Assembly (NCBI GenBank): GCA_965228735.1
Contig: OZ245838.1
Span: forward strand, 5,184,001-5,248,000
Length of the DNA: 64,000 nt
Direction of reading: 5' to 3'
Source of the DNA: Planctomycetota bacterium
GTDB lineage: Bacteria; Planctomycetota; UBA1135; UBA2386
Each line of letters opens with the position of its first letter. Within the stretch, counting starts at the first letter, position 1. The position numbers were made by a program, and so were the translations under genes. The notes under the pieces are model-generated. The model saw only the letters and a list, made by a program, of their open reading frames with translations, had not been told where the DNA came from and searched no databases. Shown piece after piece: positions 1-64,000 of the stretch.

Positions 1-144
1 TTTTCGCGGTAAGTCCGTCGTATGCGGGGTCTAGGCTTCGGCTCTCGAGAGCGTTGTCCCGCGCGCACGAGCCGACGCGCCGCGGGTAGAGCCACTTCGC
101 TCTGTCGATGCGCTCTTCACGCCCCGAAGCCTTGACCCCGCCCC

Positions 145-906
145 CTACCCCCGCATCACGTCCCGAAGCATGGTCGCCGTCCACGGCCGCCCACTTCGCG
201 ACCCATGACGCTCCGCGTTCAACGCCTCCGCCACTTCGGCCAGCGTCCGACGCTTCCGTCCGCTTCGCTCGCGCCGCAGCTGCTTGATCCTGCGCAGCGT
301 GTCCGCTTCCCACGGCTTGTCTGGGTGCTGGCCGAACCGGTAGGCGCCGCAGTGATGCTCGCCTCGCCGCTTCTTGCGCTCCCGTGCGACGCGGAGCTTG
401 GCGACCAAGGCTGACCGCTCGTATTCCGCGAGCGCGTTGAGGACTTGGCGCACGAGCTTCCGGCTCGGGTCGCTGTCCGCCTCGGTCATGTCCTCGCCGG
501 TGTCCGCCGTGACGATGGACACCCCGGCCTCGGCGAACGCTCGCACCGCCATCTCGCTGACGATGAGGTCGCGCCCCAGTCGATCTGCGCGCTCGATCAC
601 CAGGGTCGACGCATCGAGCTCGACGCACCGCTCGAGCGCGCGAGAGAGGCCCTCACGGCCTTCGAGCGGGACCGTTCCCGAGACGCCCGGGTCGACGTGT
701 TCCTCGACTAGTCTCGCACGGTGGGCCTCGCACCACGCCCGTATCGCGTCGCGCTGTCGAGGGAAGCCGTCGCGCCCGTCTTCGGCCTGCGCCGCGCTGG
801 ACACGCGGAGGTAGGCGACCGCACGGAGCACAGGGCGTCTCGCGTCGCCGCCGCCGCTCGTCTTGCACGTCGCGACGGCCAGGGCTTCCACATCGGGCGC
901 GCTCAC
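145..906 (-). CDS. Serine recombinase (resolvase family) with short C-terminal DNA-binding region
   Basis: AVAYLRVSS catalytic motif, GVSG, DRLGRD, and AEYER helix. Confidence 0.9.
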   Translation of the reverse strand: MSAPDVEALAVATCKTSGGGDARRPVLRAVAYLRVSSAAQAEDGRDGFPRQRDAIRAWCEAHRARLVEEHVDPGVSGTVPLEGREGLSRALERCVELDASTLVIERADRLGRDLIVSEMAVRAFAEAGVSIVTADTGEDMTEADSDPSRKLVRQVLNALAEYERSALVAKLRVARERKKRRGEHHCGAYRFGQHPDKPWEADTLRRIKQLRRERSGRKRRTLAEVAEALNAERHGSRSGRPWTATMLRDVMRG

Positions 907-1376
907 GGCGCGCCTCCCTCGATGGTCCGGACGGACTCCTCAGCGAAGCTGTAGTAGCGCCCGTCGCCGAAGATGAGATGATCCAGGAGCGGGACGCCGA
1001 GCAGGTCGCCCGCGCTCCGTAGTCGGGTCGTGACGTGGCGATCCTCGCCGCTCGGCGCCGGGTCGCCGCTCGGGTGGTTGTGCGCCACGACGACCGCGGC
1101 CGACGCAAGGGTCACGGCCGGGCCGAAGACCTCGCGCGGATGCACGGGCGCGCTGTCGACCGTCCCGACGTGCGCCGTATGCACCGCGATGACGCGGTGG
1201 CGCGCATCGAGGTAGACGGCGACGAAGCACTCGCGGGGGTCGTCGCGGAGATACTCGCGGAGCAGACCGATGACGTCGCCGGCATGGCGGACGGGATACG
1301 GTCGCTCGGCGCGCTCGCGGACCAGCGACAACTTGACGCGCCGCCAGCTACGGCGCTCGACGAGGGGCGCGCTCAT
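903..1376 (-). CDS. RadC-like JAB-domain protein
   Basis: RECF..., VHPREVF, HNHPSGDPAPSGED, LLDHLIFG. ATG at 1376 overlaps the upstream stop (ATGA). Confidence 0.92.
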   Translation of the reverse strand: MSAPLVERRSWRRVKLSLVRERAERPYPVRHAGDVIGLLREYLRDDPRECFVAVYLDARHRVIAVHTAHVGTVDSAPVHPREVFGPAVTLASAAVVVAHNHPSGDPAPSGEDRHVTTRLRSAGDLLGVPLLDHLIFGDGRYYSFAEESVRTIEGGAP

Positions 1377-1828
1377 CGCTTGCCTCCCCGTTGCAGGACG
1401 CGGACGAAGTCGCGGCACCGATCAAGCCAGCGGCGCAGCATTGGCGCCGAGCACGCGCACCGAACGTTCTCCCGACCGCGCATCCCGCACGGGCAAAGCT
1501 CGTGCGTTGCGACGACATCGAAGTAGGACCGGACGCGGATCGGTTCACGGTGACCGCGCAGGGTCACGGCTTGTTCACGCCACGCGAGCGCGACCGCTTC
1601 GATCGTCTCGCGACGCCACTCGGGGAGGTCGGACAACACGAGCGTTGCGCCGTTGGCCAGCACGCACTCGCCGAGCGCCAGGGCAACGGCGCCGGACTCA
1701 TCGACCGTCGCGCGGCCGATCATCGACGCCGTCGAGCTCGAGTGATGCGGCCATCGCGAACGCGGCGACACGGATGCGCGCACCTGCCGGACGGCATCGG
1801 GTGCGGCGACGACTCGGACGGCCTTCAT
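1373..1828 (-). CDS. Short degenerate ComM/YifB (Mg-chelatase-related AAA+) fragment protein
   Basis: PHHSSSTASMIG, GECVLANG, LVLSDLPEW, LCPCG...CACS follow the order of ComM motifs PHHTAS, GEISLAHNG, LFLDELPEF, NPCPCG...CRC. ATGA-coupled at both ends. Confidence 0.7.
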   Translation of the reverse strand: MKAVRVVAAPDAVRQVRASVSPRSRWPHHSSSTASMIGRATVDESGAVALALGECVLANGATLVLSDLPEWRRETIEAVALAWREQAVTLRGHREPIRVRSYFDVVATHELCPCGMRGRENVRCACSAPMLRRWLDRCRDFVRVLQRGGKR

Positions 1829-2298
1829 CGCGCACCTCCGGCCGGCAACGGTCGCCAGCCATCGTAGGGCACTTCATTGCGACGGATGATCTCGCCCGAT
1901 GGCGCTTCGAACTCCGCGCGTCGGATCGATATCATTGCCTCACGGCCGATGAGCCGGTCGGCGCTCAAGCCGGGGAGGTCATCGACGCCGAGCGCACGCA
2001 GCACGAGGCGCGCTCGTGCTCGCCCCCGCGCGGAGAACACGAGCGCATCCCATGCAGCAAAACGGCGCGCGTAGTCGCCTTCGGTGACGTCGAGACGGAG
2101 CGACCACCGCTCGTCTCCCGCTCGTGTCTCACTGACGCGCACCTCGGCGACGCGGCAGCGATATGCGCCCTCGGGCACGGTGATGTAGTCGGACACCGGC
2201 TCGCGCACTTCACTCGCGTTGCCGGTGACGGAAAAGGACATCGCACGAGGGCATCGCTCGTGCTGCGGCGTGCTCGCGCCGCTACGGTTCGCAGGCAT
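1825..2298 (-). CDS. DUF669-like phage ssDNA-binding protein
   Basis: VPEGAYRCRVAEV...WSLRLDVTEGDYARR..WD pattern. AGGAG before ATG 2298; alternative start 2241. Confidence 0.7.
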   Translation of the reverse strand: MPANRSGASTPQHERCPRAMSFSVTGNASEVREPVSDYITVPEGAYRCRVAEVRVSETRAGDERWSLRLDVTEGDYARRFAAWDALVFSARGRARARLVLRALGVDDLPGLSADRLIGREAMISIRRAEFEAPSGEIIRRNEVPYDGWRPLPAGGAR

Positions 2299-2877
2299 GA
2301 CTGACTCCTGTTGTCGCAGGGTTGGTCTAGGCCCGCGTCGGTGTTCGCGCACCGGCGCGGGCCGCTTTGTTCGCGCGACGACATGTCACGCGCATCGCGC
2401 CTAACTACGTGTCACGGTGCGCGTTGTTTCGCGCAATGAAGGTCTTTCTGTAGATCCGCCTTCCTCGCGAGCGGTGATCGTCGATGGCAGCAGAGGGCGC
2501 ACGCGAGGTCTCGAGGAGTGCGAGGTCCGGTCGGGGCGGGTCCCATCTCGCTGTGCCTTTTGAATGAAGACAGCTCGGCCCATGTCGCGAGCTTCCACGC
2601 GGCATATTTGAACCCCAGAGCGCGCGGTGTCGTCTGCGTTTGGAAAGGCGGCACACTCGTGATCGAGTATTGGCGCGCAGCGCGCGCCGAGGTCATCCGC
2701 GACGTGGTCAGAGTTAATGGCCACGACGTTCAGGTCGTGTTGGTAGGGGGCTACCGCGACGATGGGGTAACCGGAAGGATGGCGGACAGAGTCGCCTCGC
2801 GAACCTCGCGATAGCTGCTTTGGGCCTCGGCAGTGCTGCGGCAACTCGCCTGCGGAAACAGGCATCATGGCAAGAGT

Positions 2878-3441
2878 TCAGACACGTAGTGCTGCAGTCC
2901 CGGTCTTCTTCTCAGTTGCGTATCTGACCAGGACAGTCCCGCACGATCGGTCTTCGATCATCTCCGCAGCCGGTGGCGCCTTCAGCCTGATCCACGTCTC
3001 GAGCGTGGCCTCCGGCTCGAGCAGTGCGTAGGGAGTCCGGTTGTTCGGTCCGAACTTGATCTCGAACGCGGAGGCAAACGCGGTCGACTGATACCGAGAG
3101 GCAACACTCACTCCCGAACGGAGGAACAATCCGAACGCTCGCCTCCGGTCCTTGAAAGCTGCTGCGGCGACGAACACAGGTGCGCCAGTCCTGTTGATGA
3201 TGAGGATGCGGAGCACCGGCTGAGGGCTTTCCTTGGACCGCGCGCCGACCAGGTCTTGTGGCTCATTGAAGACAGCCCAATCTCCGTGGACCTCTGCCTT
3301 CAGTCCCTTGAGCTTGCCTCCCCAGTAGTCGAGCAGGTTCGTCTTGAGCCTCAGCCAGATCCAGACCGCTACAGCGAACCCTCCTCCGGTGACAACTGCG
3401 CCGACCTCGGCGGCTATGGCGTTGACGAATGCATCCCACAT
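2878..3441 (-). CDS. Hypothetical protein with N-terminal membrane anchor
   Basis: 187-aa ORF with hydrophobic N-terminus and protein-like composition. Confidence 0.6.
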   Translation of the reverse strand: MWDAFVNAIAAEVGAVVTGGGFAVAVWIWLRLKTNLLDYWGGKLKGLKAEVHGDWAVFNEPQDLVGARSKESPQPVLRILIINRTGAPVFVAAAAFKDRRRAFGLFLRSGVSVASRYQSTAFASAFEIKFGPNNRTPYALLEPEATLETWIRLKAPPAAEMIEDRSCGTVLVRYATEKKTGTAALRV

Positions 3442-3791
3442 GCGCGGGTGTGCTAACCGCGGCTCGACTCCACTTCAACTGTGGCGAATAGCGCGCTGCG
3501 ATGAAGGTGCGTCACGCCTGTCGGCCGTGTTCAAGCGGCCTCGATCGCGGTGGCTGCGGCGGCCTCGCGCGAAGGTCTACGAGGATTGCGAGGCCCCGTT
3601 CGGGGTGGGGCCCACCCTCCCCTTCTTGCGGATGAAGATGACGATTCGCCTTCGGGGTGACGGTGGCGCGGCGACTCACTTGCCCCAGGCCGTGCGACCG
3701 ACGAGAATCGCTCCATGCAGGAATCCGGGGTGCCTCAAGTCTCTTGTTGCCGTTCGACCTTTGTCGCTAGCTGCTAGCGCGTGAAGATTGA

Positions 3792-5885
3792 ATGGCCGCC
3801 ACTTCACGAAACCCTGCGCTCCTCCTTGGCGACGTCAATGCCGAGGCCGACGACCTTCTGTCCACGGCATTCTACGAGTCTCCCGACTATCGCACCCTGA
3901 TCGAACATCCCAGCGGAAGAGTCGTCGTCGGGCGCCGCGGCACAGGGAAGAGCGCGCTTGCATGGAAGCTGGGAGAAACGTGGGCAGCCGACGGGAAGAC
4001 GCACGTCGTCCCGCTGCTTCCGACTGAAGACCAGATGATTGCCCTCCGCGGCCTGGCTCAGAGTCTCACCGTCGAGTATGCGCTAACCCGAGCGTTCTTT
4101 CGGATCGCATGGAAGGCCGCGTTGGCACTCGAAGCTCTATCGAAGCTGGTCAGCCACTACAAGTTCAAGGCGCTGCCCCAGCACGGCTTTGCTGAGCCAT
4201 GCGTCAAGTCGTGGTCACAAGGAGGCGACACCGTCAACGAGCGGATGGATTCGCTTCTCCGCCCGATCATCGAGGAACACGGAGATGCCGCAACGACGAT
4301 CGGCCGCCTCCAGAAGGACCTCCAATGGAGCCAAATAGAGGACGCGCTTCGCGCTTGCCTTGGTGCGACCGGGACTAAGATCGCAATCATCATCGATCGA
4401 GTGGACGAGGGATACCAGCCTGATGATAGTGGCATCGGAATAGTCGCTGGGCTGGCGAGCGCAGCAATCGACCTGTCCAATAACTTCGACAGCCTCTACG
4501 CAACCCTCTTCCTGCGAGACAATATGGCAAGGGCGATCGCCGCGCACGACTCAGACTACTCTCGGTCTATCGAATCTCGGGTCCTGCGCCTTCACTGGGA
4601 TGCGCGCGCGCTGATCGACATGGCCAGTGAGCGCATAAAGGCGGCTCTGCACCTGCAAGTTCAGTCTTCAAAAGCGATATGGAACCGGTTCGTGCTCGAT
4701 GAGCTGCGCGATATTGCCGGGTTCCGGCGCTGCCTGCGTTTCACGCTATACCGCCCACGTGACGTCCTCCTTCTTCTCAACCAGGCTTTCTACCATTGCC
4801 ATAAGCGTAACGGCACTAGGATATCTCTCAATGACTTGGAGGCTACCGCGAAGACAATATCGTCCAATCGCCTGAGCGACCTCTTTCGTGAGTATGAGTC
4901 CGTCGCGCCAGAGATTGAGCGACTGGTGCGTGCCCTAGGAGGTGGCAGCGCCTATTACTCCCGCGAACGAATCGTGGGTCAACTCGAAGCCGTTCTATCC
5001 TCCGACGAAGCTGACCCTCTAACACAGCAAGGACTTCGCCTTATCGAGAATGCGTCGGCCGCCATTCGCGTTCTCTACGAGTTTGGAGTGATTGGCGTGC
5101 AAGACTCGACGAGTGCTGACTTCGCCTTCTGTCACGATGGTCATGAGATCATCCAGGACATCGGCAAGGCGACAAACTTCCTTGTGCACCCCTGCTACTG
5201 GATGGCCTTGGATCTCGATGAGCAGCCCCTGGACCAGGCAGACGCTGAAACGGTCTACGACGAATACGAGATCACGGTGGTCTCGAAAACGCCGCAAGAA
5301 CGGGCGGCTCGAATCACTAGGATTGCAAACGAGGTGAAGACGATTCCCTGCGGCAGAGAGGGCGCAAGCTCCTTTGAGACGTGGTGCCATCGCGCATTAA
5401 GCACTGCGTTCGCCGGCCACCTCAGAAACCTCGAGCTGAAGCCCAATAGCCAGGCCAGCAACCGCCGGGACATCGTAGGGCGCAATGCAGGCGAGGCGGG
5501 AGTCTGGCGCCACCTCAGCGAAGACTATGGAGTTAGGCAGGTGGTCTTCGAGGTGAAGAACTACGCGGAGCCGACCGTGGATGACTTCCGTCAAATGCGC
5601 GACTACCTGCATGACCACTACGGAAGATGCGGCTTCATCATCTGTCGCGCCCAAAGCAGTGAAATCACCGGCCCCATCCTCAACCGAGTGAGAGAGCAAT
5701 GGGCCAATCACAGGCTACTGAACGTGCTCATCGACGAGCGATTCCTGCGTCGCGTCCTCGAGAAGATCCGAAGCCCGGCGAAACACAACGCGGCGAACCG
5801 CGATCTCGAAAAACTCGTAGACGCGTATGAGCGGCTCTATGTGAGCGGGCAGATGTCGCCGAAGAACAGGAAGAAAGCTCGCTGA
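3792..5885 (+). CDS. P-loop ATPase (Sll1717/FunZ-like) fused to C-terminal PD-(D/E)xK restriction-type nuclease
   Basis: Walker A GRRGTGKS, Walker B IIIDRVDE, RPRD motif, C-terminal RRDIV...FEVKNY...Q..DY. Confidence 0.8.
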   Translation: MAATSRNPALLLGDVNAEADDLLSTAFYESPDYRTLIEHPSGRVVVGRRGTGKSALAWKLGETWAADGKTHVVPLLPTEDQMIALRGLAQSLTVEYALTRAFFRIAWKAALALEALSKLVSHYKFKALPQHGFAEPCVKSWSQGGDTVNERMDSLLRPIIEEHGDAATTIGRLQKDLQWSQIEDALRACLGATGTKIAIIIDRVDEGYQPDDSGIGIVAGLASAAIDLSNNFDSLYATLFLRDNMARAIAAHDSDYSRSIESRVLRLHWDARALIDMASERIKAALHLQVQSSKAIWNRFVLDELRDIAGFRRCLRFTLYRPRDVLLLLNQAFYHCHKRNGTRISLNDLEATAKTISSNRLSDLFREYESVAPEIERLVRALGGGSAYYSRERIVGQLEAVLSSDEADPLTQQGLRLIENASAAIRVLYEFGVIGVQDSTSADFAFCHDGHEIIQDIGKATNFLVHPCYWMALDLDEQPLDQADAETVYDEYEITVVSKTPQERAARITRIANEVKTIPCGREGASSFETWCHRALSTAFAGHLRNLELKPNSQASNRRDIVGRNAGEAGVWRHLSEDYGVRQVVFEVKNYAEPTVDDFRQMRDYLHDHYGRCGFIICRAQSSEITGPILNRVREQWANHRLLNVLIDERFLRRVLEKIRSPAKHNAANRDLEKLVDAYERLYVSGQMSPKNRKKAR

Positions 5886-5930
5886 TTGACCGATCGCATC
5901 GTGAGTGGGTGTCATGTGCACGATACTTGA

Positions 5931-6689
5931 TTAACAGTTCACATACCGCACCGGGTTCTGCGACGCCTTCCCGATGTAGCTCGCCACGTCCCCGCCAACC
6001 AAGTGTTGTAGCTCAGTCGCGGGCCTACCACTGAAGCGCCAGCGGTTTCGCCTCTCCTGACCGGCGCCGTCGGAGACAACCGGCTCCCACTTTTCGATCG
6101 TGTAGGCGGCGCGAACGAGGCCGCGGAAGACAGCCAACGCGAAGCGAGCCTTTTTGCGTCGCGCTCCGACCACCCAGTCGCCGCGCGTGATCTCGTAGAG
6201 CTGGTCGGCACCTGTGTTCCGCGCGAATCGGCGGTTCACGATGATCAACAGGCATGGGTCGCTCAGTGTCACTGGCTTCGCGTCGTAGCGCGCGATGATC
6301 TCCGGCACTGTCATTCGCCCACGATGCTCCGCGTGATGACCGCCGACCGCGTTCGCGAGTTCTTCGAGGCCGAGCCAGTCGATCAGCGCGGACTCGACCT
6401 CGAACGCTTGATCCTCGGTAAGGCCGTGGCGCACGACCTCGTGGTCGACCTCTAGCCCAGCTGTGTGGATTGCTCGAATCCGATCGAGCTTCTCGGTCGA
6501 GGATGGCTTCTCGAGCGCGTCAGAAACGTGCGCGAACATTCGGTTGCCTACGCCCTTGCCGACGTAGAACACGACGTCGTCACGCGGGTCACGGAGAGCG
6601 TAAACGTAGAACCCGAGGCGCTCGACGACGGCGCGGGGGAACCGGAGGAATCGATGGACCGAGTCGCCGTTCTTCATTCTCAAAGACAC
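5931..6689 (-). CDS. LEM-3-like GIY-YIG nuclease
   Basis: FYVYALRDPR..VFYVGKG.GNR..H, plus EVESALI and LAN..GGH. Confidence 0.85.
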   Translation of the reverse strand: MSLRMKNGDSVHRFLRFPRAVVERLGFYVYALRDPRDDVVFYVGKGVGNRMFAHVSDALEKPSSTEKLDRIRAIHTAGLEVDHEVVRHGLTEDQAFEVESALIDWLGLEELANAVGGHHAEHRGRMTVPEIIARYDAKPVTLSDPCLLIIVNRRFARNTGADQLYEITRGDWVVGARRKKARFALAVFRGLVRAAYTIEKWEPVVSDGAGQERRNRWRFSGRPATELQHLVGGDVASYIGKASQNPVRYVNC

Positions 6690-6952
6690 GGTCAGGTCAG
6701 AGCGTCTTCACCCCCAGGCTATGCCCGGGCGGTGGCGCCCCGCAAGACCCTAACGTCATCAATCGAAACCGTGAACCGCCCCCTCGTGCTGCCTGCATGT
6801 AACCCGGTCATGGCCTACCCCGTTGGGTTCTGAGCGTTGGCTGGACGTCGAGAGGCCCGTCGGCACCACTGGACCGCGCCGTCGCCCCGTCATGGTCACG
6901 CTGACGTGTCTCACTCCCGATTCCCACAAGTCGCGGGTAGGCTTGCTAGACG

Positions 6953-8563
6953 ATGACAGTCGACCGCACGGGCGTCCCTCACTCCGTCACAAGCCTGCTC
7001 AAGGGCGTCGACACCGGCAAACTCGGACTGCCAGAGTTCCAACGCGACTTCATCTGGCGACCCGAGAACGTCTGCGACCTCCTTCGGACAGTCGCTAGGG
7101 ACTGGCCGTGCGGCACCTTCCTGCTTCAGCATGGTCCGCTGGAGTTTCAGTGCAAGGCGCTCGAAAGCGCGCCGCCGCTATCTCCTAAACCAGACCTCCT
7201 GATTCTTGACGGCCAGCAACGGCTGACGGCCCTTTACCAAGCCTATGGCCAGCACGGGGATGAAGTCTATTACCTCGATCTGGCGGCTCTTCAGGAGACA
7301 GGTCAGCTCGAGAATGAACATTTCCAGTTCCTGAAGTCCAATAAGTTCAGGGCCCGCTATCCGGATCTTCGGAGGGAGGCGGACCAGCGAGTCGTCCGAG
7401 TGGCAACCCTGGTCAACGACGATGAGTTCTTTCGCTGGCTGCGTTTCATTCCGGACGATGGGCAGGAGGCCTACATTCGCCTACGGACGGAGCACCTCTC
7501 AGGATTCAAGCACTACAGCATTCCGTGCGTGGTCCTGCCGCGAGATCTCGAACTCGCGGCGACGGCAAAGATCTTTGAGACTATCAACAGGCGTGGTGTC
7601 CGACTCGACACGTTCGATCTCATGGTCGCCAAACTCTACCCATATGAGTTCTTCCTGCGCGACGCCTGGGACACTGCGATATCGGAAGAGAGTGCTCTAG
7701 AACGATACGAGATTGAAGGGCTCGATATTCTCAAGCTCATCGCGCTCCAGCACACGCTCGAGCCGCGCCAACCGGGGCCAACGAAGGTCAAGGGGATCCG
7801 AGAGAGCGATGTGATCGAACTCCCAGCTGACGCAGTCAAATACAAATGGACAGGCGCGGTCAAAGCGATGACCCAAGCGCTCGACTTCATGCGCGAGCAT
7901 TGTGGGGTAGTTGCGTCCGGTCTAGTGCCCGCTAAGGCTATGACATTGCCGCTGGCGGACGCTCTCGCTTCCCGAGAAAGCGTCGACGCAACCACTGCTC
8001 AACAGCTTCGGCGTTGGTTCTGGAGCAGCACCTTCAGGCAAACCTACGGCCAAGGCGCCAACACGCAGGCAGTTGCTGATGCTCGCGCCCTACGGGCGTG
8101 GATGACAGACCACGCCGCCATTCCAGATGCACTTAGACACTTCGAGCCTGTCGACGAAGAGACCCTCCTCGACCTGCGGCGTCGCAACGAAATGCTCCTT
8201 CGAGGGCTGATGTGTGGTCTCATCGTCCAGGATGCACGCGATTGGGTTGTCGACCGAAGGCTTCGCGATATCGAAGGCGACATACAGATTCACCATGTCT
8301 TCCCCCGCCAGTATCTCGACAACCTCAAACTGAAAGATGCGAACTGCGTCGCGAACTTTTCGCCACTATGCGCGGCGACGAACAAGTCCCTCCGCAACGA
8401 CCCTCCTACAAGCGTCTTGAATCGCGCTGACGTGAGCGATTCGCGTGTCATGTCGCATCGAATACCGCTCGGAACACTTCACAACAACCAGTGGCAGCAG
8501 TTCCTCGCTGAGAGATCGAAACTTCTCCAACAGCTCATCGCCGAACTCGTCGCGGCCAACTAA
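6953..8563 (+). CDS. GmrSD-family (DUF262) protein with C-terminal HNH-like region
   Basis: LPEFQRDFIW, ILDGQQRLTAL, FETINRRG; C-terminal IHHVFP...N...N. Confidence 0.9.
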   Translation: MTVDRTGVPHSVTSLLKGVDTGKLGLPEFQRDFIWRPENVCDLLRTVARDWPCGTFLLQHGPLEFQCKALESAPPLSPKPDLLILDGQQRLTALYQAYGQHGDEVYYLDLAALQETGQLENEHFQFLKSNKFRARYPDLRREADQRVVRVATLVNDDEFFRWLRFIPDDGQEAYIRLRTEHLSGFKHYSIPCVVLPRDLELAATAKIFETINRRGVRLDTFDLMVAKLYPYEFFLRDAWDTAISEESALERYEIEGLDILKLIALQHTLEPRQPGPTKVKGIRESDVIELPADAVKYKWTGAVKAMTQALDFMREHCGVVASGLVPAKAMTLPLADALASRESVDATTAQQLRRWFWSSTFRQTYGQGANTQAVADARALRAWMTDHAAIPDALRHFEPVDEETLLDLRRRNEMLLRGLMCGLIVQDARDWVVDRRLRDIEGDIQIHHVFPRQYLDNLKLKDANCVANFSPLCAATNKSLRNDPPTSVLNRADVSDSRVMSHRIPLGTLHNNQWQQFLAERSKLLQQLIAELVAAN

Positions 8564-8565
8564 GG

Positions 8566-10272
8566 ATGTTGTTTACATCGATATCTGTTGCTGGCTTCAA
8601 GCGGGTCGCTCGCTGCAACCTGGCTCTCGACGATCGTCAGACCGTTCTTGTGGGGCTGAACGACAGCGGCAAATCTAGCTTCTTGCAGGCAGTTCACTTT
8701 GGTGCCACAGCTGGGCAAATGGCCCTGGCTACGCCAGGGGCCCAGTGGTTGGACGGCACTCTTGAGGCAATCCTGCCAACTCGAGACCTGCCCTATGCGC
8801 CCTCCAATGACCTTCACTCGCTCTTTTGCTCGGAGCCCCGAACCGGCCTCGTGACGGTCGGGTTCTCCGCTGGAGATGACACATGCGCAGTCGAGATCTC
8901 CGCCGTTGACCCGGGTGGCGTTAAGATAGCGGTCACTGGAAAACTCCTTGCCGAGCAAACCCTTGGGGCTGACACGCCGCTCTCAATCCACGCCCCCGGG
9001 ATTTCCGGTCTAACCGCGACTGAGCCTCGGCATGCGAGAGGCCTCATGGCTCGGATGGCAGCTAGGGGCGACGCCAACCTCATACTGCGCAATGTGGTCG
9101 CTTCACTTCATCAAGATACGGTGATCTGGCCGCAGTTCATCGCCGACCTCCACGAAGTCTATCCGTCAACAGAGCTTGTCGTCGACTTCGATGCCGAACG
9201 CGACGACAAGGTTCGCGTCGGGTTCAAGGATCACGGAACGGTTCAGCCCTTGGAGGGCGCAGGAACGGGGTTGCTACAGACATGCCAAATCTTCGGCTAC
9301 TTGCGGCTCTTTCGCCCCGCCCTAGCGTTGCTCGATGAGCCAGACGCTCACCTACATCCCGATAGGCAGAGAGCTCTCTGCTCACACCTTATTCAGCTGG
9401 CGGAAGATCTGCGCATTCAGGTGATTCTCAGCACGCACTCGCGCCACGTCGTCGCGGCAACACGGGCGCAAGAGTCGGCGCGATGGCTTTCTGCCGGCAA
9501 CACGGTTGCCGAGCCTGCCGACATAACGGCAGCGCTCATGGAGATGGGGGCGCTCGATAGTTACGAACTGCTCGGCTCTGGCGAGTTTGAGTGCCTGGTG
9601 CTGACAGAAGACACGGACCCACGCCATCTAGAGCTGGTTCTTCGCGCCAACGGGTTCGACGGTGATCGCACACTTGTCGTGACTTATGACGGCGCCGGCA
9701 ACGTCAACGCGGCCCTGACACTAATACAGTTTGTCAGGAAGAGCGCACCATCGGTAAAGGTGATCGTTCACCGTGACCGCGACTACGCATCTGACGATGC
9801 AGTGCAAGCGTTCTCAGATTCAGTTCGATCCGCAGGTGGAGTTCCATGGACTACATCTGGTAGCGATGTCGAGTTTCACCTCCTCAATGCGGACCATCTC
9901 GCAGCATGCAACCCAGAACTCGACAAGGAACACTTTGAGAGCGCCATCGATGTGGCGATCGACAACGCGTTTGACAGAATAGTGGAGAAGATTGCGAACA
10001 ATCGCATCAATGAGGCTCACAGGCTGCGAGCGCGGGGAGGCGCTGAGCCCAACGCAGCTAGGATCACGTTGGAAGCACAAAAGGAACTGAAAGAGAGCCC
10101 GAGACTGTGCTGCCACGGCAAGATCACGCTGAAGGCGCTAAGGCAAGTTGTGCAGAATGCTCACGGCTTTCAACTGAAGATGCATCAGCCGACGCCCCAC
10201 ATCCGGGATCAAGCACTCGAGGGTATCGCGGCAGAGATCTGGCCCAGCGACACCTCGAGAGGGCAGGGGTAG
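8566..10272 (+). CDS. ABC/AAA ATPase with TOPRIM-like domain (OLD-like nuclease)
   Basis: GFK, GLNDSGKSS, GAGTG signature, LLDEPDAHLHP, STHS; then LVLTED...HRDRD...DVE. Confidence 0.85.
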   Translation: MLFTSISVAGFKRVARCNLALDDRQTVLVGLNDSGKSSFLQAVHFGATAGQMALATPGAQWLDGTLEAILPTRDLPYAPSNDLHSLFCSEPRTGLVTVGFSAGDDTCAVEISAVDPGGVKIAVTGKLLAEQTLGADTPLSIHAPGISGLTATEPRHARGLMARMAARGDANLILRNVVASLHQDTVIWPQFIADLHEVYPSTELVVDFDAERDDKVRVGFKDHGTVQPLEGAGTGLLQTCQIFGYLRLFRPALALLDEPDAHLHPDRQRALCSHLIQLAEDLRIQVILSTHSRHVVAATRAQESARWLSAGNTVAEPADITAALMEMGALDSYELLGSGEFECLVLTEDTDPRHLELVLRANGFDGDRTLVVTYDGAGNVNAALTLIQFVRKSAPSVKVIVHRDRDYASDDAVQAFSDSVRSAGGVPWTTSGSDVEFHLLNADHLAACNPELDKEHFESAIDVAIDNAFDRIVEKIANNRINEAHRLRARGGAEPNAARITLEAQKELKESPRLCCHGKITLKALRQVVQNAHGFQLKMHQPTPHIRDQALEGIAAEIWPSDTSRGQG

Positions 10273-10439
10273 GGGCGAGGACCCCGGGGCACCCCGGGGC
10301 GGGGACACTCTTGACATCGCGATGCGTGCAGAGGCTTCCGCAGCATACTGGTTGAATCAGAGCGCCTCGAAAGACGGGAAAGGTCGACCGCTACTCGGAA
10401 GGAGGGCCCAGGTCCATCCGCCCCGCTACGCTCCGAGTT

Positions 10440-12452
10440 ATGGCGAAGAGCCGAATCCCAGAAGGAATCACAAGAGAGCACGTTGGCCAAGCACTCGTGG
10501 ACTTCCGACGCGGCGCCGCTCACGAGTTCGGCGAGTCGACGCATTATGACCTCCTCCACGAAGGAGACCGATTCCCGCCGAAGGCGATCATCGGCCTGGC
10601 GGCGCAACGTGCCACAGGACGGCTACTGACCCCTAAAGACTTCAGCGGGGGCGAAGGGTCAAAATGCTTCAGGGTGCTACGTAAGCTCGGTTTCGTGGTG
10701 GAGCCGAAACCGACACCTGCTTGGGATCTTGAGCCCGGCGACGAGATGAAGCGCACCGAGCTTCACGCTCGGTTCGGCGGCCGCCGGCAGGGTGGTATCG
10801 CGCCATCCAGCACCTCACCGAACGTGCTGATCTTCACCGCGCCGGAGTCAGGCGAGCAGCGGGGCTACTTCGACGGCTGGCAGGACGACGGGTCATTCCA
10901 CTACACGGGCGAGGGGCAGAGGGGTGACATGCAAATGGTGCAGGGGAACAAGGCCATCCTCGAGCATCGACGAGACGGTCGAAGCATCCGTCTGTTCGAA
11001 GGCGCGCGAGGGGTCGTGACCTACAGAGGCGAGCTCGCCGTCGACGAAGCTCAACCCTTCCACCGAACGGATGGACCTGAGAAGGGCAGCGATCTGATCC
11101 GTGAAGTGATCGTGTTCCATCTCGTCCCCGTGGACAGACCCGTTCAACCGGTTCGCGTGCGGGCTTCTCCTCCCGCCTTGGTCGTCGATCACATCGCTCC
11201 TGAGGCGGCCGCCACCGATACTTTCGGAGTCAGGTCCAGCGGCCAGCCTAGAGAGGCGGAGCGACGAGAGAGCAAGCTTGTGGCGGACTACCGCGCCTTC
11301 TGTGGGAGTCAGGGACGACGACTTGTGCGCCAGAAGATCTGCCCCCCAGGCGAGCAACCTCTCTACACCGACCTCTTCGACGAGACCAAGAACCTGCTGA
11401 TCGAAGCGAAGGGCTCTGTGACGCGCGAATCAATCCGAATGGCCATCGGGCAATTGCTAGACTACCAGAGGTTCATTGAGCCGAAGCCGGGGCTGGCCGT
11501 GCTACTGCCGACCAAGCCCCGGAATGACCTGCTGGAGCTTCTGCGGGCCCTTCGGATCATCCTGATCTATCGCGACGGCGGCGAGATCAAGCTCATTGAC
11601 CACAGCGATGTCGACCGCTACCGGCAATCGTTGTTAAGCACCCTGGCAAATATCACAGGTTTCATCCGTGAGCTCGAGGTGCTGCGCGACATCTACGACG
11701 ATCATTGGCGGATCGAGATCGCAGCCGAGATCCAGGACGCTGACCTAAGTGGTGGATCGTTCGGAAGTCAGCGCTGCCCCCTTTTCTTCCTGTTCAAAGA
11801 CGACCCGTCGCCACTCCGCGACCTCGACAAACGCCTGCTGGCCCTTCGACTGTTAGACCCCAATGCCCTCGAGGCGAAGATCCGCGAGATCCGCGCGTGC
11901 AGGCTCGATATGAAGCAGCTGGAGCACCTGTTCGAGCTGGGTGTCCTCGGTGTCTTTGCCCAGCAAGCATGCTTGGAAGAAGTTGAGGTGCCGGTCGGCC
12001 CCGGCACAGTCGACGGACGATTGCGACTTCAAGAGCGGTCGATACTGATCGAGGTGACGCTCACAACCCAACAGCTTCTGGCGACTGGTCCGGGAGTCTT
12101 TTCGATCGCCATCGAGACGCTGACGAAACAGATCGAGCTCAAGGTGCGCAAGAAGGTGGCTGACTCAAGACAGCTCGCCCTAGCCGACTCCACGCCGGCG
12201 ATCCTGGTGATCGGCTTGCATCCATTCGCGGCGGATCAGCATGCCGCTAGATGGGGAATCGAGGAGTGCTTCGCCAGGGCCGAGTATGCTTCAGCCTCAG
12301 CGGTCGTAGTCAGTGACTCGTGGAAGTTCTCGGAGACTCGACTTCATGTGAATCCAAACGCGAAGAATCCCCTCAACGACGCTGAGCTCCAGCGTCTACG
12401 GGAGTGCCTCGTCGCGGCCGCAGCGAGCTCGGCTACGCATGGGGCACAGTAG
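10440..12452 (+). CDS. Modification-dependent restriction protein: ScoMcrA-like head + SRA-like domain + PD-(D/E)xK nuclease + extra C-terminal domain
   Basis: FPPKAIIGLA..DFSGG head; GGRRQGGI..YFDGW..FHYTGEGQRGD..GNKAI SRA-like; TDLFD..LIEAK..AIGQLLDY nuclease. Confidence 0.8.
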   Translation: MAKSRIPEGITREHVGQALVDFRRGAAHEFGESTHYDLLHEGDRFPPKAIIGLAAQRATGRLLTPKDFSGGEGSKCFRVLRKLGFVVEPKPTPAWDLEPGDEMKRTELHARFGGRRQGGIAPSSTSPNVLIFTAPESGEQRGYFDGWQDDGSFHYTGEGQRGDMQMVQGNKAILEHRRDGRSIRLFEGARGVVTYRGELAVDEAQPFHRTDGPEKGSDLIREVIVFHLVPVDRPVQPVRVRASPPALVVDHIAPEAAATDTFGVRSSGQPREAERRESKLVADYRAFCGSQGRRLVRQKICPPGEQPLYTDLFDETKNLLIEAKGSVTRESIRMAIGQLLDYQRFIEPKPGLAVLLPTKPRNDLLELLRALRIILIYRDGGEIKLIDHSDVDRYRQSLLSTLANITGFIRELEVLRDIYDDHWRIEIAAEIQDADLSGGSFGSQRCPLFFLFKDDPSPLRDLDKRLLALRLLDPNALEAKIREIRACRLDMKQLEHLFELGVLGVFAQQACLEEVEVPVGPGTVDGRLRLQERSILIEVTLTTQQLLATGPGVFSIAIETLTKQIELKVRKKVADSRQLALADSTPAILVIGLHPFAADQHAARWGIEECFARAEYASASAVVVSDSWKFSETRLHVNPNAKNPLNDAELQRLRECLVAAAASSATHGAQ

Positions 12453-12479
12453 GGCTGAAGAGACAGTAGCCTGTATGGG

Positions 12480-13421
12480 ATGCAGGGATGGACACAGCAG
12501 GAGTTGGCGAGTGACGCCCAACAGCACAGCTCGTCCAACGCCGAGCGTTGGCCGCACCACGTCGACTTCCTCGACAACACGGCGGCCGCCATGATCGAAG
12601 CGAGCTGGATCCACCCGTGGATCGATTTCCGCGCCGACGTCGTGCGAGCTGGGCGGGAGTTCATGGCAGGGCGCCTCGTCGTTCCCGATCACGTAGCCCG
12701 AACCTCAAGCGTTGGATACCCAGATGGCCTGCCGGGCAGCGACGAGGAGGCTCAGTCCTACTCACTAAACCTTCTGACCGGCAGCGCACTCAGGTCCCTC
12801 TGTCGGTCAGGGTATCTCGCCCTCTGCGGCCTCCCATTGGAATCAGTTGGCGTGCATCGCCGAACGATCGAGACGCTCCTTCAGATTGACGTCCTCGTCG
12901 ATGACATCTCATTGAGCCGCCCGTGTTGCGGCCTCGCGTTCTCTGGCGACCGAAAGAACCGCAAGCAGAATGAGTTCTACCGCGCGATGGCGCGAAGGAC
13001 CCAGGTGATCAACAACTTGCAGGTGCCTGAGACAGACCTAACGCCCCTCGAGCGCGAGCTGCGGCGCAGCGCTAATGACGCGGGGCTTCACCTTGGCCCG
13101 CATGCAGGCCTGCAACATGGAGTCGCTGGAAAGCGCTGGGACAAGGTGAATGCGCTCAACGAGTTTGACCCGTTCGACGTTGGCCAGACAGAGGTTGGCC
13201 CGTTCTTGTGGCGGTACGCGGCACAAACTTGGAGGCTCTGCACGGTCCTTCTGCCGAAGCTCGACTGGGTTGACTCTGACAAGTGGCTCGCGGCATCACC
13301 ATCTCTCGAAGACATGTCGGCTCAGATCGAGACCCAAGACCGAGAAAGGAGAAAAGACCCCTCCGACGGAACAACCCCCTGGTCCAACTTGCCCAAGGGC
13401 ACTACCCCTAGTCCGAGTTAG
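12480..13421 (+). CDS. Hypothetical helical protein, weak HEPN/DUF5677-like pattern
   Basis: 313-aa ORF 27 bp after the previous gene; G...S....RRTIE and RRSANDAGLH patterns. Confidence 0.6.
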   Translation: MQGWTQQELASDAQQHSSSNAERWPHHVDFLDNTAAAMIEASWIHPWIDFRADVVRAGREFMAGRLVVPDHVARTSSVGYPDGLPGSDEEAQSYSLNLLTGSALRSLCRSGYLALCGLPLESVGVHRRTIETLLQIDVLVDDISLSRPCCGLAFSGDRKNRKQNEFYRAMARRTQVINNLQVPETDLTPLERELRRSANDAGLHLGPHAGLQHGVAGKRWDKVNALNEFDPFDVGQTEVGPFLWRYAAQTWRLCTVLLPKLDWVDSDKWLAASPSLEDMSAQIETQDRERRKDPSDGTTPWSNLPKGTTPSPS

Positions 13422-13687
13422 TTCGCACTCAAGCAGTCTGGTCTACCAAGAGCCGCTTGATAATCGCACACACCCCGAGGAAGCCACGTTGTGCGGTGCC
13501 AATCGGGAAGACGTCCGAGCCCCCCCCCAGTGTGCAAGGTCACCGCTCCGCGCAACTACGGGATGTTGCAGGGGGGGGCGGGGGTCGATCGCGTGCCGTC
13601 ACAGACTCTTGTCAGTCATCAACCGTGAGTGATTCCACACTCCGATCCAGGAGTCCTAAGCTCGGCGCCCGCGTCGTTTCCTCCGTC

Positions 13688-13813
13688 AAAAAGGAAGCTG
13701 AGGCCTTCCCGCGATCGCCACAGGTTCGCGAGGTCGTCGATCTGCAGCTCGACTATCCGGCGTCGCTGTCAGTCAACCTCCGGACGACCATGCTCGCATC
13801 GCGCGCGGGTCCA
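13688..13813 (-). pseudogene. Degraded paralogous fragment of the C-terminus of the 37119-38630 protein
   Basis: Hand translation WTRARCEHGRPEVD*QRRRIVELQIDDLANL aligns without gaps to WLRAPYEFRDPDAVRPQRQLVELRIDDIAGL. Confidence 0.65.
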
Positions 13814-13953
13814 CGCGTCGTAGCGGCCTCCCCTGGCTCCGACCGACCATGCACGCCGGTTGAGGGGCAGTGCGCGACTACAGCGCTTGTTGGCTCAGAA
13901 GCAACGCGCCACGCGTCTGCAGGCTGTTGGAGGCCGGGCCTCGTTGGCTTCGC

Positions 13954-14184
13954 TCAGACCCGAAGCTCGGGCAACAGGTCCGTCGCTGCGGCGCCATACA
14001 CCTTCACGAAGTCCTCGAACTCGAGCACGTCAACCCGCCGTTCCCCGGTCTCGCACCGCGAGACGAACGACTGCGGCTTGCGGAGTTTAGCCGCCGCCTG
14101 CACCTGGGTCAGGCCGGCGTCCTCTCTGGCCTGCCGGAGGCGGGCCAGGAACTCGCGGTAGCGGCGTGAGTGCAGGGAGCCCAT
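13954..14184 (-). CDS. XRE-family HTH regulator (controller/C-protein-like)
   Basis: RLRQAREDAGLTQVQAA..L..PQSFVSRCETGERRVD, 76 aa. Confidence 0.92.
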   Translation of the reverse strand: MGSLHSRRYREFLARLRQAREDAGLTQVQAAAKLRKPQSFVSRCETGERRVDVLEFEDFVKVYGAAATDLLPELRV

Positions 14185-14230
14185 GCGAACCGCGCCGGCT
14201 GACCTGCCGACGCCATGAGGCGAAAGCTAG

Positions 14231-14260
14231 ATGCGAGAATTGCATATGCAGAAACTGCAT
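14231..14260. promoter_or_regulatory. Two abutting 15-bp palindromic operators
   Basis: ATGCGA-gaa-TTGCAT (one mismatch) immediately followed by perfect ATGCAG-aaa-CTGCAT, upstream of the XRE gene. Confidence 0.65.
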
Positions 14261-14348
14261 AGTTGGCTGCCGGAACAGCCGACAAGAGGTTCATGGACCC
14301 GCTGAATCTGAGCGAGGCTGCCGCCTGCAGAGCCGCTGGAGTCAATCG

Positions 14349-14846
14349 ATGGTAGAGCCAGTTCGAACAGGCGCACTCCAGCGGGTGCGGGAGGCCACCG
14401 AGGCTGAGCTCTCCTCGACGTTGCGGCGGCTCGATCTCGAGCGCTTGCCCGCTCGACGAGGCGAAGAGTCCATTGATGCCGCGATCGATCGGCTGCTGCC
14501 GACGTTCGTTGAGGTAGCGTTGGCTGAGGCCGCGAGCTTCGCGATGGAGGGTGGATCGCTACCTGTGGAGTCCGCCGCCAGTGCGTTGGGGGCGCGTTCG
14601 CCGGCCGAGATGCGCCTCTTCGTGGCGGATTGGATCCTGCGTGCCGATCTCGCCTCGCCTGACTTGCGGAGCGAAGATGGTGCTTGGGATCGTCGGCGGC
14701 AGGTGTTCGAGGGAGTGTGTCGCCGAGGATTCGCGGACTTGAGTCAGGGTCGGGTAGCGGAGTCTCCCGGGATTGGCGTGAAGGGGCTGTCGGTGATCCT
14801 GGGCATCCTTTTGATCATCGGGCTGATCAAGATCCTCAGCCCCTGA
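14349..14846 (+). CDS. Hypothetical protein with C-terminal transmembrane helix
   Basis: GGAG before ATG 14349; C-terminal LSVILGILLIIGLI. Confidence 0.55.
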   Translation: MVEPVRTGALQRVREATEAELSSTLRRLDLERLPARRGEESIDAAIDRLLPTFVEVALAEAASFAMEGGSLPVESAASALGARSPAEMRLFVADWILRADLASPDLRSEDGAWDRRRQVFEGVCRRGFADLSQGRVAESPGIGVKGLSVILGILLIIGLIKILSP

Positions 14847-15202
14847 CCCCCGGGTGCAACGGTTGGCTGGAGTCTTGCTGGTGCGCGATCCGGCGAGTGT
14901 CGAACGCCCGCAATCGCAAGAAGCGGGACGACGGTCGCGCCAGTCGGGTGCTACCGAGTTCGGTGATTGTCCCGAGCGTCCGGACGAAAGAGCTGGCCAG
15001 GATCCGCGAGCTAGGTCGGTGCGGGGTGAGCTTCGTCGATCATCGATGGCCGATGGGGCTGCGGTGCTCAGCGACGAGTGACGTGAGAGCCGCAGCGGGC
15101 GAGCGTGGCCGGCTGCGATCGTGCGGGGACGTGGTGAGCCGGTAGCCGTTCGGTGGTGTGCCCTTCGTGGCACCCCTCGTCTATGCTTCGACTCGGAGCA
15201 AG

Positions 15203-15721
15203 ATGGCGATACAGACCTCTGCACGTGTTTGGGCAGTGCTCGCTTTGGCCGCGTGTGCGACACCGGTCGAAGTCGACCCGTTGCAGACCGCCAAGCCCGT
15301 GCTCGCCGAGACGTTCGGTTGCATGCTCACTGCCGATGCGTCCATCGCCGAGGGTTGGCTTGGTCCGGATCCGGAATCCGTGTTGGCTATCGAGCGCATC
15401 GAAGGCCGGCCGGACTTCACAGGAACGTGGATCGAATGGAGCTACGGTGGTTGGTGGGCCGAGCGCGGGGCTGAGTCGTGTTGGGACGGGACGCTTCTCG
15501 AGCCAGGGTGCCGCTATCGGGTGCGCGGCTACGAGGTTGCTGTGTTCCGCGGTCTTGTCAATCTCGTCGAAGGCAGCCGGCACATCACGTGGGACGACGC
15601 CCCTTCCGATTCTCGCGGCGCTTCATTCTGCCAGTTCCGTAACGTGTTCCGCGTCGTCGAGGCGCAATTGCTGGAGTCCGGCGCGCAGGCAGAGCCGGAC
15701 GCATCGCTCAAACTGAAATGA
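15203..15721 (+). CDS. Putative lipoprotein
   Basis: GGAG before ATG 15203; signal peptide with lipobox LAAC. Confidence 0.6.
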   Translation: MAIQTSARVWAVLALAACATPVEVDPLQTAKPVLAETFGCMLTADASIAEGWLGPDPESVLAIERIEGRPDFTGTWIEWSYGGWWAERGAESCWDGTLLEPGCRYRVRGYEVAVFRGLVNLVEGSRHITWDDAPSDSRGASFCQFRNVFRVVEAQLLESGAQAEPDASLKLK

Positions 15722-15724
15722 GCC

Positions 15725-16141
15725 GTGGGCAAGCCAGCCGGAACCAAGAACGTCACCGACGAAGAGCGCGAACGCATTCGTGAGCTCTACCGGCAGGGCA
15801 TGCGTTTGATGGACATCGTGGAGACCGTGGGGCGCTCACAGTCCGTCGTCTACCGCACCGTTTGCGGCATGAGGCGGCCGCGCCTACCGTTCCGGCACTA
15901 CAAGAACGACAAGCGCAACGATCGCATCCTGCGGCTCATCGAGGAGGGGCGGACGCATGCCGACGTGGCTCGCACTGTCGGGCTGTCGCCCCGCCAGATC
16001 GGCTACATCGTCGAGCGCCATCCGAGGATCGCGGAGCTACTCCATCACGAGGGCTGGAAGCCGTCCGAGGTGTCGGAGCTCTACCGGATCTCGATCGAGA
16101 AGGCGCAGCGGATCAAACGGCGGAGGCCAAGCGACAATTAG
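15725..16141 (+). CDS. Protein with tandem HTH repeats
   Basis: Three 'L..EG....DI/VA...G.S...V..I' type units. Confidence 0.75.
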   Translation: MGKPAGTKNVTDEERERIRELYRQGMRLMDIVETVGRSQSVVYRTVCGMRRPRLPFRHYKNDKRNDRILRLIEEGRTHADVARTVGLSPRQIGYIVERHPRIAELLHHEGWKPSEVSELYRISIEKAQRIKRRRPSDN

Positions 16142-16578
16142 CCGCCCTCGCTGGGTTCTGCTCTTTGGCGCGAGCGGTTGACGATGAATGGTGCCCAGGC
16201 GAGTGCAGCTACAAAGAACGTCATCCAGCAATGACCATGGAGTGCTGTCCATGGCTCGACAGCTGTGTGCTTTCGTAGCACGGGGCCGACCCGGGGAGTG
16301 CTTGGTGGGCCAGAGTCGGCATACTTCTGGAGTTCTACCGATGCCGCATGGAGCAAGGTCCGTGGGCGGTCCATCGCGATCATGTTGCTCACCGAGAAGA
16401 ACAGGTACACGATCGTGAGCATGGTCATGAGTCCGGCGCTCGTTCGAACGTGAGATTCCTTGAAGATGAAGCCGAGCATCGCAATCGAGACGACCTGGAA
16501 GATCGTCCAGTACGATGCAATGCTCTCGGCGCTGTCGTTGAAGATCGACAGCAACGTTTCCCGGATCGTGTCCATCAT
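16138..16578 (-). CDS. Hypothetical membrane protein
   Basis: About three hydrophobic segments. Confidence 0.6.
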   Translation of the reverse strand: MMDTIRETLLSIFNDSAESIASYWTIFQVVSIAMLGFIFKESHVRTSAGLMTMLTIVYLFFSVSNMIAMDRPRTLLHAASVELQKYADSGPPSTPRVGPVLRKHTAVEPWTALHGHCWMTFFVAALAWAPFIVNRSRQRAEPSEGG

Positions 16579-16975
16579 GACTCGGCCTACCTATCGATTT
16601 CGTGGGTAAGGGCGGTCGCGTCATCCGATTCCGGTCGGATTCCTTCCTCGTGTTCGCGACGGCCCCGATGATCGCGTTGACGGCCTGTCGGAGTCAATCC
16701 CCAGTCACGGCAAGCGCAGGGTCGCCCCGGTTCGCCAGTCGGATCTCCCACACTCAGGAACGCGAACGCCCTTCCGCATCGCGTCTGCTCTACCGCGAAG
16801 AGCGCCCTGCCCCTGCGCGTCTGTGAGCCTTGCTCCTGTCGTCTTCCCCACGTGGCTCAGAGCCTTCGCGAACGGTTACAACCACGCCGTCCAACACTGA
16901 GTCTCGGTGATTGAGACGGGGAGACGGGGTGCCGGACCCGGCCATAGACCAGCGTCCGTGGGGGCTTGGGCATCG

Positions 16976-17647
16976 TCACTCGCCGCCGGCGAAGACGACT
17001 CTTGACAGTCCCTGCGCCGAAACGATGAGTAAGCCGGCGAAGCCAACGCCGAAGAGTAGGGCGCACAACGCTGCAGGGATTGGCCTCGCTTTACGCCACG
17101 ACCGGAAGACCCGCCAGTACAACGCAGACACATCGGCATCGTTGGTGTTCACGTGGGCGGCCTTTGAGAGGCTTTCGATCATGTTGAGCTTCGCTCGGTA
17201 GTCCATCTCATCCCAGCCTTGGGGGCCAGGGATGCGCTCGTCGGAGAGCACGATGGCGAAAGTTTGCAACAACTCGTGGTAGTCCCGGTCTCGCCATACC
17301 CGGCGTCGCGGGTCAGGGACTAGCGAGGGAAGTTCCAGGCTCGTCCGTCCGCTTTCGCGGAACTCCGCATAGTCGCGGAAATTACGAATGATGGACGGGC
17401 AGTACGAGTAGTACAACGCGCCCGCCAAAGAGAATGCCAAAGCCGAGAAGTAGAAGACCATCCACGAGAACGGCAGTTCGAACTTCGGGATGCTCAGGCC
17501 GGCGATGACGATCGGGTCCGGCAGCGACCGGACTAGTCTCGCCGCGAGCGGGGTGATAATCAGCCAGATGAATGACCATCGGACGGCTTGGTTGCTGCCA
17601 AACCCTCGAAGACGATGCCAGCGTATGACGTGGAGGTTGGACAGCAT
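16976..17647 (-). CDS. Hypothetical membrane protein
   Basis: Two N-terminal and one C-terminal hydrophobic helices; start uncertain (17647 or 17722). Confidence 0.65.
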   Translation of the reverse strand: MLSNLHVIRWHRLRGFGSNQAVRWSFIWLIITPLAARLVRSLPDPIVIAGLSIPKFELPFSWMVFYFSALAFSLAGALYYSYCPSIIRNFRDYAEFRESGRTSLELPSLVPDPRRRVWRDRDYHELLQTFAIVLSDERIPGPQGWDEMDYRAKLNMIESLSKAAHVNTNDADVSALYWRVFRSWRKARPIPAALCALLFGVGFAGLLIVSAQGLSRVVFAGGE

Positions 17648-17910
17648 CTTGTCCCTCACCCGCGCTGTTCCGGGCTGGCTCGAGCGAGTCGCAGCGCCCG
17701 GTCGATCAGATCTTTCGCCCATAAGCGCTAGTGTAGCTAGTTGGTAGTCGAGCGGCGTCCCTCACCCAGCCCTCTCACTTCCAGGCTGCCGTCTGCGCTG
17801 CCCGTAGGTCTCGGAGGGCATCGCGAACCGCCTCCCGTAGCTGCGGGATCTGCTGCCGGTAGACCGTTGCCAGACGTCGCAGCTCGGCGACGAAAACCTC
17901 GGGGTGTCGT

Positions 17911-18198
17911 TCACCGTCGTTGCTGATCGGCTGTGGCGAGCATCTCGAACATTCGGACCGACTTGGGCCGCTCACCGACGTGATAGAGCATCTCGCCGGC
18001 TTCGCCAGTAATCGTCGCGGGGTAGCCGGTCTCCTCGGCGACCTCGCGCAGGGCTGCGGCCTCGAATGACTCGCCCGCGTCGAGCTTGCCCTTGGGGAGG
18101 CACCAGTCGTCGTAGCGGCTGCGGTGCACGAGCAGCAGCTCGCGGCGCTCCTTGTTGCGCCAGAGGACGCCGCCGGCAGCCAGAATGCGATCGCTCAT
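17911..18198 (-). pseudogene. C-terminally truncated NUDIX hydrolase
   Basis: Intact Nudix box GKLDAGESFEAAALREVAEETG, but only 95 aa; the usual C-terminal part is missing. Confidence 0.75.
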
Positions 18199-18254
18199 GC
18201 GCCTTCTTGTCGCAGGTTTTTGTCGCGGCCATCAGTATGGCTGGCACCCCTGAT

Positions 18255-20267
18255 CTAATGGAATGTGATGTCTTGGTAGAGTTGCTTCTTGCCGCGCGGG
18301 ATCTCTAGCGACTTGGGTTCGAACCAGAGTGAGGCGAAGAAAGAGTCTGCTTTCGACGCCTGGATGGTATACGATCCGGGAGGAAGCCGTAACCTAAAGT
18401 ATCCACGAGCATCGCTAATCGCCTTACCAAAACGTGTTAAAGGAACACTAGTGCTTGCGTCTGGTGGCGTGCCTGACATAGTCAATTCAACTCTTCCGAG
18501 GCTCTGAGTGCCCCTTCTTGTGAATCCCTCGACTAGCGTCCCAGTCTGGAGCTGAAGATCAGCTCTTGCCGATTCTCCATCCTTCGTCACAGAGTGATTG
18601 CCGGTCACCAAGGTGCAGAAACGCGGGTGCGTGACTGTTAGATTGTAGTCCGCCAGCCCCAGCCTTTGAAGGATGAAGGCTCCCGAATTGTCGGTGTGAG
18701 TATGCGCGACGGTATAGTGTATTGGAAGAAAAGCGCTGAGTAGCCCCATGTCGATCTCCGTGCTGATTCGCGCGCCAGATACCGGGTTGCCGCTTGTGTC
18801 GGTGACGAGGCCGTGAATCGACGCTCCGAGGGCAAGTTTGGCCTCAACCGTGACCGGAGGGCCTGGTTGAACTGCAAAGACCGGCGAAAGCGACTTGGCA
18901 TGGGCGCTATGCTCGATCAGTAGGCGGCAGTTCATTGGGAATCCTCGAGGACTCCTGTGAACTGGTAGGCGGACGGTGGCCCACGCTTTATTTGGATCGG
19001 CGGCGTAGTCTGACGGAGTCACAGCTATTCTCGAGAGCCCTACGGGTGTAAGGTTGGGGCCGAGTAGCTGGGCGCGGTACGACTTTACAGGGCGGCCGTC
19101 TACTGCGTGGACTCGAAGTCTTATCGAGGGTGGTCGCGGTAGGGTAAGTCGGAGGTTTGCGCTGTCCGTGGCCCGCCTCGCTTCAGTCGGCCAATAGTCT
19201 GGGTGCGCCGTGGTCACACGGTAGATTCCCTTGCGCAGTCGAGCTCTGAATCGGCCGGACTTGTCGGTGGTCCTGCGTTCGGCGACGGATTCATTTGCTG
19301 GTGATTCGGGCGTATTGGCGTCTGATGGCGCTTGGTTCCTAGCCGCGATAGTTGGGTTTCCGGTTATCGTTATTCGAGCACCTTGCACGGGGCTGCCGTC
19401 GCTATCAACGACCAAGCCCTGCAGCGTCTCGCCTCGGGTCATCGCAATCCTCACTGAAGCAGATTCTGGGCTAGCGGACGCCGATCTCTCCCGAAGTCGC
19501 CGGGACGCGTATCCGTTGGCTTTCGCGAGCAAGAGGACCTTGCCTCGGGTGGGGGCCGCGCTGAACCGGAAACTCCCTCGCGAATCGGTAGTAGCCCAAG
19601 TGCCGCTCTCGGCTATTGGCGTGAACATCGGGTCTATGTACATGCTGGGCTTCTGGGTTAGGCATACACGGGCGCCCGAGATTCCCGCTCCCGTGTCTTC
19701 ATCAAGCACAAGGCCAGCGAGCGTTACTCCTTGATCCAGGGTGATATCTCCCATGTCGTGCCATGGGGTTGCTGCGAGCTGTGCCGCTTGAAAGGTGATC
19801 GGATAGTTGTTGTGCAGGATCTGGACGACGTATTTGGCTTGCGCGGCTTGCTGATTCGCGGGGCTCGATATCTTCATCTCAAATCGGCCGTCGGGCCCGG
19901 TTCGAGTCTCTTGGATGGGGTCCTGTGATTGCCCTAGTCTGGCATAGATTCCGGCTCGAATCGGATCACTCCACGAGCTTAGGGTTGCCAAGACCCGCGC
20001 CCTGTCGGCAGGTTCGCCATCTGGCTGTATGATGCGACCCCGTAGCCCCCGTATGGCATGTGAGCTATTGTCTGGGTCTATTCCAATCGTCTGTCCTCGT
20101 GGCTCCTCGTTCGCGGTGCTGCCGCTCGCCGAGTCATGCGTGATCCCTTGCGGCTTGCTGGCGTCCCCGTTGGCGCTAGCGTTGTCGGTGGTGGAGGCTA
20201 CGCAGATGAGTGCTGTGGGTATTGCGCAAGCCACCAGGGTGATGAGTATCCATGCACGCATTCGCAT
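18255..20267 (-). CDS. Exported protein with repeated carboxypeptidase-regulatory-like (prealbumin-fold) domains
   Basis: Signal/anchor, then repeats of G.V.D..G.PV.GARI...TD..G.F...L..G.Y. Confidence 0.85.
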   Translation of the reverse strand: MRMRAWILITLVACAIPTALICVASTTDNASANGDASKPQGITHDSASGSTANEEPRGQTIGIDPDNSSHAIRGLRGRIIQPDGEPADRARVLATLSSWSDPIRAGIYARLGQSQDPIQETRTGPDGRFEMKISSPANQQAAQAKYVVQILHNNYPITFQAAQLAATPWHDMGDITLDQGVTLAGLVLDEDTGAGISGARVCLTQKPSMYIDPMFTPIAESGTWATTDSRGSFRFSAAPTRGKVLLLAKANGYASRRLRERSASASPESASVRIAMTRGETLQGLVVDSDGSPVQGARITITGNPTIAARNQAPSDANTPESPANESVAERRTTDKSGRFRARLRKGIYRVTTAHPDYWPTEARRATDSANLRLTLPRPPSIRLRVHAVDGRPVKSYRAQLLGPNLTPVGLSRIAVTPSDYAADPNKAWATVRLPVHRSPRGFPMNCRLLIEHSAHAKSLSPVFAVQPGPPVTVEAKLALGASIHGLVTDTSGNPVSGARISTEIDMGLLSAFLPIHYTVAHTHTDNSGAFILQRLGLADYNLTVTHPRFCTLVTGNHSVTKDGESARADLQLQTGTLVEGFTRRGTQSLGRVELTMSGTPPDASTSVPLTRFGKAISDARGYFRLRLPPGSYTIQASKADSFFASLWFEPKSLEIPRGKKQLYQDITFH

Positions 20268-20565
20268 AATGTGTGGATTCCAGTGGCTGAATGGGGGGCA
20301 GTGGGGCTAGTCGGCGCGGGTCATATTGGGCGCGACGGGTGGTTGGTCCGCGGAGTCAACGATACGTAGAGCCTCAGCGCTGGCGCTGAAGGCATGATGC
20401 GTGGCCCCGAGCCGCGCGTCAAGGGGGGGGGCTTAGGTTGGCCTCAGCGATTCCGATGAGAGGGTGGGGCGTCTTGATTCGGCTATACTTGGCCGGCAAG
20501 ATTCTTAGTTTCTAGGCTCGCAAGCGAGTGGCTTGAGCGGGGCTTTGTGTTGGCGAGGAAGTGCG

Positions 20566-22062
20566 ATGAGTAATATTGAGCGTGATTCGCGAGTCGAGTT
20601 CCTCAAGCATCTGCGGTTTGTGCATTTCGCGCTTACGACCGTCTCGGTCACCCTCGCGCTCGTGCATATACCTATCCCGACGCCGGCGCGAACAGAGGGG
20701 GAGATCCGCGATATCAAGAATCTTCAAGACGCAATAAGTCGGCATACTTTGGGTAAGTTCGATAGCGATGCCTTGAGTCGTGAGAGGCACCCTCTTGGAT
20801 ACGAGATGCCGAGAAAGAGTGTTGTGACTTGGGAGTTTGAGATCGGAGATGAGAAGGTGCAGGTCAGCATTCCGCGCAGCGACTTTCACCGAGTGATGCC
20901 TCTGGACCCTTGGGTGGATTGGTTTGACGGAAGTGTAGGTAGTTTGGCGCCTTGGTACGGGGTGCCGCCGGGGTATACGCCAGCCCCGGAGGTCGCGCCA
21001 GCAATAGAGACGCTTGAGCAGATTGAGGGGTTTTGGAGTTACTACTTCAATGTCGTGGTTGTCGCTGCGAGCAGAGAGCTCTTTACCAACGGTAAGGGCG
21101 CGCCGCGAGAGGAATGTTTCAGAATATACGATAGCAATTACGAGGAGTTCGCCGACTGGATTAAGAGTGGTGAGGAGGAGCCGTGGGAAATCAAAAGTTG
21201 GGGATACCAGCGTCGGCTGCTGGAGATCACCTTCGGAGACACGAAGTTCCGCGCGTGCGGCCCCATTGCCGTTGAAGAGCCTGTATTGCCTCGCCGAGTG
21301 CGTGGCCGCTTTATTGTCGTGCTATCGAAAGAGCGTGGAGCGTTTCGTGCTGCGCGTCGGGCCGAATCAAGTAGTATGCCTGGGTCAGAGGGTCTGTACC
21401 TTCGGGGTTTTATTGTCCCGATGTCTACGTCGGCATCGAACTGGGGAACGTTTTTGAAGGGTCGTCCCGTAATCGAGATACCGATTGAGTGGGAGTCTTC
21501 CCCTGTCGATGTTCGGCAAGTGCTGGTGGGGACCCCACTCCGTGGCTCGAGGCTCGGCGCGGGCCCAAGGGCGTTCGGGGAGGAGTTTCCCTACCTCAGT
21601 GAGCTAGCATCACGAGATCCGTTGGCGACGCCAGGGGAGTTGGCGCAGGATGTGCGTCGCAGGATTCTGGATGAGGGTCGCGGGCAGTCCATTGCACCCT
21701 TCGGAATCGTTATTCCGCGTAGTACTTTGCGTGGGGCTGGAGCGTTGCTGATCGCTGGCGTGCAACTCTACTTCCTCTTGCATCTCGCGCATTATCGGAA
21801 GCGGTTTCGTCGGGAGCCGCACACTGGCGCATTGCCTTGGGTTGCCATGTACGACGACCCGGCATCTCGAGTCGCCACGGTCGTCTCGGTTTCAATAGTG
21901 CCGTTGGTGGCACAAATGTTAATACTGTTTAGGGGTAGGGAGGCGCTGCTCGGCGTTGATAGTTTACCGTTAGTGGCGGGCGCGCAGATTACGCTGATCT
22001 TGAGTATTGTCTCAGTGGTAAACTTGAGGCATCTGGCGATGGCGCAACGATTAGATGGTTAG
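20566..22062 (+). CDS. Hypothetical membrane protein (1 N-terminal TM, large loop, 3 C-terminal TM)
   Basis: Long ORF in visibly lower-GC DNA; GAGG before ATG; TATACT at 20485-20490. Confidence 0.7.
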   Translation: MSNIERDSRVEFLKHLRFVHFALTTVSVTLALVHIPIPTPARTEGEIRDIKNLQDAISRHTLGKFDSDALSRERHPLGYEMPRKSVVTWEFEIGDEKVQVSIPRSDFHRVMPLDPWVDWFDGSVGSLAPWYGVPPGYTPAPEVAPAIETLEQIEGFWSYYFNVVVVAASRELFTNGKGAPREECFRIYDSNYEEFADWIKSGEEEPWEIKSWGYQRRLLEITFGDTKFRACGPIAVEEPVLPRRVRGRFIVVLSKERGAFRAARRAESSSMPGSEGLYLRGFIVPMSTSASNWGTFLKGRPVIEIPIEWESSPVDVRQVLVGTPLRGSRLGAGPRAFGEEFPYLSELASRDPLATPGELAQDVRRRILDEGRGQSIAPFGIVIPRSTLRGAGALLIAGVQLYFLLHLAHYRKRFRREPHTGALPWVAMYDDPASRVATVVSVSIVPLVAQMLILFRGREALLGVDSLPLVAGAQITLILSIVSVVNLRHLAMAQRLDG

Positions 22063-22291
22063 GGCCAACGAGTTGTGTCGAGTGCGGCTAGCCATGTGTC
22101 CCGATGTGTCCCGAATTGTCTCGCGGGGAATGATCTTCGTGGTCGGAACGAGGGTCTTGGCGAGGCTCAGCAGATTAGAATGTACTTGGTGACCCACGAG
22201 GTGCGTGCCGACCGTCTTGCGCTTGCCTCGCTTCTCATATAGCGGTTTCCGGTCTTTTCCTCGTCGATGGGTGAGTTTGCGGTGACAGGCT

Positions 22292-22469
22292 CCTGCGTGC
22301 CGACGAGCCGCTTGAGCTGCTATCCACGCCGAGCCCACGATGCGGAATCCGAGTCCGTAGAGAAGCCCGTCGATCAGGCTGAGGCGGACTCTGTGGCCCA
22401 CAGGTTGCTTCGTGTGTTGCATCGTTGCTCCCAGCATCCAGTGCAGTGAGAGGGGGATGCGCTGGCGGG
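22292..22469. repeat. Direct repeat copy 1 (~180 bp), degraded copy of a small membrane-peptide gene
   Basis: Long near-identical core with 28694-28882 (gaatccgagtccgtagagaagcccgtcgatcaggctgaggcggactctgt...). Confidence 0.9.
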
Positions 22470-22535
22470 ACGGTTCGACGGACGCGCTGACGACGAACCC
22501 GGGCACGCGTCGATCCTCGCTGGCCGACCATGGCG

Positions 22536-23507
22536 CTAACCCGTCGTGGCCGGCGGCCAGTAGCGGGGCGTCGCGTGCAGGTTTTGCGGCCGGTAGTTGT
22601 CGGAGCCTTGGAGCTTGCTCTGGACGGATTCGTGGACCCAGTCGCTCCTACGCGGCCTTCGGACTTGCGATCCAAGCGGCATCCACATCGCCGTCATCGA
22701 GTCGTGAATTGGGGAGGAAGGGCGCTTGCGTTGCCTGACCACTTCATTGGCCTTGAAGAGCAGTCCGTGGCCGGCGGCGCGGTAGATCATCCACTGCAGC
22801 GCGATGTTGGAGAGGCCTCGGCGCTTGTAGCCACCGCCGATGTCGGAATGGACGCCGGCAAACCAGACTTCTAGGACACGCTTCTCTTCGGCCTTCCAGC
22901 GCAGCACCGGGAACATCTTGCGGCGTTCGTCGATCGCCATCGCGTGGTAGCCGGCGACCACGTTCGCAGCGAGGTCGCGGTCGCCGAATTCGTCATCCAG
23001 GGTCGACTTGACGGTGTCCCATGCACCGATCATCTCGATCGAGATGTCGAAGGACTTGCCGTCGGTGCGCAGCTTCTTCGCCGCGCGCTCGTCGCGGTTG
23101 TCATAGATGTCCCACGCGCGAGCCTCGTCCGAGGCCTTCTTGGTGAGGCCGCAGAGGTCGAGCATCCCGCTGAGCCGCCGCACGATGTATGCGCCGCGGC
23201 TGAACCCGAGCAGGAAGACGCGGTTCTGGTACGGTCGCCACCCGGGCATCGCGAAGCGGCTGCGGAGGAAGCTGTACCCCGCCTTGATTCGCTTCTCACG
23301 TCCGGTGCCCGCGACGTTGCCCGCGATCGCTTCGTACTGCCGCGTCCCGACTCCCTTCTCGTAGTGGACGGCCTGGGCCGGGCGGGTCTCGCTGGCGCGG
23401 GACGAGCGCAGGACGGCGTCCTTGAACAGCTTGACGTTGGTAGGAACGGACGGCTCGTTGCCCGTTCCGTCGCAGAGGAACACGAGGTTGCGGCGCAGGC
23501 CACTCAT
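22536..23507 (-). CDS. DUF2235 (Tle1-like alpha/beta hydrolase)
   Basis: LVFLCDGTGN, GFSRGA, GAWDTV, HAMAIDERR, WFAGVHSDIGGGY. Confidence 0.92.
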   Translation of the reverse strand: MSGLRRNLVFLCDGTGNEPSVPTNVKLFKDAVLRSSRASETRPAQAVHYEKGVGTRQYEAIAGNVAGTGREKRIKAGYSFLRSRFAMPGWRPYQNRVFLLGFSRGAYIVRRLSGMLDLCGLTKKASDEARAWDIYDNRDERAAKKLRTDGKSFDISIEMIGAWDTVKSTLDDEFGDRDLAANVVAGYHAMAIDERRKMFPVLRWKAEEKRVLEVWFAGVHSDIGGGYKRRGLSNIALQWMIYRAAGHGLLFKANEVVRQRKRPSSPIHDSMTAMWMPLGSQVRRPRRSDWVHESVQSKLQGSDNYRPQNLHATPRYWPPATTG

Positions 23508-23893
23508 CGGCCGGCTCTTGAGCGGGTCGGGTGCTCGGTTGGCAATGTCGTACTCGTGCTGTCGCCGTCGTCCTCCGCCTCGACCCAGCACCAGATCTCC
23601 ATGGTCGTCGGTGCCCACAGCCCCAGCGTGAAGATCGGCGCGATGTCGTACAGCAGGCATCGCCCAGTCGAGACCGTGTGCATGCCGCGGCACGACTCGT
23701 TGCACGGGATGTGATCCGTATCGCTCCACGAGAAACCCCAGTAGGAGCCGTGGAACAAGAACTCCTGCGAGCTCTCGGCCTTCTCGAAGCCCGCCAGAGC
23801 GGTCGAGTCGAAGACGTCGAACGTCGTGCACGACGTCGCGAGTGGGAGGATCATGCAGACCGCAGACAGTCTGCCTACCTGAGTGATCGTCAT
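23504..23893 (-). CDS. Bor/Iss-like lipoprotein
   Basis: Lipobox-like LATSC; C...FTLGLWAP..MEIWC resembles Bor ITLGIYTP..ARVYC; ATGA-coupled to the DUF2235 gene. Confidence 0.6.
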   Translation of the reverse strand: MTITQVGRLSAVCMILPLATSCTTFDVFDSTALAGFEKAESSQEFLFHGSYWGFSWSDTDHIPCNESCRGMHTVSTGRCLLYDIAPIFTLGLWAPTTMEIWCWVEAEDDGDSTSTTLPTEHPTRSRAGR

Positions 23894-24133
23894 GGCGAGG
23901 GTGGGTTGGAAGCGACGGACGGTTGTTTTTATGGCGCCTTCGGACGGTGTGGCTGGGGTGTTACTGCGGTGAGACCTCGGTGACGCGGATCCTCGCTGTG
24001 CCCTCGTTGTTCTCGTAGAAGAACCAGGGGCCGCTCGGGCACAGGTAGCAGGTCACGTCGTTGACGCAAAAGAACAGCCGCCCGGTTCGCGCGGCCTTGA
24101 AGACCATTCCGGACTCGATCCGGTGTCGTTTCG

Positions 24134-25497
24134 GGGAGTGTGCAGCTAACGGTGTAAACGGCGACCAGCTGGCGGAGTGAGGTCACGGTTACAGGGCAGG
24201 TATCCTGCCTTGAAAGAAGATAGCGAGCTGCCCGAGGACGGCGCTCCAATTCCAGAGCGCACGCGTCCACTTCTTCTCGAAGCGACGCAGCGCGAGGTAG
24301 AGCAGCTTGGTGACGGACTTGTCGTCCGGGAAGTGGCCGCGGTACTGCAGCAGCTTGCGCAGGCTCGAGTTGAGCGCCTCGATCTGGTTGGTCGTGTAGA
24401 TCACGCGCCGGACCTCGGGCGGGAAGTCGAGGAACGGCACGACACGCTCCCAGTTCGCTCGCCAGGACGAGGTGATCATCTCGTAGCGGCGGCCCCACTT
24501 CTTGTCGAAGGCATCCAGCGCTGCCTCGGCGGCTTCACGGTTGGCCGCCGTGTAGATCGGCTTGAGGTCCTTGGCGACGGCCTTGCGATCCTTGTAGCTG
24601 ACGAAGCGCAGCGAGTTCCGGATCATGTGCACGATGCAGGTCTGCACGGTGGCCTGCGGGAACACGTGCTCGATCGCGTCCGGGAAGCCCTTCAGGCCAT
24701 CGCAGCACGCAATCAGGATGTCCTGGACGCCCCGCGTCTTCAGCTCGTTCATGACCTTCAGCCAGAACTTGGCGCCCTCCGTCTGCTCGATCCAGATCCC
24801 GAGGACTTCGCGGCGGCCGTCGAGCGTGACGCCGATCGCCAGGTAAACCGACTTGTTTCGGACGACGCTTTCGTCGCGCACCTTCACGACGAGCGCATCG
24901 AGGAAGACGATCGGGTAGACCGGCTCGAGCGGCCGGCTCTGCCAGGCCAGGACGTCTTCGTGGACCGCCGACGTGGCGCTCGAGATCAGCGATGGCGAGA
25001 CCTCGACGCCGTACAGCTCCTCCAGGTGGCCCTGGATGTCGCGGACGGTCATGCCGCGGGCGTAGAGCGCCAGGATCTTCTCGTCGAAGCCCGCGAAGCG
25101 TCTCTGGCGCTTCTTGACGATCTCGGGCTCGAACGTGCTGTCGCGATCGCGCGGCACCTCGATCTCGAGCTCGCCGTCCTCGACCTTGATCGTCTTGCTG
25201 CGTGATCCGTTGCGCGCGTTGCTCGTGCCCTCGGCACGCGGTGCGTGCTTCTCGTAGCCGAGGTGCTCGGTCATCTCGCCTTCGAGGGCTCGGCCGAGCA
25301 GCCGGGCCGTCAGCTCCTTGAGGATGCCGTCCTTTCCTGTCAGGTCTTCTGGCTTCTCGTAGTTGGCGAGGAGCTGGTCGATCAGCTCGTCCGGGATTCG
25401 GTGGCGGTCATTCTTCTTCGGGGTCATCGGTGGGCTCCCTACGGGTCAGAGGATCCCACCAGCCGTCACGCGAATACACCGTTCATCGCACACTCCC
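24134..25497 (-). mobile_element. Complete IS256-family insertion sequence
   Basis: Imperfect terminal IRs gggagtgtgc..aacggtgta; 8-bp target duplication tcgtttcg at 24126-24133 and 25498-25505. Confidence 0.95.
24189..25427 (-). CDS. IS256-family (Mutator-like) DDE transposase
   Basis: VPRDRDSTFEP, VFLDAL, CCDGLKGF, QTCIVH, IYTTNQIE. Confidence 0.97.
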   Translation of the reverse strand: MTPKKNDRHRIPDELIDQLLANYEKPEDLTGKDGILKELTARLLGRALEGEMTEHLGYEKHAPRAEGTSNARNGSRSKTIKVEDGELEIEVPRDRDSTFEPEIVKKRQRRFAGFDEKILALYARGMTVRDIQGHLEELYGVEVSPSLISSATSAVHEDVLAWQSRPLEPVYPIVFLDALVVKVRDESVVRNKSVYLAIGVTLDGRREVLGIWIEQTEGAKFWLKVMNELKTRGVQDILIACCDGLKGFPDAIEHVFPQATVQTCIVHMIRNSLRFVSYKDRKAVAKDLKPIYTAANREAAEAALDAFDKKWGRRYEMITSSWRANWERVVPFLDFPPEVRRVIYTTNQIEALNSSLRKLLQYRGHFPDDKSVTKLLYLALRRFEKKWTRALWNWSAVLGQLAIFFQGRIPAL

Positions 25498-27423
25498 TCG
25501 TTTCGCGTTCGGCGATCCAATCGAGACCAGAGGCACGAACCACGGCAGCGCCGGTTCGCGCTTCCACCATCGCAGGCACTCCATGAACAGCGTGGAGTCG
25601 ACCTTCAATCCGGTCTCGTCGGCCGCGAGAGAGCTGTCCGACCAGCCATCGACGTCAAGGATCTCGATCCGGTAGCTCCTTCCACGGACTACGGCGTGCG
25701 ACGTTGCCTGCGCCGGGTTCTTGGTCTCGAACTTGATTTCGGCGACTTCGTCGATCGGCAGCACCGGCAGTTGCGCCTCAATCGGCGTCTGGTACGGGAG
25801 GACGCGGGCGCCGCCTACGATCTGAACTCCCAGCCATCCGATGGCGAGTATGGCGAGCCCACCGGTGAGGTGTGCGATACGCAGGCCTGCGCGAGGCGCC
25901 GGCGCAGGTGGCTCCAGTTCCTCGGGCGCGACCTCGGCCTCACCGTGCTTCCAGGCTGCGGTCGCTGCCCTCGCGTTCTCATTCATAAGTCGCCCGCGCA
26001 GCAAGACCATGCCCACCAGTGCCGCGGTGAACAGCAGCGTGTAGAACGGTTCCTTGCGCATCGCTGCGATCCAGTCCGATACGAGCTCCGGTGTGTTGTC
26101 CTGCAGGAATGTCAGCAGGTGGCCGATGCCGAGCAAACCCCACTCCGGCTCGATCCAGGCTTCGGAGCGCCAACTCAGAATCGCTGGCCACGACACGAGC
26201 AGCGCCGTCCAGGCGAGGAGCCCCACGTAGAGTAAGCGTCGTTTTGTGTACACGCGCGCGAGTGCCTTTGTGGAGTCTTCGTTCGGACGCGGGCCGGCTG
26301 AAACGGCGTCCTCGACCTCGAACTGCGCGGGTAGCACTCGCGGCGCGTAATCGAGGTGACTGCGCACGATGCGATCGAGCACGCTTTGGTGGACCAACGG
26401 AATCGCCGCCGAGGCGGTGCAAGTCGCGGCGACTTGCCGCGGGCTGTAGCGGTAGTAGACGGCGAGCCCCGAACGGGAGTCGTGCATCGAACCGAGCGTG
26501 TTGACGTGCGCCCGGATCTGATCGCGTTTGGCCTGATTGAAGCGCAGACCGCGAGACTCGGCTTTGCTCATCATCCAGTCGAGCGCCACGTACGACAGCG
26601 AGTCGCGCGGATACCCGCCGCCGACATCGGAGTGCATGCCGGCGAACCAGACCTGCTTGATCTCCTGCTTATGGGCCGCCGTCTCGGACTCGTCCCAGAG
26701 CACCGGGTGGAACGTTTTGCGCTCGTCGTCGATCGAGAGGGCGTGGTAGCCGTGCCGGATCTTCGGCGACGGCTTCTGGTTGCCGAACCTCGTCCACGCG
26801 TGCTTCCCGATGACGGGGAGCCAGGCAAAAGCCTGCATGGCCCAGGCGATCCCCTCTTTGACCTCGTCGATCGGAAACCCGTAGGCGTCGACCGTGTCCC
26901 AGACGCCGACGAAGTGGATGTCCCGGAACCGGGTGTCGCGCTCGATCTCCGGCTTGCCGCGCAGGATCGTGCGGTGCGTCTTCCTGTAGGAAAGCCAGGC
27001 GGCGTTGACGCGCCGCTTGAGATCGCGCCCTTCTCCGGGGTCGATGATCCCCGCGTGGGCGATCATGCCCGCCAGGCATCGCACGGTGAACGCGCCGCGG
27101 CTGAAGCCGAAGAGGAAGATCTGGTCGCCGTCGCGGTAGTTGCGCGCCAGCCACTCGTAGAGGTTGCGCACGTTCCTCGCGAGCCCATAGCCGAACGCGC
27201 CGCCGATGAGCGCCAACCACGACTGATCGCTCGTCCCGACGCCATCGCTGTGGATCGCGAGTTGCGATGGCCCCGGGTCATCGCCTTCTCCGCTCCGGTG
27301 GTCCAGCGAGTCGAACGTCCGGAACACGTTGGTGCCGCGGGCACGACCTGCCCGGTTGCCCGTGCCATCGGAGCACAGGACGAGGTTGCGATGGTGCATA
27401 TCGAACTCCTTCCTGGAGCGTGC

Positions 27424-28584
27424 CTACTGCACGTAGTTGACGCGAACTTGCCCGTTGGCGGTTAACACGATCGAGACATGGTCGTCTCCAGTTGGATCCG
27501 CATGTCCCTCTGGTCCGGACTCTTCGTGGTCCCACTCATCGTCGCCCTCGTGATCGCCCCGATCTGTTCGGAAGATGTTGGCGAGGGGGACTTGGTTTGC
27601 CAGATAGCGCTGGGCCGCTGCTGATCGCGGGTGTTCGTGCGCGTGGCCTGCGGAGAACACGACGTGGGTAGGGGAGACGGCCTGGATGAACGCCGTGGAG
27701 CTCCCATTGTCGGCGCCGTGGTGCGGGGCGATCAGCACGTCTGAATCGATCGTCACTGCCGGTGAGTAGTCGACCATGTGCCTTTCCGTTGCGATGCACA
27801 CGTCGTTCGGGTCGTCGATGTGGCGTCCAACGGCGTCTCCTGCGAAGAGAACGGAGCGGTTTCGGTAGGTCAGGCGCACACAGATGCTGCCCGCGTTCCG
27901 GCGTTCGCTCAGGCTGTTAAGGTCCCAGTCGTCGGGCGGTTGGTGGAAGCCGCAAAGGAAAGTGACGAAGACATCGCCGAAACGAAGTGTCGCCCCGGGC
28001 CGGACCGTCCGATGGGCGAGGTTGATGTCCTCGCAGTCTTCATGCTCGACTTCGATGGCGATTGCTTCGTTCGCGTTGCGCCATGTCGCCGTCGTTCGAG
28101 GCAGGCCAGTGCGAAGCACACGGCGGACTGTGTAGGCATCCAAGATCTCGTCGACAGCGCCGAGGTGATCGGCATCGCTGTGACTAAGGACCATGATCTC
28201 GATCTCCTCCGCATCGTCCTCGATGAAGTCTTGGATCGCTTCGAACGAGCGATTGCCGCCGCCGGAGTAGTGGCCAGCGTCATAGATCATGTAGCGGTGC
28301 GTTGTCTCTCCTGGCAGTAGCGGCAGCCGCGCGACGCAGGCGAGCCCGGCGCCGATGTCGAGGACCCGGATCTCAAGGTCGCCTGGTCCTTGCGGCGCTG
28401 GGGCGACGGTTTCCGTTTGTGCTGCTCGATGCTCGTGATCACCCCACGAGATCGTCGTAGACAGCTGGCACGCGCCGAGCGCGACAAGCAGCAGTGTCGA
28501 GAATGCGGTCCGAGCGATGTGTTGGAACCGGACGACGACAGACACGGGCCTGTCGGCCCGCAGCGAATGGCGTGCGACGCTCAT
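27424..28584 (-). CDS. ComEC/Rec2-type metallo-beta-lactamase-fold hydrolase, likely lipoprotein
   Basis: LDIGAG, SHSDADHLG, FAGDA, PHHGA, HEHP; lipobox LGAC; AGGAG before ATG 28584. Confidence 0.88.
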   Translation of the reverse strand: MSVARHSLRADRPVSVVVRFQHIARTAFSTLLLVALGACQLSTTISWGDHEHRAAQTETVAPAPQGPGDLEIRVLDIGAGLACVARLPLLPGETTHRYMIYDAGHYSGGGNRSFEAIQDFIEDDAEEIEIMVLSHSDADHLGAVDEILDAYTVRRVLRTGLPRTTATWRNANEAIAIEVEHEDCEDINLAHRTVRPGATLRFGDVFVTFLCGFHQPPDDWDLNSLSERRNAGSICVRLTYRNRSVLFAGDAVGRHIDDPNDVCIATERHMVDYSPAVTIDSDVLIAPHHGADNGSSTAFIQAVSPTHVVFSAGHAHEHPRSAAAQRYLANQVPLANIFRTDRGDHEGDDEWDHEESGPEGHADPTGDDHVSIVLTANGQVRVNYVQ

Positions 28585-28693
28585 GACTCTCCTAGGTTGT
28601 GATGACTCCGCGATGAACGCGGACACCTCCCACAGGGGGAGAGGCTACACCGACCGTGGCCGCTGAGGGAACCCCTTCGCGAGGAAGAGGTTG

Positions 28694-28882
28694 CCTACGT
28701 GCCGACGAGCCGGTGAACTGCGATCCACACCAAGCCCACGATTGCCGCGGCAGCCCAGAATCCGAGTCCGTAGAGAAGCCCGTCGATCAGGCTGAGGCGG
28801 ACTCTGTAGCCCACAGGTTGCTTCGTGTGTTGCATCGTTGCTCCCGGCATCGAGTGCAGTGGGAGGGGATGCGCTGGCAGGG
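28694..28882. repeat. Direct repeat copy 2
   Basis: Matches 22292-22469. Confidence 0.9.
28695..28835 (-). CDS. 46-aa membrane peptide
   Basis: GGGAG SD; MQHTKQPVGYRVRLSLIDGLLYGLGFWAAAAIVGLVWIAVHRLVGT*. Confidence 0.6.
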   Translation of the reverse strand: MQHTKQPVGYRVRLSLIDGLLYGLGFWAAAAIVGLVWIAVHRLVGT

Positions 28883-29096
28883 CTGCGGGGCAGATAAGTG
28901 TGCCGACGGGAGCTACGGGAAAAGGGGAAGAAGGAGAGTCAGTCTTTGCGTCCGTCGAGCGGACAACCCCCGGCACTTGTGTGTCGCGGATGATAGCACG
29001 TCGCTGGGTTCCGCGCAGTCGCCGGCGCCAGCGGGCGTGCCTCTGGCCTTCTCCGTGAACGCTACTGGAGGGCGCCCGTGTCGCGGTGGCCCGGGG

Positions 29097-29447
29097 TCAC
29101 GCGAGGGCGGTCGCCACAAGCGCCTGCACGCGCTCGAGCGCGTCCCGTAGCCGTTCCCGCTCGCTCTCGACCTGCTGAACCGCAGCGAGCACGTTCGCCG
29201 GGCCCGTCGAAGGCGCGGTCCTCGGTCGGCGCGCGCTGCGTGTGGCGTTCCCCTTCGACTTCTTGCCTCTGCCGCGAACCTGGTAGACCAGCGGTAGCGA
29301 GCAGCCGACCTTCTTCGCGATGTCGACCGGCGCCACTCCGGTTTTCAGCAGCGCACGGATCTGATCCGACTTCGAGTTCGGGTTTCTGGCCACTGGCTTG
29401 CGCCGAGTCTTCCGCTTCTTCGCGGTCGTCTTCTTTCGTGTCGCCAT
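29097..29447 (-). CDS. Small basic HTH-like DNA-binding protein with C-terminal coiled coil
   Basis: K/R-rich N-terminus; KSDQIRALL..G....DIAKKVGCS..LVYQV. Confidence 0.7.
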   Translation of the reverse strand: MATRKKTTAKKRKTRRKPVARNPNSKSDQIRALLKTGVAPVDIAKKVGCSLPLVYQVRGRGKKSKGNATRSARRPRTAPSTGPANVLAAVQQVESERERLRDALERVQALVATALA

Positions 29448-29714
29448 CGTAGTTGGATTCTTCGCGTGGCGTTGTGGCGACGCGACAGTTCTGTCCGGAA
29501 ATCGGTGACCGAAAATCGAACGGAAGTCGGGCTACAGCCCCGGCTCCTCTCGGATGGGAATTAAGGGCGTGGCTACTTTTTGTTGGAGCTGTCCATGTTG
29601 CGGCTGTGAAGCAGCTTGCAGTTGCGCGGCGTTCGCTTGCCTGTCCGTGTTCGCATGGCGCTCTTAAGGGGGTGGCGTAGGAGTCAGTGGACCCCGTCGG
29701 AAGAAAAGGCCCCT

Positions 29715-30233
29715 ATGAATCGAGACGCGACTGCGAGATCTCATGGCGCTGAGTTGTGGAGTCAGCTTCCAGCGCGACTGATGGCGTGGCAGCGGTCGAA
29801 GGCGGCTGACCCCAGGCTTGACCTCGAGAACGAAGTCGCCGAGACCGTTGGGTTGGCGTGGGATCGCTTCGGTGATGACCCGTGCGTCCGCGATGTGACT
29901 CGATGGTCGCGCAAGGTTCTGTCGCGGCGGGTGCAGCCGGCGCGTCACGCGCTCCGTCTTCGCACGGTCACGGACCATCGGGTTGAAACCCTGGTCGACG
30001 CCGCGCCAAATGCGGAGCAGCTGGCGGAAGCACGTGAGTGGATCGACACGGCACGGGCGATGCTCGCGGAGGGCGAGCGGCACACGTTTGACCTGATTCG
30101 GCAGGGGGTTACCACAAACACGGAGATTGCCGAGATGCGGGAGGCGTCGCTGCGATGCGTGGAGAAGTCGAGGCTTGCGGTCCGGCGGTGCGTGGAGCAG
30201 TTGTCGGGCAGTTTTCCTCACTTGTGCGGGTAG
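29715..30233 (+). CDS. Divergent ECF sigma-70-like protein
   Basis: DLENEVAETVGLAW (region-2-like); L...ER..F.L...G..N.EIA (region-4-like). Confidence 0.55.
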   Translation: MNRDATARSHGAELWSQLPARLMAWQRSKAADPRLDLENEVAETVGLAWDRFGDDPCVRDVTRWSRKVLSRRVQPARHALRLRTVTDHRVETLVDAAPNAEQLAEAREWIDTARAMLAEGERHTFDLIRQGVTTNTEIAEMREASLRCVEKSRLAVRRCVEQLSGSFPHLCG

Positions 30234-30416
30234 AGGGCCTCTCAGCCCTTTACATAGGTGATGAGAACGAGATCCATCGCTGGCGAGCATCAGACTCTCT
30301 CCCCATTTCAGCACTCGAGAGTTGTTGGCCAAGGGAGCGCCCGCTCCTTTGGGATTGCCCGGACTCGCCGGGTGCTAGGCGGCGGATCGAAAGGTGGTCT
30401 CGCCGAGCTGACGCGA

Positions 30417-33400
30417 ATGATCGTCGCATTCGCAGTTCTCGTGGCAGTCGCGTCCGCTCAGACGTCAGCTTCGCCGCCCACCAAGCCCGATCCTTGCCCC
30501 AAGGAGAGGGGCATTGAGCTGACGCAGCCCATCACCGACCACCGCGGTGATGTTGAGGTCGAGGTTCACGGAAGCGACGACGAGGAGGATGACGTCCCCA
30601 TCACGGGAGTGCCGACAGGGGGGGAGACAGAGGGGCAGGGCGGGGGCTGCATCCTCGACAGCAATCCGGCGCGATGCGGCGATGACACTGGGCAGGTTCG
30701 GCAAGTGCCGGAAAAGCCCGTCGAGCCTAGCAGTGGCGTGGGCGCTTGTCCTCCCACTGGGCAACCCGGGTATGTCTACCTCCAAAACAACATATGCGAG
30801 TGGAAAGACGTCAACAATGACGCAGCCCTCGAGTGCGTGTGTGAGATATCGCTCCGGCCGCCCGGCTCTATGCCACCACCACCCGTATACAGTCCCGCCG
30901 ATCCGGTTGCTTACCCTGGCGGATTCTACATAGCCGACGCTCGTGACGGGGTGATCAAATACTCATTCTGGGATGCCAACGGAAACAAGCTGCCGCGCAT
31001 AGAGATCAGGAAGCCCGACGGTTCGATCTACCGGTATGAGGAGATCAATATCGTACCAAACGTGCGATCCTACAAGCTCGTAGAGGCGCTCGACTCGCAC
31101 GACAACACGACGAAGTACGAATGGGACGTGAACGGTCGATTGACCGAGGTTCATAGGCCCGACGGGATCACCGAGTCATGGAACTACGCGCCGTCATGGA
31201 TTGACAACGCAATCTGGCATCCAGCGAACTACTCCGGCATCGAGATCACGTATTACGACCACGTTAACCTGACGAGCTTGCCGGAACTGACTTGGTATCT
31301 GCTCTTCAAGAAGAATGGTGGCGGGCCACTCTTAGGCGATCTGCTCTATCGCAAGTACGCGCCGCGGGCCGACTACTTAGCCGACACTGCGGCCCTCGGT
31401 GGTCAGCTCTACGACGAAAGCTCAAAGGCTGTTGGGCACTCGGTGTACCAGTTCACCTATGAGCCCGATCCTAATCAGGTCTTGATCGAGCGGGTCGAGC
31501 AGTTCATTGCAGGGAGCATCCTTCCTAACACTGAAGGTCCATCCGAGACTGTGAGGGAGTTCGAGTGGGTTCTCGCGGGCGACCGGAAGCGGGTGCAGAA
31601 AGAGACGGTCTCGCTCACTGGAGAGGTTTACACGTTCACCTATACCGTGGATCCGGCCGAGGACTCTAGGGTTCTAGAGTCACGTCGCACAGCCTCGGAC
31701 GGAACGGTCCTGATTACGAAGCTGGATGATCACCAGCGCCCGACAGAGGTGACGACGATCCCGACCAATGATAGCGATGGCCGTCCCCGCGCATTTGATA
31801 CTGACAACGGGGGGCACGAAGAGCCAACCCAAATCACCCTGAAGTACGAGTATTCGGATTGTATTTCGTGCGAGTCTCGGCCGACAAAGATAGAGCACTG
31901 GGCCAATGGGAGTTTCACCGGTCGCAGTGTAGAGTACGACTACGACGCGATTACCGGTTATGTGACCGAAGAGCGGGTGATGGATCCGTCAGATGGGGTT
32001 GGCCATGTCGCCACGACTTACGAGTGGAGTCCTCTCGTGCCCGGTGACACGAAGGGGGCCTACAAACTGGACAAGGTGACAACGCCCGACGGCGAAGAGT
32101 GGAACTATACCTACACACTCGTGCCGCGGTTCACTCCGGCCGGTCAGCTTGACCGGGGAAAGAAGATCGAGTTCGAACTGGTTGATGCACCTACCGTGTC
32201 AAGCGGATCGGCGATTCCGCAAGCAGCAACGCAGTACGACGTCAGCAGCCCCGTGTTCATGAGCAGCGGGGGGCAGCAGCGATGGGTTGGCTTCGTGAAG
32301 GCCGTTGTCGATCACGATGGCGTAAATACCACGTTCGAGCACGATACGCTTCTGGGGCACCTGACTGGTGTTGTCCGAAACCCACTAGGCGGGAACGACA
32401 GCGTCGAAGTCAACTTCGTGAACGACCGACTTGGTCGGCCGCTGACTGTGACTACGAATGTCGGGTCGTCCCTAAGTCAGGTGACCTCTATTGTGCGCGA
32501 CGACGCGGGTCGGGTGTCTACCGTCGTGGCGAACGTGGGCTCGCAAACTGTCGAGACTCGCTCGTTCTACGACCGATGGGGGAATGTCTGCGTTAGTCAG
32601 CGTCGCAATGAGAACGCATCGGGCTCAGCGCCAGACGATTACGGCCCGACGCCTCGGGCGGAGGCTGCACGCACTTGGTTGCGGGATGAGTTCCACTGCA
32701 TCGGAAACCGGCTCAGTGCGACGTTCGAAGATCGCCGGCCGCTAGATCGCGACTCCCCTAGCGCGGATCCGCTCGTCGACGCTGCTGAGGCGCGCTATCT
32801 GTTGACAGTGTACGATTGGACTCGGGGAGGGTTCATCAAGAGCATAAGCCACCCAAACGGCTCAGAGACTGTGTTCACATATGACGGCTATCAGTCCCTC
32901 TACAAAGTCGAACATAAGAGCATCGGGCAGCCGACTGTCTTGGACCGAAAGCTATTTGTGAACGATGTGCTAGAAGTGGTACGGGTGTTCCGTGGGGACT
33001 CCAATTTGGAGCTCGCCACAACGATAGAGCGTAATGCCTCTGGCCGTGTCGAGCGCGTAACGGAGCCAGAGCCCGACACGCCGCCCGGTTACACTGGGCC
33101 GCCAACCTACGCCAAGCATGAGTTCGACGCGGATCAGATGGGGCGCATCACCGAGGTTCGCGTTGTCGACGCACTAACCACGAGTGTGGTCGCCCGAGAG
33201 ACGCGTCAGTACGACGAAGTCGGTAGACCATGGATTCGGCGCGCGTTCGACCCATCGGTTCCGGCGACGCCGCTCGCCGTTCACACAACAGAATGGGAGG
33301 GGATGGGCAAGGTCAAGAAAGTCACCGACCCTGCCGGTCGGTTTGTGGAGCGTTCGTACGATGCGCTCGCCCGGCTGACACAGATCAAGGACTCGTTGCC

Positions 33401-36400
33401 CAACAACCCGAACCTCATCGACTACGAGTACGAGGCCAAGACGAACCTCGTGAAGCGCGTCGTGCGCACGGAGTGGGACGAGCTCTCGAGTGCAGCGGCG
33501 GTGCTTGAAACCTCGTACGAATACGACGGGCTTGGCCGGGTCTCGAAGATCCTTGACGGCCCGTCTGGATTCCAGCTAGAGCACGAGTTTGCCTACTACT
33601 CAAGCGGCTTCACGGAGTGGTATCAGGATCCTGAGGACAAGGTCTTTCGATACCTGCCGGATGCCACAGGCCGTCTTGTCGAAAAGTTCCTGCCCGGCAC
33701 CGTGCCGATTTGGAACGAGTCGAGGTACAAGGACTGGACGGGGCTGAATGATCGAACAGAGGTTGTTCGCACGGATGGTCGAGGCCGGGTTACGCGTTCG
33801 ATTCATGACTTCTTCGGGCGCTTGCAGTCAGTCATGAACCCTGGGGCGGCGACCGAGCCGACCTCGACGTCGCCGAGTCAGCCGTTGGCGGAGTATTTCG
33901 TCTATGACGCAGCCTCGAGGCTCACCGGCGTTCATCAGGGTGATGATGTCTTCATTGCCCTCTACCGCGACGGAATGGGGCGGTTGTTGGTGCGGTCGAC
34001 TCCGTCGGCTGGCGCGAATCAGTTCGTGTCGTTCTACCACGGGCGCGACATATTGATTCGCAACGCCTTGGGACAGGTCACCTATGCCGCGAACCTGTAC
34101 GGCGCTGACGGAGGCGGCGGCTCCTATCACCAAGAGGCGCTCGCTCCGGACTCCCTGGGGCGGAACCACCGCGAGTCATTCAAGTTCCTGCTCGGCGACA
34201 ATTGGGTAGACATCGAGAGCGGTTTCTCGGGTGGAGATCAGGTCCGATCCTCGCTGACTTACGACAATAACGCTGGGGGCGACGGGCTTTGGCTCGATTA
34301 CACGCCGGATGCAGTTGGTCGCCTCGGCCAAGTTGATTGGCGGACGACAAGCGGCGGCACGCCCGAAGTGCTGGCGGAGTACAAGCATCAAGGTGGCCGA
34401 AGCCGACAACGCGCCACTCATTGGGCGGCCGGTGGCTCGAGCAGTTTCGACACGAACTATCGCTACGATGTGTCTGCGCGGGTGGATCGGATCACTCAGT
34501 CGTTCGGCGCGAGTGCCACGGTGGAGTTCTCTTACGACGACGCTAGCAACCTGCTTAAGGAGGAATACCAGAAGCAAGGTGGGGCCAGCCAGAAGGGGGA
34601 CCGATTCGCCTACGACGAACATCACCGCCTGGAATCGGCATGGTTGGGCGCAGATCAGCCTGAGCTCAATAGCCCTGGCACTGGTACTTTCGTAGAGAAG
34701 CTCACGTACGGGCTCGACACCGGTAGCAACCGCGACTGGGTGACGACACAGCTCGGGGTGGGAGGTGCTCTCACGACCGCTGACTACGAGACGCAGGATG
34801 CACCGCCGCAGGGGCCAAGCAACCGCTACTCGGATGCCGATGGCGTAGCCCCATTGTACGACGAGCGCGGCAACACGATTTTTGACGGGAATTTCTGCTA
34901 CGTCTACGACGATTTGAACCGGCTCACGGAGGTTTACATCCTGACTGGTGAGGAGTCGTCGTCTGCTTCGACGTCGCCGTCTTCCGGGCCGGCTGCCTCG
35001 GCGCCAAGCTTGTCTAGTCTGCGGGAGGCAGAGTTGGCTCGGGGTCAGTTCGAGGTTGCAAGCGTCGAAGTGCTGCGAATCGCACGATCGAGAATTCTTG
35101 GACGTATTCCTGGCGCGTTGAATTTGCTGCTCGAGCGGCAGTTCAGCTCGTCTTTCCGGGAGGGGTTGAGCGAGTCGATTCCGATAGCTGGTGCCAGCCG
35201 CACCACCAGTGGTTCTTCGTCGGCGTCCTCCGCATCGATGTCGTCGCCCCAATCTGGTAGTCAGGAGGGCGCGACTATGACGCTGTACGCGCTCTATCAA
35301 TACGACGCGATGAACCGGCGTGTGCATCGGACTCGATTCGGGTGGCAAACGTGGTTCACGGCTTGGGATGACTGGAGGGAAGTCGAAGAGCTCGTTTGGA
35401 ACGGCACGAATGTCGTGCCGCAGCGCCAGTTTGTATGGGGTGAGCAGCTCGATGAGCTGATCGCTTACCGGTTCAGGCAGCCGGGCACTGGCCCCGGCTT
35501 CGCGGATTACTTCGTCGCAGAGGGCGGCGCGCATTGTCCGTCTCGTATACTTGACGATTCTGGAAATGTTGTAGAGATTCAGGAATACAGTCCCTATGGC
35601 GCGGTGTCACACTTCTCTGGGGCGGGGGTGCCCCGGCTGGGGTCGGATGGTGCGGTAGGTAACGTCTTTGGGTGGAAGGGGCACAGGTGGGATCCCGAGA
35701 CCGGGCTCTTTTATGCGCGTAATCGGTATTACTCGAGTGCTTGGGGGAGATTCCTGACGCTGGACCCGATCGGAGTATGGGGGGATGTCGTGCAGCGCGG
35801 TAATGGTTATGCATACGGCGCTGCGAGTCCGTTAACAAATAGCGACCCGCTTGGACTTCAAGTCAGCAGCACGCACGCCGCTTGGGCCAAGGAGTACGGG
35901 ATGAAGCCCGGCGACAGTGTTAGTTTCGCCGAGACGCAGTTCTTGCCGGTGTCCGGTAAGCCCTACGAAGGATTGCGGATGTTTGATGATGGCAGGGTCG
36001 CTCCAATAAGCGCGGACGGAGCGATCGTGCTGACGCACTGGATGGATGAGTTGTCGCCTGGGGATCTGGCGATGCGAGATATCTATCATCTCATCGACGG
36101 GGCTTCATTCAATCTGTCCCATGCATGGGGGCCGAGTGTGGAGCCGGAGACTCTCGGTGAAATGGGGCTTCAGGTGGCTGGGTCATTCATTGTTCCTACG
36201 GGCGCGCTTGCCAAGCTCGCCCACAGGGCGGCAAAGCTCAGGAAAATCTGGAACATGGGCCCTCTTGCCCGCGGGCTAATTCTGGAGAGGTGGCTAGGGG
36301 CAAATCTGCCGCAAGGGTTCCGGATCTTTGACAGGTTGAGCAAATGTGGTAAAATCATTACGAGCATTAAGACGATTAAGCTGTCCAGTCCTAGCTACCA

Positions 36401-36623
36401 AAACCCAAATAGGTTGCGATCCTTGATCATGGGTTATGTCAACAAGGTCAGGAACGCATCCGGAACCATCAGGCAGGGTCGAACAAGTATCAACGTCGAT
36501 GGTATGGAGCGAGGGTTGCACATCGGCCTCGATTCTGTCGGCACGCCTGGTCAGCAACGCGTATTGGCGGATATACTCGAGACAGTGACTGATATTAAGA
36601 TCGAGATAACGGTGCTACGATGA
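30417..36623 (+). CDS. Rhs/YD-repeat polymorphic toxin with CdiA-EC869-like nuclease tip
   Basis: Many YD repeats; core DPETGLFYARNRYY..GRFLTLDP; PLTNSDPLGL boundary; tip RGL..E..NLP..F..FD...SIKTI....SY. Start uncertain (30258-30417). Confidence 0.92.
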   Translation: MIVAFAVLVAVASAQTSASPPTKPDPCPKERGIELTQPITDHRGDVEVEVHGSDDEEDDVPITGVPTGGETEGQGGGCILDSNPARCGDDTGQVRQVPEKPVEPSSGVGACPPTGQPGYVYLQNNICEWKDVNNDAALECVCEISLRPPGSMPPPPVYSPADPVAYPGGFYIADARDGVIKYSFWDANGNKLPRIEIRKPDGSIYRYEEINIVPNVRSYKLVEALDSHDNTTKYEWDVNGRLTEVHRPDGITESWNYAPSWIDNAIWHPANYSGIEITYYDHVNLTSLPELTWYLLFKKNGGGPLLGDLLYRKYAPRADYLADTAALGGQLYDESSKAVGHSVYQFTYEPDPNQVLIERVEQFIAGSILPNTEGPSETVREFEWVLAGDRKRVQKETVSLTGEVYTFTYTVDPAEDSRVLESRRTASDGTVLITKLDDHQRPTEVTTIPTNDSDGRPRAFDTDNGGHEEPTQITLKYEYSDCISCESRPTKIEHWANGSFTGRSVEYDYDAITGYVTEERVMDPSDGVGHVATTYEWSPLVPGDTKGAYKLDKVTTPDGEEWNYTYTLVPRFTPAGQLDRGKKIEFELVDAPTVSSGSAIPQAATQYDVSSPVFMSSGGQQRWVGFVKAVVDHDGVNTTFEHDTLLGHLTGVVRNPLGGNDSVEVNFVNDRLGRPLTVTTNVGSSLSQVTSIVRDDAGRVSTVVANVGSQTVETRSFYDRWGNVCVSQRRNENASGSAPDDYGPTPRAEAARTWLRDEFHCIGNRLSATFEDRRPLDRDSPSADPLVDAAEARYLLTVYDWTRGGFIKSISHPNGSETVFTYDGYQSLYKVEHKSIGQPTVLDRKLFVNDVLEVVRVFRGDSNLELATTIERNASGRVERVTEPEPDTPPGYTGPPTYAKHEFDADQMGRITEVRVVDALTTSVVARETRQYDEVGRPWIRRAFDPSVPATPLAVHTTEWEGMGKVKKVTDPAGRFVERSYDALARLTQIKDSLPNNPNLIDYEYEAKTNLVKRVVRTEWDELSSAAAVLETSYEYDGLGRVSKILDGPSGFQLEHEFAYYSSGFTEWYQDPEDKVFRYLPDATGRLVEKFLPGTVPIWNESRYKDWTGLNDRTEVVRTDGRGRVTRSIHDFFGRLQSVMNPGAATEPTSTSPSQPLAEYFVYDAASRLTGVHQGDDVFIALYRDGMGRLLVRSTPSAGANQFVSFYHGRDILIRNALGQVTYAANLYGADGGGGSYHQEALAPDSLGRNHRESFKFLLGDNWVDIESGFSGGDQVRSSLTYDNNAGGDGLWLDYTPDAVGRLGQVDWRTTSGGTPEVLAEYKHQGGRSRQRATHWAAGGSSSFDTNYRYDVSARVDRITQSFGASATVEFSYDDASNLLKEEYQKQGGASQKGDRFAYDEHHRLESAWLGADQPELNSPGTGTFVEKLTYGLDTGSNRDWVTTQLGVGGALTTADYETQDAPPQGPSNRYSDADGVAPLYDERGNTIFDGNFCYVYDDLNRLTEVYILTGEESSSASTSPSSGPAASAPSLSSLREAELARGQFEVASVEVLRIARSRILGRIPGALNLLLERQFSSSFREGLSESIPIAGASRTTSGSSSASSASMSSPQSGSQEGATMTLYALYQYDAMNRRVHRTRFGWQTWFTAWDDWREVEELVWNGTNVVPQRQFVWGEQLDELIAYRFRQPGTGPGFADYFVAEGGAHCPSRILDDSGNVVEIQEYSPYGAVSHFSGAGVPRLGSDGAVGNVFGWKGHRWDPETGLFYARNRYYSSAWGRFLTLDPIGVWGDVVQRGNGYAYGAASPLTNSDPLGLQVSSTHAAWAKEYGMKPGDSVSFAETQFLPVSGKPYEGLRMFDDGRVAPISADGAIVLTHWMDELSPGDLAMRDIYHLIDGASFNLSHAWGPSVEPETLGEMGLQVAGSFIVPTGALAKLAHRAAKLRKIWNMGPLARGLILERWLGANLPQGFRIFDRLSKCGKIITSIKTIKLSSPSYQNPNRLRSLIMGYVNKVRNASGTIRQGRTSINVDGMERGLHIGLDSVGTPGQQRVLADILETVTDIKIEITVLR

Positions 36624-37063
36624 CAAAGGCGACAGCTGCGGCGAACCTTAGACAGTGGAAGGGCGTGTTTATGGCCAACCCCAGCCGTGTCCATGGTGGG
36701 CTTATGGTGGAAGCCCTGCCGGTCATTGTGCTTGCCGAGGACGGGGTGAGCCCCGAGTCCGTCGGAGGCGCAATTCGAGATAGTTTGGAAGTTTCTTCAC
36801 GCTTGAAGGCTTGTGATATGGGATCAGAGGCTGTCCTCCTCAGAGAACTTAGAGCTAGGTCTTGGAGGGAGCTCGAAAGAAAGGCGAAGACAGTTTCAAT
36901 AACGGAAGAGCCTAATGGTATTTGTTTTACTCCGTTGTTCGCGTTCGACGATCCAAGGGAGGGAGAGTACGGGATGTCTGGAGACCTGGAGGTCCGGAGG
37001 CCGCTTGAGTCCTCGCGTGCAGAGCTCGGCGCGCTGGCCCTTGAGTTACTTGGTGGGACATGA
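36620..37063 (+). CDS. Cognate immunity protein, CdiI/DUF1436-like
   Basis: ATGA overlap with the toxin; PESVGGAIR..L and SWREL..KAKTVSI...FTP...ELGA patterns. Confidence 0.75.
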   Translation: MTKATAAANLRQWKGVFMANPSRVHGGLMVEALPVIVLAEDGVSPESVGGAIRDSLEVSSRLKACDMGSEAVLLRELRARSWRELERKAKTVSITEEPNGICFTPLFAFDDPREGEYGMSGDLEVRRPLESSRAELGALALELLGGT

Positions 37064-37118
37064 GTGAGAGTTACAGGTAGCAGGTGGGTACGCTTCGGTT
37101 GGTGACTCTTACCCGTGG

Positions 37119-38630
37119 CTATTGCCATAAGATCTCACGGACCCGAGCCATCCACCGAACCCCGCCACCCACCACTCCCCGAACCAACAGAAACCGCAGC
37201 CTCAACCCCCCGAACTCCAGCAATCCCGCGATGTCGTCGATCCGAAGCTCTACCAACTGCCGCTGCGGCCGGACGGCATCCGGATCACGGAACTCGTAGG
37301 GCGCGCGCAGCCAGTGCCCCTCTTCGCTGCTTGGCGGGGAGTAGGACTTGGCCTGAAGGACGCGCAGCGGTGGTTGAAGGCCGCCTGGGACCATCTCAAG
37401 CCGCTCGAGCCATGTTGTTGGCAGCCGGCGGGCCGCCTTCTGCATCAGCGTCAGGGCGGCGCCGTCGTCGGTCACGAACTCGGGTTCGCCCAGCGCCCGG
37501 CGGACTTGGTTCTCCTCTGAGATCGGCGCTGCTTCGTTCACGTGATCCCCGAGGTCGCGGAGGATCACATCGTGCCAGCCGGTGCGGACCGTGCGCCGCA
37601 CCTGGAAGACCTGCTTTCTCCACTGACCATCGTCATGCAGCTCGTATCGCGGCACCCATGCGGCGTTGAGCTCCGGCAGCACGATTCGCGGCTCCTTGCG
37701 GATCAACTCGAGCAGCTCTTCCGGATCGCGCGGTAGTCGCAGCCCGGACCGGAAGACCGGCTGCGCCTCCACCTCAGCCATCACCCGAGCGATCACGAGG
37801 CCTTCGGGGTCCAGGCCCAGGCGCGGCATCTTCTTGATAAAGCGCTTCGCGGAACGGGTGTCCGGGAACGCCGCGGGCACGGGCGGCAGCTGCAGCACGG
37901 CGGCGTAGTCGGGGAGTCCTTCGTCAGGCCGTGGTCGGCGGTAGAGGATGTAGTTGCCGCGTGGGTCGTGGCGGGTCTTCGTGGCTGGCCGCTTCGTTCG
38001 CGATGCCGGCTTCTGAGCCGCCTCAGTGGCTGGGGCTGCTGGCTCTGCTGCTGATTGGAGTCTGGCCTCCTCGGCCTGCGCTCGTGCCAGAGCGGCCGTC
38101 AGCGCGCCTCTGTGGTCGTGATGCGCCATGTATCGCCACACTGGGCCGTCATCGAGGCTGTCGCCCTGGTAGAGCGCGATCACGTCGGTGACGAGCCGGT
38201 CCGCGGCGAAGACGTCTGGATACTCCTCGAGCTCGAGCCGCCGGACTTCCGGACTCCCACGACCTGAGCCCGGCTCGAGCTCCTCGACGACGACGAGCTC
38301 GCCGCACATCGTCCAGGCGAGCCAGTGAGAGTGGTCGAGCCAGAGGCGGCGATGGGGGTGCCGCCGTTTGCCGCGCAGGCGCGCTTCCTTGGCGTTGAGC
38401 TTGGCGATCTGCCGCTCGACGAACTCGAGCAGCGAGGAGGCGGCGCGGGACGCCTGGAGTGGGTCGCCGGGGCGGCGGAGGTCGCGGACTGGGGTGCGGC
38501 GTTCGCGCTTCGTGGTGGGCGGCCCCGTTGGTCCGGAAGCCGCTCGGAGTCGGAAGCGGTCGCCTGGGTTCCTTGGAGCCCGGGTCGATGGGTTCCAGAG
38601 GTCGGGGTTGGTGACGAAATGAGGGGTCAC
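37119..38630 (-). CDS. Hypothetical protein at the island end
   Basis: 503-aa ORF; a homologous fragment at 13688-13813 supports this frame; start uncertain. Confidence 0.65.
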   Translation of the reverse strand: MTPHFVTNPDLWNPSTRAPRNPGDRFRLRAASGPTGPPTTKRERRTPVRDLRRPGDPLQASRAASSLLEFVERQIAKLNAKEARLRGKRRHPHRRLWLDHSHWLAWTMCGELVVVEELEPGSGRGSPEVRRLELEEYPDVFAADRLVTDVIALYQGDSLDDGPVWRYMAHHDHRGALTAALARAQAEEARLQSAAEPAAPATEAAQKPASRTKRPATKTRHDPRGNYILYRRPRPDEGLPDYAAVLQLPPVPAAFPDTRSAKRFIKKMPRLGLDPEGLVIARVMAEVEAQPVFRSGLRLPRDPEELLELIRKEPRIVLPELNAAWVPRYELHDDGQWRKQVFQVRRTVRTGWHDVILRDLGDHVNEAAPISEENQVRRALGEPEFVTDDGAALTLMQKAARRLPTTWLERLEMVPGGLQPPLRVLQAKSYSPPSSEEGHWLRAPYEFRDPDAVRPQRQLVELRIDDIAGLLEFGGLRLRFLLVRGVVGGGVRWMARVREILWQ

Positions 38631-38874
38631 GATGAGCGCATGTTACGACGCGCGACAGGGGGCGAAGCAGTCGTGTCCGGTGCGCAAGGCGACGGTGCAA
38701 TCGGTCGCGGAAGGCCCGTCCTCAGAAAGGTCGAATTCGACCTTTTGGCGCTCGACCGGGAGCAACCGGGCGCAACCAGCGACCACCAGTTGTCACCCGT
38801 TGCAACCTGTCATCATGGCGGTTATGACGTAAGTGACCTTTGCGTCGGTAGCTCCGCTGATACCCTCGGATCGA

Positions 38875-38919
38875 ATGGGGTGCAGGGGGTCGGAGGTTCA
38901 AATCCTCTCGCTCCGACCA
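38875..38919 (+). other. 3' fragment of tRNA-Pro(GGG), att site
   Basis: atggggtgcagggggtcggaggttcaaatcctctcgctccgacca has anticodon loop, T arm, acceptor strand and CCA; the required 5' strand (cggagcg) is absent. Confidence 0.9.
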
Positions 38920-40379
38920 TTCTTCACTTCCTGCTCTTCGAGCAGGAGGTCGAACGGCGAACGTGCGATCACTTCGAGAGTTGCGCCGTTCAGGGTGAGG
39001 TTCAAACTCACGATGTCGAGGATCAGGCGCTTCGTCGCCGGATCTGCCGTAAGCCACTTCGCGGCAAGCTGGTCGGCGAGTTCAAACGCCTTGACCGCGG
39101 TTTCGCTGCGATCGGTCTGATCCTCGCCCTCGGCCTGGAGGTCCTCCTCCAACTCCGCGGCGCGATCGCGGAGCTGCTGCGCTTTGCGGTGGTAGCTCTG
39201 CTTGTCGATTTCGCCGTCGAGGTGGAGGTCGAGCAGACCGTCAAGACGCTCCCGAACGCGGGTCAGCTCGCCTTGCAGACGAGATCGTCGCGCCTTGGCG
39301 TTGTCTCGGTCCGCGCGTGTTCTCGCTCGGAGCGCCGTGACGAACCAGTCGCGCAGTTCGCGATCGTCGAGTCGGAGCGATCGGAGGAAGTTGAGGACCT
39401 GTTCGTTCAGGTCGCGCTCAGGGACTCGGTGACGTTCGTGCCCGGGTGCATTGTAGCGGCTGCACCGGTAGTAGACGTAACGGCGATCAGCCTTCTTGAT
39501 GACCTCGCCGGTGATGCGCTTCCCGCACTGGCCGCAGTCGATCAGTCCCGCGAAGGTTGCCTCGTGTGTCGAGTATCGGCGGTCGCCAAGCAGGGCTTGC
39601 ACACGCTCGAAGGTCGTGCGGGCGATCAGCGGCTCGTGTGTGCCGGGGTGCCAAGCTCCCTTGTAGGCGACTTCGCCGATGTAGGAGCGATCGCGTAGGA
39701 TCGAGTGCACCTTCGATCGCGTGAACCTCGGGGTCCTGGCTGTGTAGACAATGCCCTCGGCTCGCATCCTCCGTAGGAGTGCGTCGATCGTGCAATCGCC
39801 GCCCGCGTAGAGATCGAACATCCTGTGGACCTTTGGACCGTTCTCCCGATGGATGCGCACTAGGCTCCGTCCGCCCTCATCGCGGTAGTTCTGATAGCCG
39901 AAGGGAGCCTTGTTAGGGAACAGTCCTTCGGCGACCCTCCGATCGCGTGCTTCGATGATCTTCTCGGCACTCTGACGGATCGCGAAGCGCGCGAGAATGC
40001 CCTGAATCCCGATGGTCAGCTCTCCTGCTGGATTCGATCCGTCCAGGCTGCCGTCGACTACGAAGATGCGCAGATCGTAGGCTTCCTGGAGCCGCTCCAG
40101 CTCGGCAAGATCCTGGAGGTTCCGGGCAGCGCGGTCGACGCTCTTGAAGATCACGCCGTCGAGGCGCCGGTGGTGTCGTCGCAAATAGTCGAGCAGCTCG
40201 CGGAAGGCCGTCCGCGAGCTGCTGGTCTTGGCGGACTCGGCGACGGCGAACATCTCAACAATCACCCCATTCAGTCTGCTGGCGTGCGCGTGGACGGCGT
40301 CGTGTTGGCATTCCAGGCTAAAGCCCTCTCGCTCCTGCTCCCGGGACGAAACCCGGCAGAATCCGACGAACCGCTTCAT
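38898..40379 (-). CDS. Large serine recombinase (integrase)
   Basis: CRVSS, DRAARN, recombinase domain APFGY...YIG..G.HEPLI, Zn ribbon CGQCG...YYRC, coiled coil; the stop lies in the tRNA fragment. Confidence 0.95.
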   Translation of the reverse strand: MKRFVGFCRVSSREQEREGFSLECQHDAVHAHASRLNGVIVEMFAVAESAKTSSSRTAFRELLDYLRRHHRRLDGVIFKSVDRAARNLQDLAELERLQEAYDLRIFVVDGSLDGSNPAGELTIGIQGILARFAIRQSAEKIIEARDRRVAEGLFPNKAPFGYQNYRDEGGRSLVRIHRENGPKVHRMFDLYAGGDCTIDALLRRMRAEGIVYTARTPRFTRSKVHSILRDRSYIGEVAYKGAWHPGTHEPLIARTTFERVQALLGDRRYSTHEATFAGLIDCGQCGKRITGEVIKKADRRYVYYRCSRYNAPGHERHRVPERDLNEQVLNFLRSLRLDDRELRDWFVTALRARTRADRDNAKARRSRLQGELTRVRERLDGLLDLHLDGEIDKQSYHRKAQQLRDRAAELEEDLQAEGEDQTDRSETAVKAFELADQLAAKWLTADPATKRLILDIVSLNLTLNGATLEVIARSPFDLLLEEQEVKNGRSERI

Positions 40380-40798
40380 GCGACCCTCCAGCCCGCCAAA
40401 CGACCAATGCTCTGGAGCGCGGACACCGCCGCACTCAGGGACACCGGCGCGAACCGGCGTCTCTGCAGGACGCACGCAGTTTGGGTCAACAAGTCCTCGC
40501 TGACCCACGCGGGGCGCTCTGTCGCTAGTTCCGCAACTTGCGTGCGCATGTGCTCCATCGTTCGTCGACAACACGATACGAGATCCGTTTGCCACCCGCT
40601 GCGCAGCCCGCCTTGCTCGTCCACGTTGTCCAACCACCAACAGCGGATCGCGTAGTTCGCCCAGTAGTCGGTCTCACTCGCGTCCAGGATGAGACGTGCT
40701 TCGTTCTCGAACGACGCGTAGTCATGCTGGGCGAACGCATACATCTCGCGCAACTGCTGTTGCAGCGCTGCGTGAAGCTTCGGGCTCACTCGGCTCAT
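40376..40798 (-). CDS. Hypothetical protein coupled to the LSR
   Basis: ATGA overlaps with both neighbours. Confidence 0.7.
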   Translation of the reverse strand: MSRVSPKLHAALQQQLREMYAFAQHDYASFENEARLILDASETDYWANYAIRCWWLDNVDEQGGLRSGWQTDLVSCCRRTMEHMRTQVAELATERPAWVSEDLLTQTACVLQRRRFAPVSLSAAVSALQSIGRLAGWRVA

Positions 40799-41022
40799 CG
40801 GCCTCCTCCTACGATCTCTCGGCGAGCCTTGCGGTAGACCGCGAGCAGGAACTCGCTCATCGAGTAGCCCAGGCGCTTGGCGTCAGCGCGAAGGCGCCGT
40901 TTCTCCTCCGGGCTCACTCGCAGCCTGATGGACTCCGTTTTGCGGCTCGCAGGGACCGGCAGGTCGAGAATGCGCCGCCTCGCGCGGTTTCGTGTCTTTG
41001 TTGATGCCACCATCGGTTTCAC
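40795..41022 (-). CDS. Ribbon-helix-helix protein (DUF1778/MobC-like)
   Basis: RKTESIRLRVSPEEKRRLRADAKRLGYSMSEFL. Confidence 0.8.
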   Translation of the reverse strand: MKPMVASTKTRNRARRRILDLPVPASRKTESIRLRVSPEEKRRLRADAKRLGYSMSEFLLAVYRKARREIVGGGR

Positions 41023-41107
41023 CTCTGTGCGACTCTTGGTAGCACTCTTCCCCCGCGCGTCAACGCGACGGTCGGTGCGCCGCGAGATGGTTGTGGCAAC
41101 ATCGTCG

Positions 41108-41140
41108 TGCGTTTTTCTCGCGTGACGCGAGAAGAACGCA
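41108..41140. promoter_or_regulatory. 33-bp near-perfect palindrome
   Basis: tgcgtttttctcgcgt-g-acgcgagaagaacgca, 15/16 paired. Confidence 0.6.
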
Positions 41141-41357
41141 GGCCGGAATCGCGCCAGACTTTTTCCTCGCCACTCCGCGTTTTCTCAGCCCAGGTATCCT
41201 CTGGGCGTCATGGGGAGCGCACTCGAAGAGCACCTGCACGCCGTCCTGAGGGCCGTCTTCGCCGCGGTGGACAGCTACTCGGTCGAGGCGTCCGAGCCAG
41301 TCAGAGCTTTTGGGAGGGCTTCGCGCCGCCCGCTCAACCGCCCCGGCCCCCGTTTTC

Positions 41358-43094
41358 TCACGAAGTAAGGGCGTGCACCACTGACTCAGCTAGCTGCGAT
41401 GACACTCGTTCCCGTGTCGTCAGCGACCTTTCTAGCCGATCGCAGAGAGCCATCATCTCGTCGATCGCTGCTACGATTGTCTGCTGCTCGCTGCTCGGGG
41501 GCAGGGGAATCGGCACAGAGCGGAAGATGGGCAAAGTGAGTCGAAGTCGCGTTGAGCCGAAGGCTGCTCGGAAAGCGAACTGGCGAGCAGTGACGGAATT
41601 CAGGAAGTGCATCACGTAGCGGGGATGAGCCAGCGACGAGTTCAACTCCAGTTTCATCACATCGGGAGTGAGCATGGCTTGGCCTATTCCCTGGGGGTAG
41701 ATGCAGCAGTCGCCCGGCGGGTCGCCAAGCTTCGTCACCAACAGCTCGCCACCGGAGACCGAGTATTCCTGGAATAGCTCCACCCACTTGTCATGGTCCA
41801 TGTAGGTAGGTCGAGCCGTTCGGTAGTCATCGGGCTTCACATGGCGCAGGAAGATGATTGGCACGCCCTCTGGTCGAAAGTCCTTCGCCTTGAAGATTGT
41901 TCCGAAGGGACCGGCGCAAATGGCCTTCGGCTTGTTCGAGGCGAGCTGTTCGACTGTCGCCCACGTCCACCCGGGAGGAAGGCCGGGTAGTCCGTTGGTG
42001 TCCGGAGGAATGGGATCGGCATACCGCGTTTTCCACTTCGAGTTCTTGTGGGGCTTGCCTCTGGCCTGCGCAGCTTGCAGTTGTTGTTGCTCCCACCGTT
42101 CTCGTCGATCTCGCAGCGCCTGTTCGAGCGACAGTTTGGCGTCGTCACCACTCTCTTCTTGCTCAACCAGACGGCCTCGAACTGCGAGTTGCAAGACTGC
42201 CTGCCGAAGCACCGGCACGCTATCCGAGTGCTCGGTGACGGCTCCCCAGTTCTCCCGCACGCGATCCCACGCTTCGGCCAGATCGTCAGCGGACTCCGCG
42301 CGGCTGAGCGCGTCCATGGCCGAGGTCTGGAACGAGCGGCGGACGGCGTGGCGGCGCTCCTGCCTCTCCTCCAGCTCGTCGCACAGCGCCATCAGTTCGT
42401 CGACCTTGGCGACGATGCGGTCCTGCTCCTCGATCGGTGGAAAGGCCACGAGCAAGCTTGTGACGTCGTCAGTGGCAAGCCGGCAGGTTCCGTGTGTGGA
42501 ACGCTCGACCAAGTCCAGCACGTCGCGGCGTCGACCGCGAAGATGCAGATGGACGAAATCGGCGATCCTGTCGTTCCGCAAGATCAACGCCTTCATGTCC
42601 TGGTTGAGTGTCACACTGACAGTGTTGATCGCGACAGGAAACGAGTGCGCGAGGATCATGCCGCGCACGACCATGAGGATTGCTCGCGGAGGCACCATCT
42701 TCACGGGCGTCTTCTCGACCGCGAGGTCCGTCACGGTGTCCTGGCTGCCATCGATCAGCGGGCGCTTCATGTCTTTCGGGCTGACCCAAGGGATCGAGCC
42801 GCCCCAGAACTCGCTGTTCTTCTTCGATGGCGTTCCTCCGCCCCGCATCTGTCCGAGGTCTCCAAGGCGCACCCATGCCCATCCGACAGGAAGATCGAAG
42901 GGCGGATTCTCGGGTTCGATCTGGGCTTCGATGCGTTGATCCGCGAGCCACGAAGGTGCTGATTCGTCAGTGGGGTCTTGTTCGACCACCTTGCCCCGAA
43001 CCGCTAAGCGAAGGATCAGTCGCCGCAACTGCTCGACGCCTCCTTCTGCGGAGGCCATCGTCCCGAACCTCAGCATGAGCTGGTCTCGGTCCAC
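41358..43094 (-). CDS. hsdS: Type I R-M specificity subunit
   Basis: Two TRDs (LP.GW.W..., PP..EQ..IV), repeated LAVRG..VEQ. Confidence 0.95.
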   Translation of the reverse strand: MDRDQLMLRFGTMASAEGGVEQLRRLILRLAVRGKVVEQDPTDESAPSWLADQRIEAQIEPENPPFDLPVGWAWVRLGDLGQMRGGGTPSKKNSEFWGGSIPWVSPKDMKRPLIDGSQDTVTDLAVEKTPVKMVPPRAILMVVRGMILAHSFPVAINTVSVTLNQDMKALILRNDRIADFVHLHLRGRRRDVLDLVERSTHGTCRLATDDVTSLLVAFPPIEEQDRIVAKVDELMALCDELEERQERRHAVRRSFQTSAMDALSRAESADDLAEAWDRVRENWGAVTEHSDSVPVLRQAVLQLAVRGRLVEQEESGDDAKLSLEQALRDRRERWEQQQLQAAQARGKPHKNSKWKTRYADPIPPDTNGLPGLPPGWTWATVEQLASNKPKAICAGPFGTIFKAKDFRPEGVPIIFLRHVKPDDYRTARPTYMDHDKWVELFQEYSVSGGELLVTKLGDPPGDCCIYPQGIGQAMLTPDVMKLELNSSLAHPRYVMHFLNSVTARQFAFRAAFGSTRLRLTLPIFRSVPIPLPPSSEQQTIVAAIDEMMALCDRLERSLTTRERVSSQLAESVVHALTS

Positions 43095-44545
43095 TAGCCT
43101 CGCTCCAGCGCGCCCTGGAGAGCTGCTCGAAGTCTCTCCCGAACGTCGGCAGCCTGAGTGGTCACTTCTTCCAGCGACGCGAGCAGCTCGTCCGGGTCTC
43201 CCGGCCCGTCGTCAGGCGCGTTCGGGTTCTTGATGTCGAGGTTGTAGGAGCGCTCCACGATCGTCTCGATCGGCACGCGCCATGCCTGTTCGCTCTCCTT
43301 GCGGTCTTCCCACCACGCCTTCTCCGAATCGAACTCCTCGATCCGCATCGGTTTCGTCTTCGAGTAGCTCTTGTAGCCCGGCGGATAAGGGTGTTCGTAG
43401 AACCACACTTCGCTCGTAGGTTCGCCCTTCGTGAAGAACAGCACGTTGGTCTGGATGCCCGTGTAGGGGCTGAACACGCCCTTCGGTAGGCGGACCAGCG
43501 TGTGCAGGTTGCAGTCCTCCAGCAGGCGCTCCTTGATTCTTGTCTTCACGCCCTCGCCGAAGAGCGAGCCGTCCGGCAGCACCACAGCAGCCCTTCCTCC
43601 GGGCTTGAGGAGCGTCAGGATCAGCACGAGAAACAGATCCGCGGTTTCGCGGGTTCGATACTCCGCGGGGAAGTTCGCTTCGATCCCGTCTTCCTCGATC
43701 CCGCCGAACGGCGGGTTGGTCACGATGACGTCGACACGATCGCGCGGGCCATAGTCGCGCAACGGACGCGTCAGCGTGTTGTCGTGGCGGATGTTGGTCG
43801 GCACATCGATGCCATGCAGGATCATGTTCGTCGTGCACAGCAGGTGCGGGAGCTGCTTCTTCTCGACGCCGGAGATGCTGGCCTGGAGCTTCGCCTCCTG
43901 CTTCGGCGTCTTGACCTGCTCGCGGACGTGCTCGATGGCGCAGGTCAGGAAGCCACCGGTGCCGCAGGCGGGATCGAGGATCGTCTCGCCGAGCTGCGGG
44001 TCGACCATGTCCACGGCGAACTGCGTGACAGCGCGGGGCGTGTAGAATTCGCCGGAGTTGCCGGCGCTCTGGAGGTCCTTGAGGATCTTCTCGTAGAGGT
44101 CGCCCAGGGCGTGGCGCGTCTTGCTGTCGTTGAAGTTGATCGCTTCCTGGATCTTGTTGACGACCTGCCGGAGCAGTGTGCCCGACTTCATAAAATTGAA
44201 GGCGTCGCGGAACACTTCGCGGACGACCATCGCACGATCACGAACCGCTCCTTCGGCCGGCAGCTCGACCAAGGCCGGGAACAGATGGTTGTTCACGAAG
44301 TCGCTGAGGTCGTCGCCGGTCATCCCCTCGGGGTCGGCAGCCCAGTTGCGCCAGCGGAACTCGTCCGGGATCGGCGACTCGAAGTCCTCGTCGAGCAGCT
44401 CCTGCTCCTGCTCGCGGTCGTCGTAGATTTTCAGGAACAGCATCCAGCCGAGCTGCTCGATGCGCTGGGCGTCGCCGTTGATGCCGACGTCCTTGCGCAT
44501 GATGTCCTGGATGCCCTTGATCGAATTGCCCAACGACGCCGTCAC
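43094..44545 (-). CDS. hsdM: Type I R-M m6A methyltransferase
   Basis: [19 protein letters not shown]. Confidence 0.97.
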
Positions 44546-46917
44546 GCTGCCCCCTCCACTCGGTAAAGCTCGGCCTCCAGCTCACGGAGCGCCTGCTGGT
44601 AGTTCTCCTTCCCGCCGAACCAGCCGACCAGCTCGACGGGCGTCCCCATCTCGCTGAACGGCTGCACGCGCAGGACGCCCATCTTCTCGACTGGGACGAT
44701 TCCCTGGTCGGCATATTTGTCGAGGAGTGCGTTCAGCACGCGGCGCGCGGGCTCGCCGAACTTGGTGAACACATCGCGCTTGCGAACATTCTCCGCGCGC
44801 TCCCGGCGGCTCAGTGGCGGCTGGTCGAACACGACGTGGCAGATCAGGTCGAAGGGATCGAGTTCGCGTCCGACCTGATCCGCCAGCGCCTCGATGAGGA
44901 GCCCTTCGTCGCGCAGCTCGTCCAGGATGGCCTTCTTCTTCTCGGCGGTGTTCCATGCCTGGAGAAAGTCGTCCAGCGACGCGAACCGATCGCGAACCGA
45001 GCGTCTCGTGTAGTCGCGCAGAGACTCGGTGATGAGCTTGCCGTCGTTGCCGTAGTATTGGACGCGCTCCGCGACGACGGACACCCCGACGCCGGAGACC
45101 ACGTATTTCTGCCGGCGGCCGCGGTCGTCATCGTCGCCGCCGCCGGTGTCCGTGTCGTCGGGCGTGACGAGGATGTCCTCGATATCCGGATCGTTCTGGA
45201 GGTCGTCGGGATCGACGTCGTCCAAGTCCGGCGGGACGATCGTGTCGTCGTCGTCTGGCCGGTAGACCTGCACGGGGGCTCCGTCGAACTCGGGATCGGC
45301 GAACAGCTCCGTCGCCTTCTTGAAGTCGACGATCGTGAAGTAGAGCTTGCCGGCGTCTTCGTGGATGCGTGTGCCGCGCCCGATGATCTGCTTGAACTCG
45401 GTCATCGACTGGATGCGCTGGTCGAGGACGACGAACTCACAGGTCTTCGCGTCAACGCCGGTGCTCATCAGCTTCGAGGTGGTGGCGATCACCGGGTAGC
45501 GCTCCTCGGGGTGGATGAAGTTGTCGAGCTGAGCCTTGCCCTGCTCGTTGTCCCCGGTGATGCGCATGACATATTTGGAGTTTTCGCGCGCTCGCTCGGG
45601 GTTGGCGTTGACGATCGCCGAGCGCATCCGCTCGGCGTGGTCGATGTCTTCACAGAAGACGATGGTCTTCGCGTAGGGCTTGCCTGAGCCTTCCAGCAGC
45701 TCCACGACCTTCTTAGCGACCAGCTCGGTGCGCTGCGTCAGGACTAGCTCACGGTCGAAGTCCTGCTGGTTGTAGATGCGGTCCTCGATGACCTCACCGG
45801 TGTCGTCCTGCTGGCCGCGCTCCGGGCGCCAGCCTTCGAGATCCTTGTCGAGGTCGACACGAATGACCTTGTAGGGCGCAAGGAAGCCGTCCTCGATTCC
45901 CTGCTTGAGGCTGTAGGTGTAGACCGGGTCGCCGAAGTAGGCGATGTTCGAGACGTCCTTCGTCTCCTTGGGCGTCGCCGTGAGCCCGATCTGCGTCGCC
46001 GACTTGAAGTAGGTGAGGATCTCGTGCCAGCGCGATGCTTCACGAGCGCTCGATCGGTGGCACTCGTCGATCACGATCAGGTCGAAGAAGTCGGGTGAGA
46101 ACTGCTTGAAGACGTTGTCCTCTTCCTCGGTGCCGGAGATCCCCTGATAGAGCGCGAGGTAGATCTCGTAGGACTTGTCGATCTGCCGCTTGCGGATCTT
46201 CGTCATCGCGGCGCCGAACGGCTTGAAGTCGTTCGTGATGGTCTGGTCGACGAGGATGTTTCGGTCGGCGAGGAACAGGATGCGACGCTTGTGCTTGGCC
46301 TTCCACAGTCGCCAGATGATCTGGAAGGCTGTGTAGGTCTTGCCCGTGCCGGTCGCCATGACGAGCAGGATGCGATCCTGCCCGCGGACGATCGCCTCAA
46401 CCGTGCGGTTGATCGCGACACGTTGGTAGTAGCGCGGCTCCTTGCCGCTAGCGTCCTCGTAGTAGGGCGAGGTGACGCGTTCGGTCTTCTCGTCGTCGAG
46501 CCCCTTCCAAGCGCAGTAGCGCTGCCAGAGGTCGGCGGGACTCGGGAACTGGTCGAGCGCGAGGGTCTGCTCGACCGGGTTCTGCTGGCCTGTGCGATCG
46601 TGGAAGAGGAAGCCCGAGCCGTTCGAGCTGAACACGAACGGGATGTCCAGGGTGTCGGCGTAGGCGAGCGCCTGTTGCATTCCGTCCCCAACGCTGTGGG
46701 AGGTGTCCTTCGCCTCGACGATCGCGAGTGGCAGGTTCGCCTTCCACTGGAGGAGGTAGTCGGCGCGCTTCTTCTTGCCGCGTGCCACGCAGCGACCGCG
46801 AACGATGATGCGACCCGCGGTGAACGTGACCTCTCGCCGGACCTGCCGATCGAGGTCCCAGCCAGCCTGTTGGATGGCCGGGCTGATGCGGCGCATGCAG
46901 GTTTCGGTCTCGTTCAT
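44542..46917 (-). CDS. hsdR: Type I R-M restriction subunit, EcoAI/EcoEI-like
   Basis: ADY..VEAK nuclease, [24 protein letters not shown]. Confidence 0.97.
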
Positions 46918-46936
46918 GCGGAGGCTCCTACGCAGA

Positions 46937-47158
46937 TCACGGCTTGCCTGCCCGAAGCTGCTGACTGGCTCGCTCCCACGCCTGGAGGAGAAGTTCGGAC
47001 ACCGTCATGCCAAGGAGTTCGGCGTCCCTGCGCATCAGCTTCTTGGTCTTCGGGGTCACGCGCAGCTTGATGAACTCTGTTCGGCGCTCCCGCGGAACCA
47101 ACCGTTTGGCGCGCGAGCCGCGAGGCTGCTCTGTCTCTTCGTGCGGAGGGTGGGTCAC
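46937..47158 (-). CDS. Ribbon-helix-helix protein upstream of hsdR
   Basis: [33 protein letters not shown]; start uncertain. Confidence 0.7.
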
Positions 47159-47267
47159 GGTGGTGCTCTGTCGAAGTGCTTGAAAAGCCCCGTCCCTGTG
47201 GTCACATTCTGTGGTCCTCACCGATGGTGGTCAAGCGATCGGTGGCACCGATGCGCGAGGAGCTGAT

Positions 47268-48077
47268 GTGGCGACGATCGTCTCATGCGTGAATCTGAAA
47301 GGAGGCGTTGGCAAGACTGCCATCGCCGTCAACTTCGCTGCCTACTGCGGCGCGCACGGGAAGAGAGTTCTTCTTGTGGATCTAGATCCGCAAACCAACG
47401 CCACGTTCTCGTGCCTGACCGTAGAGGAGTGGCGGGAGCACTCCGCACATCACGGCACGATCGCCGACCTTCTCGGTGCGCGGCGCAGCACGAACGCGGA
47501 GGGACGTGCGACGGACCCAAGTGACGTCGTTCGGGACGCTGTCTTCCCAGGGGTCGATCTGATCCCGTCTCACCTCGACTTGTTCACGGTCGACCTTGAT
47601 CTAGCTTCAACCACAGCCCGAGAGACGAAGCTCCGCAGGGCGTTTCGCGACATTCTGGACGACTACGATCTGGTCGTCTGCGACTGCCCTCCGAATCTCA
47701 CCATTCCGACCCAGAACGCGTTGGCCCTGAGTAGCCACTACGTGGTCCCTGTATCACCGGACTATCTCTCCGGATTGGGGGTCGCGCTGCTCGTCCGCCG
47801 AGTCCAGGAGTTCGCCAGTGACCTGGAGTTGCCCATCGAGCATGCCGGCATCGTGATTTCCAGGGTCGGGCGACCGGCTGAACACCGGGATCAGGTGATG
47901 GCGTCGCTTCGGCAAGAGTTCGGGGAACTCGTTCTGGGCACCCAGATCACGGAGCGAGTCGCTGTGAGTGAGGCGGCTTCCCGGCAGATGCCGATTTACG
48001 ACTCCGGCAACGCCGATGCATCAGCAGAATTCTCAGCCGTGTCCCGCGAGATACTTGCACGGGTAGGTCTTGAATGA
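47268..48077 (+). CDS. ParA/Soj-family ATPase
   Basis: KGGVGKT, VDLDPQ.NAT, DCPP; GAGGAG before GTG 47268. Confidence 0.93.
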   Translation: MATIVSCVNLKGGVGKTAIAVNFAAYCGAHGKRVLLVDLDPQTNATFSCLTVEEWREHSAHHGTIADLLGARRSTNAEGRATDPSDVVRDAVFPGVDLIPSHLDLFTVDLDLASTTARETKLRRAFRDILDDYDLVVCDCPPNLTIPTQNALALSSHYVVPVSPDYLSGLGVALLVRRVQEFASDLELPIEHAGIVISRVGRPAEHRDQVMASLRQEFGELVLGTQITERVAVSEAASRQMPIYDSGNADASAEFSAVSREILARVGLE

Positions 48078-48454
48078 AATCACACACGCTGGCACGGGCT
48101 CTGAAGCAGCTCGCCGACATCATGCTTGACGGACCGAACGTCGAAGTCTCGCGGTTGGATCTTGACGATCGCTCCGCGGGGCGGGCAAGCTCCTCATCTG
48201 AGTTGGCAGTGAACATCGACACGCTGCTGGAGCTATCGAGAGTCGACAAGGTGCAGTGGAAAGCGTTCATCGACGAGTATTCGCTGGAGGTCGCCGTTTC
48301 CTCGAAGGACTCCACGCGGAACATCCTCGGAAAGGTCCTGTCGTTCTTGGAGAAGAGCGAAGCCGCGCGGAAGAGGGTGAAGGCGGCAGCAACCAGAAAG
48401 AGCGATACCTCTCCAGAACTGTCTAGAGCTTTGGCTGCGCTGCTGAACGACTAG
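48074..48454 (+). CDS. Hypothetical helical protein
   Basis: ATGA-coupled to the ParA gene. Confidence 0.8.
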   Translation: MKSHTLARALKQLADIMLDGPNVEVSRLDLDDRSAGRASSSSELAVNIDTLLELSRVDKVQWKAFIDEYSLEVAVSSKDSTRNILGKVLSFLEKSEAARKRVKAAATRKSDTSPELSRALAALLND

Positions 48455-48456
48455 CA

Positions 48457-49230
48457 ATGCAGCATCTGGCGAGTGAGATCGAAGCCAACTTCCGGCGTTT
48501 TCAGAAGAAGAGCGCGGAAGAGTGCAGAGCAGCTGAGACCGCGCTGAAGTCCCATGACGCCGTGTTCAGTCGCAGCTACAAGCGACTCGTCTCGCTGCAA
48601 GCGTGGAGGGCTGACCTCTTGGAGTCGGTCGTCGCGGGCGACGCGCTCGCGTTCTTCATAGAGGCTCAGAATGATGGGCTGGCTGCTCACGCGCTTGCGT
48701 CGCTCGGATCATGGCGAGCGTCGCTTCAGTCTCTGCGCGGCTGCATCGAGAACGTTCTCTGCTGTCTCTACTACATGGACCATCCCGTGGAGTTGCAGCT
48801 GTGGGAAGAAGGAGATCAGCGATTGGCGTTCAGCGAGCTGTTCTCCTACTTCGAGCTGCACCCGAAGACTCGCGCGAAAAAGCCCAAGCGCTCCGGGTTG
48901 TCGCCTCGCGTTGCGGCGGTGCCTACGCTCCAAGACGAGTATCGAACGTTGTCACGGTCAGTTCACGCGTCGCAAGATTGCTTCCGGATGACAACTGGCA
49001 CCGGCGGACAGACGAACCTGTGGGACGGGGCGAAGAAACGGCTCAGCATGTGGGAGACGCGGGAGAGGACCACGCTTAGCGCGGTGAATCTGCTTCTCTT
49101 GGCTGTCTTCAGAGAGCATCTGTCCGGGGCTAAGCTTCGGTCAGTTCGCAGCGCTGTGGGGCTGGCTGTCCCTCAATCCAAGCACGGCGATGTCCGTAGC
49201 GAGCTTCGAGTGTCGCTGCTGCGCGGGTAG
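48457..49230 (+). CDS. Hypothetical protein, HEPN-like
   Basis: G.W..S..SLRGCIE and EYRTLSRSVH patterns; 2 bp after the previous stop. Confidence 0.7.
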   Translation: MQHLASEIEANFRRFQKKSAEECRAAETALKSHDAVFSRSYKRLVSLQAWRADLLESVVAGDALAFFIEAQNDGLAAHALASLGSWRASLQSLRGCIENVLCCLYYMDHPVELQLWEEGDQRLAFSELFSYFELHPKTRAKKPKRSGLSPRVAAVPTLQDEYRTLSRSVHASQDCFRMTTGTGGQTNLWDGAKKRLSMWETRERTTLSAVNLLLLAVFREHLSGAKLRSVRSAVGLAVPQSKHGDVRSELRVSLLRG

Positions 49231-49387
49231 AGCCGCGCGCCCGACAGCTAGCCGGGAGGATTCGGCACTCCTGGCTCGACCTCGTGAGCAAGCCGAATAG
49301 CTACGCTTCCTCAAGTTGGAGCCCGCCGCTCCCGATATAGCTACAGGTCCGTGCGGACCTGTGACTTTCGAGCACCTGGGGAAGCGG

Positions 49388-49978
49388 ATGACCACGAAAC
49401 TGCCGGTCGAGGTCCTGACACGGACGGAGCTGGACGCCCTGCTGAGGGCTTGCAACCGACGATCGCCATCAGGGCTTCGAGACCGCGCTCTGATCGCGCT
49501 GCTCTATGGCAGTGGCCTTCGCGTCGCCGAGGCGCTTGCGCTTCGACCGAGGGACGTCGACCTCGATGCCGGGACCGTGCGCGTCCACCGCGGCAAGGGT
49601 AGCAAGGCTCGCGTGAGTGGGATCGAAGAAGGCATGGGCGCCGTGCTGCGCGAGTGGATCGACTACCGTGCCCAGGCTCTCGCTCTCAACGGCACGAAGC
49701 CCCTTTTCTGTCAGATCACGAAGGGGCGAGTCGGCGAACCCGTGCAGCAGGCGTGCGTGCGTCAGATGCTCCGGCGTCGCACCGCGAAGGCTGGCATCGA
49801 GAAGCGCGTCCACGCGCATGGCCTCCGGCACTCCCACGCCGCCAACATGGCGGCGGCCGGCATTCCGATCAACGTCATCCAGCGCCAGCTCGGCCACTCG
49901 AACGTCGCCACGACCAGCCGCTACCTGGATCACGTCCAGCCCGCGGATGTCGTCGAGGCGGTGCGACGCCTCGGGTAG
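49388..49978 (+). CDS. Tyrosine recombinase, catalytic domain only (FimB-like size)
   Basis: RD..GLRVAE, GKG, HGLRH, LGH, TSRY. Confidence 0.93.
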   Translation: MTTKLPVEVLTRTELDALLRACNRRSPSGLRDRALIALLYGSGLRVAEALALRPRDVDLDAGTVRVHRGKGSKARVSGIEEGMGAVLREWIDYRAQALALNGTKPLFCQITKGRVGEPVQQACVRQMLRRRTAKAGIEKRVHAHGLRHSHAANMAAAGIPINVIQRQLGHSNVATTSRYLDHVQPADVVEAVRRLG

Positions 49979-50069
49979 ATTCCGCGGCACGCCTGGATCA
50001 GCGCGCGGGGCTCGAAGTGCGGTTGTGTCGTTGGGTGTCATGGGGCTCCCCCGATTTCGGGGCGCTCAG

Positions 50070-50205
50070 ACGGCGATTGACCGACTAAACGAGTGACCGA
50101 ATGGTGGCTCCGGACAGCGTTTGACCGTCGGTCAATCGCGGTCCGTCGCGTTCGAAGGGGCTGATCCTCCAGGCTGCACGGCCAACGGCGATTGACCGAC
50201 GGTCA
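50070..50205. repeat. Cluster of direct and inverted repeats
   Basis: acggcgattgaccgac at 50070 and 50185; perfect 18-bp IR 50122-50139 versus 50188-50205. Confidence 0.85.
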
Positions 50206-50307
50206 TTCGATCTGGAGAGCTGACGCAACAGGTCGGCGGGCGCGTCGATCAACACACGGAGCAGCAGGGCAGCGCTAGAGCGGAGACAGATGGCGCTGCA
50301 CCGCTGG

Positions 50308-51480
50308 TCACGCGGGGGTCGCTTGGCCGGGTGGTGCTGCGTGAGGGTGATGGACGTAGGCACGCACCGTTCGATAGCTGACGCAGAGGCGAGCCGAAAT
50401 CTGCCGAAGCGGCATGCCAGAGCTGTGCAGTCGGCGAGCATAGGATCGTTCCCTGCGGCGTTGATCGGCGGCTGCTCGCCCTTCCATGACCGGCTTGTCG
50501 TAGAAGGTCTTGCGGCATGACTTGCACAGAAGCCTCTGCTTTCCGCTTCCTGACCGACCGTTCCTCACGATCTTGGAGCCATGCGCCCTGCACTTGGGGC
50601 ACCGGATGACATACTGGACCTTGAGAGCCGGCAAGAACGACGCGTAGCGTGCGTCGGGGTCTTGCGGACGACGACCGCGACGAGGCGGACGTCGCGCGAT
50701 GACCTTCTCGTAGCGGGCACGGGCGCGCAGTTTCTGGCTTTCCCAGGCTCGCATGGCGAGACCGCCGACAAGCGGTCTCGCGCATCTTTGGCCGGTTTCG
50801 TTCTCGTAGGGATCGAGGAGATGGCGGGCCAAGGACTCACCGGATGGAGTGTCGATCTGCTTGCCCAGCGGACCCTTCGCGAGGTAGCGGGTTGTCGGGG
50901 CCATTCGGCGCCCGGAGAAGTGGGTGCGATCTACAGCTCCTCCCAACTGCGTCCAGCATCGGGCGATCTCTCCTGCTCGCGGAACGGTGCCGCGTGACGG
51001 TGCTACGTAGACGAGGTGAACGTGAGGTCGGACCTGAGCTGAGTTCAGCGCTGCATACTCTGGGACGAGAACCCACGCCGAAGGAGGCTCACCGACGTCG
51101 CCTTCCGTCAGCGCGTCGTGCAGCAGCTCGCACGCATCGAGAAAGTCGCGCAGCGCGTGGATGGACGAGCGGGCTATGGGGAGCACCGGCCACGGCAGGA
51201 TCTGGTGGACGCTCGGCATGTCGATCGTTGCTGCCTTGCTCGCTTGGCGCTTGGCCCACCGAGAAGCGTCGTGAGGTCCACAGGAAGCGCAGCCGGTGCG
51301 GCGGCATCGCCTCGCGTAAACGTCGCGGCGCTCGTCCTTCGGAAGTGACCGCAGATCCAGTGCAGCGGTCTGGGCGTTGTGAAGAGCGCAGGACTCTCTC
51401 GGTCTCGGCGGAAAGCTCCGTGCATTCCGGCGTCGCAGTTGTGTTGAAGCTCTCGTGGGTCTCATGGTCGCGTTGCCCAT
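50308..51480 (-). CDS. HUH rolling-circle Rep-like protein fused to InsA-like Zn ribbon and HTH
   Basis: C....C..C, PHVHLV, RYLAK; CPKC..IVRNG...GKQRLLCKSCRKTF; GMPLRQISARL.VS..TV. Confidence 0.7.
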   Translation of the reverse strand: MGNATMRPTRASTQLRRRNARSFPPRPRESCALHNAQTAALDLRSLPKDERRDVYARRCRRTGCASCGPHDASRWAKRQASKAATIDMPSVHQILPWPVLPIARSSIHALRDFLDACELLHDALTEGDVGEPPSAWVLVPEYAALNSAQVRPHVHLVYVAPSRGTVPRAGEIARCWTQLGGAVDRTHFSGRRMAPTTRYLAKGPLGKQIDTPSGESLARHLLDPYENETGQRCARPLVGGLAMRAWESQKLRARARYEKVIARRPPRRGRRPQDPDARYASFLPALKVQYVIRCPKCRAHGSKIVRNGRSGSGKQRLLCKSCRKTFYDKPVMEGRAAADQRRRERSYARRLHSSGMPLRQISARLCVSYRTVRAYVHHPHAAPPGQATPA

Positions 51481-51672
51481 GAGCGGTCCCCGAACTACAC
51501 TTGGCTGCTGCTCGCTGGCCGCGATCGGTGACCGCTCGGTGTCGGTTGCGGTGGCACTCGCAGGCTCCCGTCAGTTCGCGCTGAGGGGAGCCTGCCCAAC
51601 CTTCCTGCCGGGCGGCGGGCGTGCTCGCGGGGACACACAGCCTTCGCTAGGCTGCCAGCAAGGAGCTGATCG

Positions 51673-52389
51673 ATGAGGAAGAGGGACCCCCGAACCGTGC
51701 GATTCGAGTTCAAGCAGGAACTCGACTGGCTCTTGGATCACTACGATCGGATGCAGACCCACGTCGAGGCGGGGGACCCGAAGCACCGCTTGCACGACCG
51801 GGGGCAGTTGGCGTGCTCGACTTTCATCGCCGCCTTCACCGAGTTCGAGGGTTTCCTGTCGAACCTGTTTCTGGCCTACCTCAACAAGGACTTCTCGGTC
51901 TACCGGACGTGGCTCAAGACTCGCTTCGACACCTCGGTGAAGGGGAAGTTCGGTGTCGGTGTCCTGAGTCGGGCTGCCCTCAAGATCCCCGAGCATGTGA
52001 GCCTCTCGGGCGTCCGAGATATCGTGGACTCCGACGGTTGGAATCTGACCTTCAAGAACGCCGATGCGATGATCGACCGTGCGAAGGAGTGGCTTGCGAC
52101 GCCGCACGCCAACCGAGTCAGTTCCCTCGATGCCCATGACAAGCGCCTCTTCGACACCGCGATTGCGATTCGGAACTACATCGCTCACGGCAGCGACAAC
52201 GCTCACGTCGTGATGAACAAGAAGCTAGCGACGGTGGACGGGGGTGGGCCAAACGCTGGGCTTGGTCGGGGGAGTCGGCAAATCAACGATGCCGGGAAGT
52301 TCTTGAAGAAGCAGGTCTGGTCGCGCGGTGGCGATCGGATGTGCTCCTTCTACTTGGAGCGGTTGGAAGCGATCTCGCAGAAGCTCTGA
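51673..52389 (+). CDS. HEPN-domain protein
   Basis: FTEFEGFL helix and RNYIAH (Rx4H); AGGAG SD. Confidence 0.8.
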   Translation: MRKRDPRTVRFEFKQELDWLLDHYDRMQTHVEAGDPKHRLHDRGQLACSTFIAAFTEFEGFLSNLFLAYLNKDFSVYRTWLKTRFDTSVKGKFGVGVLSRAALKIPEHVSLSGVRDIVDSDGWNLTFKNADAMIDRAKEWLATPHANRVSSLDAHDKRLFDTAIAIRNYIAHGSDNAHVVMNKKLATVDGGGPNAGLGRGSRQINDAGKFLKKQVWSRGGDRMCSFYLERLEAISQKL

Positions 52390-52431
52390 GCGTGGAGCCA
52401 TGCGGGGCGCAGTCCCCGGTTGTCGGCGTCC

Positions 52432-52526
52432 TCATGCCGCCAACAACCTCTCGATGGCCCCGCGATCGAGCCTCGCGGCGCCCTCTACGAACCGTTCAAT
52501 CCGTGTCCCGTTGGTCCGACCATTCT
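52432..52526 (-). other. Right att arm of layer B encoding an alternative LSR C-terminal tail
   Basis: NGRTNGTRIERFVEGAARLDRGAIERLLAA*; NGR is encoded by the att core in the same frame as in the LSR. Confidence 0.75.
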
Positions 52527-53529
52527 CAGATTTGAGCTGTTCGATTTTCGCGATGGTGCGCGAGGGTTCGTTGGCACCGCCTTGGCGGTTAGCTTCCACG
52601 AGGTTCAACGGCTGCTCGCTCATACGGATCGAGTGATGCCGCCGTCTACTCGGATGTTCTGTCCGGTGATGTAGCCGCCTCCTTCGGAGGCCAAAAACGC
52701 GATCACGTCGGCGACCTCCTCCGACTTCCCGTAACGCCCCATCGGGATTCGATCCTTGAACTCGGCCTTCTCGGGCAGGCTGTCGATGAACCCGGGGAGG
52801 ACGTTGTTCATGCGGATGTTGTCGGGGGCATACCTGTCAGCAAAGAGTTTCGTGAACGCCGCCAATCCGGCCCGGAAGACTCCCGACGTCGGAAACACCG
52901 GGTCGGGCTCGAACGCCGCAAACGTGGAGATGTTGATGATCGCGCCGCTCCGCTGCTGCTGCATGACCGGTGTCACCAGCCGAGTCGGGCGAACCACGTT
53001 CAGAAAGTAGACTTCCAGTCCGGTGTGCCAGTCCTCGTCGGATAGATCGAGAACCGGTGCTCTTGGGCCGTGCCCGGCGCTGTTCACGAGCACGTCGATT
53101 CGGCCCCATCGCTCGACCGACTCATCGACGAGCCTCTTGAGATCGCTCTCAGACTGATTGGAGCCGGTGACACCGATGCCTCCCAGTTCGGCGGCAAGTG
53201 CCTCGCCCTTGCCGGATGACGAAAGCACTCCGACGTAGAAGCCGTCAGCGGCCAGTCTTCGTGCGGCAGCTGCTCCCATGCCGCTGCCGCCTGCCGTTAT
53301 GATCGCTACCTTGTTGTTACTCATGCTCAGGACTTCGCTTCGAGTTCGGAATCGTCCGTCGGGTGATGCGGACCCTACTCCTTGGCCGTGCCGCAGCAGG
53401 CGACCTGCCGAGCTTTTCTGATCCAGAGGGTTCGGTCACGCTGCCAGCAACCTCCCGATGACGGCGCGATCAAGGCGCGCCGCACCAGCCAGGAAGAGTT
53501 CAATCCTCGTCCCGTCTGTCCGACCATTC
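52515..53529. mobile_element. Layer C: ~1-kb remnant of a related element
   Basis: Third core tccgaccattc at 53519-53529, preceded by a diverged copy of the same arm (NGRTDGTRIELFLAGAARLDRAVIGRLLAA*). Confidence 0.7.
52620..53324 (-). CDS. SDR-family oxidoreductase
   Basis: TAGGSGMG, LVNSAG, NNVLPG, YITGQNIRVDGG. Confidence 0.93.
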   Translation of the reverse strand: MSNNKVAIITAGGSGMGAAAARRLAADGFYVGVLSSSGKGEALAAELGGIGVTGSNQSESDLKRLVDESVERWGRIDVLVNSAGHGPRAPVLDLSDEDWHTGLEVYFLNVVRPTRLVTPVMQQQRSGAIINISTFAAFEPDPVFPTSGVFRAGLAAFTKLFADRYAPDNIRMNNVLPGFIDSLPEKAEFKDRIPMGRYGKSEEVADVIAFLASEGGGYITGQNIRVDGGITRSV

Positions 53530-53667
53530 ATCTTGCTGTTGGGTAAGAGCTTGAGGCGGAGGTCGGACCCCTGGTGCCGTCGGACCTCTCTGCGTCCGTC
53601 AGTGGGTTCTGGAGCAGCCCCGTGGCGAACTGGCATTGCCGGGCCTTAAGGCGATTCGTCGCGCTGC

Positions 53668-53718
53668 TTGATCACGGCGAGCTTTGGCCTAGGATGCGGA
53701 TATGCAGATAAGCGCATC
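53668..53718 (+). promoter_or_regulatory. Putative ars promoter and ArsR operator
   Basis: TTGATC-16 nt-TAGGAT, 6 nt before the ATG; imperfect 26-bp IR gatgcg..tat....ata..cgcatc at 53693-53718. Confidence 0.55.
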
Positions 53719-54069
53719 TCCAGATGCCACCCTCGCGGCCACGTTCAAGGCGGTTGCTGACCCGACTCGGGTGCGCATCCTCGCGACGATCCTCGCTGCG
53801 GGCGAGCTCTGCGTCTGCCATGTGGAGGCCGCACTCGGGATCACGCAGTCTCGCGCCTCTCGTCACCTCGCCACGCTGCGGCGAGAGGGGCTGATCGTCG
53901 ATCGGCGGGACGGCGCGTGGGTGCACTACAGCGTTCCAGAACCGAGAGATCCGGCTGTTCGGTCCATCCTCGCTGCCGTGCGGGAGTCGGTGAGTACGGA
54001 TCCCGAGGTCCAGGCGGCCGCGGCGCGCGCGGCCTCCTTGCGGGACGGGGACGACTGCGGAGGAATGCG

Positions 54070-54073
<4 letters not shown>
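53702..54073 (+). CDS. arsR: ArsR/SmtB repressor
   Basis: [23 protein letters not shown]. Confidence 0.93.
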
Positions 54074-55202
<1,129 letters not shown>

Positions 55203-55206
<4 letters not shown>

Positions 55207-55850
55207 CCACGGCGTCCGAAGGTCGGAGTTTCGAGGTGCTCGCGGACTACGTCGCAGCCCGCCTCGGAGAGTCGGATCTCATCGCTGCCACGCGCCAGGA
55301 AGAGCTCATGACGCTCGTCGAGACGATCGCGACACAGCTCGACATGCACGGCGCCGTGGACCTGGTCTTCATCTGCACGCACAACTCGCGTCGCAGCCAG
55401 TTCGGCCAGGTGTGGGCGGCGCTTGCGGCCGAACACTTCGCCGTGGCCGGGGTGCGCACCTGGTCGGGCGGGACGGAGGTCACGGCCTTCGCGCCACCCG
55501 CCGTCTCGGCGCTCGCCCGCGCCGGGCTGCAGGTCGAGAAGGAGACGGAGGGATCGAACCCGATCTACCTGGTCGAGCCGGGCCAGGCTCGGGCTCCGAT
55601 GCGGTGCTGGTCGAAGCGGTTCGACGACTCCCCGAACCCCAACACCAACTTCGTGGCGGTCATGACCTGTTCGACGGCTCATGAAGCGTGTCCTTTGGTC
55701 CGTGGTGCGGCGCACCGGGTGGCGATCACCTACGAGGACCCGAAACTCCATGATGGGAGTCCACGCGAAGCGGCTACGCACGACGAACGATGCCGGCAGA
55801 TCGCGCGTGAGATGCTGTTCGTGTTCGAGCGGCTGGCTGCGAGTCGCTGA
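55203..55850 (+). CDS. LMW-PTP-fold protein (arsenate reductase-like)
   Basis: [12 protein letters not shown]-loop, SGGTE, MTC...ACP, YEDP. Confidence 0.88.
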
Positions 55851-56106
55851 CGCTGCGCTCGATGACCGCCGGCTCGGCTGGTCACGGCCGCTCTCGCGTG
55901 GTCGCGCGACTACCACGAAACACGCGAGAGCCTGGGAGATCAGGGGCGACCGGTTGCGACTCCAGGCGAGGACGTCAACCTCTGTGGACACCTCAGCTCC
56001 GTCTGCTTCGACGAGATGCGGCAACAGTCAGACCGCGTCCCCGGACGCTTGCTTCGGCTCACCCGCGGCACCCCGCGCCTGCGGCACGTCGGCCATGCCG
56101 TGAGTC

Positions 56107-56982
56107 TCAACGGGGACGAACGGTCGGGGCTTCGTCGCGGTCGCTGTGGTTCGTCAATTGACGGCGCGCCGACCCGTCCGCATTCATCACCCAGATATCG
56201 TAGTCATGGGGTCCGGTGCCGGCGCAGTAGACGAGGCGGGTCCCGTCGTCCGTCCAGCCTGGTTGGTAGCACTCGATGGCGTCTTGCGTGATGTTCTCGA
56301 GGTTGCTGCCGTCGACTTCGACGCGGAAGATGTCGAACGTCTCGCCGACGCTGCCGTGGAACGCGATGTGGCGGCCGTCGGGGGACCAGGATGGCGCGCC
56401 GTCGAAACCCGGGCGCTGCGTGATGCGTCGATCGGTCGCCGTCGCGAGGTCGTGGATGAAGATCTCCCCATCTCCCTTGCCCTTGGCGCCGCCGACCATG
56501 CGCGCGAACACGAGGCATTCGCCGTCCGGCGACCATTCGGGAGACTCTTCGTAGACCGTGTTGTTCGTCAACCGCTGCACGTCACTGCCATCGGCGTTCA
56601 TCAAGTAGATCTCGCGCGACTCGTGGTCGCGATCCGAGACGAACGCGAGCCGTCGTCCATCGGGGGACCACGCCGGTTGGCCGTCGTTGCCGGGATGCCT
56701 GGTCACGTTGACCACGTTGCTCCCGTCCGAAGCCATGATGAAGACCTCGTTGTTGCCTGTCCGCGTGGACGTGAACGCGATGCGCGTGCCGTCGGGCGAC
56801 CAAGCCGGTTGGCGGTCGAGCTTCGGATGATGCGTCAAGTTGCGGAACGACCCGTCGGTTCCGGCCCGGACGTAGATCTCATGGTTGCCATCGCGCGTCG
56901 TCACGAACGCCAGGTCCCGCAGGCCGGTGGTCGCGCACGAGCCGAGGAGCGCCAGGAGAGACAGGAGCAGGAGATGTCGCAT
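56107..56982 (-). CDS. TolB-like PD40 beta-propeller lipoprotein
   Basis: Lipobox LGSC; repeated PAWSPDG..IAF. Confidence 0.92.
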   Translation of the reverse strand: MRHLLLLSLLALLGSCATTGLRDLAFVTTRDGNHEIYVRAGTDGSFRNLTHHPKLDRQPAWSPDGTRIAFTSTRTGNNEVFIMASDGSNVVNVTRHPGNDGQPAWSPDGRRLAFVSDRDHESREIYLMNADGSDVQRLTNNTVYEESPEWSPDGECLVFARMVGGAKGKGDGEIFIHDLATATDRRITQRPGFDGAPSWSPDGRHIAFHGSVGETFDIFRVEVDGSNLENITQDAIECYQPGWTDDGTRLVYCAGTGPHDYDIWVMNADGSARRQLTNHSDRDEAPTVRPR

Positions 56983-57170
56983 GTGCTGTGGAGGCGCCCG
57001 GAGGACGCGGAGTCGACAACGGTAACGTGCGGTCTCGATGCGGAGAGACTCTCGTCGCGATTCGGCGAATACTCACGTTGCCAGCGGCAGGCCCCTGCGC
57101 TGAAGGATCGACCCAGCGAGCTGCCTGGCCGCGGCCACCGGACTCGAGTGCCGCGGGGCTCGATTCGAAC

Positions 57171-57719
57171 TCAGTCCCTCGCGCTGCCGTCGAGCCGGGC
57201 AAGCAGCTCTCGTGCGGCCGGGGCGTCGAGGCGTGATGCGTTCTCCCTGGCATTGCGCTCCGCGATGCGCTGTCCGGCCCTTACCAGGTCCAGCGCCGCG
57301 TCGAGGTCCGCACGCACGGAGGCCTTGATGTGCTCGCGACACGCCCGCAGGCGAGACTCGGCGTCGCGAGCGAGGAGTGTGACCGCGACGGGCGCCGCCG
57401 TCGCCTCGCGCCAGGCATCGCGGACCCGGAGCCCGCGCTGGGCGTCGCCTCGAGGAAGACGGAGGGCTTCGAGCAACTCGCCGAAGACGGCGCAATCGGC
57501 CCCGAACGCTGGCAGCAGACCCTGGAGCAGGTCATCGAGCTGCCTGCGAGCCTGATCCAGGTGGTCGCCGGCGTTCGAGATGTCGATCACCTTGAGCCCG
57601 AGCCCAACGCCCATGGTGATGGAAACAACGGCAGCGGCGCCACCCGCGGGCAACGACTGGTTGCCAGCGAACGCCGCAGCGAGCCTGCGGAAGGCCGCGT
57701 CGACTTCTGATTCGATCAT
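57171..57719 (-). CDS. Cyclodeaminase/cyclohydrolase (FTCD C-terminal) family protein
   Basis: PAGGAAA, D...F..L..ALRLP, AT.AP, D..AA....AG...A..N. Confidence 0.75.
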   Translation of the reverse strand: MIESEVDAAFRRLAAAFAGNQSLPAGGAAAVVSITMGVGLGLKVIDISNAGDHLDQARRQLDDLLQGLLPAFGADCAVFGELLEALRLPRGDAQRGLRVRDAWREATAAPVAVTLLARDAESRLRACREHIKASVRADLDAALDLVRAGQRIAERNARENASRLDAPAARELLARLDGSARD

Positions 57720-57859
57720 TCCGGCAGCAATGTGGGTTGCGTCCAACGGTTGAGGTGCCCGCTCGCGATGGCAAGCGAATTACTGCACTCCTTGCCGAGC
57801 CCGGACCGCCGCGGGCCCGGCCTCTGTTCGCCACCTCCGTGAGGTTCTACCGTGGACGG

Positions 57860-59551
57860 ATGCGCCGGGTCCTGTTCAGCGTGTTGGTGGCATGCGCCAA
57901 CGTTCCCGCCCAAGATCGCATCAGCGGTCGCGCGTTCGCGACGCGTTCACCCGTGCTCGCGAAGAACGCGATGGCCGCAACGAGTCACCCGCTCGCGACG
58001 CAGATCGCGCTCGACGTCATGCGGCAGGGCGGCAACGCGATCGACGCGGCGATCGCGGCCAATGCCGCGCTCGGCCTCATGGAGCCGACGGGTTGTGGCA
58101 TCGGCGGTGATCTGTTCGCGATCGTCTGGGACAGCAAGACATCTCGTCTCTACGGCCTCAACGGGAGCGGGCGGTCGCCGCGGTCGCTCACGGCTGCGGA
58201 GTTCGAGGAGCGCGGGCTCGAACGCATCCCGAAGTACGGACCGCTCCCCGTCAGCGTGCCGGGCTGCGTCGACGGCTGGTTCGAACTGCACGAACGCTTC
58301 GGCTCGCTGCCGATCGCCGATGTGCTCGCGCCGGCGATCGGGTATGCGCGCGACGGCTTCCCGGTCACGCAGCTGATCGCGCACTACTGGAACCTGTCGG
58401 CGCCGCGATTGTCGCAGTATCCGGGCTTCGCGGAGCAGATGACGATCGACGGGCGGGCGCCGCGCGAGGGCGAGCTCTGGCGCAACGTCAATCTCGCCCG
58501 CACGTACGAGCGGCTCGCCGAAGGCGGTCGCGACGCGTTCTACCGCGGTGACATCGCGCGCGAGATCGCCGCGTTCATGGCGGAGCACGGCGGCTACCTG
58601 ACGTTCGAGGACCTCGACGCGCACCGCTCGGAATGGGTCGAGCCGGTCTCCGTCGACTACCGCGGCTATCGCCTCTGGGAGCTGCCGCCGAACGGCCAGG
58701 GCATCGCGGCGCTGCAGATCCTCGGGATCCTCGAAGGCTTCGACATCGGCGCGATGGGGTTCGGCAGCGTCGATCACGTGCACCACTTCGTCGAGGCCAA
58801 GAAGCTCGCGTTCGAGGACCGCGCGCGGTTCTACGCGGACCCGACGTTCGGCGAGGTCCCGGTCGAGCAGCTGATCAGCGAGGGCTACGCGAAGAAGCGG
58901 CGCGCGCGGATCGATCCGGAGCGCGCGGGGCGCAGCTACCCGCCCGGCAATCCCGCGCTCGAGAAGGGCGACACGATCTACCTCTGCACGGCGGACCAAC
59001 ACGGCAACATGGTGTCGCTGATCCAGAGCAACTACCGCGGGATGGGCAGCGGGATGACGCCGACGGGTCTCGGCTTCGTGCTGCAGGATCGCGGCGAGCT
59101 GTTCGATCTGACACCCGGGCGGCCCAACAGCTACGCGCCGGGCAAGCGCCCGTTCCACACGATCATCCCCGCGTTCCTGACCAAGGACGGCGCACCGCTG
59201 TTCGCGTTCGGGGTCATGGGCGGCGCCACGCAGCCGCAGGCCCACGCGCAGGTCGTGATGAACCTCGTCGACTTCGGGATGAACGTGCAGGAAGCGGGCG
59301 ACGCGCCGCGCATCCTGCATTCGGGTTCGTCGCAGCCGACCGGTGAACGCATGGACGACGGCGGCATCGTGCAGCTCGAGTCGGGGATGACCCAGTGGGA
59401 GGTCGTGCGGGCGTTGATCGGTCGCGGGCACGACGTGCGCTGGAATCGGGGGTCGTACGGCGGCTACCAGGGGATCTGGCGCGACCCGACGACCGGCGTC
59501 TACCGCGGCGCTTCGGAGTCGAGGAAAGACGGGCAGGCGGCGGGGTTCTGA
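57860..59551 (+). CDS. ggt: Gamma-glutamyltransferase
   Basis: GGNAIDAAIA, GIGGD, PPNGQG, GDT nucleophile site, PGKRPFHT, GVMGG. Confidence 0.95.
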   Translation: MRRVLFSVLVACANVPAQDRISGRAFATRSPVLAKNAMAATSHPLATQIALDVMRQGGNAIDAAIAANAALGLMEPTGCGIGGDLFAIVWDSKTSRLYGLNGSGRSPRSLTAAEFEERGLERIPKYGPLPVSVPGCVDGWFELHERFGSLPIADVLAPAIGYARDGFPVTQLIAHYWNLSAPRLSQYPGFAEQMTIDGRAPREGELWRNVNLARTYERLAEGGRDAFYRGDIAREIAAFMAEHGGYLTFEDLDAHRSEWVEPVSVDYRGYRLWELPPNGQGIAALQILGILEGFDIGAMGFGSVDHVHHFVEAKKLAFEDRARFYADPTFGEVPVEQLISEGYAKKRRARIDPERAGRSYPPGNPALEKGDTIYLCTADQHGNMVSLIQSNYRGMGSGMTPTGLGFVLQDRGELFDLTPGRPNSYAPGKRPFHTIIPAFLTKDGAPLFAFGVMGGATQPQAHAQVVMNLVDFGMNVQEAGDAPRILHSGSSQPTGERMDDGGIVQLESGMTQWEVVRALIGRGHDVRWNRGSYGGYQGIWRDPTTGVYRGASESRKDGQAAGF

Positions 59552-59598
59552 AGGGTGAGTTTGGTGGAATGGACTGCCGGTATCGTCGTCACAACGGC

Positions 59599-59900
59599 AT
59601 GAAGCGCCTGCTCTCCGCGTTGCTGCTCTGCGCAGCCTGCGCCACACCCGCCATCGACCGCGCAGAAGGGGCCGATGGCGGAGGCGGCCTGCGCTCCAGG
59701 TCGTCAGGCTCGAGCATGCTCGCGCCGCGGCCGTGGCCGAGGGGCTGCGCGCGGCCCCGATCACGCAACCGGCGAGCGCCGCCGGCTTCCGGGTCGCCGT
59801 GGATCCGGATCAGAACGCCGTGGTCCTCAGTGGCTCGGCCGAGCAGATTCAGGAGGCCATGGCGATCGTGGCTCGGCTCGACGCCCAATCCGGGCGCTAG
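59599..59900 (+). pseudogene. Frameshifted small lipoprotein with secretin-N/NolW-like domain
   Basis: [14 protein letters not shown] signal; after a 1-nt shift near 59685, [16 protein letters not shown]...[30 protein letters not shown]. Confidence 0.7.
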
Positions 59901-60064
59901 CGCGGCGGGCGGCGCGCCAACGCCAGGCCCTGCCAGGAATGTGGTTGGATTCGACGTGGTCAAGGCCCAGTTGCCTGGGCGTTGCGCGACCGCTCTGCTG
60001 TCGGGCTCTCTGCTGTCGGGCTATGGGGGCGATCAGCCGATCGTCACCGGATCCTTCATCGCTC

Positions 60065-61534
60065 GTGACCATCCCGTTCGACAATTCGTACGCGCGTCTG
60101 CCGGAGCGCTTCTATGCCCGGCTCGCGCCGACGGCGGTGAGCGATCCCGGGCTGATCCAGGTGAACACCGCGTTGGCCGCCGAGCTCGGCCTCGATGCGA
60201 CCTGGCTCGCGAGCGCCGACGGCGTGGCCGCGCTCGCCGGCAATCACGTTCCCGCGGGGGCCGAGCCGCTCGCGCAGGCCTACGCGGGCCATCAGTTCGG
60301 CGGTTTCGTACCGCAGCTCGGTGACGGGCGCGCGATCCTGCTCGGCGAGGTCGTCGATCAGAGCGGGCAACGGCGGGATGTGCAGCTCAAGGGTGCGGGC
60401 CCCACACCGTTCTCGCGTGGCGGCGATGGCCGGAACTGGATCGGGCCCGTGCTGCGGGAGTACGTGTTGAGCGAGGCGATGCACGCGCTCGCCGTGCCGA
60501 CGACGCGCGCGTTGGCGGCCGTCACGACGGGCGACGTGGTGTATCGCGAACGGCCCGTGCCCGGCGCGGTGTTGACACGCGTCGCGAGCTCGCACGTTCG
60601 AGTCGGCACGTTCCAGTTCTTCGCGGCGAGGCGGGACAAGGAAGCGCTGCAGGCGTTGTTCGAGTTCGTCGTCGCGCGGCACTACCCCGACGTCGGGACA
60701 CCGCTCGAGTTCGTCGAGGCGGTGGTCGAACGGCAGGCGCGGCTCGTGGCCAGGTGGCTCGGGCTCGGGTTCATCCACGGGGTGATGAACACCGACAACG
60801 TCGCCGTCAGCGGCGAGACGATCGACTACGGGCCGTGCGCGTTCCTCGACGCGTTCCACCCGCTGAAGGTCTACTCCTCGATCGATCGCAACGGCCGCTA
60901 CGCCTACGGCCGACAGCCCGAGGTGATGGTCTGGAACCTCGCGCAGCTGCTGTCCGCGCTGCTGCCGCTGATCGACGACGACGAAGATGTGGCAGTGGCG
61001 GCTGCCACGCCCGTCGTCGAACGCGCGCCGGCCGCGATGGATGCGGCCTGGCTCGCGGAGTTCCGGCGCAAGCTCGGGCTCGTCGTGGTCGAGGGCACGA
61101 GCGATCTGGCGCACGACGATGCCGTGCTGATTCGTGCGTTGCTGAACGTGATGTCGACCGCCGAGGCGGACTTCACCAACACGTTCCGGGCGCTGCCGGA
61201 CCGGGCCGCGGCGAAGGCGCACTTCAGCAAGTCATCGACGGAGGTCGTCACCGAGTTCGATCGCTGGTTCGACCAGTGGACGCAGCGACTGCGGGCGCAG
61301 GGCGACGATCCGGAGGCGATCCGGTCGCGTCTGCATGCGACCAACCCGCGGGTCATCCCGCGGAACCACCGGGTCGAAGCCGCGATCCAGGCCGGACTCG
61401 ACGGCGACTTCGCGGTGTTCGAACGCCTCCTCGGAGTCTGCACCCGGCCGTTCGCGAACGACCCGGACTCCGAGGATCTCGAGCTGCCGCCGCAGCCCCA
61501 CGAGGTGGTGACGCAGACGTTCTGCGGCACGTGA
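60065..61534 (+). CDS. selO: Protein adenylyltransferase SelO/YdiU
   Basis: [37 protein letters not shown], terminal TFCGT. Confidence 0.95.
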
Positions 61535-61781
61535 CCCGTCTCGGACAAGCCGCTTCGGATAAGGTCCTCCAGGTTTGTTGGCGAATTCGCAAGTGATTGT
61601 GCGGCAGCGTTTAAGGGCCTTCGCCTCAGGTGTGTTGGGCGGCCTCTCTTAAGGTGCGGGCGTACTCGAGGTGAGCTCCCGCCCGGGTAGCTCAGCGTCG
61701 CGGCCGCGGGTCCCCTCCGGCGGTCGCGGCGCCCTTCATCACCCGGTTTCGCCGTTCCCCACGAGATGCCGGATGGGCGAG

Positions 61782-63413
61782 CTAGTCCGTCCGGGCTCGG
61801 TTCTTCACCGCGGTGGCGACCGCGCCGACGAGTTCGCGACGCGTGTAGGGTTTCTTCAAGAACGCTGCGATCTCGAAGTTCGCGTCGCTGCGCGCGCGGG
61901 CGTCGCGCTCGGAGTGACCGCTCGACAGCACGACCGGCACGCGGATGCCCTTCTGCGCCATCGCCGCGAGAACCTGCTCGCCGTTGACGAGCGGCATGCT
62001 CCAGTCGAGGACCACGGCCGCGAAGCCCTCCGGATCGGCGACGAGCAGACGGATGGCTTCCGCGCCGCCGGGAGCCGACACCACGGAGTAGCCGGCCTTT
62101 TCGATGCACGTGCAGGCCAGTTGCCGAACGGCGTCCTCGTCGTCGACCACGAGAACCACCTCGCCGGTGCCGGTCTCCAGGGTGCCATGGCCGTTCGTCT
62201 CCGCGCTCGGCGTGGCGCCTTCGGCCAGCGGCAGTTCCACCCGCACGGTCGTCCCGACGCCGGCCTCCGCCTCGATGGCGATCGTGCCGCCGTGGTGCTC
62301 GACGATGCGCTTGCAGATCGAGAGTCCGAGGCCATGACCGCCGGTCTTCGTGCTGTAGAACGGCTCGAACGCGCGCGCCCGCAGCTCGTCGGACATCCCC
62401 TTGCCGTTGTCGGTCACGGTCAGGACCGCGCGCTTGCCGTCCGAGCTCCGCTGCGTCCGAACGTGCACGACCCCTTGGTTGGGCGCGCAGGCCTCCGCGG
62501 CGTTGGTCAGCAGGTTCACGATCAGCTGGCGCAGACTCGTGGGTTGTCCGAGCACCTGGCCCGTGCCGTCGCCCATGTCGCTCTCGATGCGGGCGTGGTT
62601 CTCGAACGCGCCGCGCGTCATCCGGTAGGTCTGTTCGACGATGTCGTTGAGGCTGACCGGCGTCTGCGGCTCGGCGTCGCCGCCGGCATAGGCGAGGATC
62701 TGCCCGGCCAGCTCACTGGCGCGGCGGCCGGTCTCCTCGATCTGGCCCAGCAACTCGACGACACCGGTCGTCGGCGGGACCTCGTCGCGCAGCAGTTCCA
62801 CGCTCCCGAGGATCGCGCACAACAGGTTGTTGAAGTCGTGCGCGACGCCGCTGGCGATGAGTCCGAGGCTGTCCAGGCGTTGCGACGAACGCAGCGCCTC
62901 CTCCGTACGATCGAGTCGATTGCGCATCTTGCGCGCGTCGATCTCGTGCATCACGAGCGTCCCGAGGTTCTTCAGGCTCTCGAGTTCTCGGTCCGCGAGC
63001 TTGCGCGGTTCGGGTCCGAAGGCGCACAACGTTCCGATCCGTTCTCCGCTCGGCGTCGTGAGCGGGACACCGACGTAGAACCGGATGCTGGGTGCGCTGC
63101 ACACGAGGGAGTTGTTCCGCGAGACCGGGTGCTGCGAGGCGTCCTCGTAGTACAGGTGATCCGAATCGGCCTCGACCAGGGTCGAGCAGAAGCCCGGTTC
63201 GCGCGGGACCTCGGCCGCGTCGACGCCGAACGTGGACTTGAACCACACCCGCTTCTTGTGCACGAGCGACACGCACGCGTGCGGCACGGCGAGCATCTGC
63301 GCGACGAGCTCGGTGATCTTGTCGAACGTCAACTCGCGATCGGAGTCGAGGATCGACAGACCCTCGAGCGCGGTCACGCGTCGTCCTTCCACGATAGAGT
63401 GCGAGTCGCTCAT
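61782..63413 (-). CDS. Hybrid sensor kinase GAF-HisKA-HATPase-REC
   Basis: IRFYVGVPL..GTLC, AHDFNN, DNGKGM, FEPFYSTK..GLGL, VVDDE..LD..MP..KP. Confidence 0.95.
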   Translation of the reverse strand: MSDSHSIVEGRRVTALEGLSILDSDRELTFDKITELVAQMLAVPHACVSLVHKKRVWFKSTFGVDAAEVPREPGFCSTLVEADSDHLYYEDASQHPVSRNNSLVCSAPSIRFYVGVPLTTPSGERIGTLCAFGPEPRKLADRELESLKNLGTLVMHEIDARKMRNRLDRTEEALRSSQRLDSLGLIASGVAHDFNNLLCAILGSVELLRDEVPPTTGVVELLGQIEETGRRASELAGQILAYAGGDAEPQTPVSLNDIVEQTYRMTRGAFENHARIESDMGDGTGQVLGQPTSLRQLIVNLLTNAAEACAPNQGVVHVRTQRSSDGKRAVLTVTDNGKGMSDELRARAFEPFYSTKTGGHGLGLSICKRIVEHHGGTIAIEAEAGVGTTVRVELPLAEGATPSAETNGHGTLETGTGEVVLVVDDEDAVRQLACTCIEKAGYSVVSAPGGAEAIRLLVADPEGFAAVVLDWSMPLVNGEQVLAAMAQKGIRVPVVLSSGHSERDARARSDANFEIAAFLKKPYTRRELVGAVATAVKNRARTD

Positions 63414-63599
63414 CGGGGCATCTGCCGCGGCGGTCGGCCGGCGGAGAGGGGGTCATAGTGGACCGTCGGACCCGAGGCCAGGGCGGAGGGGTAAGGCGGC
63501 CGAATCGGCCGGGCCAAACGGACGAGTGCCGAGGCAAGGCGTGACCGGGAAACGGCTTGTGCGGTTCCCGGAGTGTGTGCCGAACGGACGTTCGCGCGC

Positions 63600-64000
63600 T
63601 CACCGGATCAGGAAGCCGTCGCCGAGCGGGTCGTCCGGTTCCAACCAGAACTCCGAGCGACCGGTGACGTGCGCCTGGCCGCGCACCTCGGGCACGATCG
63701 CGGGTGTGCCGCCGACGTCGACCGTGGCCGCGACGCGGACGTCGAAGCTCGTGCCGAGAATGCTCTCGATCGTGATCCAGTCGCTGCCGAGTTCGCCGCG
63801 TGCGTGGTGGATCGCGGCGCGGCCGCTGACGCCGGTGCCCGTCGGCGAGCGATCGACCTCGCCCTCGGCGAAGATGCAGACGTTGCGGCTGTGCGCGCCC
63901 GGCTGCGGCGCGACGAAGATCGTGCCGTAGAGGAAGTTGAGATCGTCGGCGCCGGTCGGGTGCCGCAGCTCGGTGCTCGCTGCGACGGCGTGCTTGATCG
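63600..64000 (-). CDS. Proline racemase family, probable trans-3-hydroxy-L-proline dehydratase (3' part only)
   Basis: Hand translation: FAEGEVDRSPTGTGVSGRAA...EVRGQAHVTG..DDPLGDGFLIR*. Confidence 0.85.
   Translation of the reverse strand, partial: IKHAVAASTELRHPTGADDLNFLYGTIFVAPQPGAHSRNVCIFAEGEVDRSPTGTGVSGRAAIHHARGELGSDWITIESILGTSFDVRVAATVDVGGTPAIVPEVRGQAHVTGRSEFWLEPDDPLGDGFLIR

What the first reader, a model, noticed from the sequence alone, without database searches (positions are those of the whole stretch)
47268..49230. ParA / small protein / HEPN-like triad: candidate new defence or addiction system
Seen: a tightly coupled three-gene operon divergent from type I R-M, with no ParB-like gene or obvious parS array. 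Inference: ParA repurposed as a sensor controlling a HEPN-like effector through the 126-aa partner. I do not recognise it as a named system.
Basis: partly seen in the sequence, partly recalled or inferred. Interest (0 to 1): 0.7.

Follow-up and report, generated by a model that had tools for sequence, protein, structure and literature searches.

The report
RemAIN-like ParA–HEPN anti-phage gene trio
These three linked genes (an ATPase, a small partner and a protein with a predicted RNA-cutting fold) always travel together and likely form a phage-defence system of an already described kind, related to Salmonella RemAIN, so this is a new branch of a known system rather than a new system.

Summary
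The operon is ParA-family ATPase (47268-48077), a 126-aa protein (48074-48454) and a 257-aa protein whose model matches HEPN structures best (Z 11.4). No ParB or parS is nearby; the host's own ParAB/parS lies about 710 kb away. Gene 2 precedes gene 3 in 85 of 85 related loci, and ParA sequence precedes both in 71 of 71 loci long enough to tell (2 only as fragments). Restriction-modification genes flank 19 of 53 loci scanned, and one copy is a prophage insert.

It is not new as a kind. A 2026 preprint (Li, Burroughs, Aravind) describes ParA-HeH subtype iv (ParA + HeH protein + HEPN); its tested example appears to be Salmonella RemAIN, an anticodon-nuclease defence. I fetched RemAIN: order and sizes match, and the gene-3 profile hits 43 of 56 RemN homologues against 0 of 56 reversed controls. 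Both use R-x3-E plus Y-x3-[S/C]-x2-VH instead of a conserved Rx4-6H. The window's clade is distinct (ParA 29% to RemA; gene 2 not directly alignable to RemI).

Best reading: abortive-infection defence by a latent HEPN RNase, restrained by gene 2 and switched on through ParA. Activity, trigger and binding are inferred. Interest 0.3.

The parts
47268..48077 (+). Gene 1: ParA-family (deviant Walker A) ATPase, 269 aa; RemA counterpart. Invariant in 52 of 52 homologues: N9, K11, V14, K16, D38, D40, Q42, W55 (in the insert after beta-2), D139, R199, R202, R207, R230
48074..48454 (+). Gene 2: 126-aa helical partner with a likely helix-extended-helix (HeH) core at about residues 50-99 and N- and C-terminal helices; RemI counterpart by position, predicted inhibitor/sensor
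48457..49230 (+). Gene 3: 257-aa HEPN-fold protein of the DUF5677-like group, homologous to RemN; invariant E69, R94, H109, E112, H170; predicted RNase effector
47258..47262 (+). Shine-Dalgarno-like AGGAG 5 nt before the GTG of gene 1
   Evidence: sequence
46937..47221 (-). Context, not part of the trio: small ribbon-helix-helix ORF (NikA-like) upstream of hsdR
41358..46917 (-). Context: type I R-M hsdR, hsdM, hsdS (divergent; not found beside the trio in L001-L005)
49388..49978 (+). Context: tyrosine recombinase catalytic domain, 196 aa

Best explanation
The trio is likely an abortive-infection anti-phage system of the ParA-HeH subtype iv (RemAIN-like) kind, in which a predicted HEPN RNase is likely kept silent by the small partner and likely switched on through the ParA ATPase when an invader appears. 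Shown: three coupled genes that co-occur strictly, intact ParA ATPase motifs, a HEPN-like model with invariant R94 and H170, homology of gene 3 to RemN, a patchy distribution and island or prophage settings. Inferred from RemAIN and ParA biochemistry: the three proteins form one unit; gene 2 is the inhibitor and may read invader DNA with its HeH core; ATP-bound ParA dimers, carrying conserved arginines and a variable insert, detect replicating phage or prophage DNA or a phage protein; the released HEPN dimer cuts RNA, most likely tRNA anticodon loops, which stops translation and phage production at the cost of the infected cell. The trigger and the RNA target are unknown for this clade.
For: Synteny: gene 2 upstream of gene 3 in 85 of 85 loci; ParA upstream in 71 of 71 with enough sequence, 14 too short. 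Two more distant gene-3 hits from whole-genome searches (L194, 130 bits; L199, 92 bits) are also ParA + middle gene + gene 3. Fold: model pLDDT 95.8; the four best of 48,161 chains are HEPN proteins (2hsb Z 11.4, rmsd 3.3, 123 aligned; 3o10; 1ufb; 1wol), with LsoA, HepT, AbiA and RnlA further down; 54 of 101 members touch DUF5677 at E<=0.1. RemAIN: same order and sizes, 279/130/220 aa; gene-3 profile hits 43 of 56 RemN homologues at E<0.01 and 0 of 56 reversed; profile-profile E 1e-4 over 207 columns; shared R-x3-E and Y-x3-[S/C]-x2-VH-x-S columns. ParA tree: trio, RemA and two-gene ParA+small-partner rows lie on one side of a branch apart from 10 other viral-contig ParAs (support 86; 89). Context: R-M genes in 19 of 53 loci, TA/Abi genes in 3 more; intact copy inside a Mu-like prophage head region (L113); 2 of 301 genomes of the host phylum; this ParA clade in 0 of 30 relatives. 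[quoted passage not shown]
Against: No experiment on this clade. The canonical Rx4-6H arginine is not conserved (R163 in 5 of 101), though RemN lacks it too. Foldseek found no match at E<=0.001, and Z 11.4 is under the tool's caution level of about 13 for helical bundles. The RemN link is remote and lopsided: hhalign probability 57.9; the RemN profile hits only 1 of 248 gene-3 family proteins; HEPNs in other contexts (L200, L201, beside a different ATPase) score as well (32.6-32.7 bits) as the best RemN homologue (29.8). Gene 2 does not align directly to RemI; the bridge through L194 is weak (E 4e-4 and 4e-3). ParA is 29% identical to RemA, no closer than to ordinary ParAs (up to 36%). L084 has a frameshifted gene 2 beside an intact gene 3, awkward for an essential inhibitor unless it is an assembly error. 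No background rate was computed for R-M neighbours.
Confidence: 0.7

Rival explanations
1. Defence, but ParA and the HeH protein do the main work: they coat or block invader DNA or its ParB, and the HEPN is only a backup or a non-catalytic RNA binder. This is the model the 2026 preprint proposes for ParA-HeH systems in general.
For: The nearest ParA relatives outside the clade (34-40%) are followed by one 126-168 aa gene and no gene-3 or RemN-like gene was seen; they were sister to the trio in one tree (support 90). The Rx4-6H arginine is not conserved. ParA arginines R199, R202, R207, R230 are invariant. Preprint section 14.
Against: H170 and R94 are invariant in 100 of 100 diverse homologues, which suggests catalysis; RemN has the same motif and is reported as the nuclease. 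The one long viral locus with this ParA clade carries all three genes (L113); L114 and L115 end at the ParA.
Confidence: 0.15
2. Addiction module: gene 3 is a stable toxin, gene 2 a labile antitoxin, and ParA couples them to the presence of the island, killing cells that lose it.
For: Toxin-antitoxin-like order and translational coupling; lies among recombinase genes in a low-GC block.
Against: No gene-3 match in 72,556 plasmids; flanks are not shared between loci and often hold defence genes; the tested relative is anti-phage.
Confidence: 0.08
3. Type Ib-like partition cassette: gene 2 binds a centromere and stimulates ParA; gene 3 is a passenger.
For: ParA followed by a small basic protein (median pI 9.0, 56 of 71 above 8); intact ATPase motifs.
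Against: Gene 3 is tightly coupled; no repeat array; gene 2 is modelled all-helical, not ribbon-helix-helix; best plasmid ParA only 36% identical; the host and 4 of 4 other carriers have separate ParB genes.
Confidence: 0.03

Closest known systems
ParA-HeH system, subtype iv with PHEPN1 (Li, Burroughs, Aravind, bioRxiv 10.64898/2026.10.19.760177; abstract, sections 12-14 and search passages read, supplements not seen)
   Same: ParA with N and V in the Walker A region and Q after DxD, an insert after beta-2, a small fast-evolving partner with a likely HeH core and helical extensions, and a third gene with a HEPN fold; no ParB.
   Different: I could not check which of the 22 PHeH clusters gene 2 belongs to, or whether this clade is in their set. 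The preprint gives predictions only for members other than the Salmonella one.
RemAIN (STM14_3218-3220, Gifsy-1 of Salmonella Typhimurium 14028s; Sargen and Helaine 2024, not held; known here from passages of PMC13043305, PMC9879122, PMC13492144 and from sequences fetched)
   Same: Gene order, sizes, overlapping genes, ParA + small partner + HEPN; gene 3 homologous to RemN with the same non-canonical motif columns.
   Different: Separate ParA clade (100 support each; 29% identity); gene 2 not directly alignable to RemI; gene 3 is 257 against 220 aa; mostly chromosomal islands of environmental bacteria, not lambdoid prophages of enterobacteria.
Two-gene ParA + small partner loci (likely minimal ParA-HeH subtype i; L116-L128)
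   Same: Nearest ParA relatives by identity (34-40%); partner of similar size.
   Different: No linked HEPN seen; partner alignable to gene 2 only over 20 columns (E 0.03).
HEPN RNase toxins (HepT/MNT, RnlA/LsoA, AbiA C-terminus, HepS)
   Same: Fold matches at Z 7-11.4 for HepT, RnlA/LsoA and AbiA; terminal histidine of the motif is invariant. HepS was not compared.
   Different: No conserved Rx4-6H arginine; no MNT partner; long N-terminal helix and extra C-terminal helices.
ParABS / Soj partition ATPases
   Same: ParA fold and ATPase motifs (Soj 1wcv E 7e-30).
   Different: No ParB or parS at the locus; about 20 extra residues after beta-2; obligate HEPN partner.

Membership tests
ParA-HeH subtype iv | ParA with PriB1/ConB1 marks (N before Walker A, V inside it, Q after DxD) | tested here: met
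   N9, V14, Q42 in 52 of 52; marks as described. Soj shares them, so they are not specific.
ParA-HeH subtype iv | Variable insert after core strand beta-2 of ParA | tested here: met
   20 gap columns in Soj 1wcv opposite query residues ~48-95; variable block around invariant W55
ParA-HeH subtype iv | Second gene carries an HeH domain with helical extensions | tested here: inconclusive
   Model has helix 59-68, extended 69-80, helix 81-94 plus flanking helices; Rho N-terminus 1a62 aligns to residues 50-99 (Z 3.5, rmsd 2.5, 46 aligned), but all Z are under 5 and death-fold chains rank as high; no HeH Pfam family among the 25 of 67 families shown
ParA-HeH subtype iv | Third linked gene is a HEPN (or REase) effector | tested here: met
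   Top four structural matches are HEPN; DUF5677 in 54 of 101; linkage 85 of 85
ParA-HeH subtype iv | ParA falls in the ConB1 branch; proteins match the PHeH1-22 and PHEPN1 profiles | not testable with these tools
   The preprint's reference sets are in supplements not seen. My quick trees group the trio with RemA and two-gene ParAs at support 86-89 only.
RemAIN | Order ATPase - small protein - nuclease, tightly coupled | tested here: met
RemAIN | Nuclease homologous to RemN | tested here: met
   43 of 56 against 0 of 56 reversed; hhalign E 1e-4, 207 columns. Remote: the reverse search gives 1 of 248.
RemAIN | Middle protein homologous to RemI | tested here: inconclusive
   Direct profile comparison E 0.53; weak two-step link through L194
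RemAIN | ParA inside the RemA clade | tested here: not met
   Separate clades, each with support 99-100; 29% identity. So RemAIN-like, not a RemAIN orthologue in the narrow sense.
RemAIN | tRNA anticodon cleavage and phage protection | not testable with these tools
   Needs experiments
Canonical HEPN RNase | Conserved Rx4-6H motif | tested here: not met
   H170 in 101 of 101, but R only 5 of 101 at position 163 and none among the six commonest residues at 164 or in any row at 165; the window copy alone reads R163-x6-H170
ParABS partition | Adjacent ParB and parS | tested here: not met
   No ParB_N in the window; no ParB family among 138 neighbour proteins at E<=1e-8; sole parS about 710 kb away
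PADLOC 2.0 systems | Profile hits for the component proteins | tested here: not met
   Only a Walker-A-level hit to PDC-M28B; RemAIN itself has no hit at E<=1e-6, so the library does not cover this kind

The most novel reading that the evidence does not exclude
Gene 2 is a compact death-fold (CARD-like) adaptor rather than a plain HeH inhibitor, so the trio would be a ParA-nucleated signalosome that clusters and fires a HEPN RNase with an unusual split active site (R94 from the first motif helix plus H170). Leads: the gene-2 profile hits the BCL10 CARD at E 0.0023 over 39 columns, and CARD/DED/death-domain chains fill many top structural rows at Z 3.4-4.1 with about 70-83 residues aligned. These scores are within noise for small helical proteins.
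Probability: 0.07. Interest if true: 0.75.

Novelty: new member of a known kind. Interest (0 to 1): 0.3.

Why it matters
It extends RemAIN-like defence from enterobacterial prophages to a separate, strictly conserved clade seen in Verrucomicrobiota, Desulfobacterales/Desulfovibrionales, Pseudomonadota and many metagenomes, which PADLOC 2.0, Pfam and NCBIfam miss (genes 2 and 3 have no hit). The alignments made here could serve as detection profiles. The comparison with RemN points to candidate catalytic residues (R94, H170) for HEPNs without Rx4-6H, and gives a second, distant system in which to ask how a partition-type ATPase switches on a nuclease. The kind of system is already described, so a specialist would find it useful more than surprising.

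Tried and rejected
Complex prediction for the three proteins was not available, so binding is untested. Foldseek against PDB gave nothing at E<=0.001 for gene 3 or gene 2. Sequence searches of PDB with the gene-3 profile gave only two E 1.5 hits. Pfam on 94 gene-2 members gave scattered weak hits. The ESM Atlas gave unnamed clusters for gene 2, and unnamed, DUF6988 (17% of members) and DUF5677 (22%) clusters for gene 3. The Sargen and Helaine 2024 paper is not held; what I say of RemAIN comes from other papers' passages, and matching the preprint's reference 98 to it is my inference from the description. H25/L086, fetched as a possible RemA, is a different ParA pair. A tblastn for ParB in 89 loci found only weak HTH-level hits in L019 but detected just 1 of 4 control loci, so it is insensitive. 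One ParB_N domain lies about 7 kb past gene 3 on the L003 contig, outside the operon. No RNA holder listed. Promoter/terminator scan: one promoter-like site on the minus strand and two terminator-like sites, near chance level. No earlier findings of this scan matched. The careful ParA tree did not finish; both trees are quick trees. A viral scan with the deep gene-3 alignment could not run. Rejected: partition cassette; obligate link to the type I R-M next door (no hsdR/M match in L001-L005); canonical Rx4-6H site.

Full report
OBSERVATION. The three ORFs are there as described: 47268-48077 (269 aa from a GTG with AGGAG 5 nt upstream), 48074-48454 (126 aa) and 48457-49230 (257 aa), with a 4-nt overlap and a 2-nt gap. 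Gene 1 is a ParA-family ATPase (AAA_31 E 3.8e-40; Soj 1wcv E 7e-30). Genes 2 and 3 hit nothing in Pfam, PADLOC or NCBIfam at E<=0.1. A type I R-M operon is divergent (41358-46917), with a small ribbon-helix-helix ORF between. The host is a single 7.19-Mb contig of 69.4% GC. Its parAB pair and only consensus parS lie at 4.52 Mb, near the GC-skew minimum at 4.57 Mb; none of three ParB_N hits is in the window. The trio sits in a block of 60-65% GC holding a serine recombinase, a tyrosine recombinase and a second HEPN-like gene.

CONSERVATION. Gene 3 fetched 5 loci from genome contigs and the best 80 of 163 from metagenomes. With profiles of the three genes, gene 2 was directly upstream in 85 of 85 and ParA upstream of that in 71 of 71 loci with enough sequence; 14 were too short. 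A few loci are near-duplicates (I skipped L027, L051, L056, L067 later). Two of the 71 hold only ParA fragments (L070, L085), and L084 has a frameshift in gene 2. In 50 complete trios the gaps between genes run from -26 to +15 nt, and median pairwise identity is 58% for ParA, 40% for gene 2 and 44% for gene 3. The gene-3 profile finds 121 clusters at E<=1e-30 and 702 at E<=0.001 among 1.84 billion representatives. Distribution is patchy: 2 of 301 genomes in the host phylum, host included; 3 of 401 and 4 of 401 in two other phyla, centres included and most hits remote; the ParA clade was not found in 30 relatives searched. No gene-3 match in 72,556 plasmids. I scanned 138 of 216 called neighbour ORFs, from 53 loci, dropping mostly short ones: 19 loci carry R-M genes and 3 more carry BrnA, AbiEii/Schlafen or AbiU2; no ParB family appeared (E<=1e-8; no background rate). 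L113 has an intact trio between head genes of a prophage that looks Mu-like (my reading of the flanking ORFs).

GENE 3. The model (pLDDT 95.8) matches HEPN proteins best among 48,161 chains: 2hsb (Z 11.4, rmsd 3.3, 123 aligned), sacsin HEPN, 1ufb, 1wol, then Roquin, LsoA, HepT, AbiA, RnlA. Foldseek found nothing at E<=0.001. 54 of 101 members touch DUF5677. H170 is invariant, as are E69, R94, H109 and E112 in 100 diverse homologues, but the arginine of Rx4-6H is not conserved (R163 in 5 of 101).

GENE 2. Model confidence is moderate (pLDDT 75.8). Residues 50-99 align to the Rho N-terminal domain (Z 3.5, rmsd 2.5, 46 residues), and FAN1 and T4 endonuclease VII also appear, but no Z reaches 5 and death-fold domains rank as high; the profile hits BCL10 CARD at E 0.0023. 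HeH is the likelier reading given the literature, not a result of my tests alone. Most members are basic (median pI 9.0).

GENE 1. Walker A lysines, DxDxQ, Walker B D139 and four C-terminal arginines are invariant in 52 of 52, so ATP binding is likely intact; a DNA-binding role for the arginines is inferred from Soj (own knowledge). It has about 20 more residues than Soj after beta-2.

WHAT IS KNOWN. A literature search returned Li, Burroughs and Aravind (bioRxiv 10.64898/2026.10.19.760177; I read the abstract, sections 12-14 and search passages; supplements not seen, and they may list this clade). It defines ParA-HeH systems; subtype iv adds a HEPN (PHEPN1) or REase, and one member from Salmonella is reported as an anti-phage, prophage-competition system with anticodon nuclease activity. 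[quoted passage not shown] The primary RemAIN paper is not held.

TEST AGAINST RemAIN. A published primer fetched seven viral contigs with the locus: 279, 130 and 220 aa in the same order. The gene-3 profile picked out RemN and its homologues (E 1.8e-6 to 1.3e-3) and L113, and nothing else under E 0.6, among + strand ORFs of L086-L192. It hit 43 of 56 RemN homologues against 0 of 56 reversed; profile-profile E 1e-4, probability 57.9, 207 columns. R94/E98 and Y162-S166-V169-H170-S172 pair with RemN's invariant R86/E90 and Y134-C138-V141-H142-S144, so the tested nuclease also lacks Rx4-6H. Against: the reverse search hit 1 of 248, and HEPNs from other contexts (L200, L201) score as high as RemN. 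Gene 2 and RemI do not align directly; the middle gene of the intermediate trio L194 links weakly to both. ParA is 29% identical to RemA. In quick trees the window's clade (100) and RemA (99-100) are separate; with two-gene ParA loci and the intermediates L194 and L199 they stand apart from other viral-contig ParAs at support 86-89 (the second tree left out the long-branch host and L086 rows).

MECHANISM. Most likely (0.7): abortive infection. Gene 2 restrains a latent HEPN RNase; ParA, with gene 2, detects invader DNA or protein and releases it; RNA, probably tRNA, is cut and translation stops. Architecture, motifs, fold and homology are shown; binding, trigger, catalysis and target are inferred. 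Rivals: ParA/HeH block DNA directly with HEPN as backup (0.15), addiction (0.08), partition (0.03).

VERDICT. A real, strictly conserved trio; it works like RemAIN and fits ParA-HeH subtype iv on the features I could test, with the HeH call inconclusive. It is a distinct clade, not a narrow RemAIN orthologue. New member of a known kind; interest 0.3.

Noticed in passing
window 38875-38919 and genome 5,178,114-5,178,190: 45-bp exact copy of the 3' end of tRNA-Pro(GGG), 44.7 kb after the intact gene, next to a serine recombinase (38898-40640): an island integrated at tRNA-Pro whose right end falls just before the block holding the trio.
   Followed up: partly
window 3792-13418: Defence cluster: PD-T4-3 match (5934-6689, E 3.6e-48), a PDC-M55C/HEC-05-like protein (6953-8560), an ABC-type ATPase (8566-10269) and unassigned ORFs.
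   Followed up: partly
window 51673-52389 (+): Stand-alone 238-aa protein with a weak RiboL-PSP-HEPN match (E 4.4e-5, under cut-off) and an RNxIAH motif.
   Followed up: no
window 50069-50220: Nested direct and inverted 16-36-bp repeats just after the tyrosine recombinase gene; possible recombination sites.
   Followed up: no
window 46937-47221 (-): Ribbon-helix-helix ORF (NikA/TacA-like) upstream of hsdR, with a sigma-70-like site at 47234-47206 on the same strand.
   Followed up: no
window 30258-37060 (+): 2121-aa ORF followed directly by a 147-aa ORF; layout suggests a polymorphic toxin with immunity gene; no PADLOC hit, Pfam not run.
   Followed up: no
L003:1228-4790, L018:1699-5281, L029:1158-4757, L044:385-3961: Recurrent neighbour pair: a ~585-aa DNA methyltransferase (PglXI/type II-like) divergent from a ~490-aa protein with HEAT repeats (HEAT hit in L018, L029, L044; none in L003).
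   Followed up: partly
L026:7381-9285: RtcB RNA ligase just downstream of a trio, with a sigma-54 activator 2.5 kb further; recalls RemAIN's link to the RNA repair operon, but is a single locus.
   Followed up: no
L002:1316-1933: Gene 2 with an internal duplication of its central-to-C-terminal part (205 aa), showing that part is a modular unit.
   Followed up: no
L200:2-2196 and L201:1378-3584: Remote gene-3 homologues coupled to a ~480-aa ATPase-like protein instead of ParA; a possible separate two-gene defence system.
   Followed up: no
L116-L128: Viral-contig ParAs followed by one 126-168-aa helical partner, likely minimal ParA-HeH systems.
   Followed up: partly
window 53702-55850 (+): ArsR-like regulator, Acr3-like transporter and ArsC-like gene at the island's right edge, read from the translations only.
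   Followed up: no
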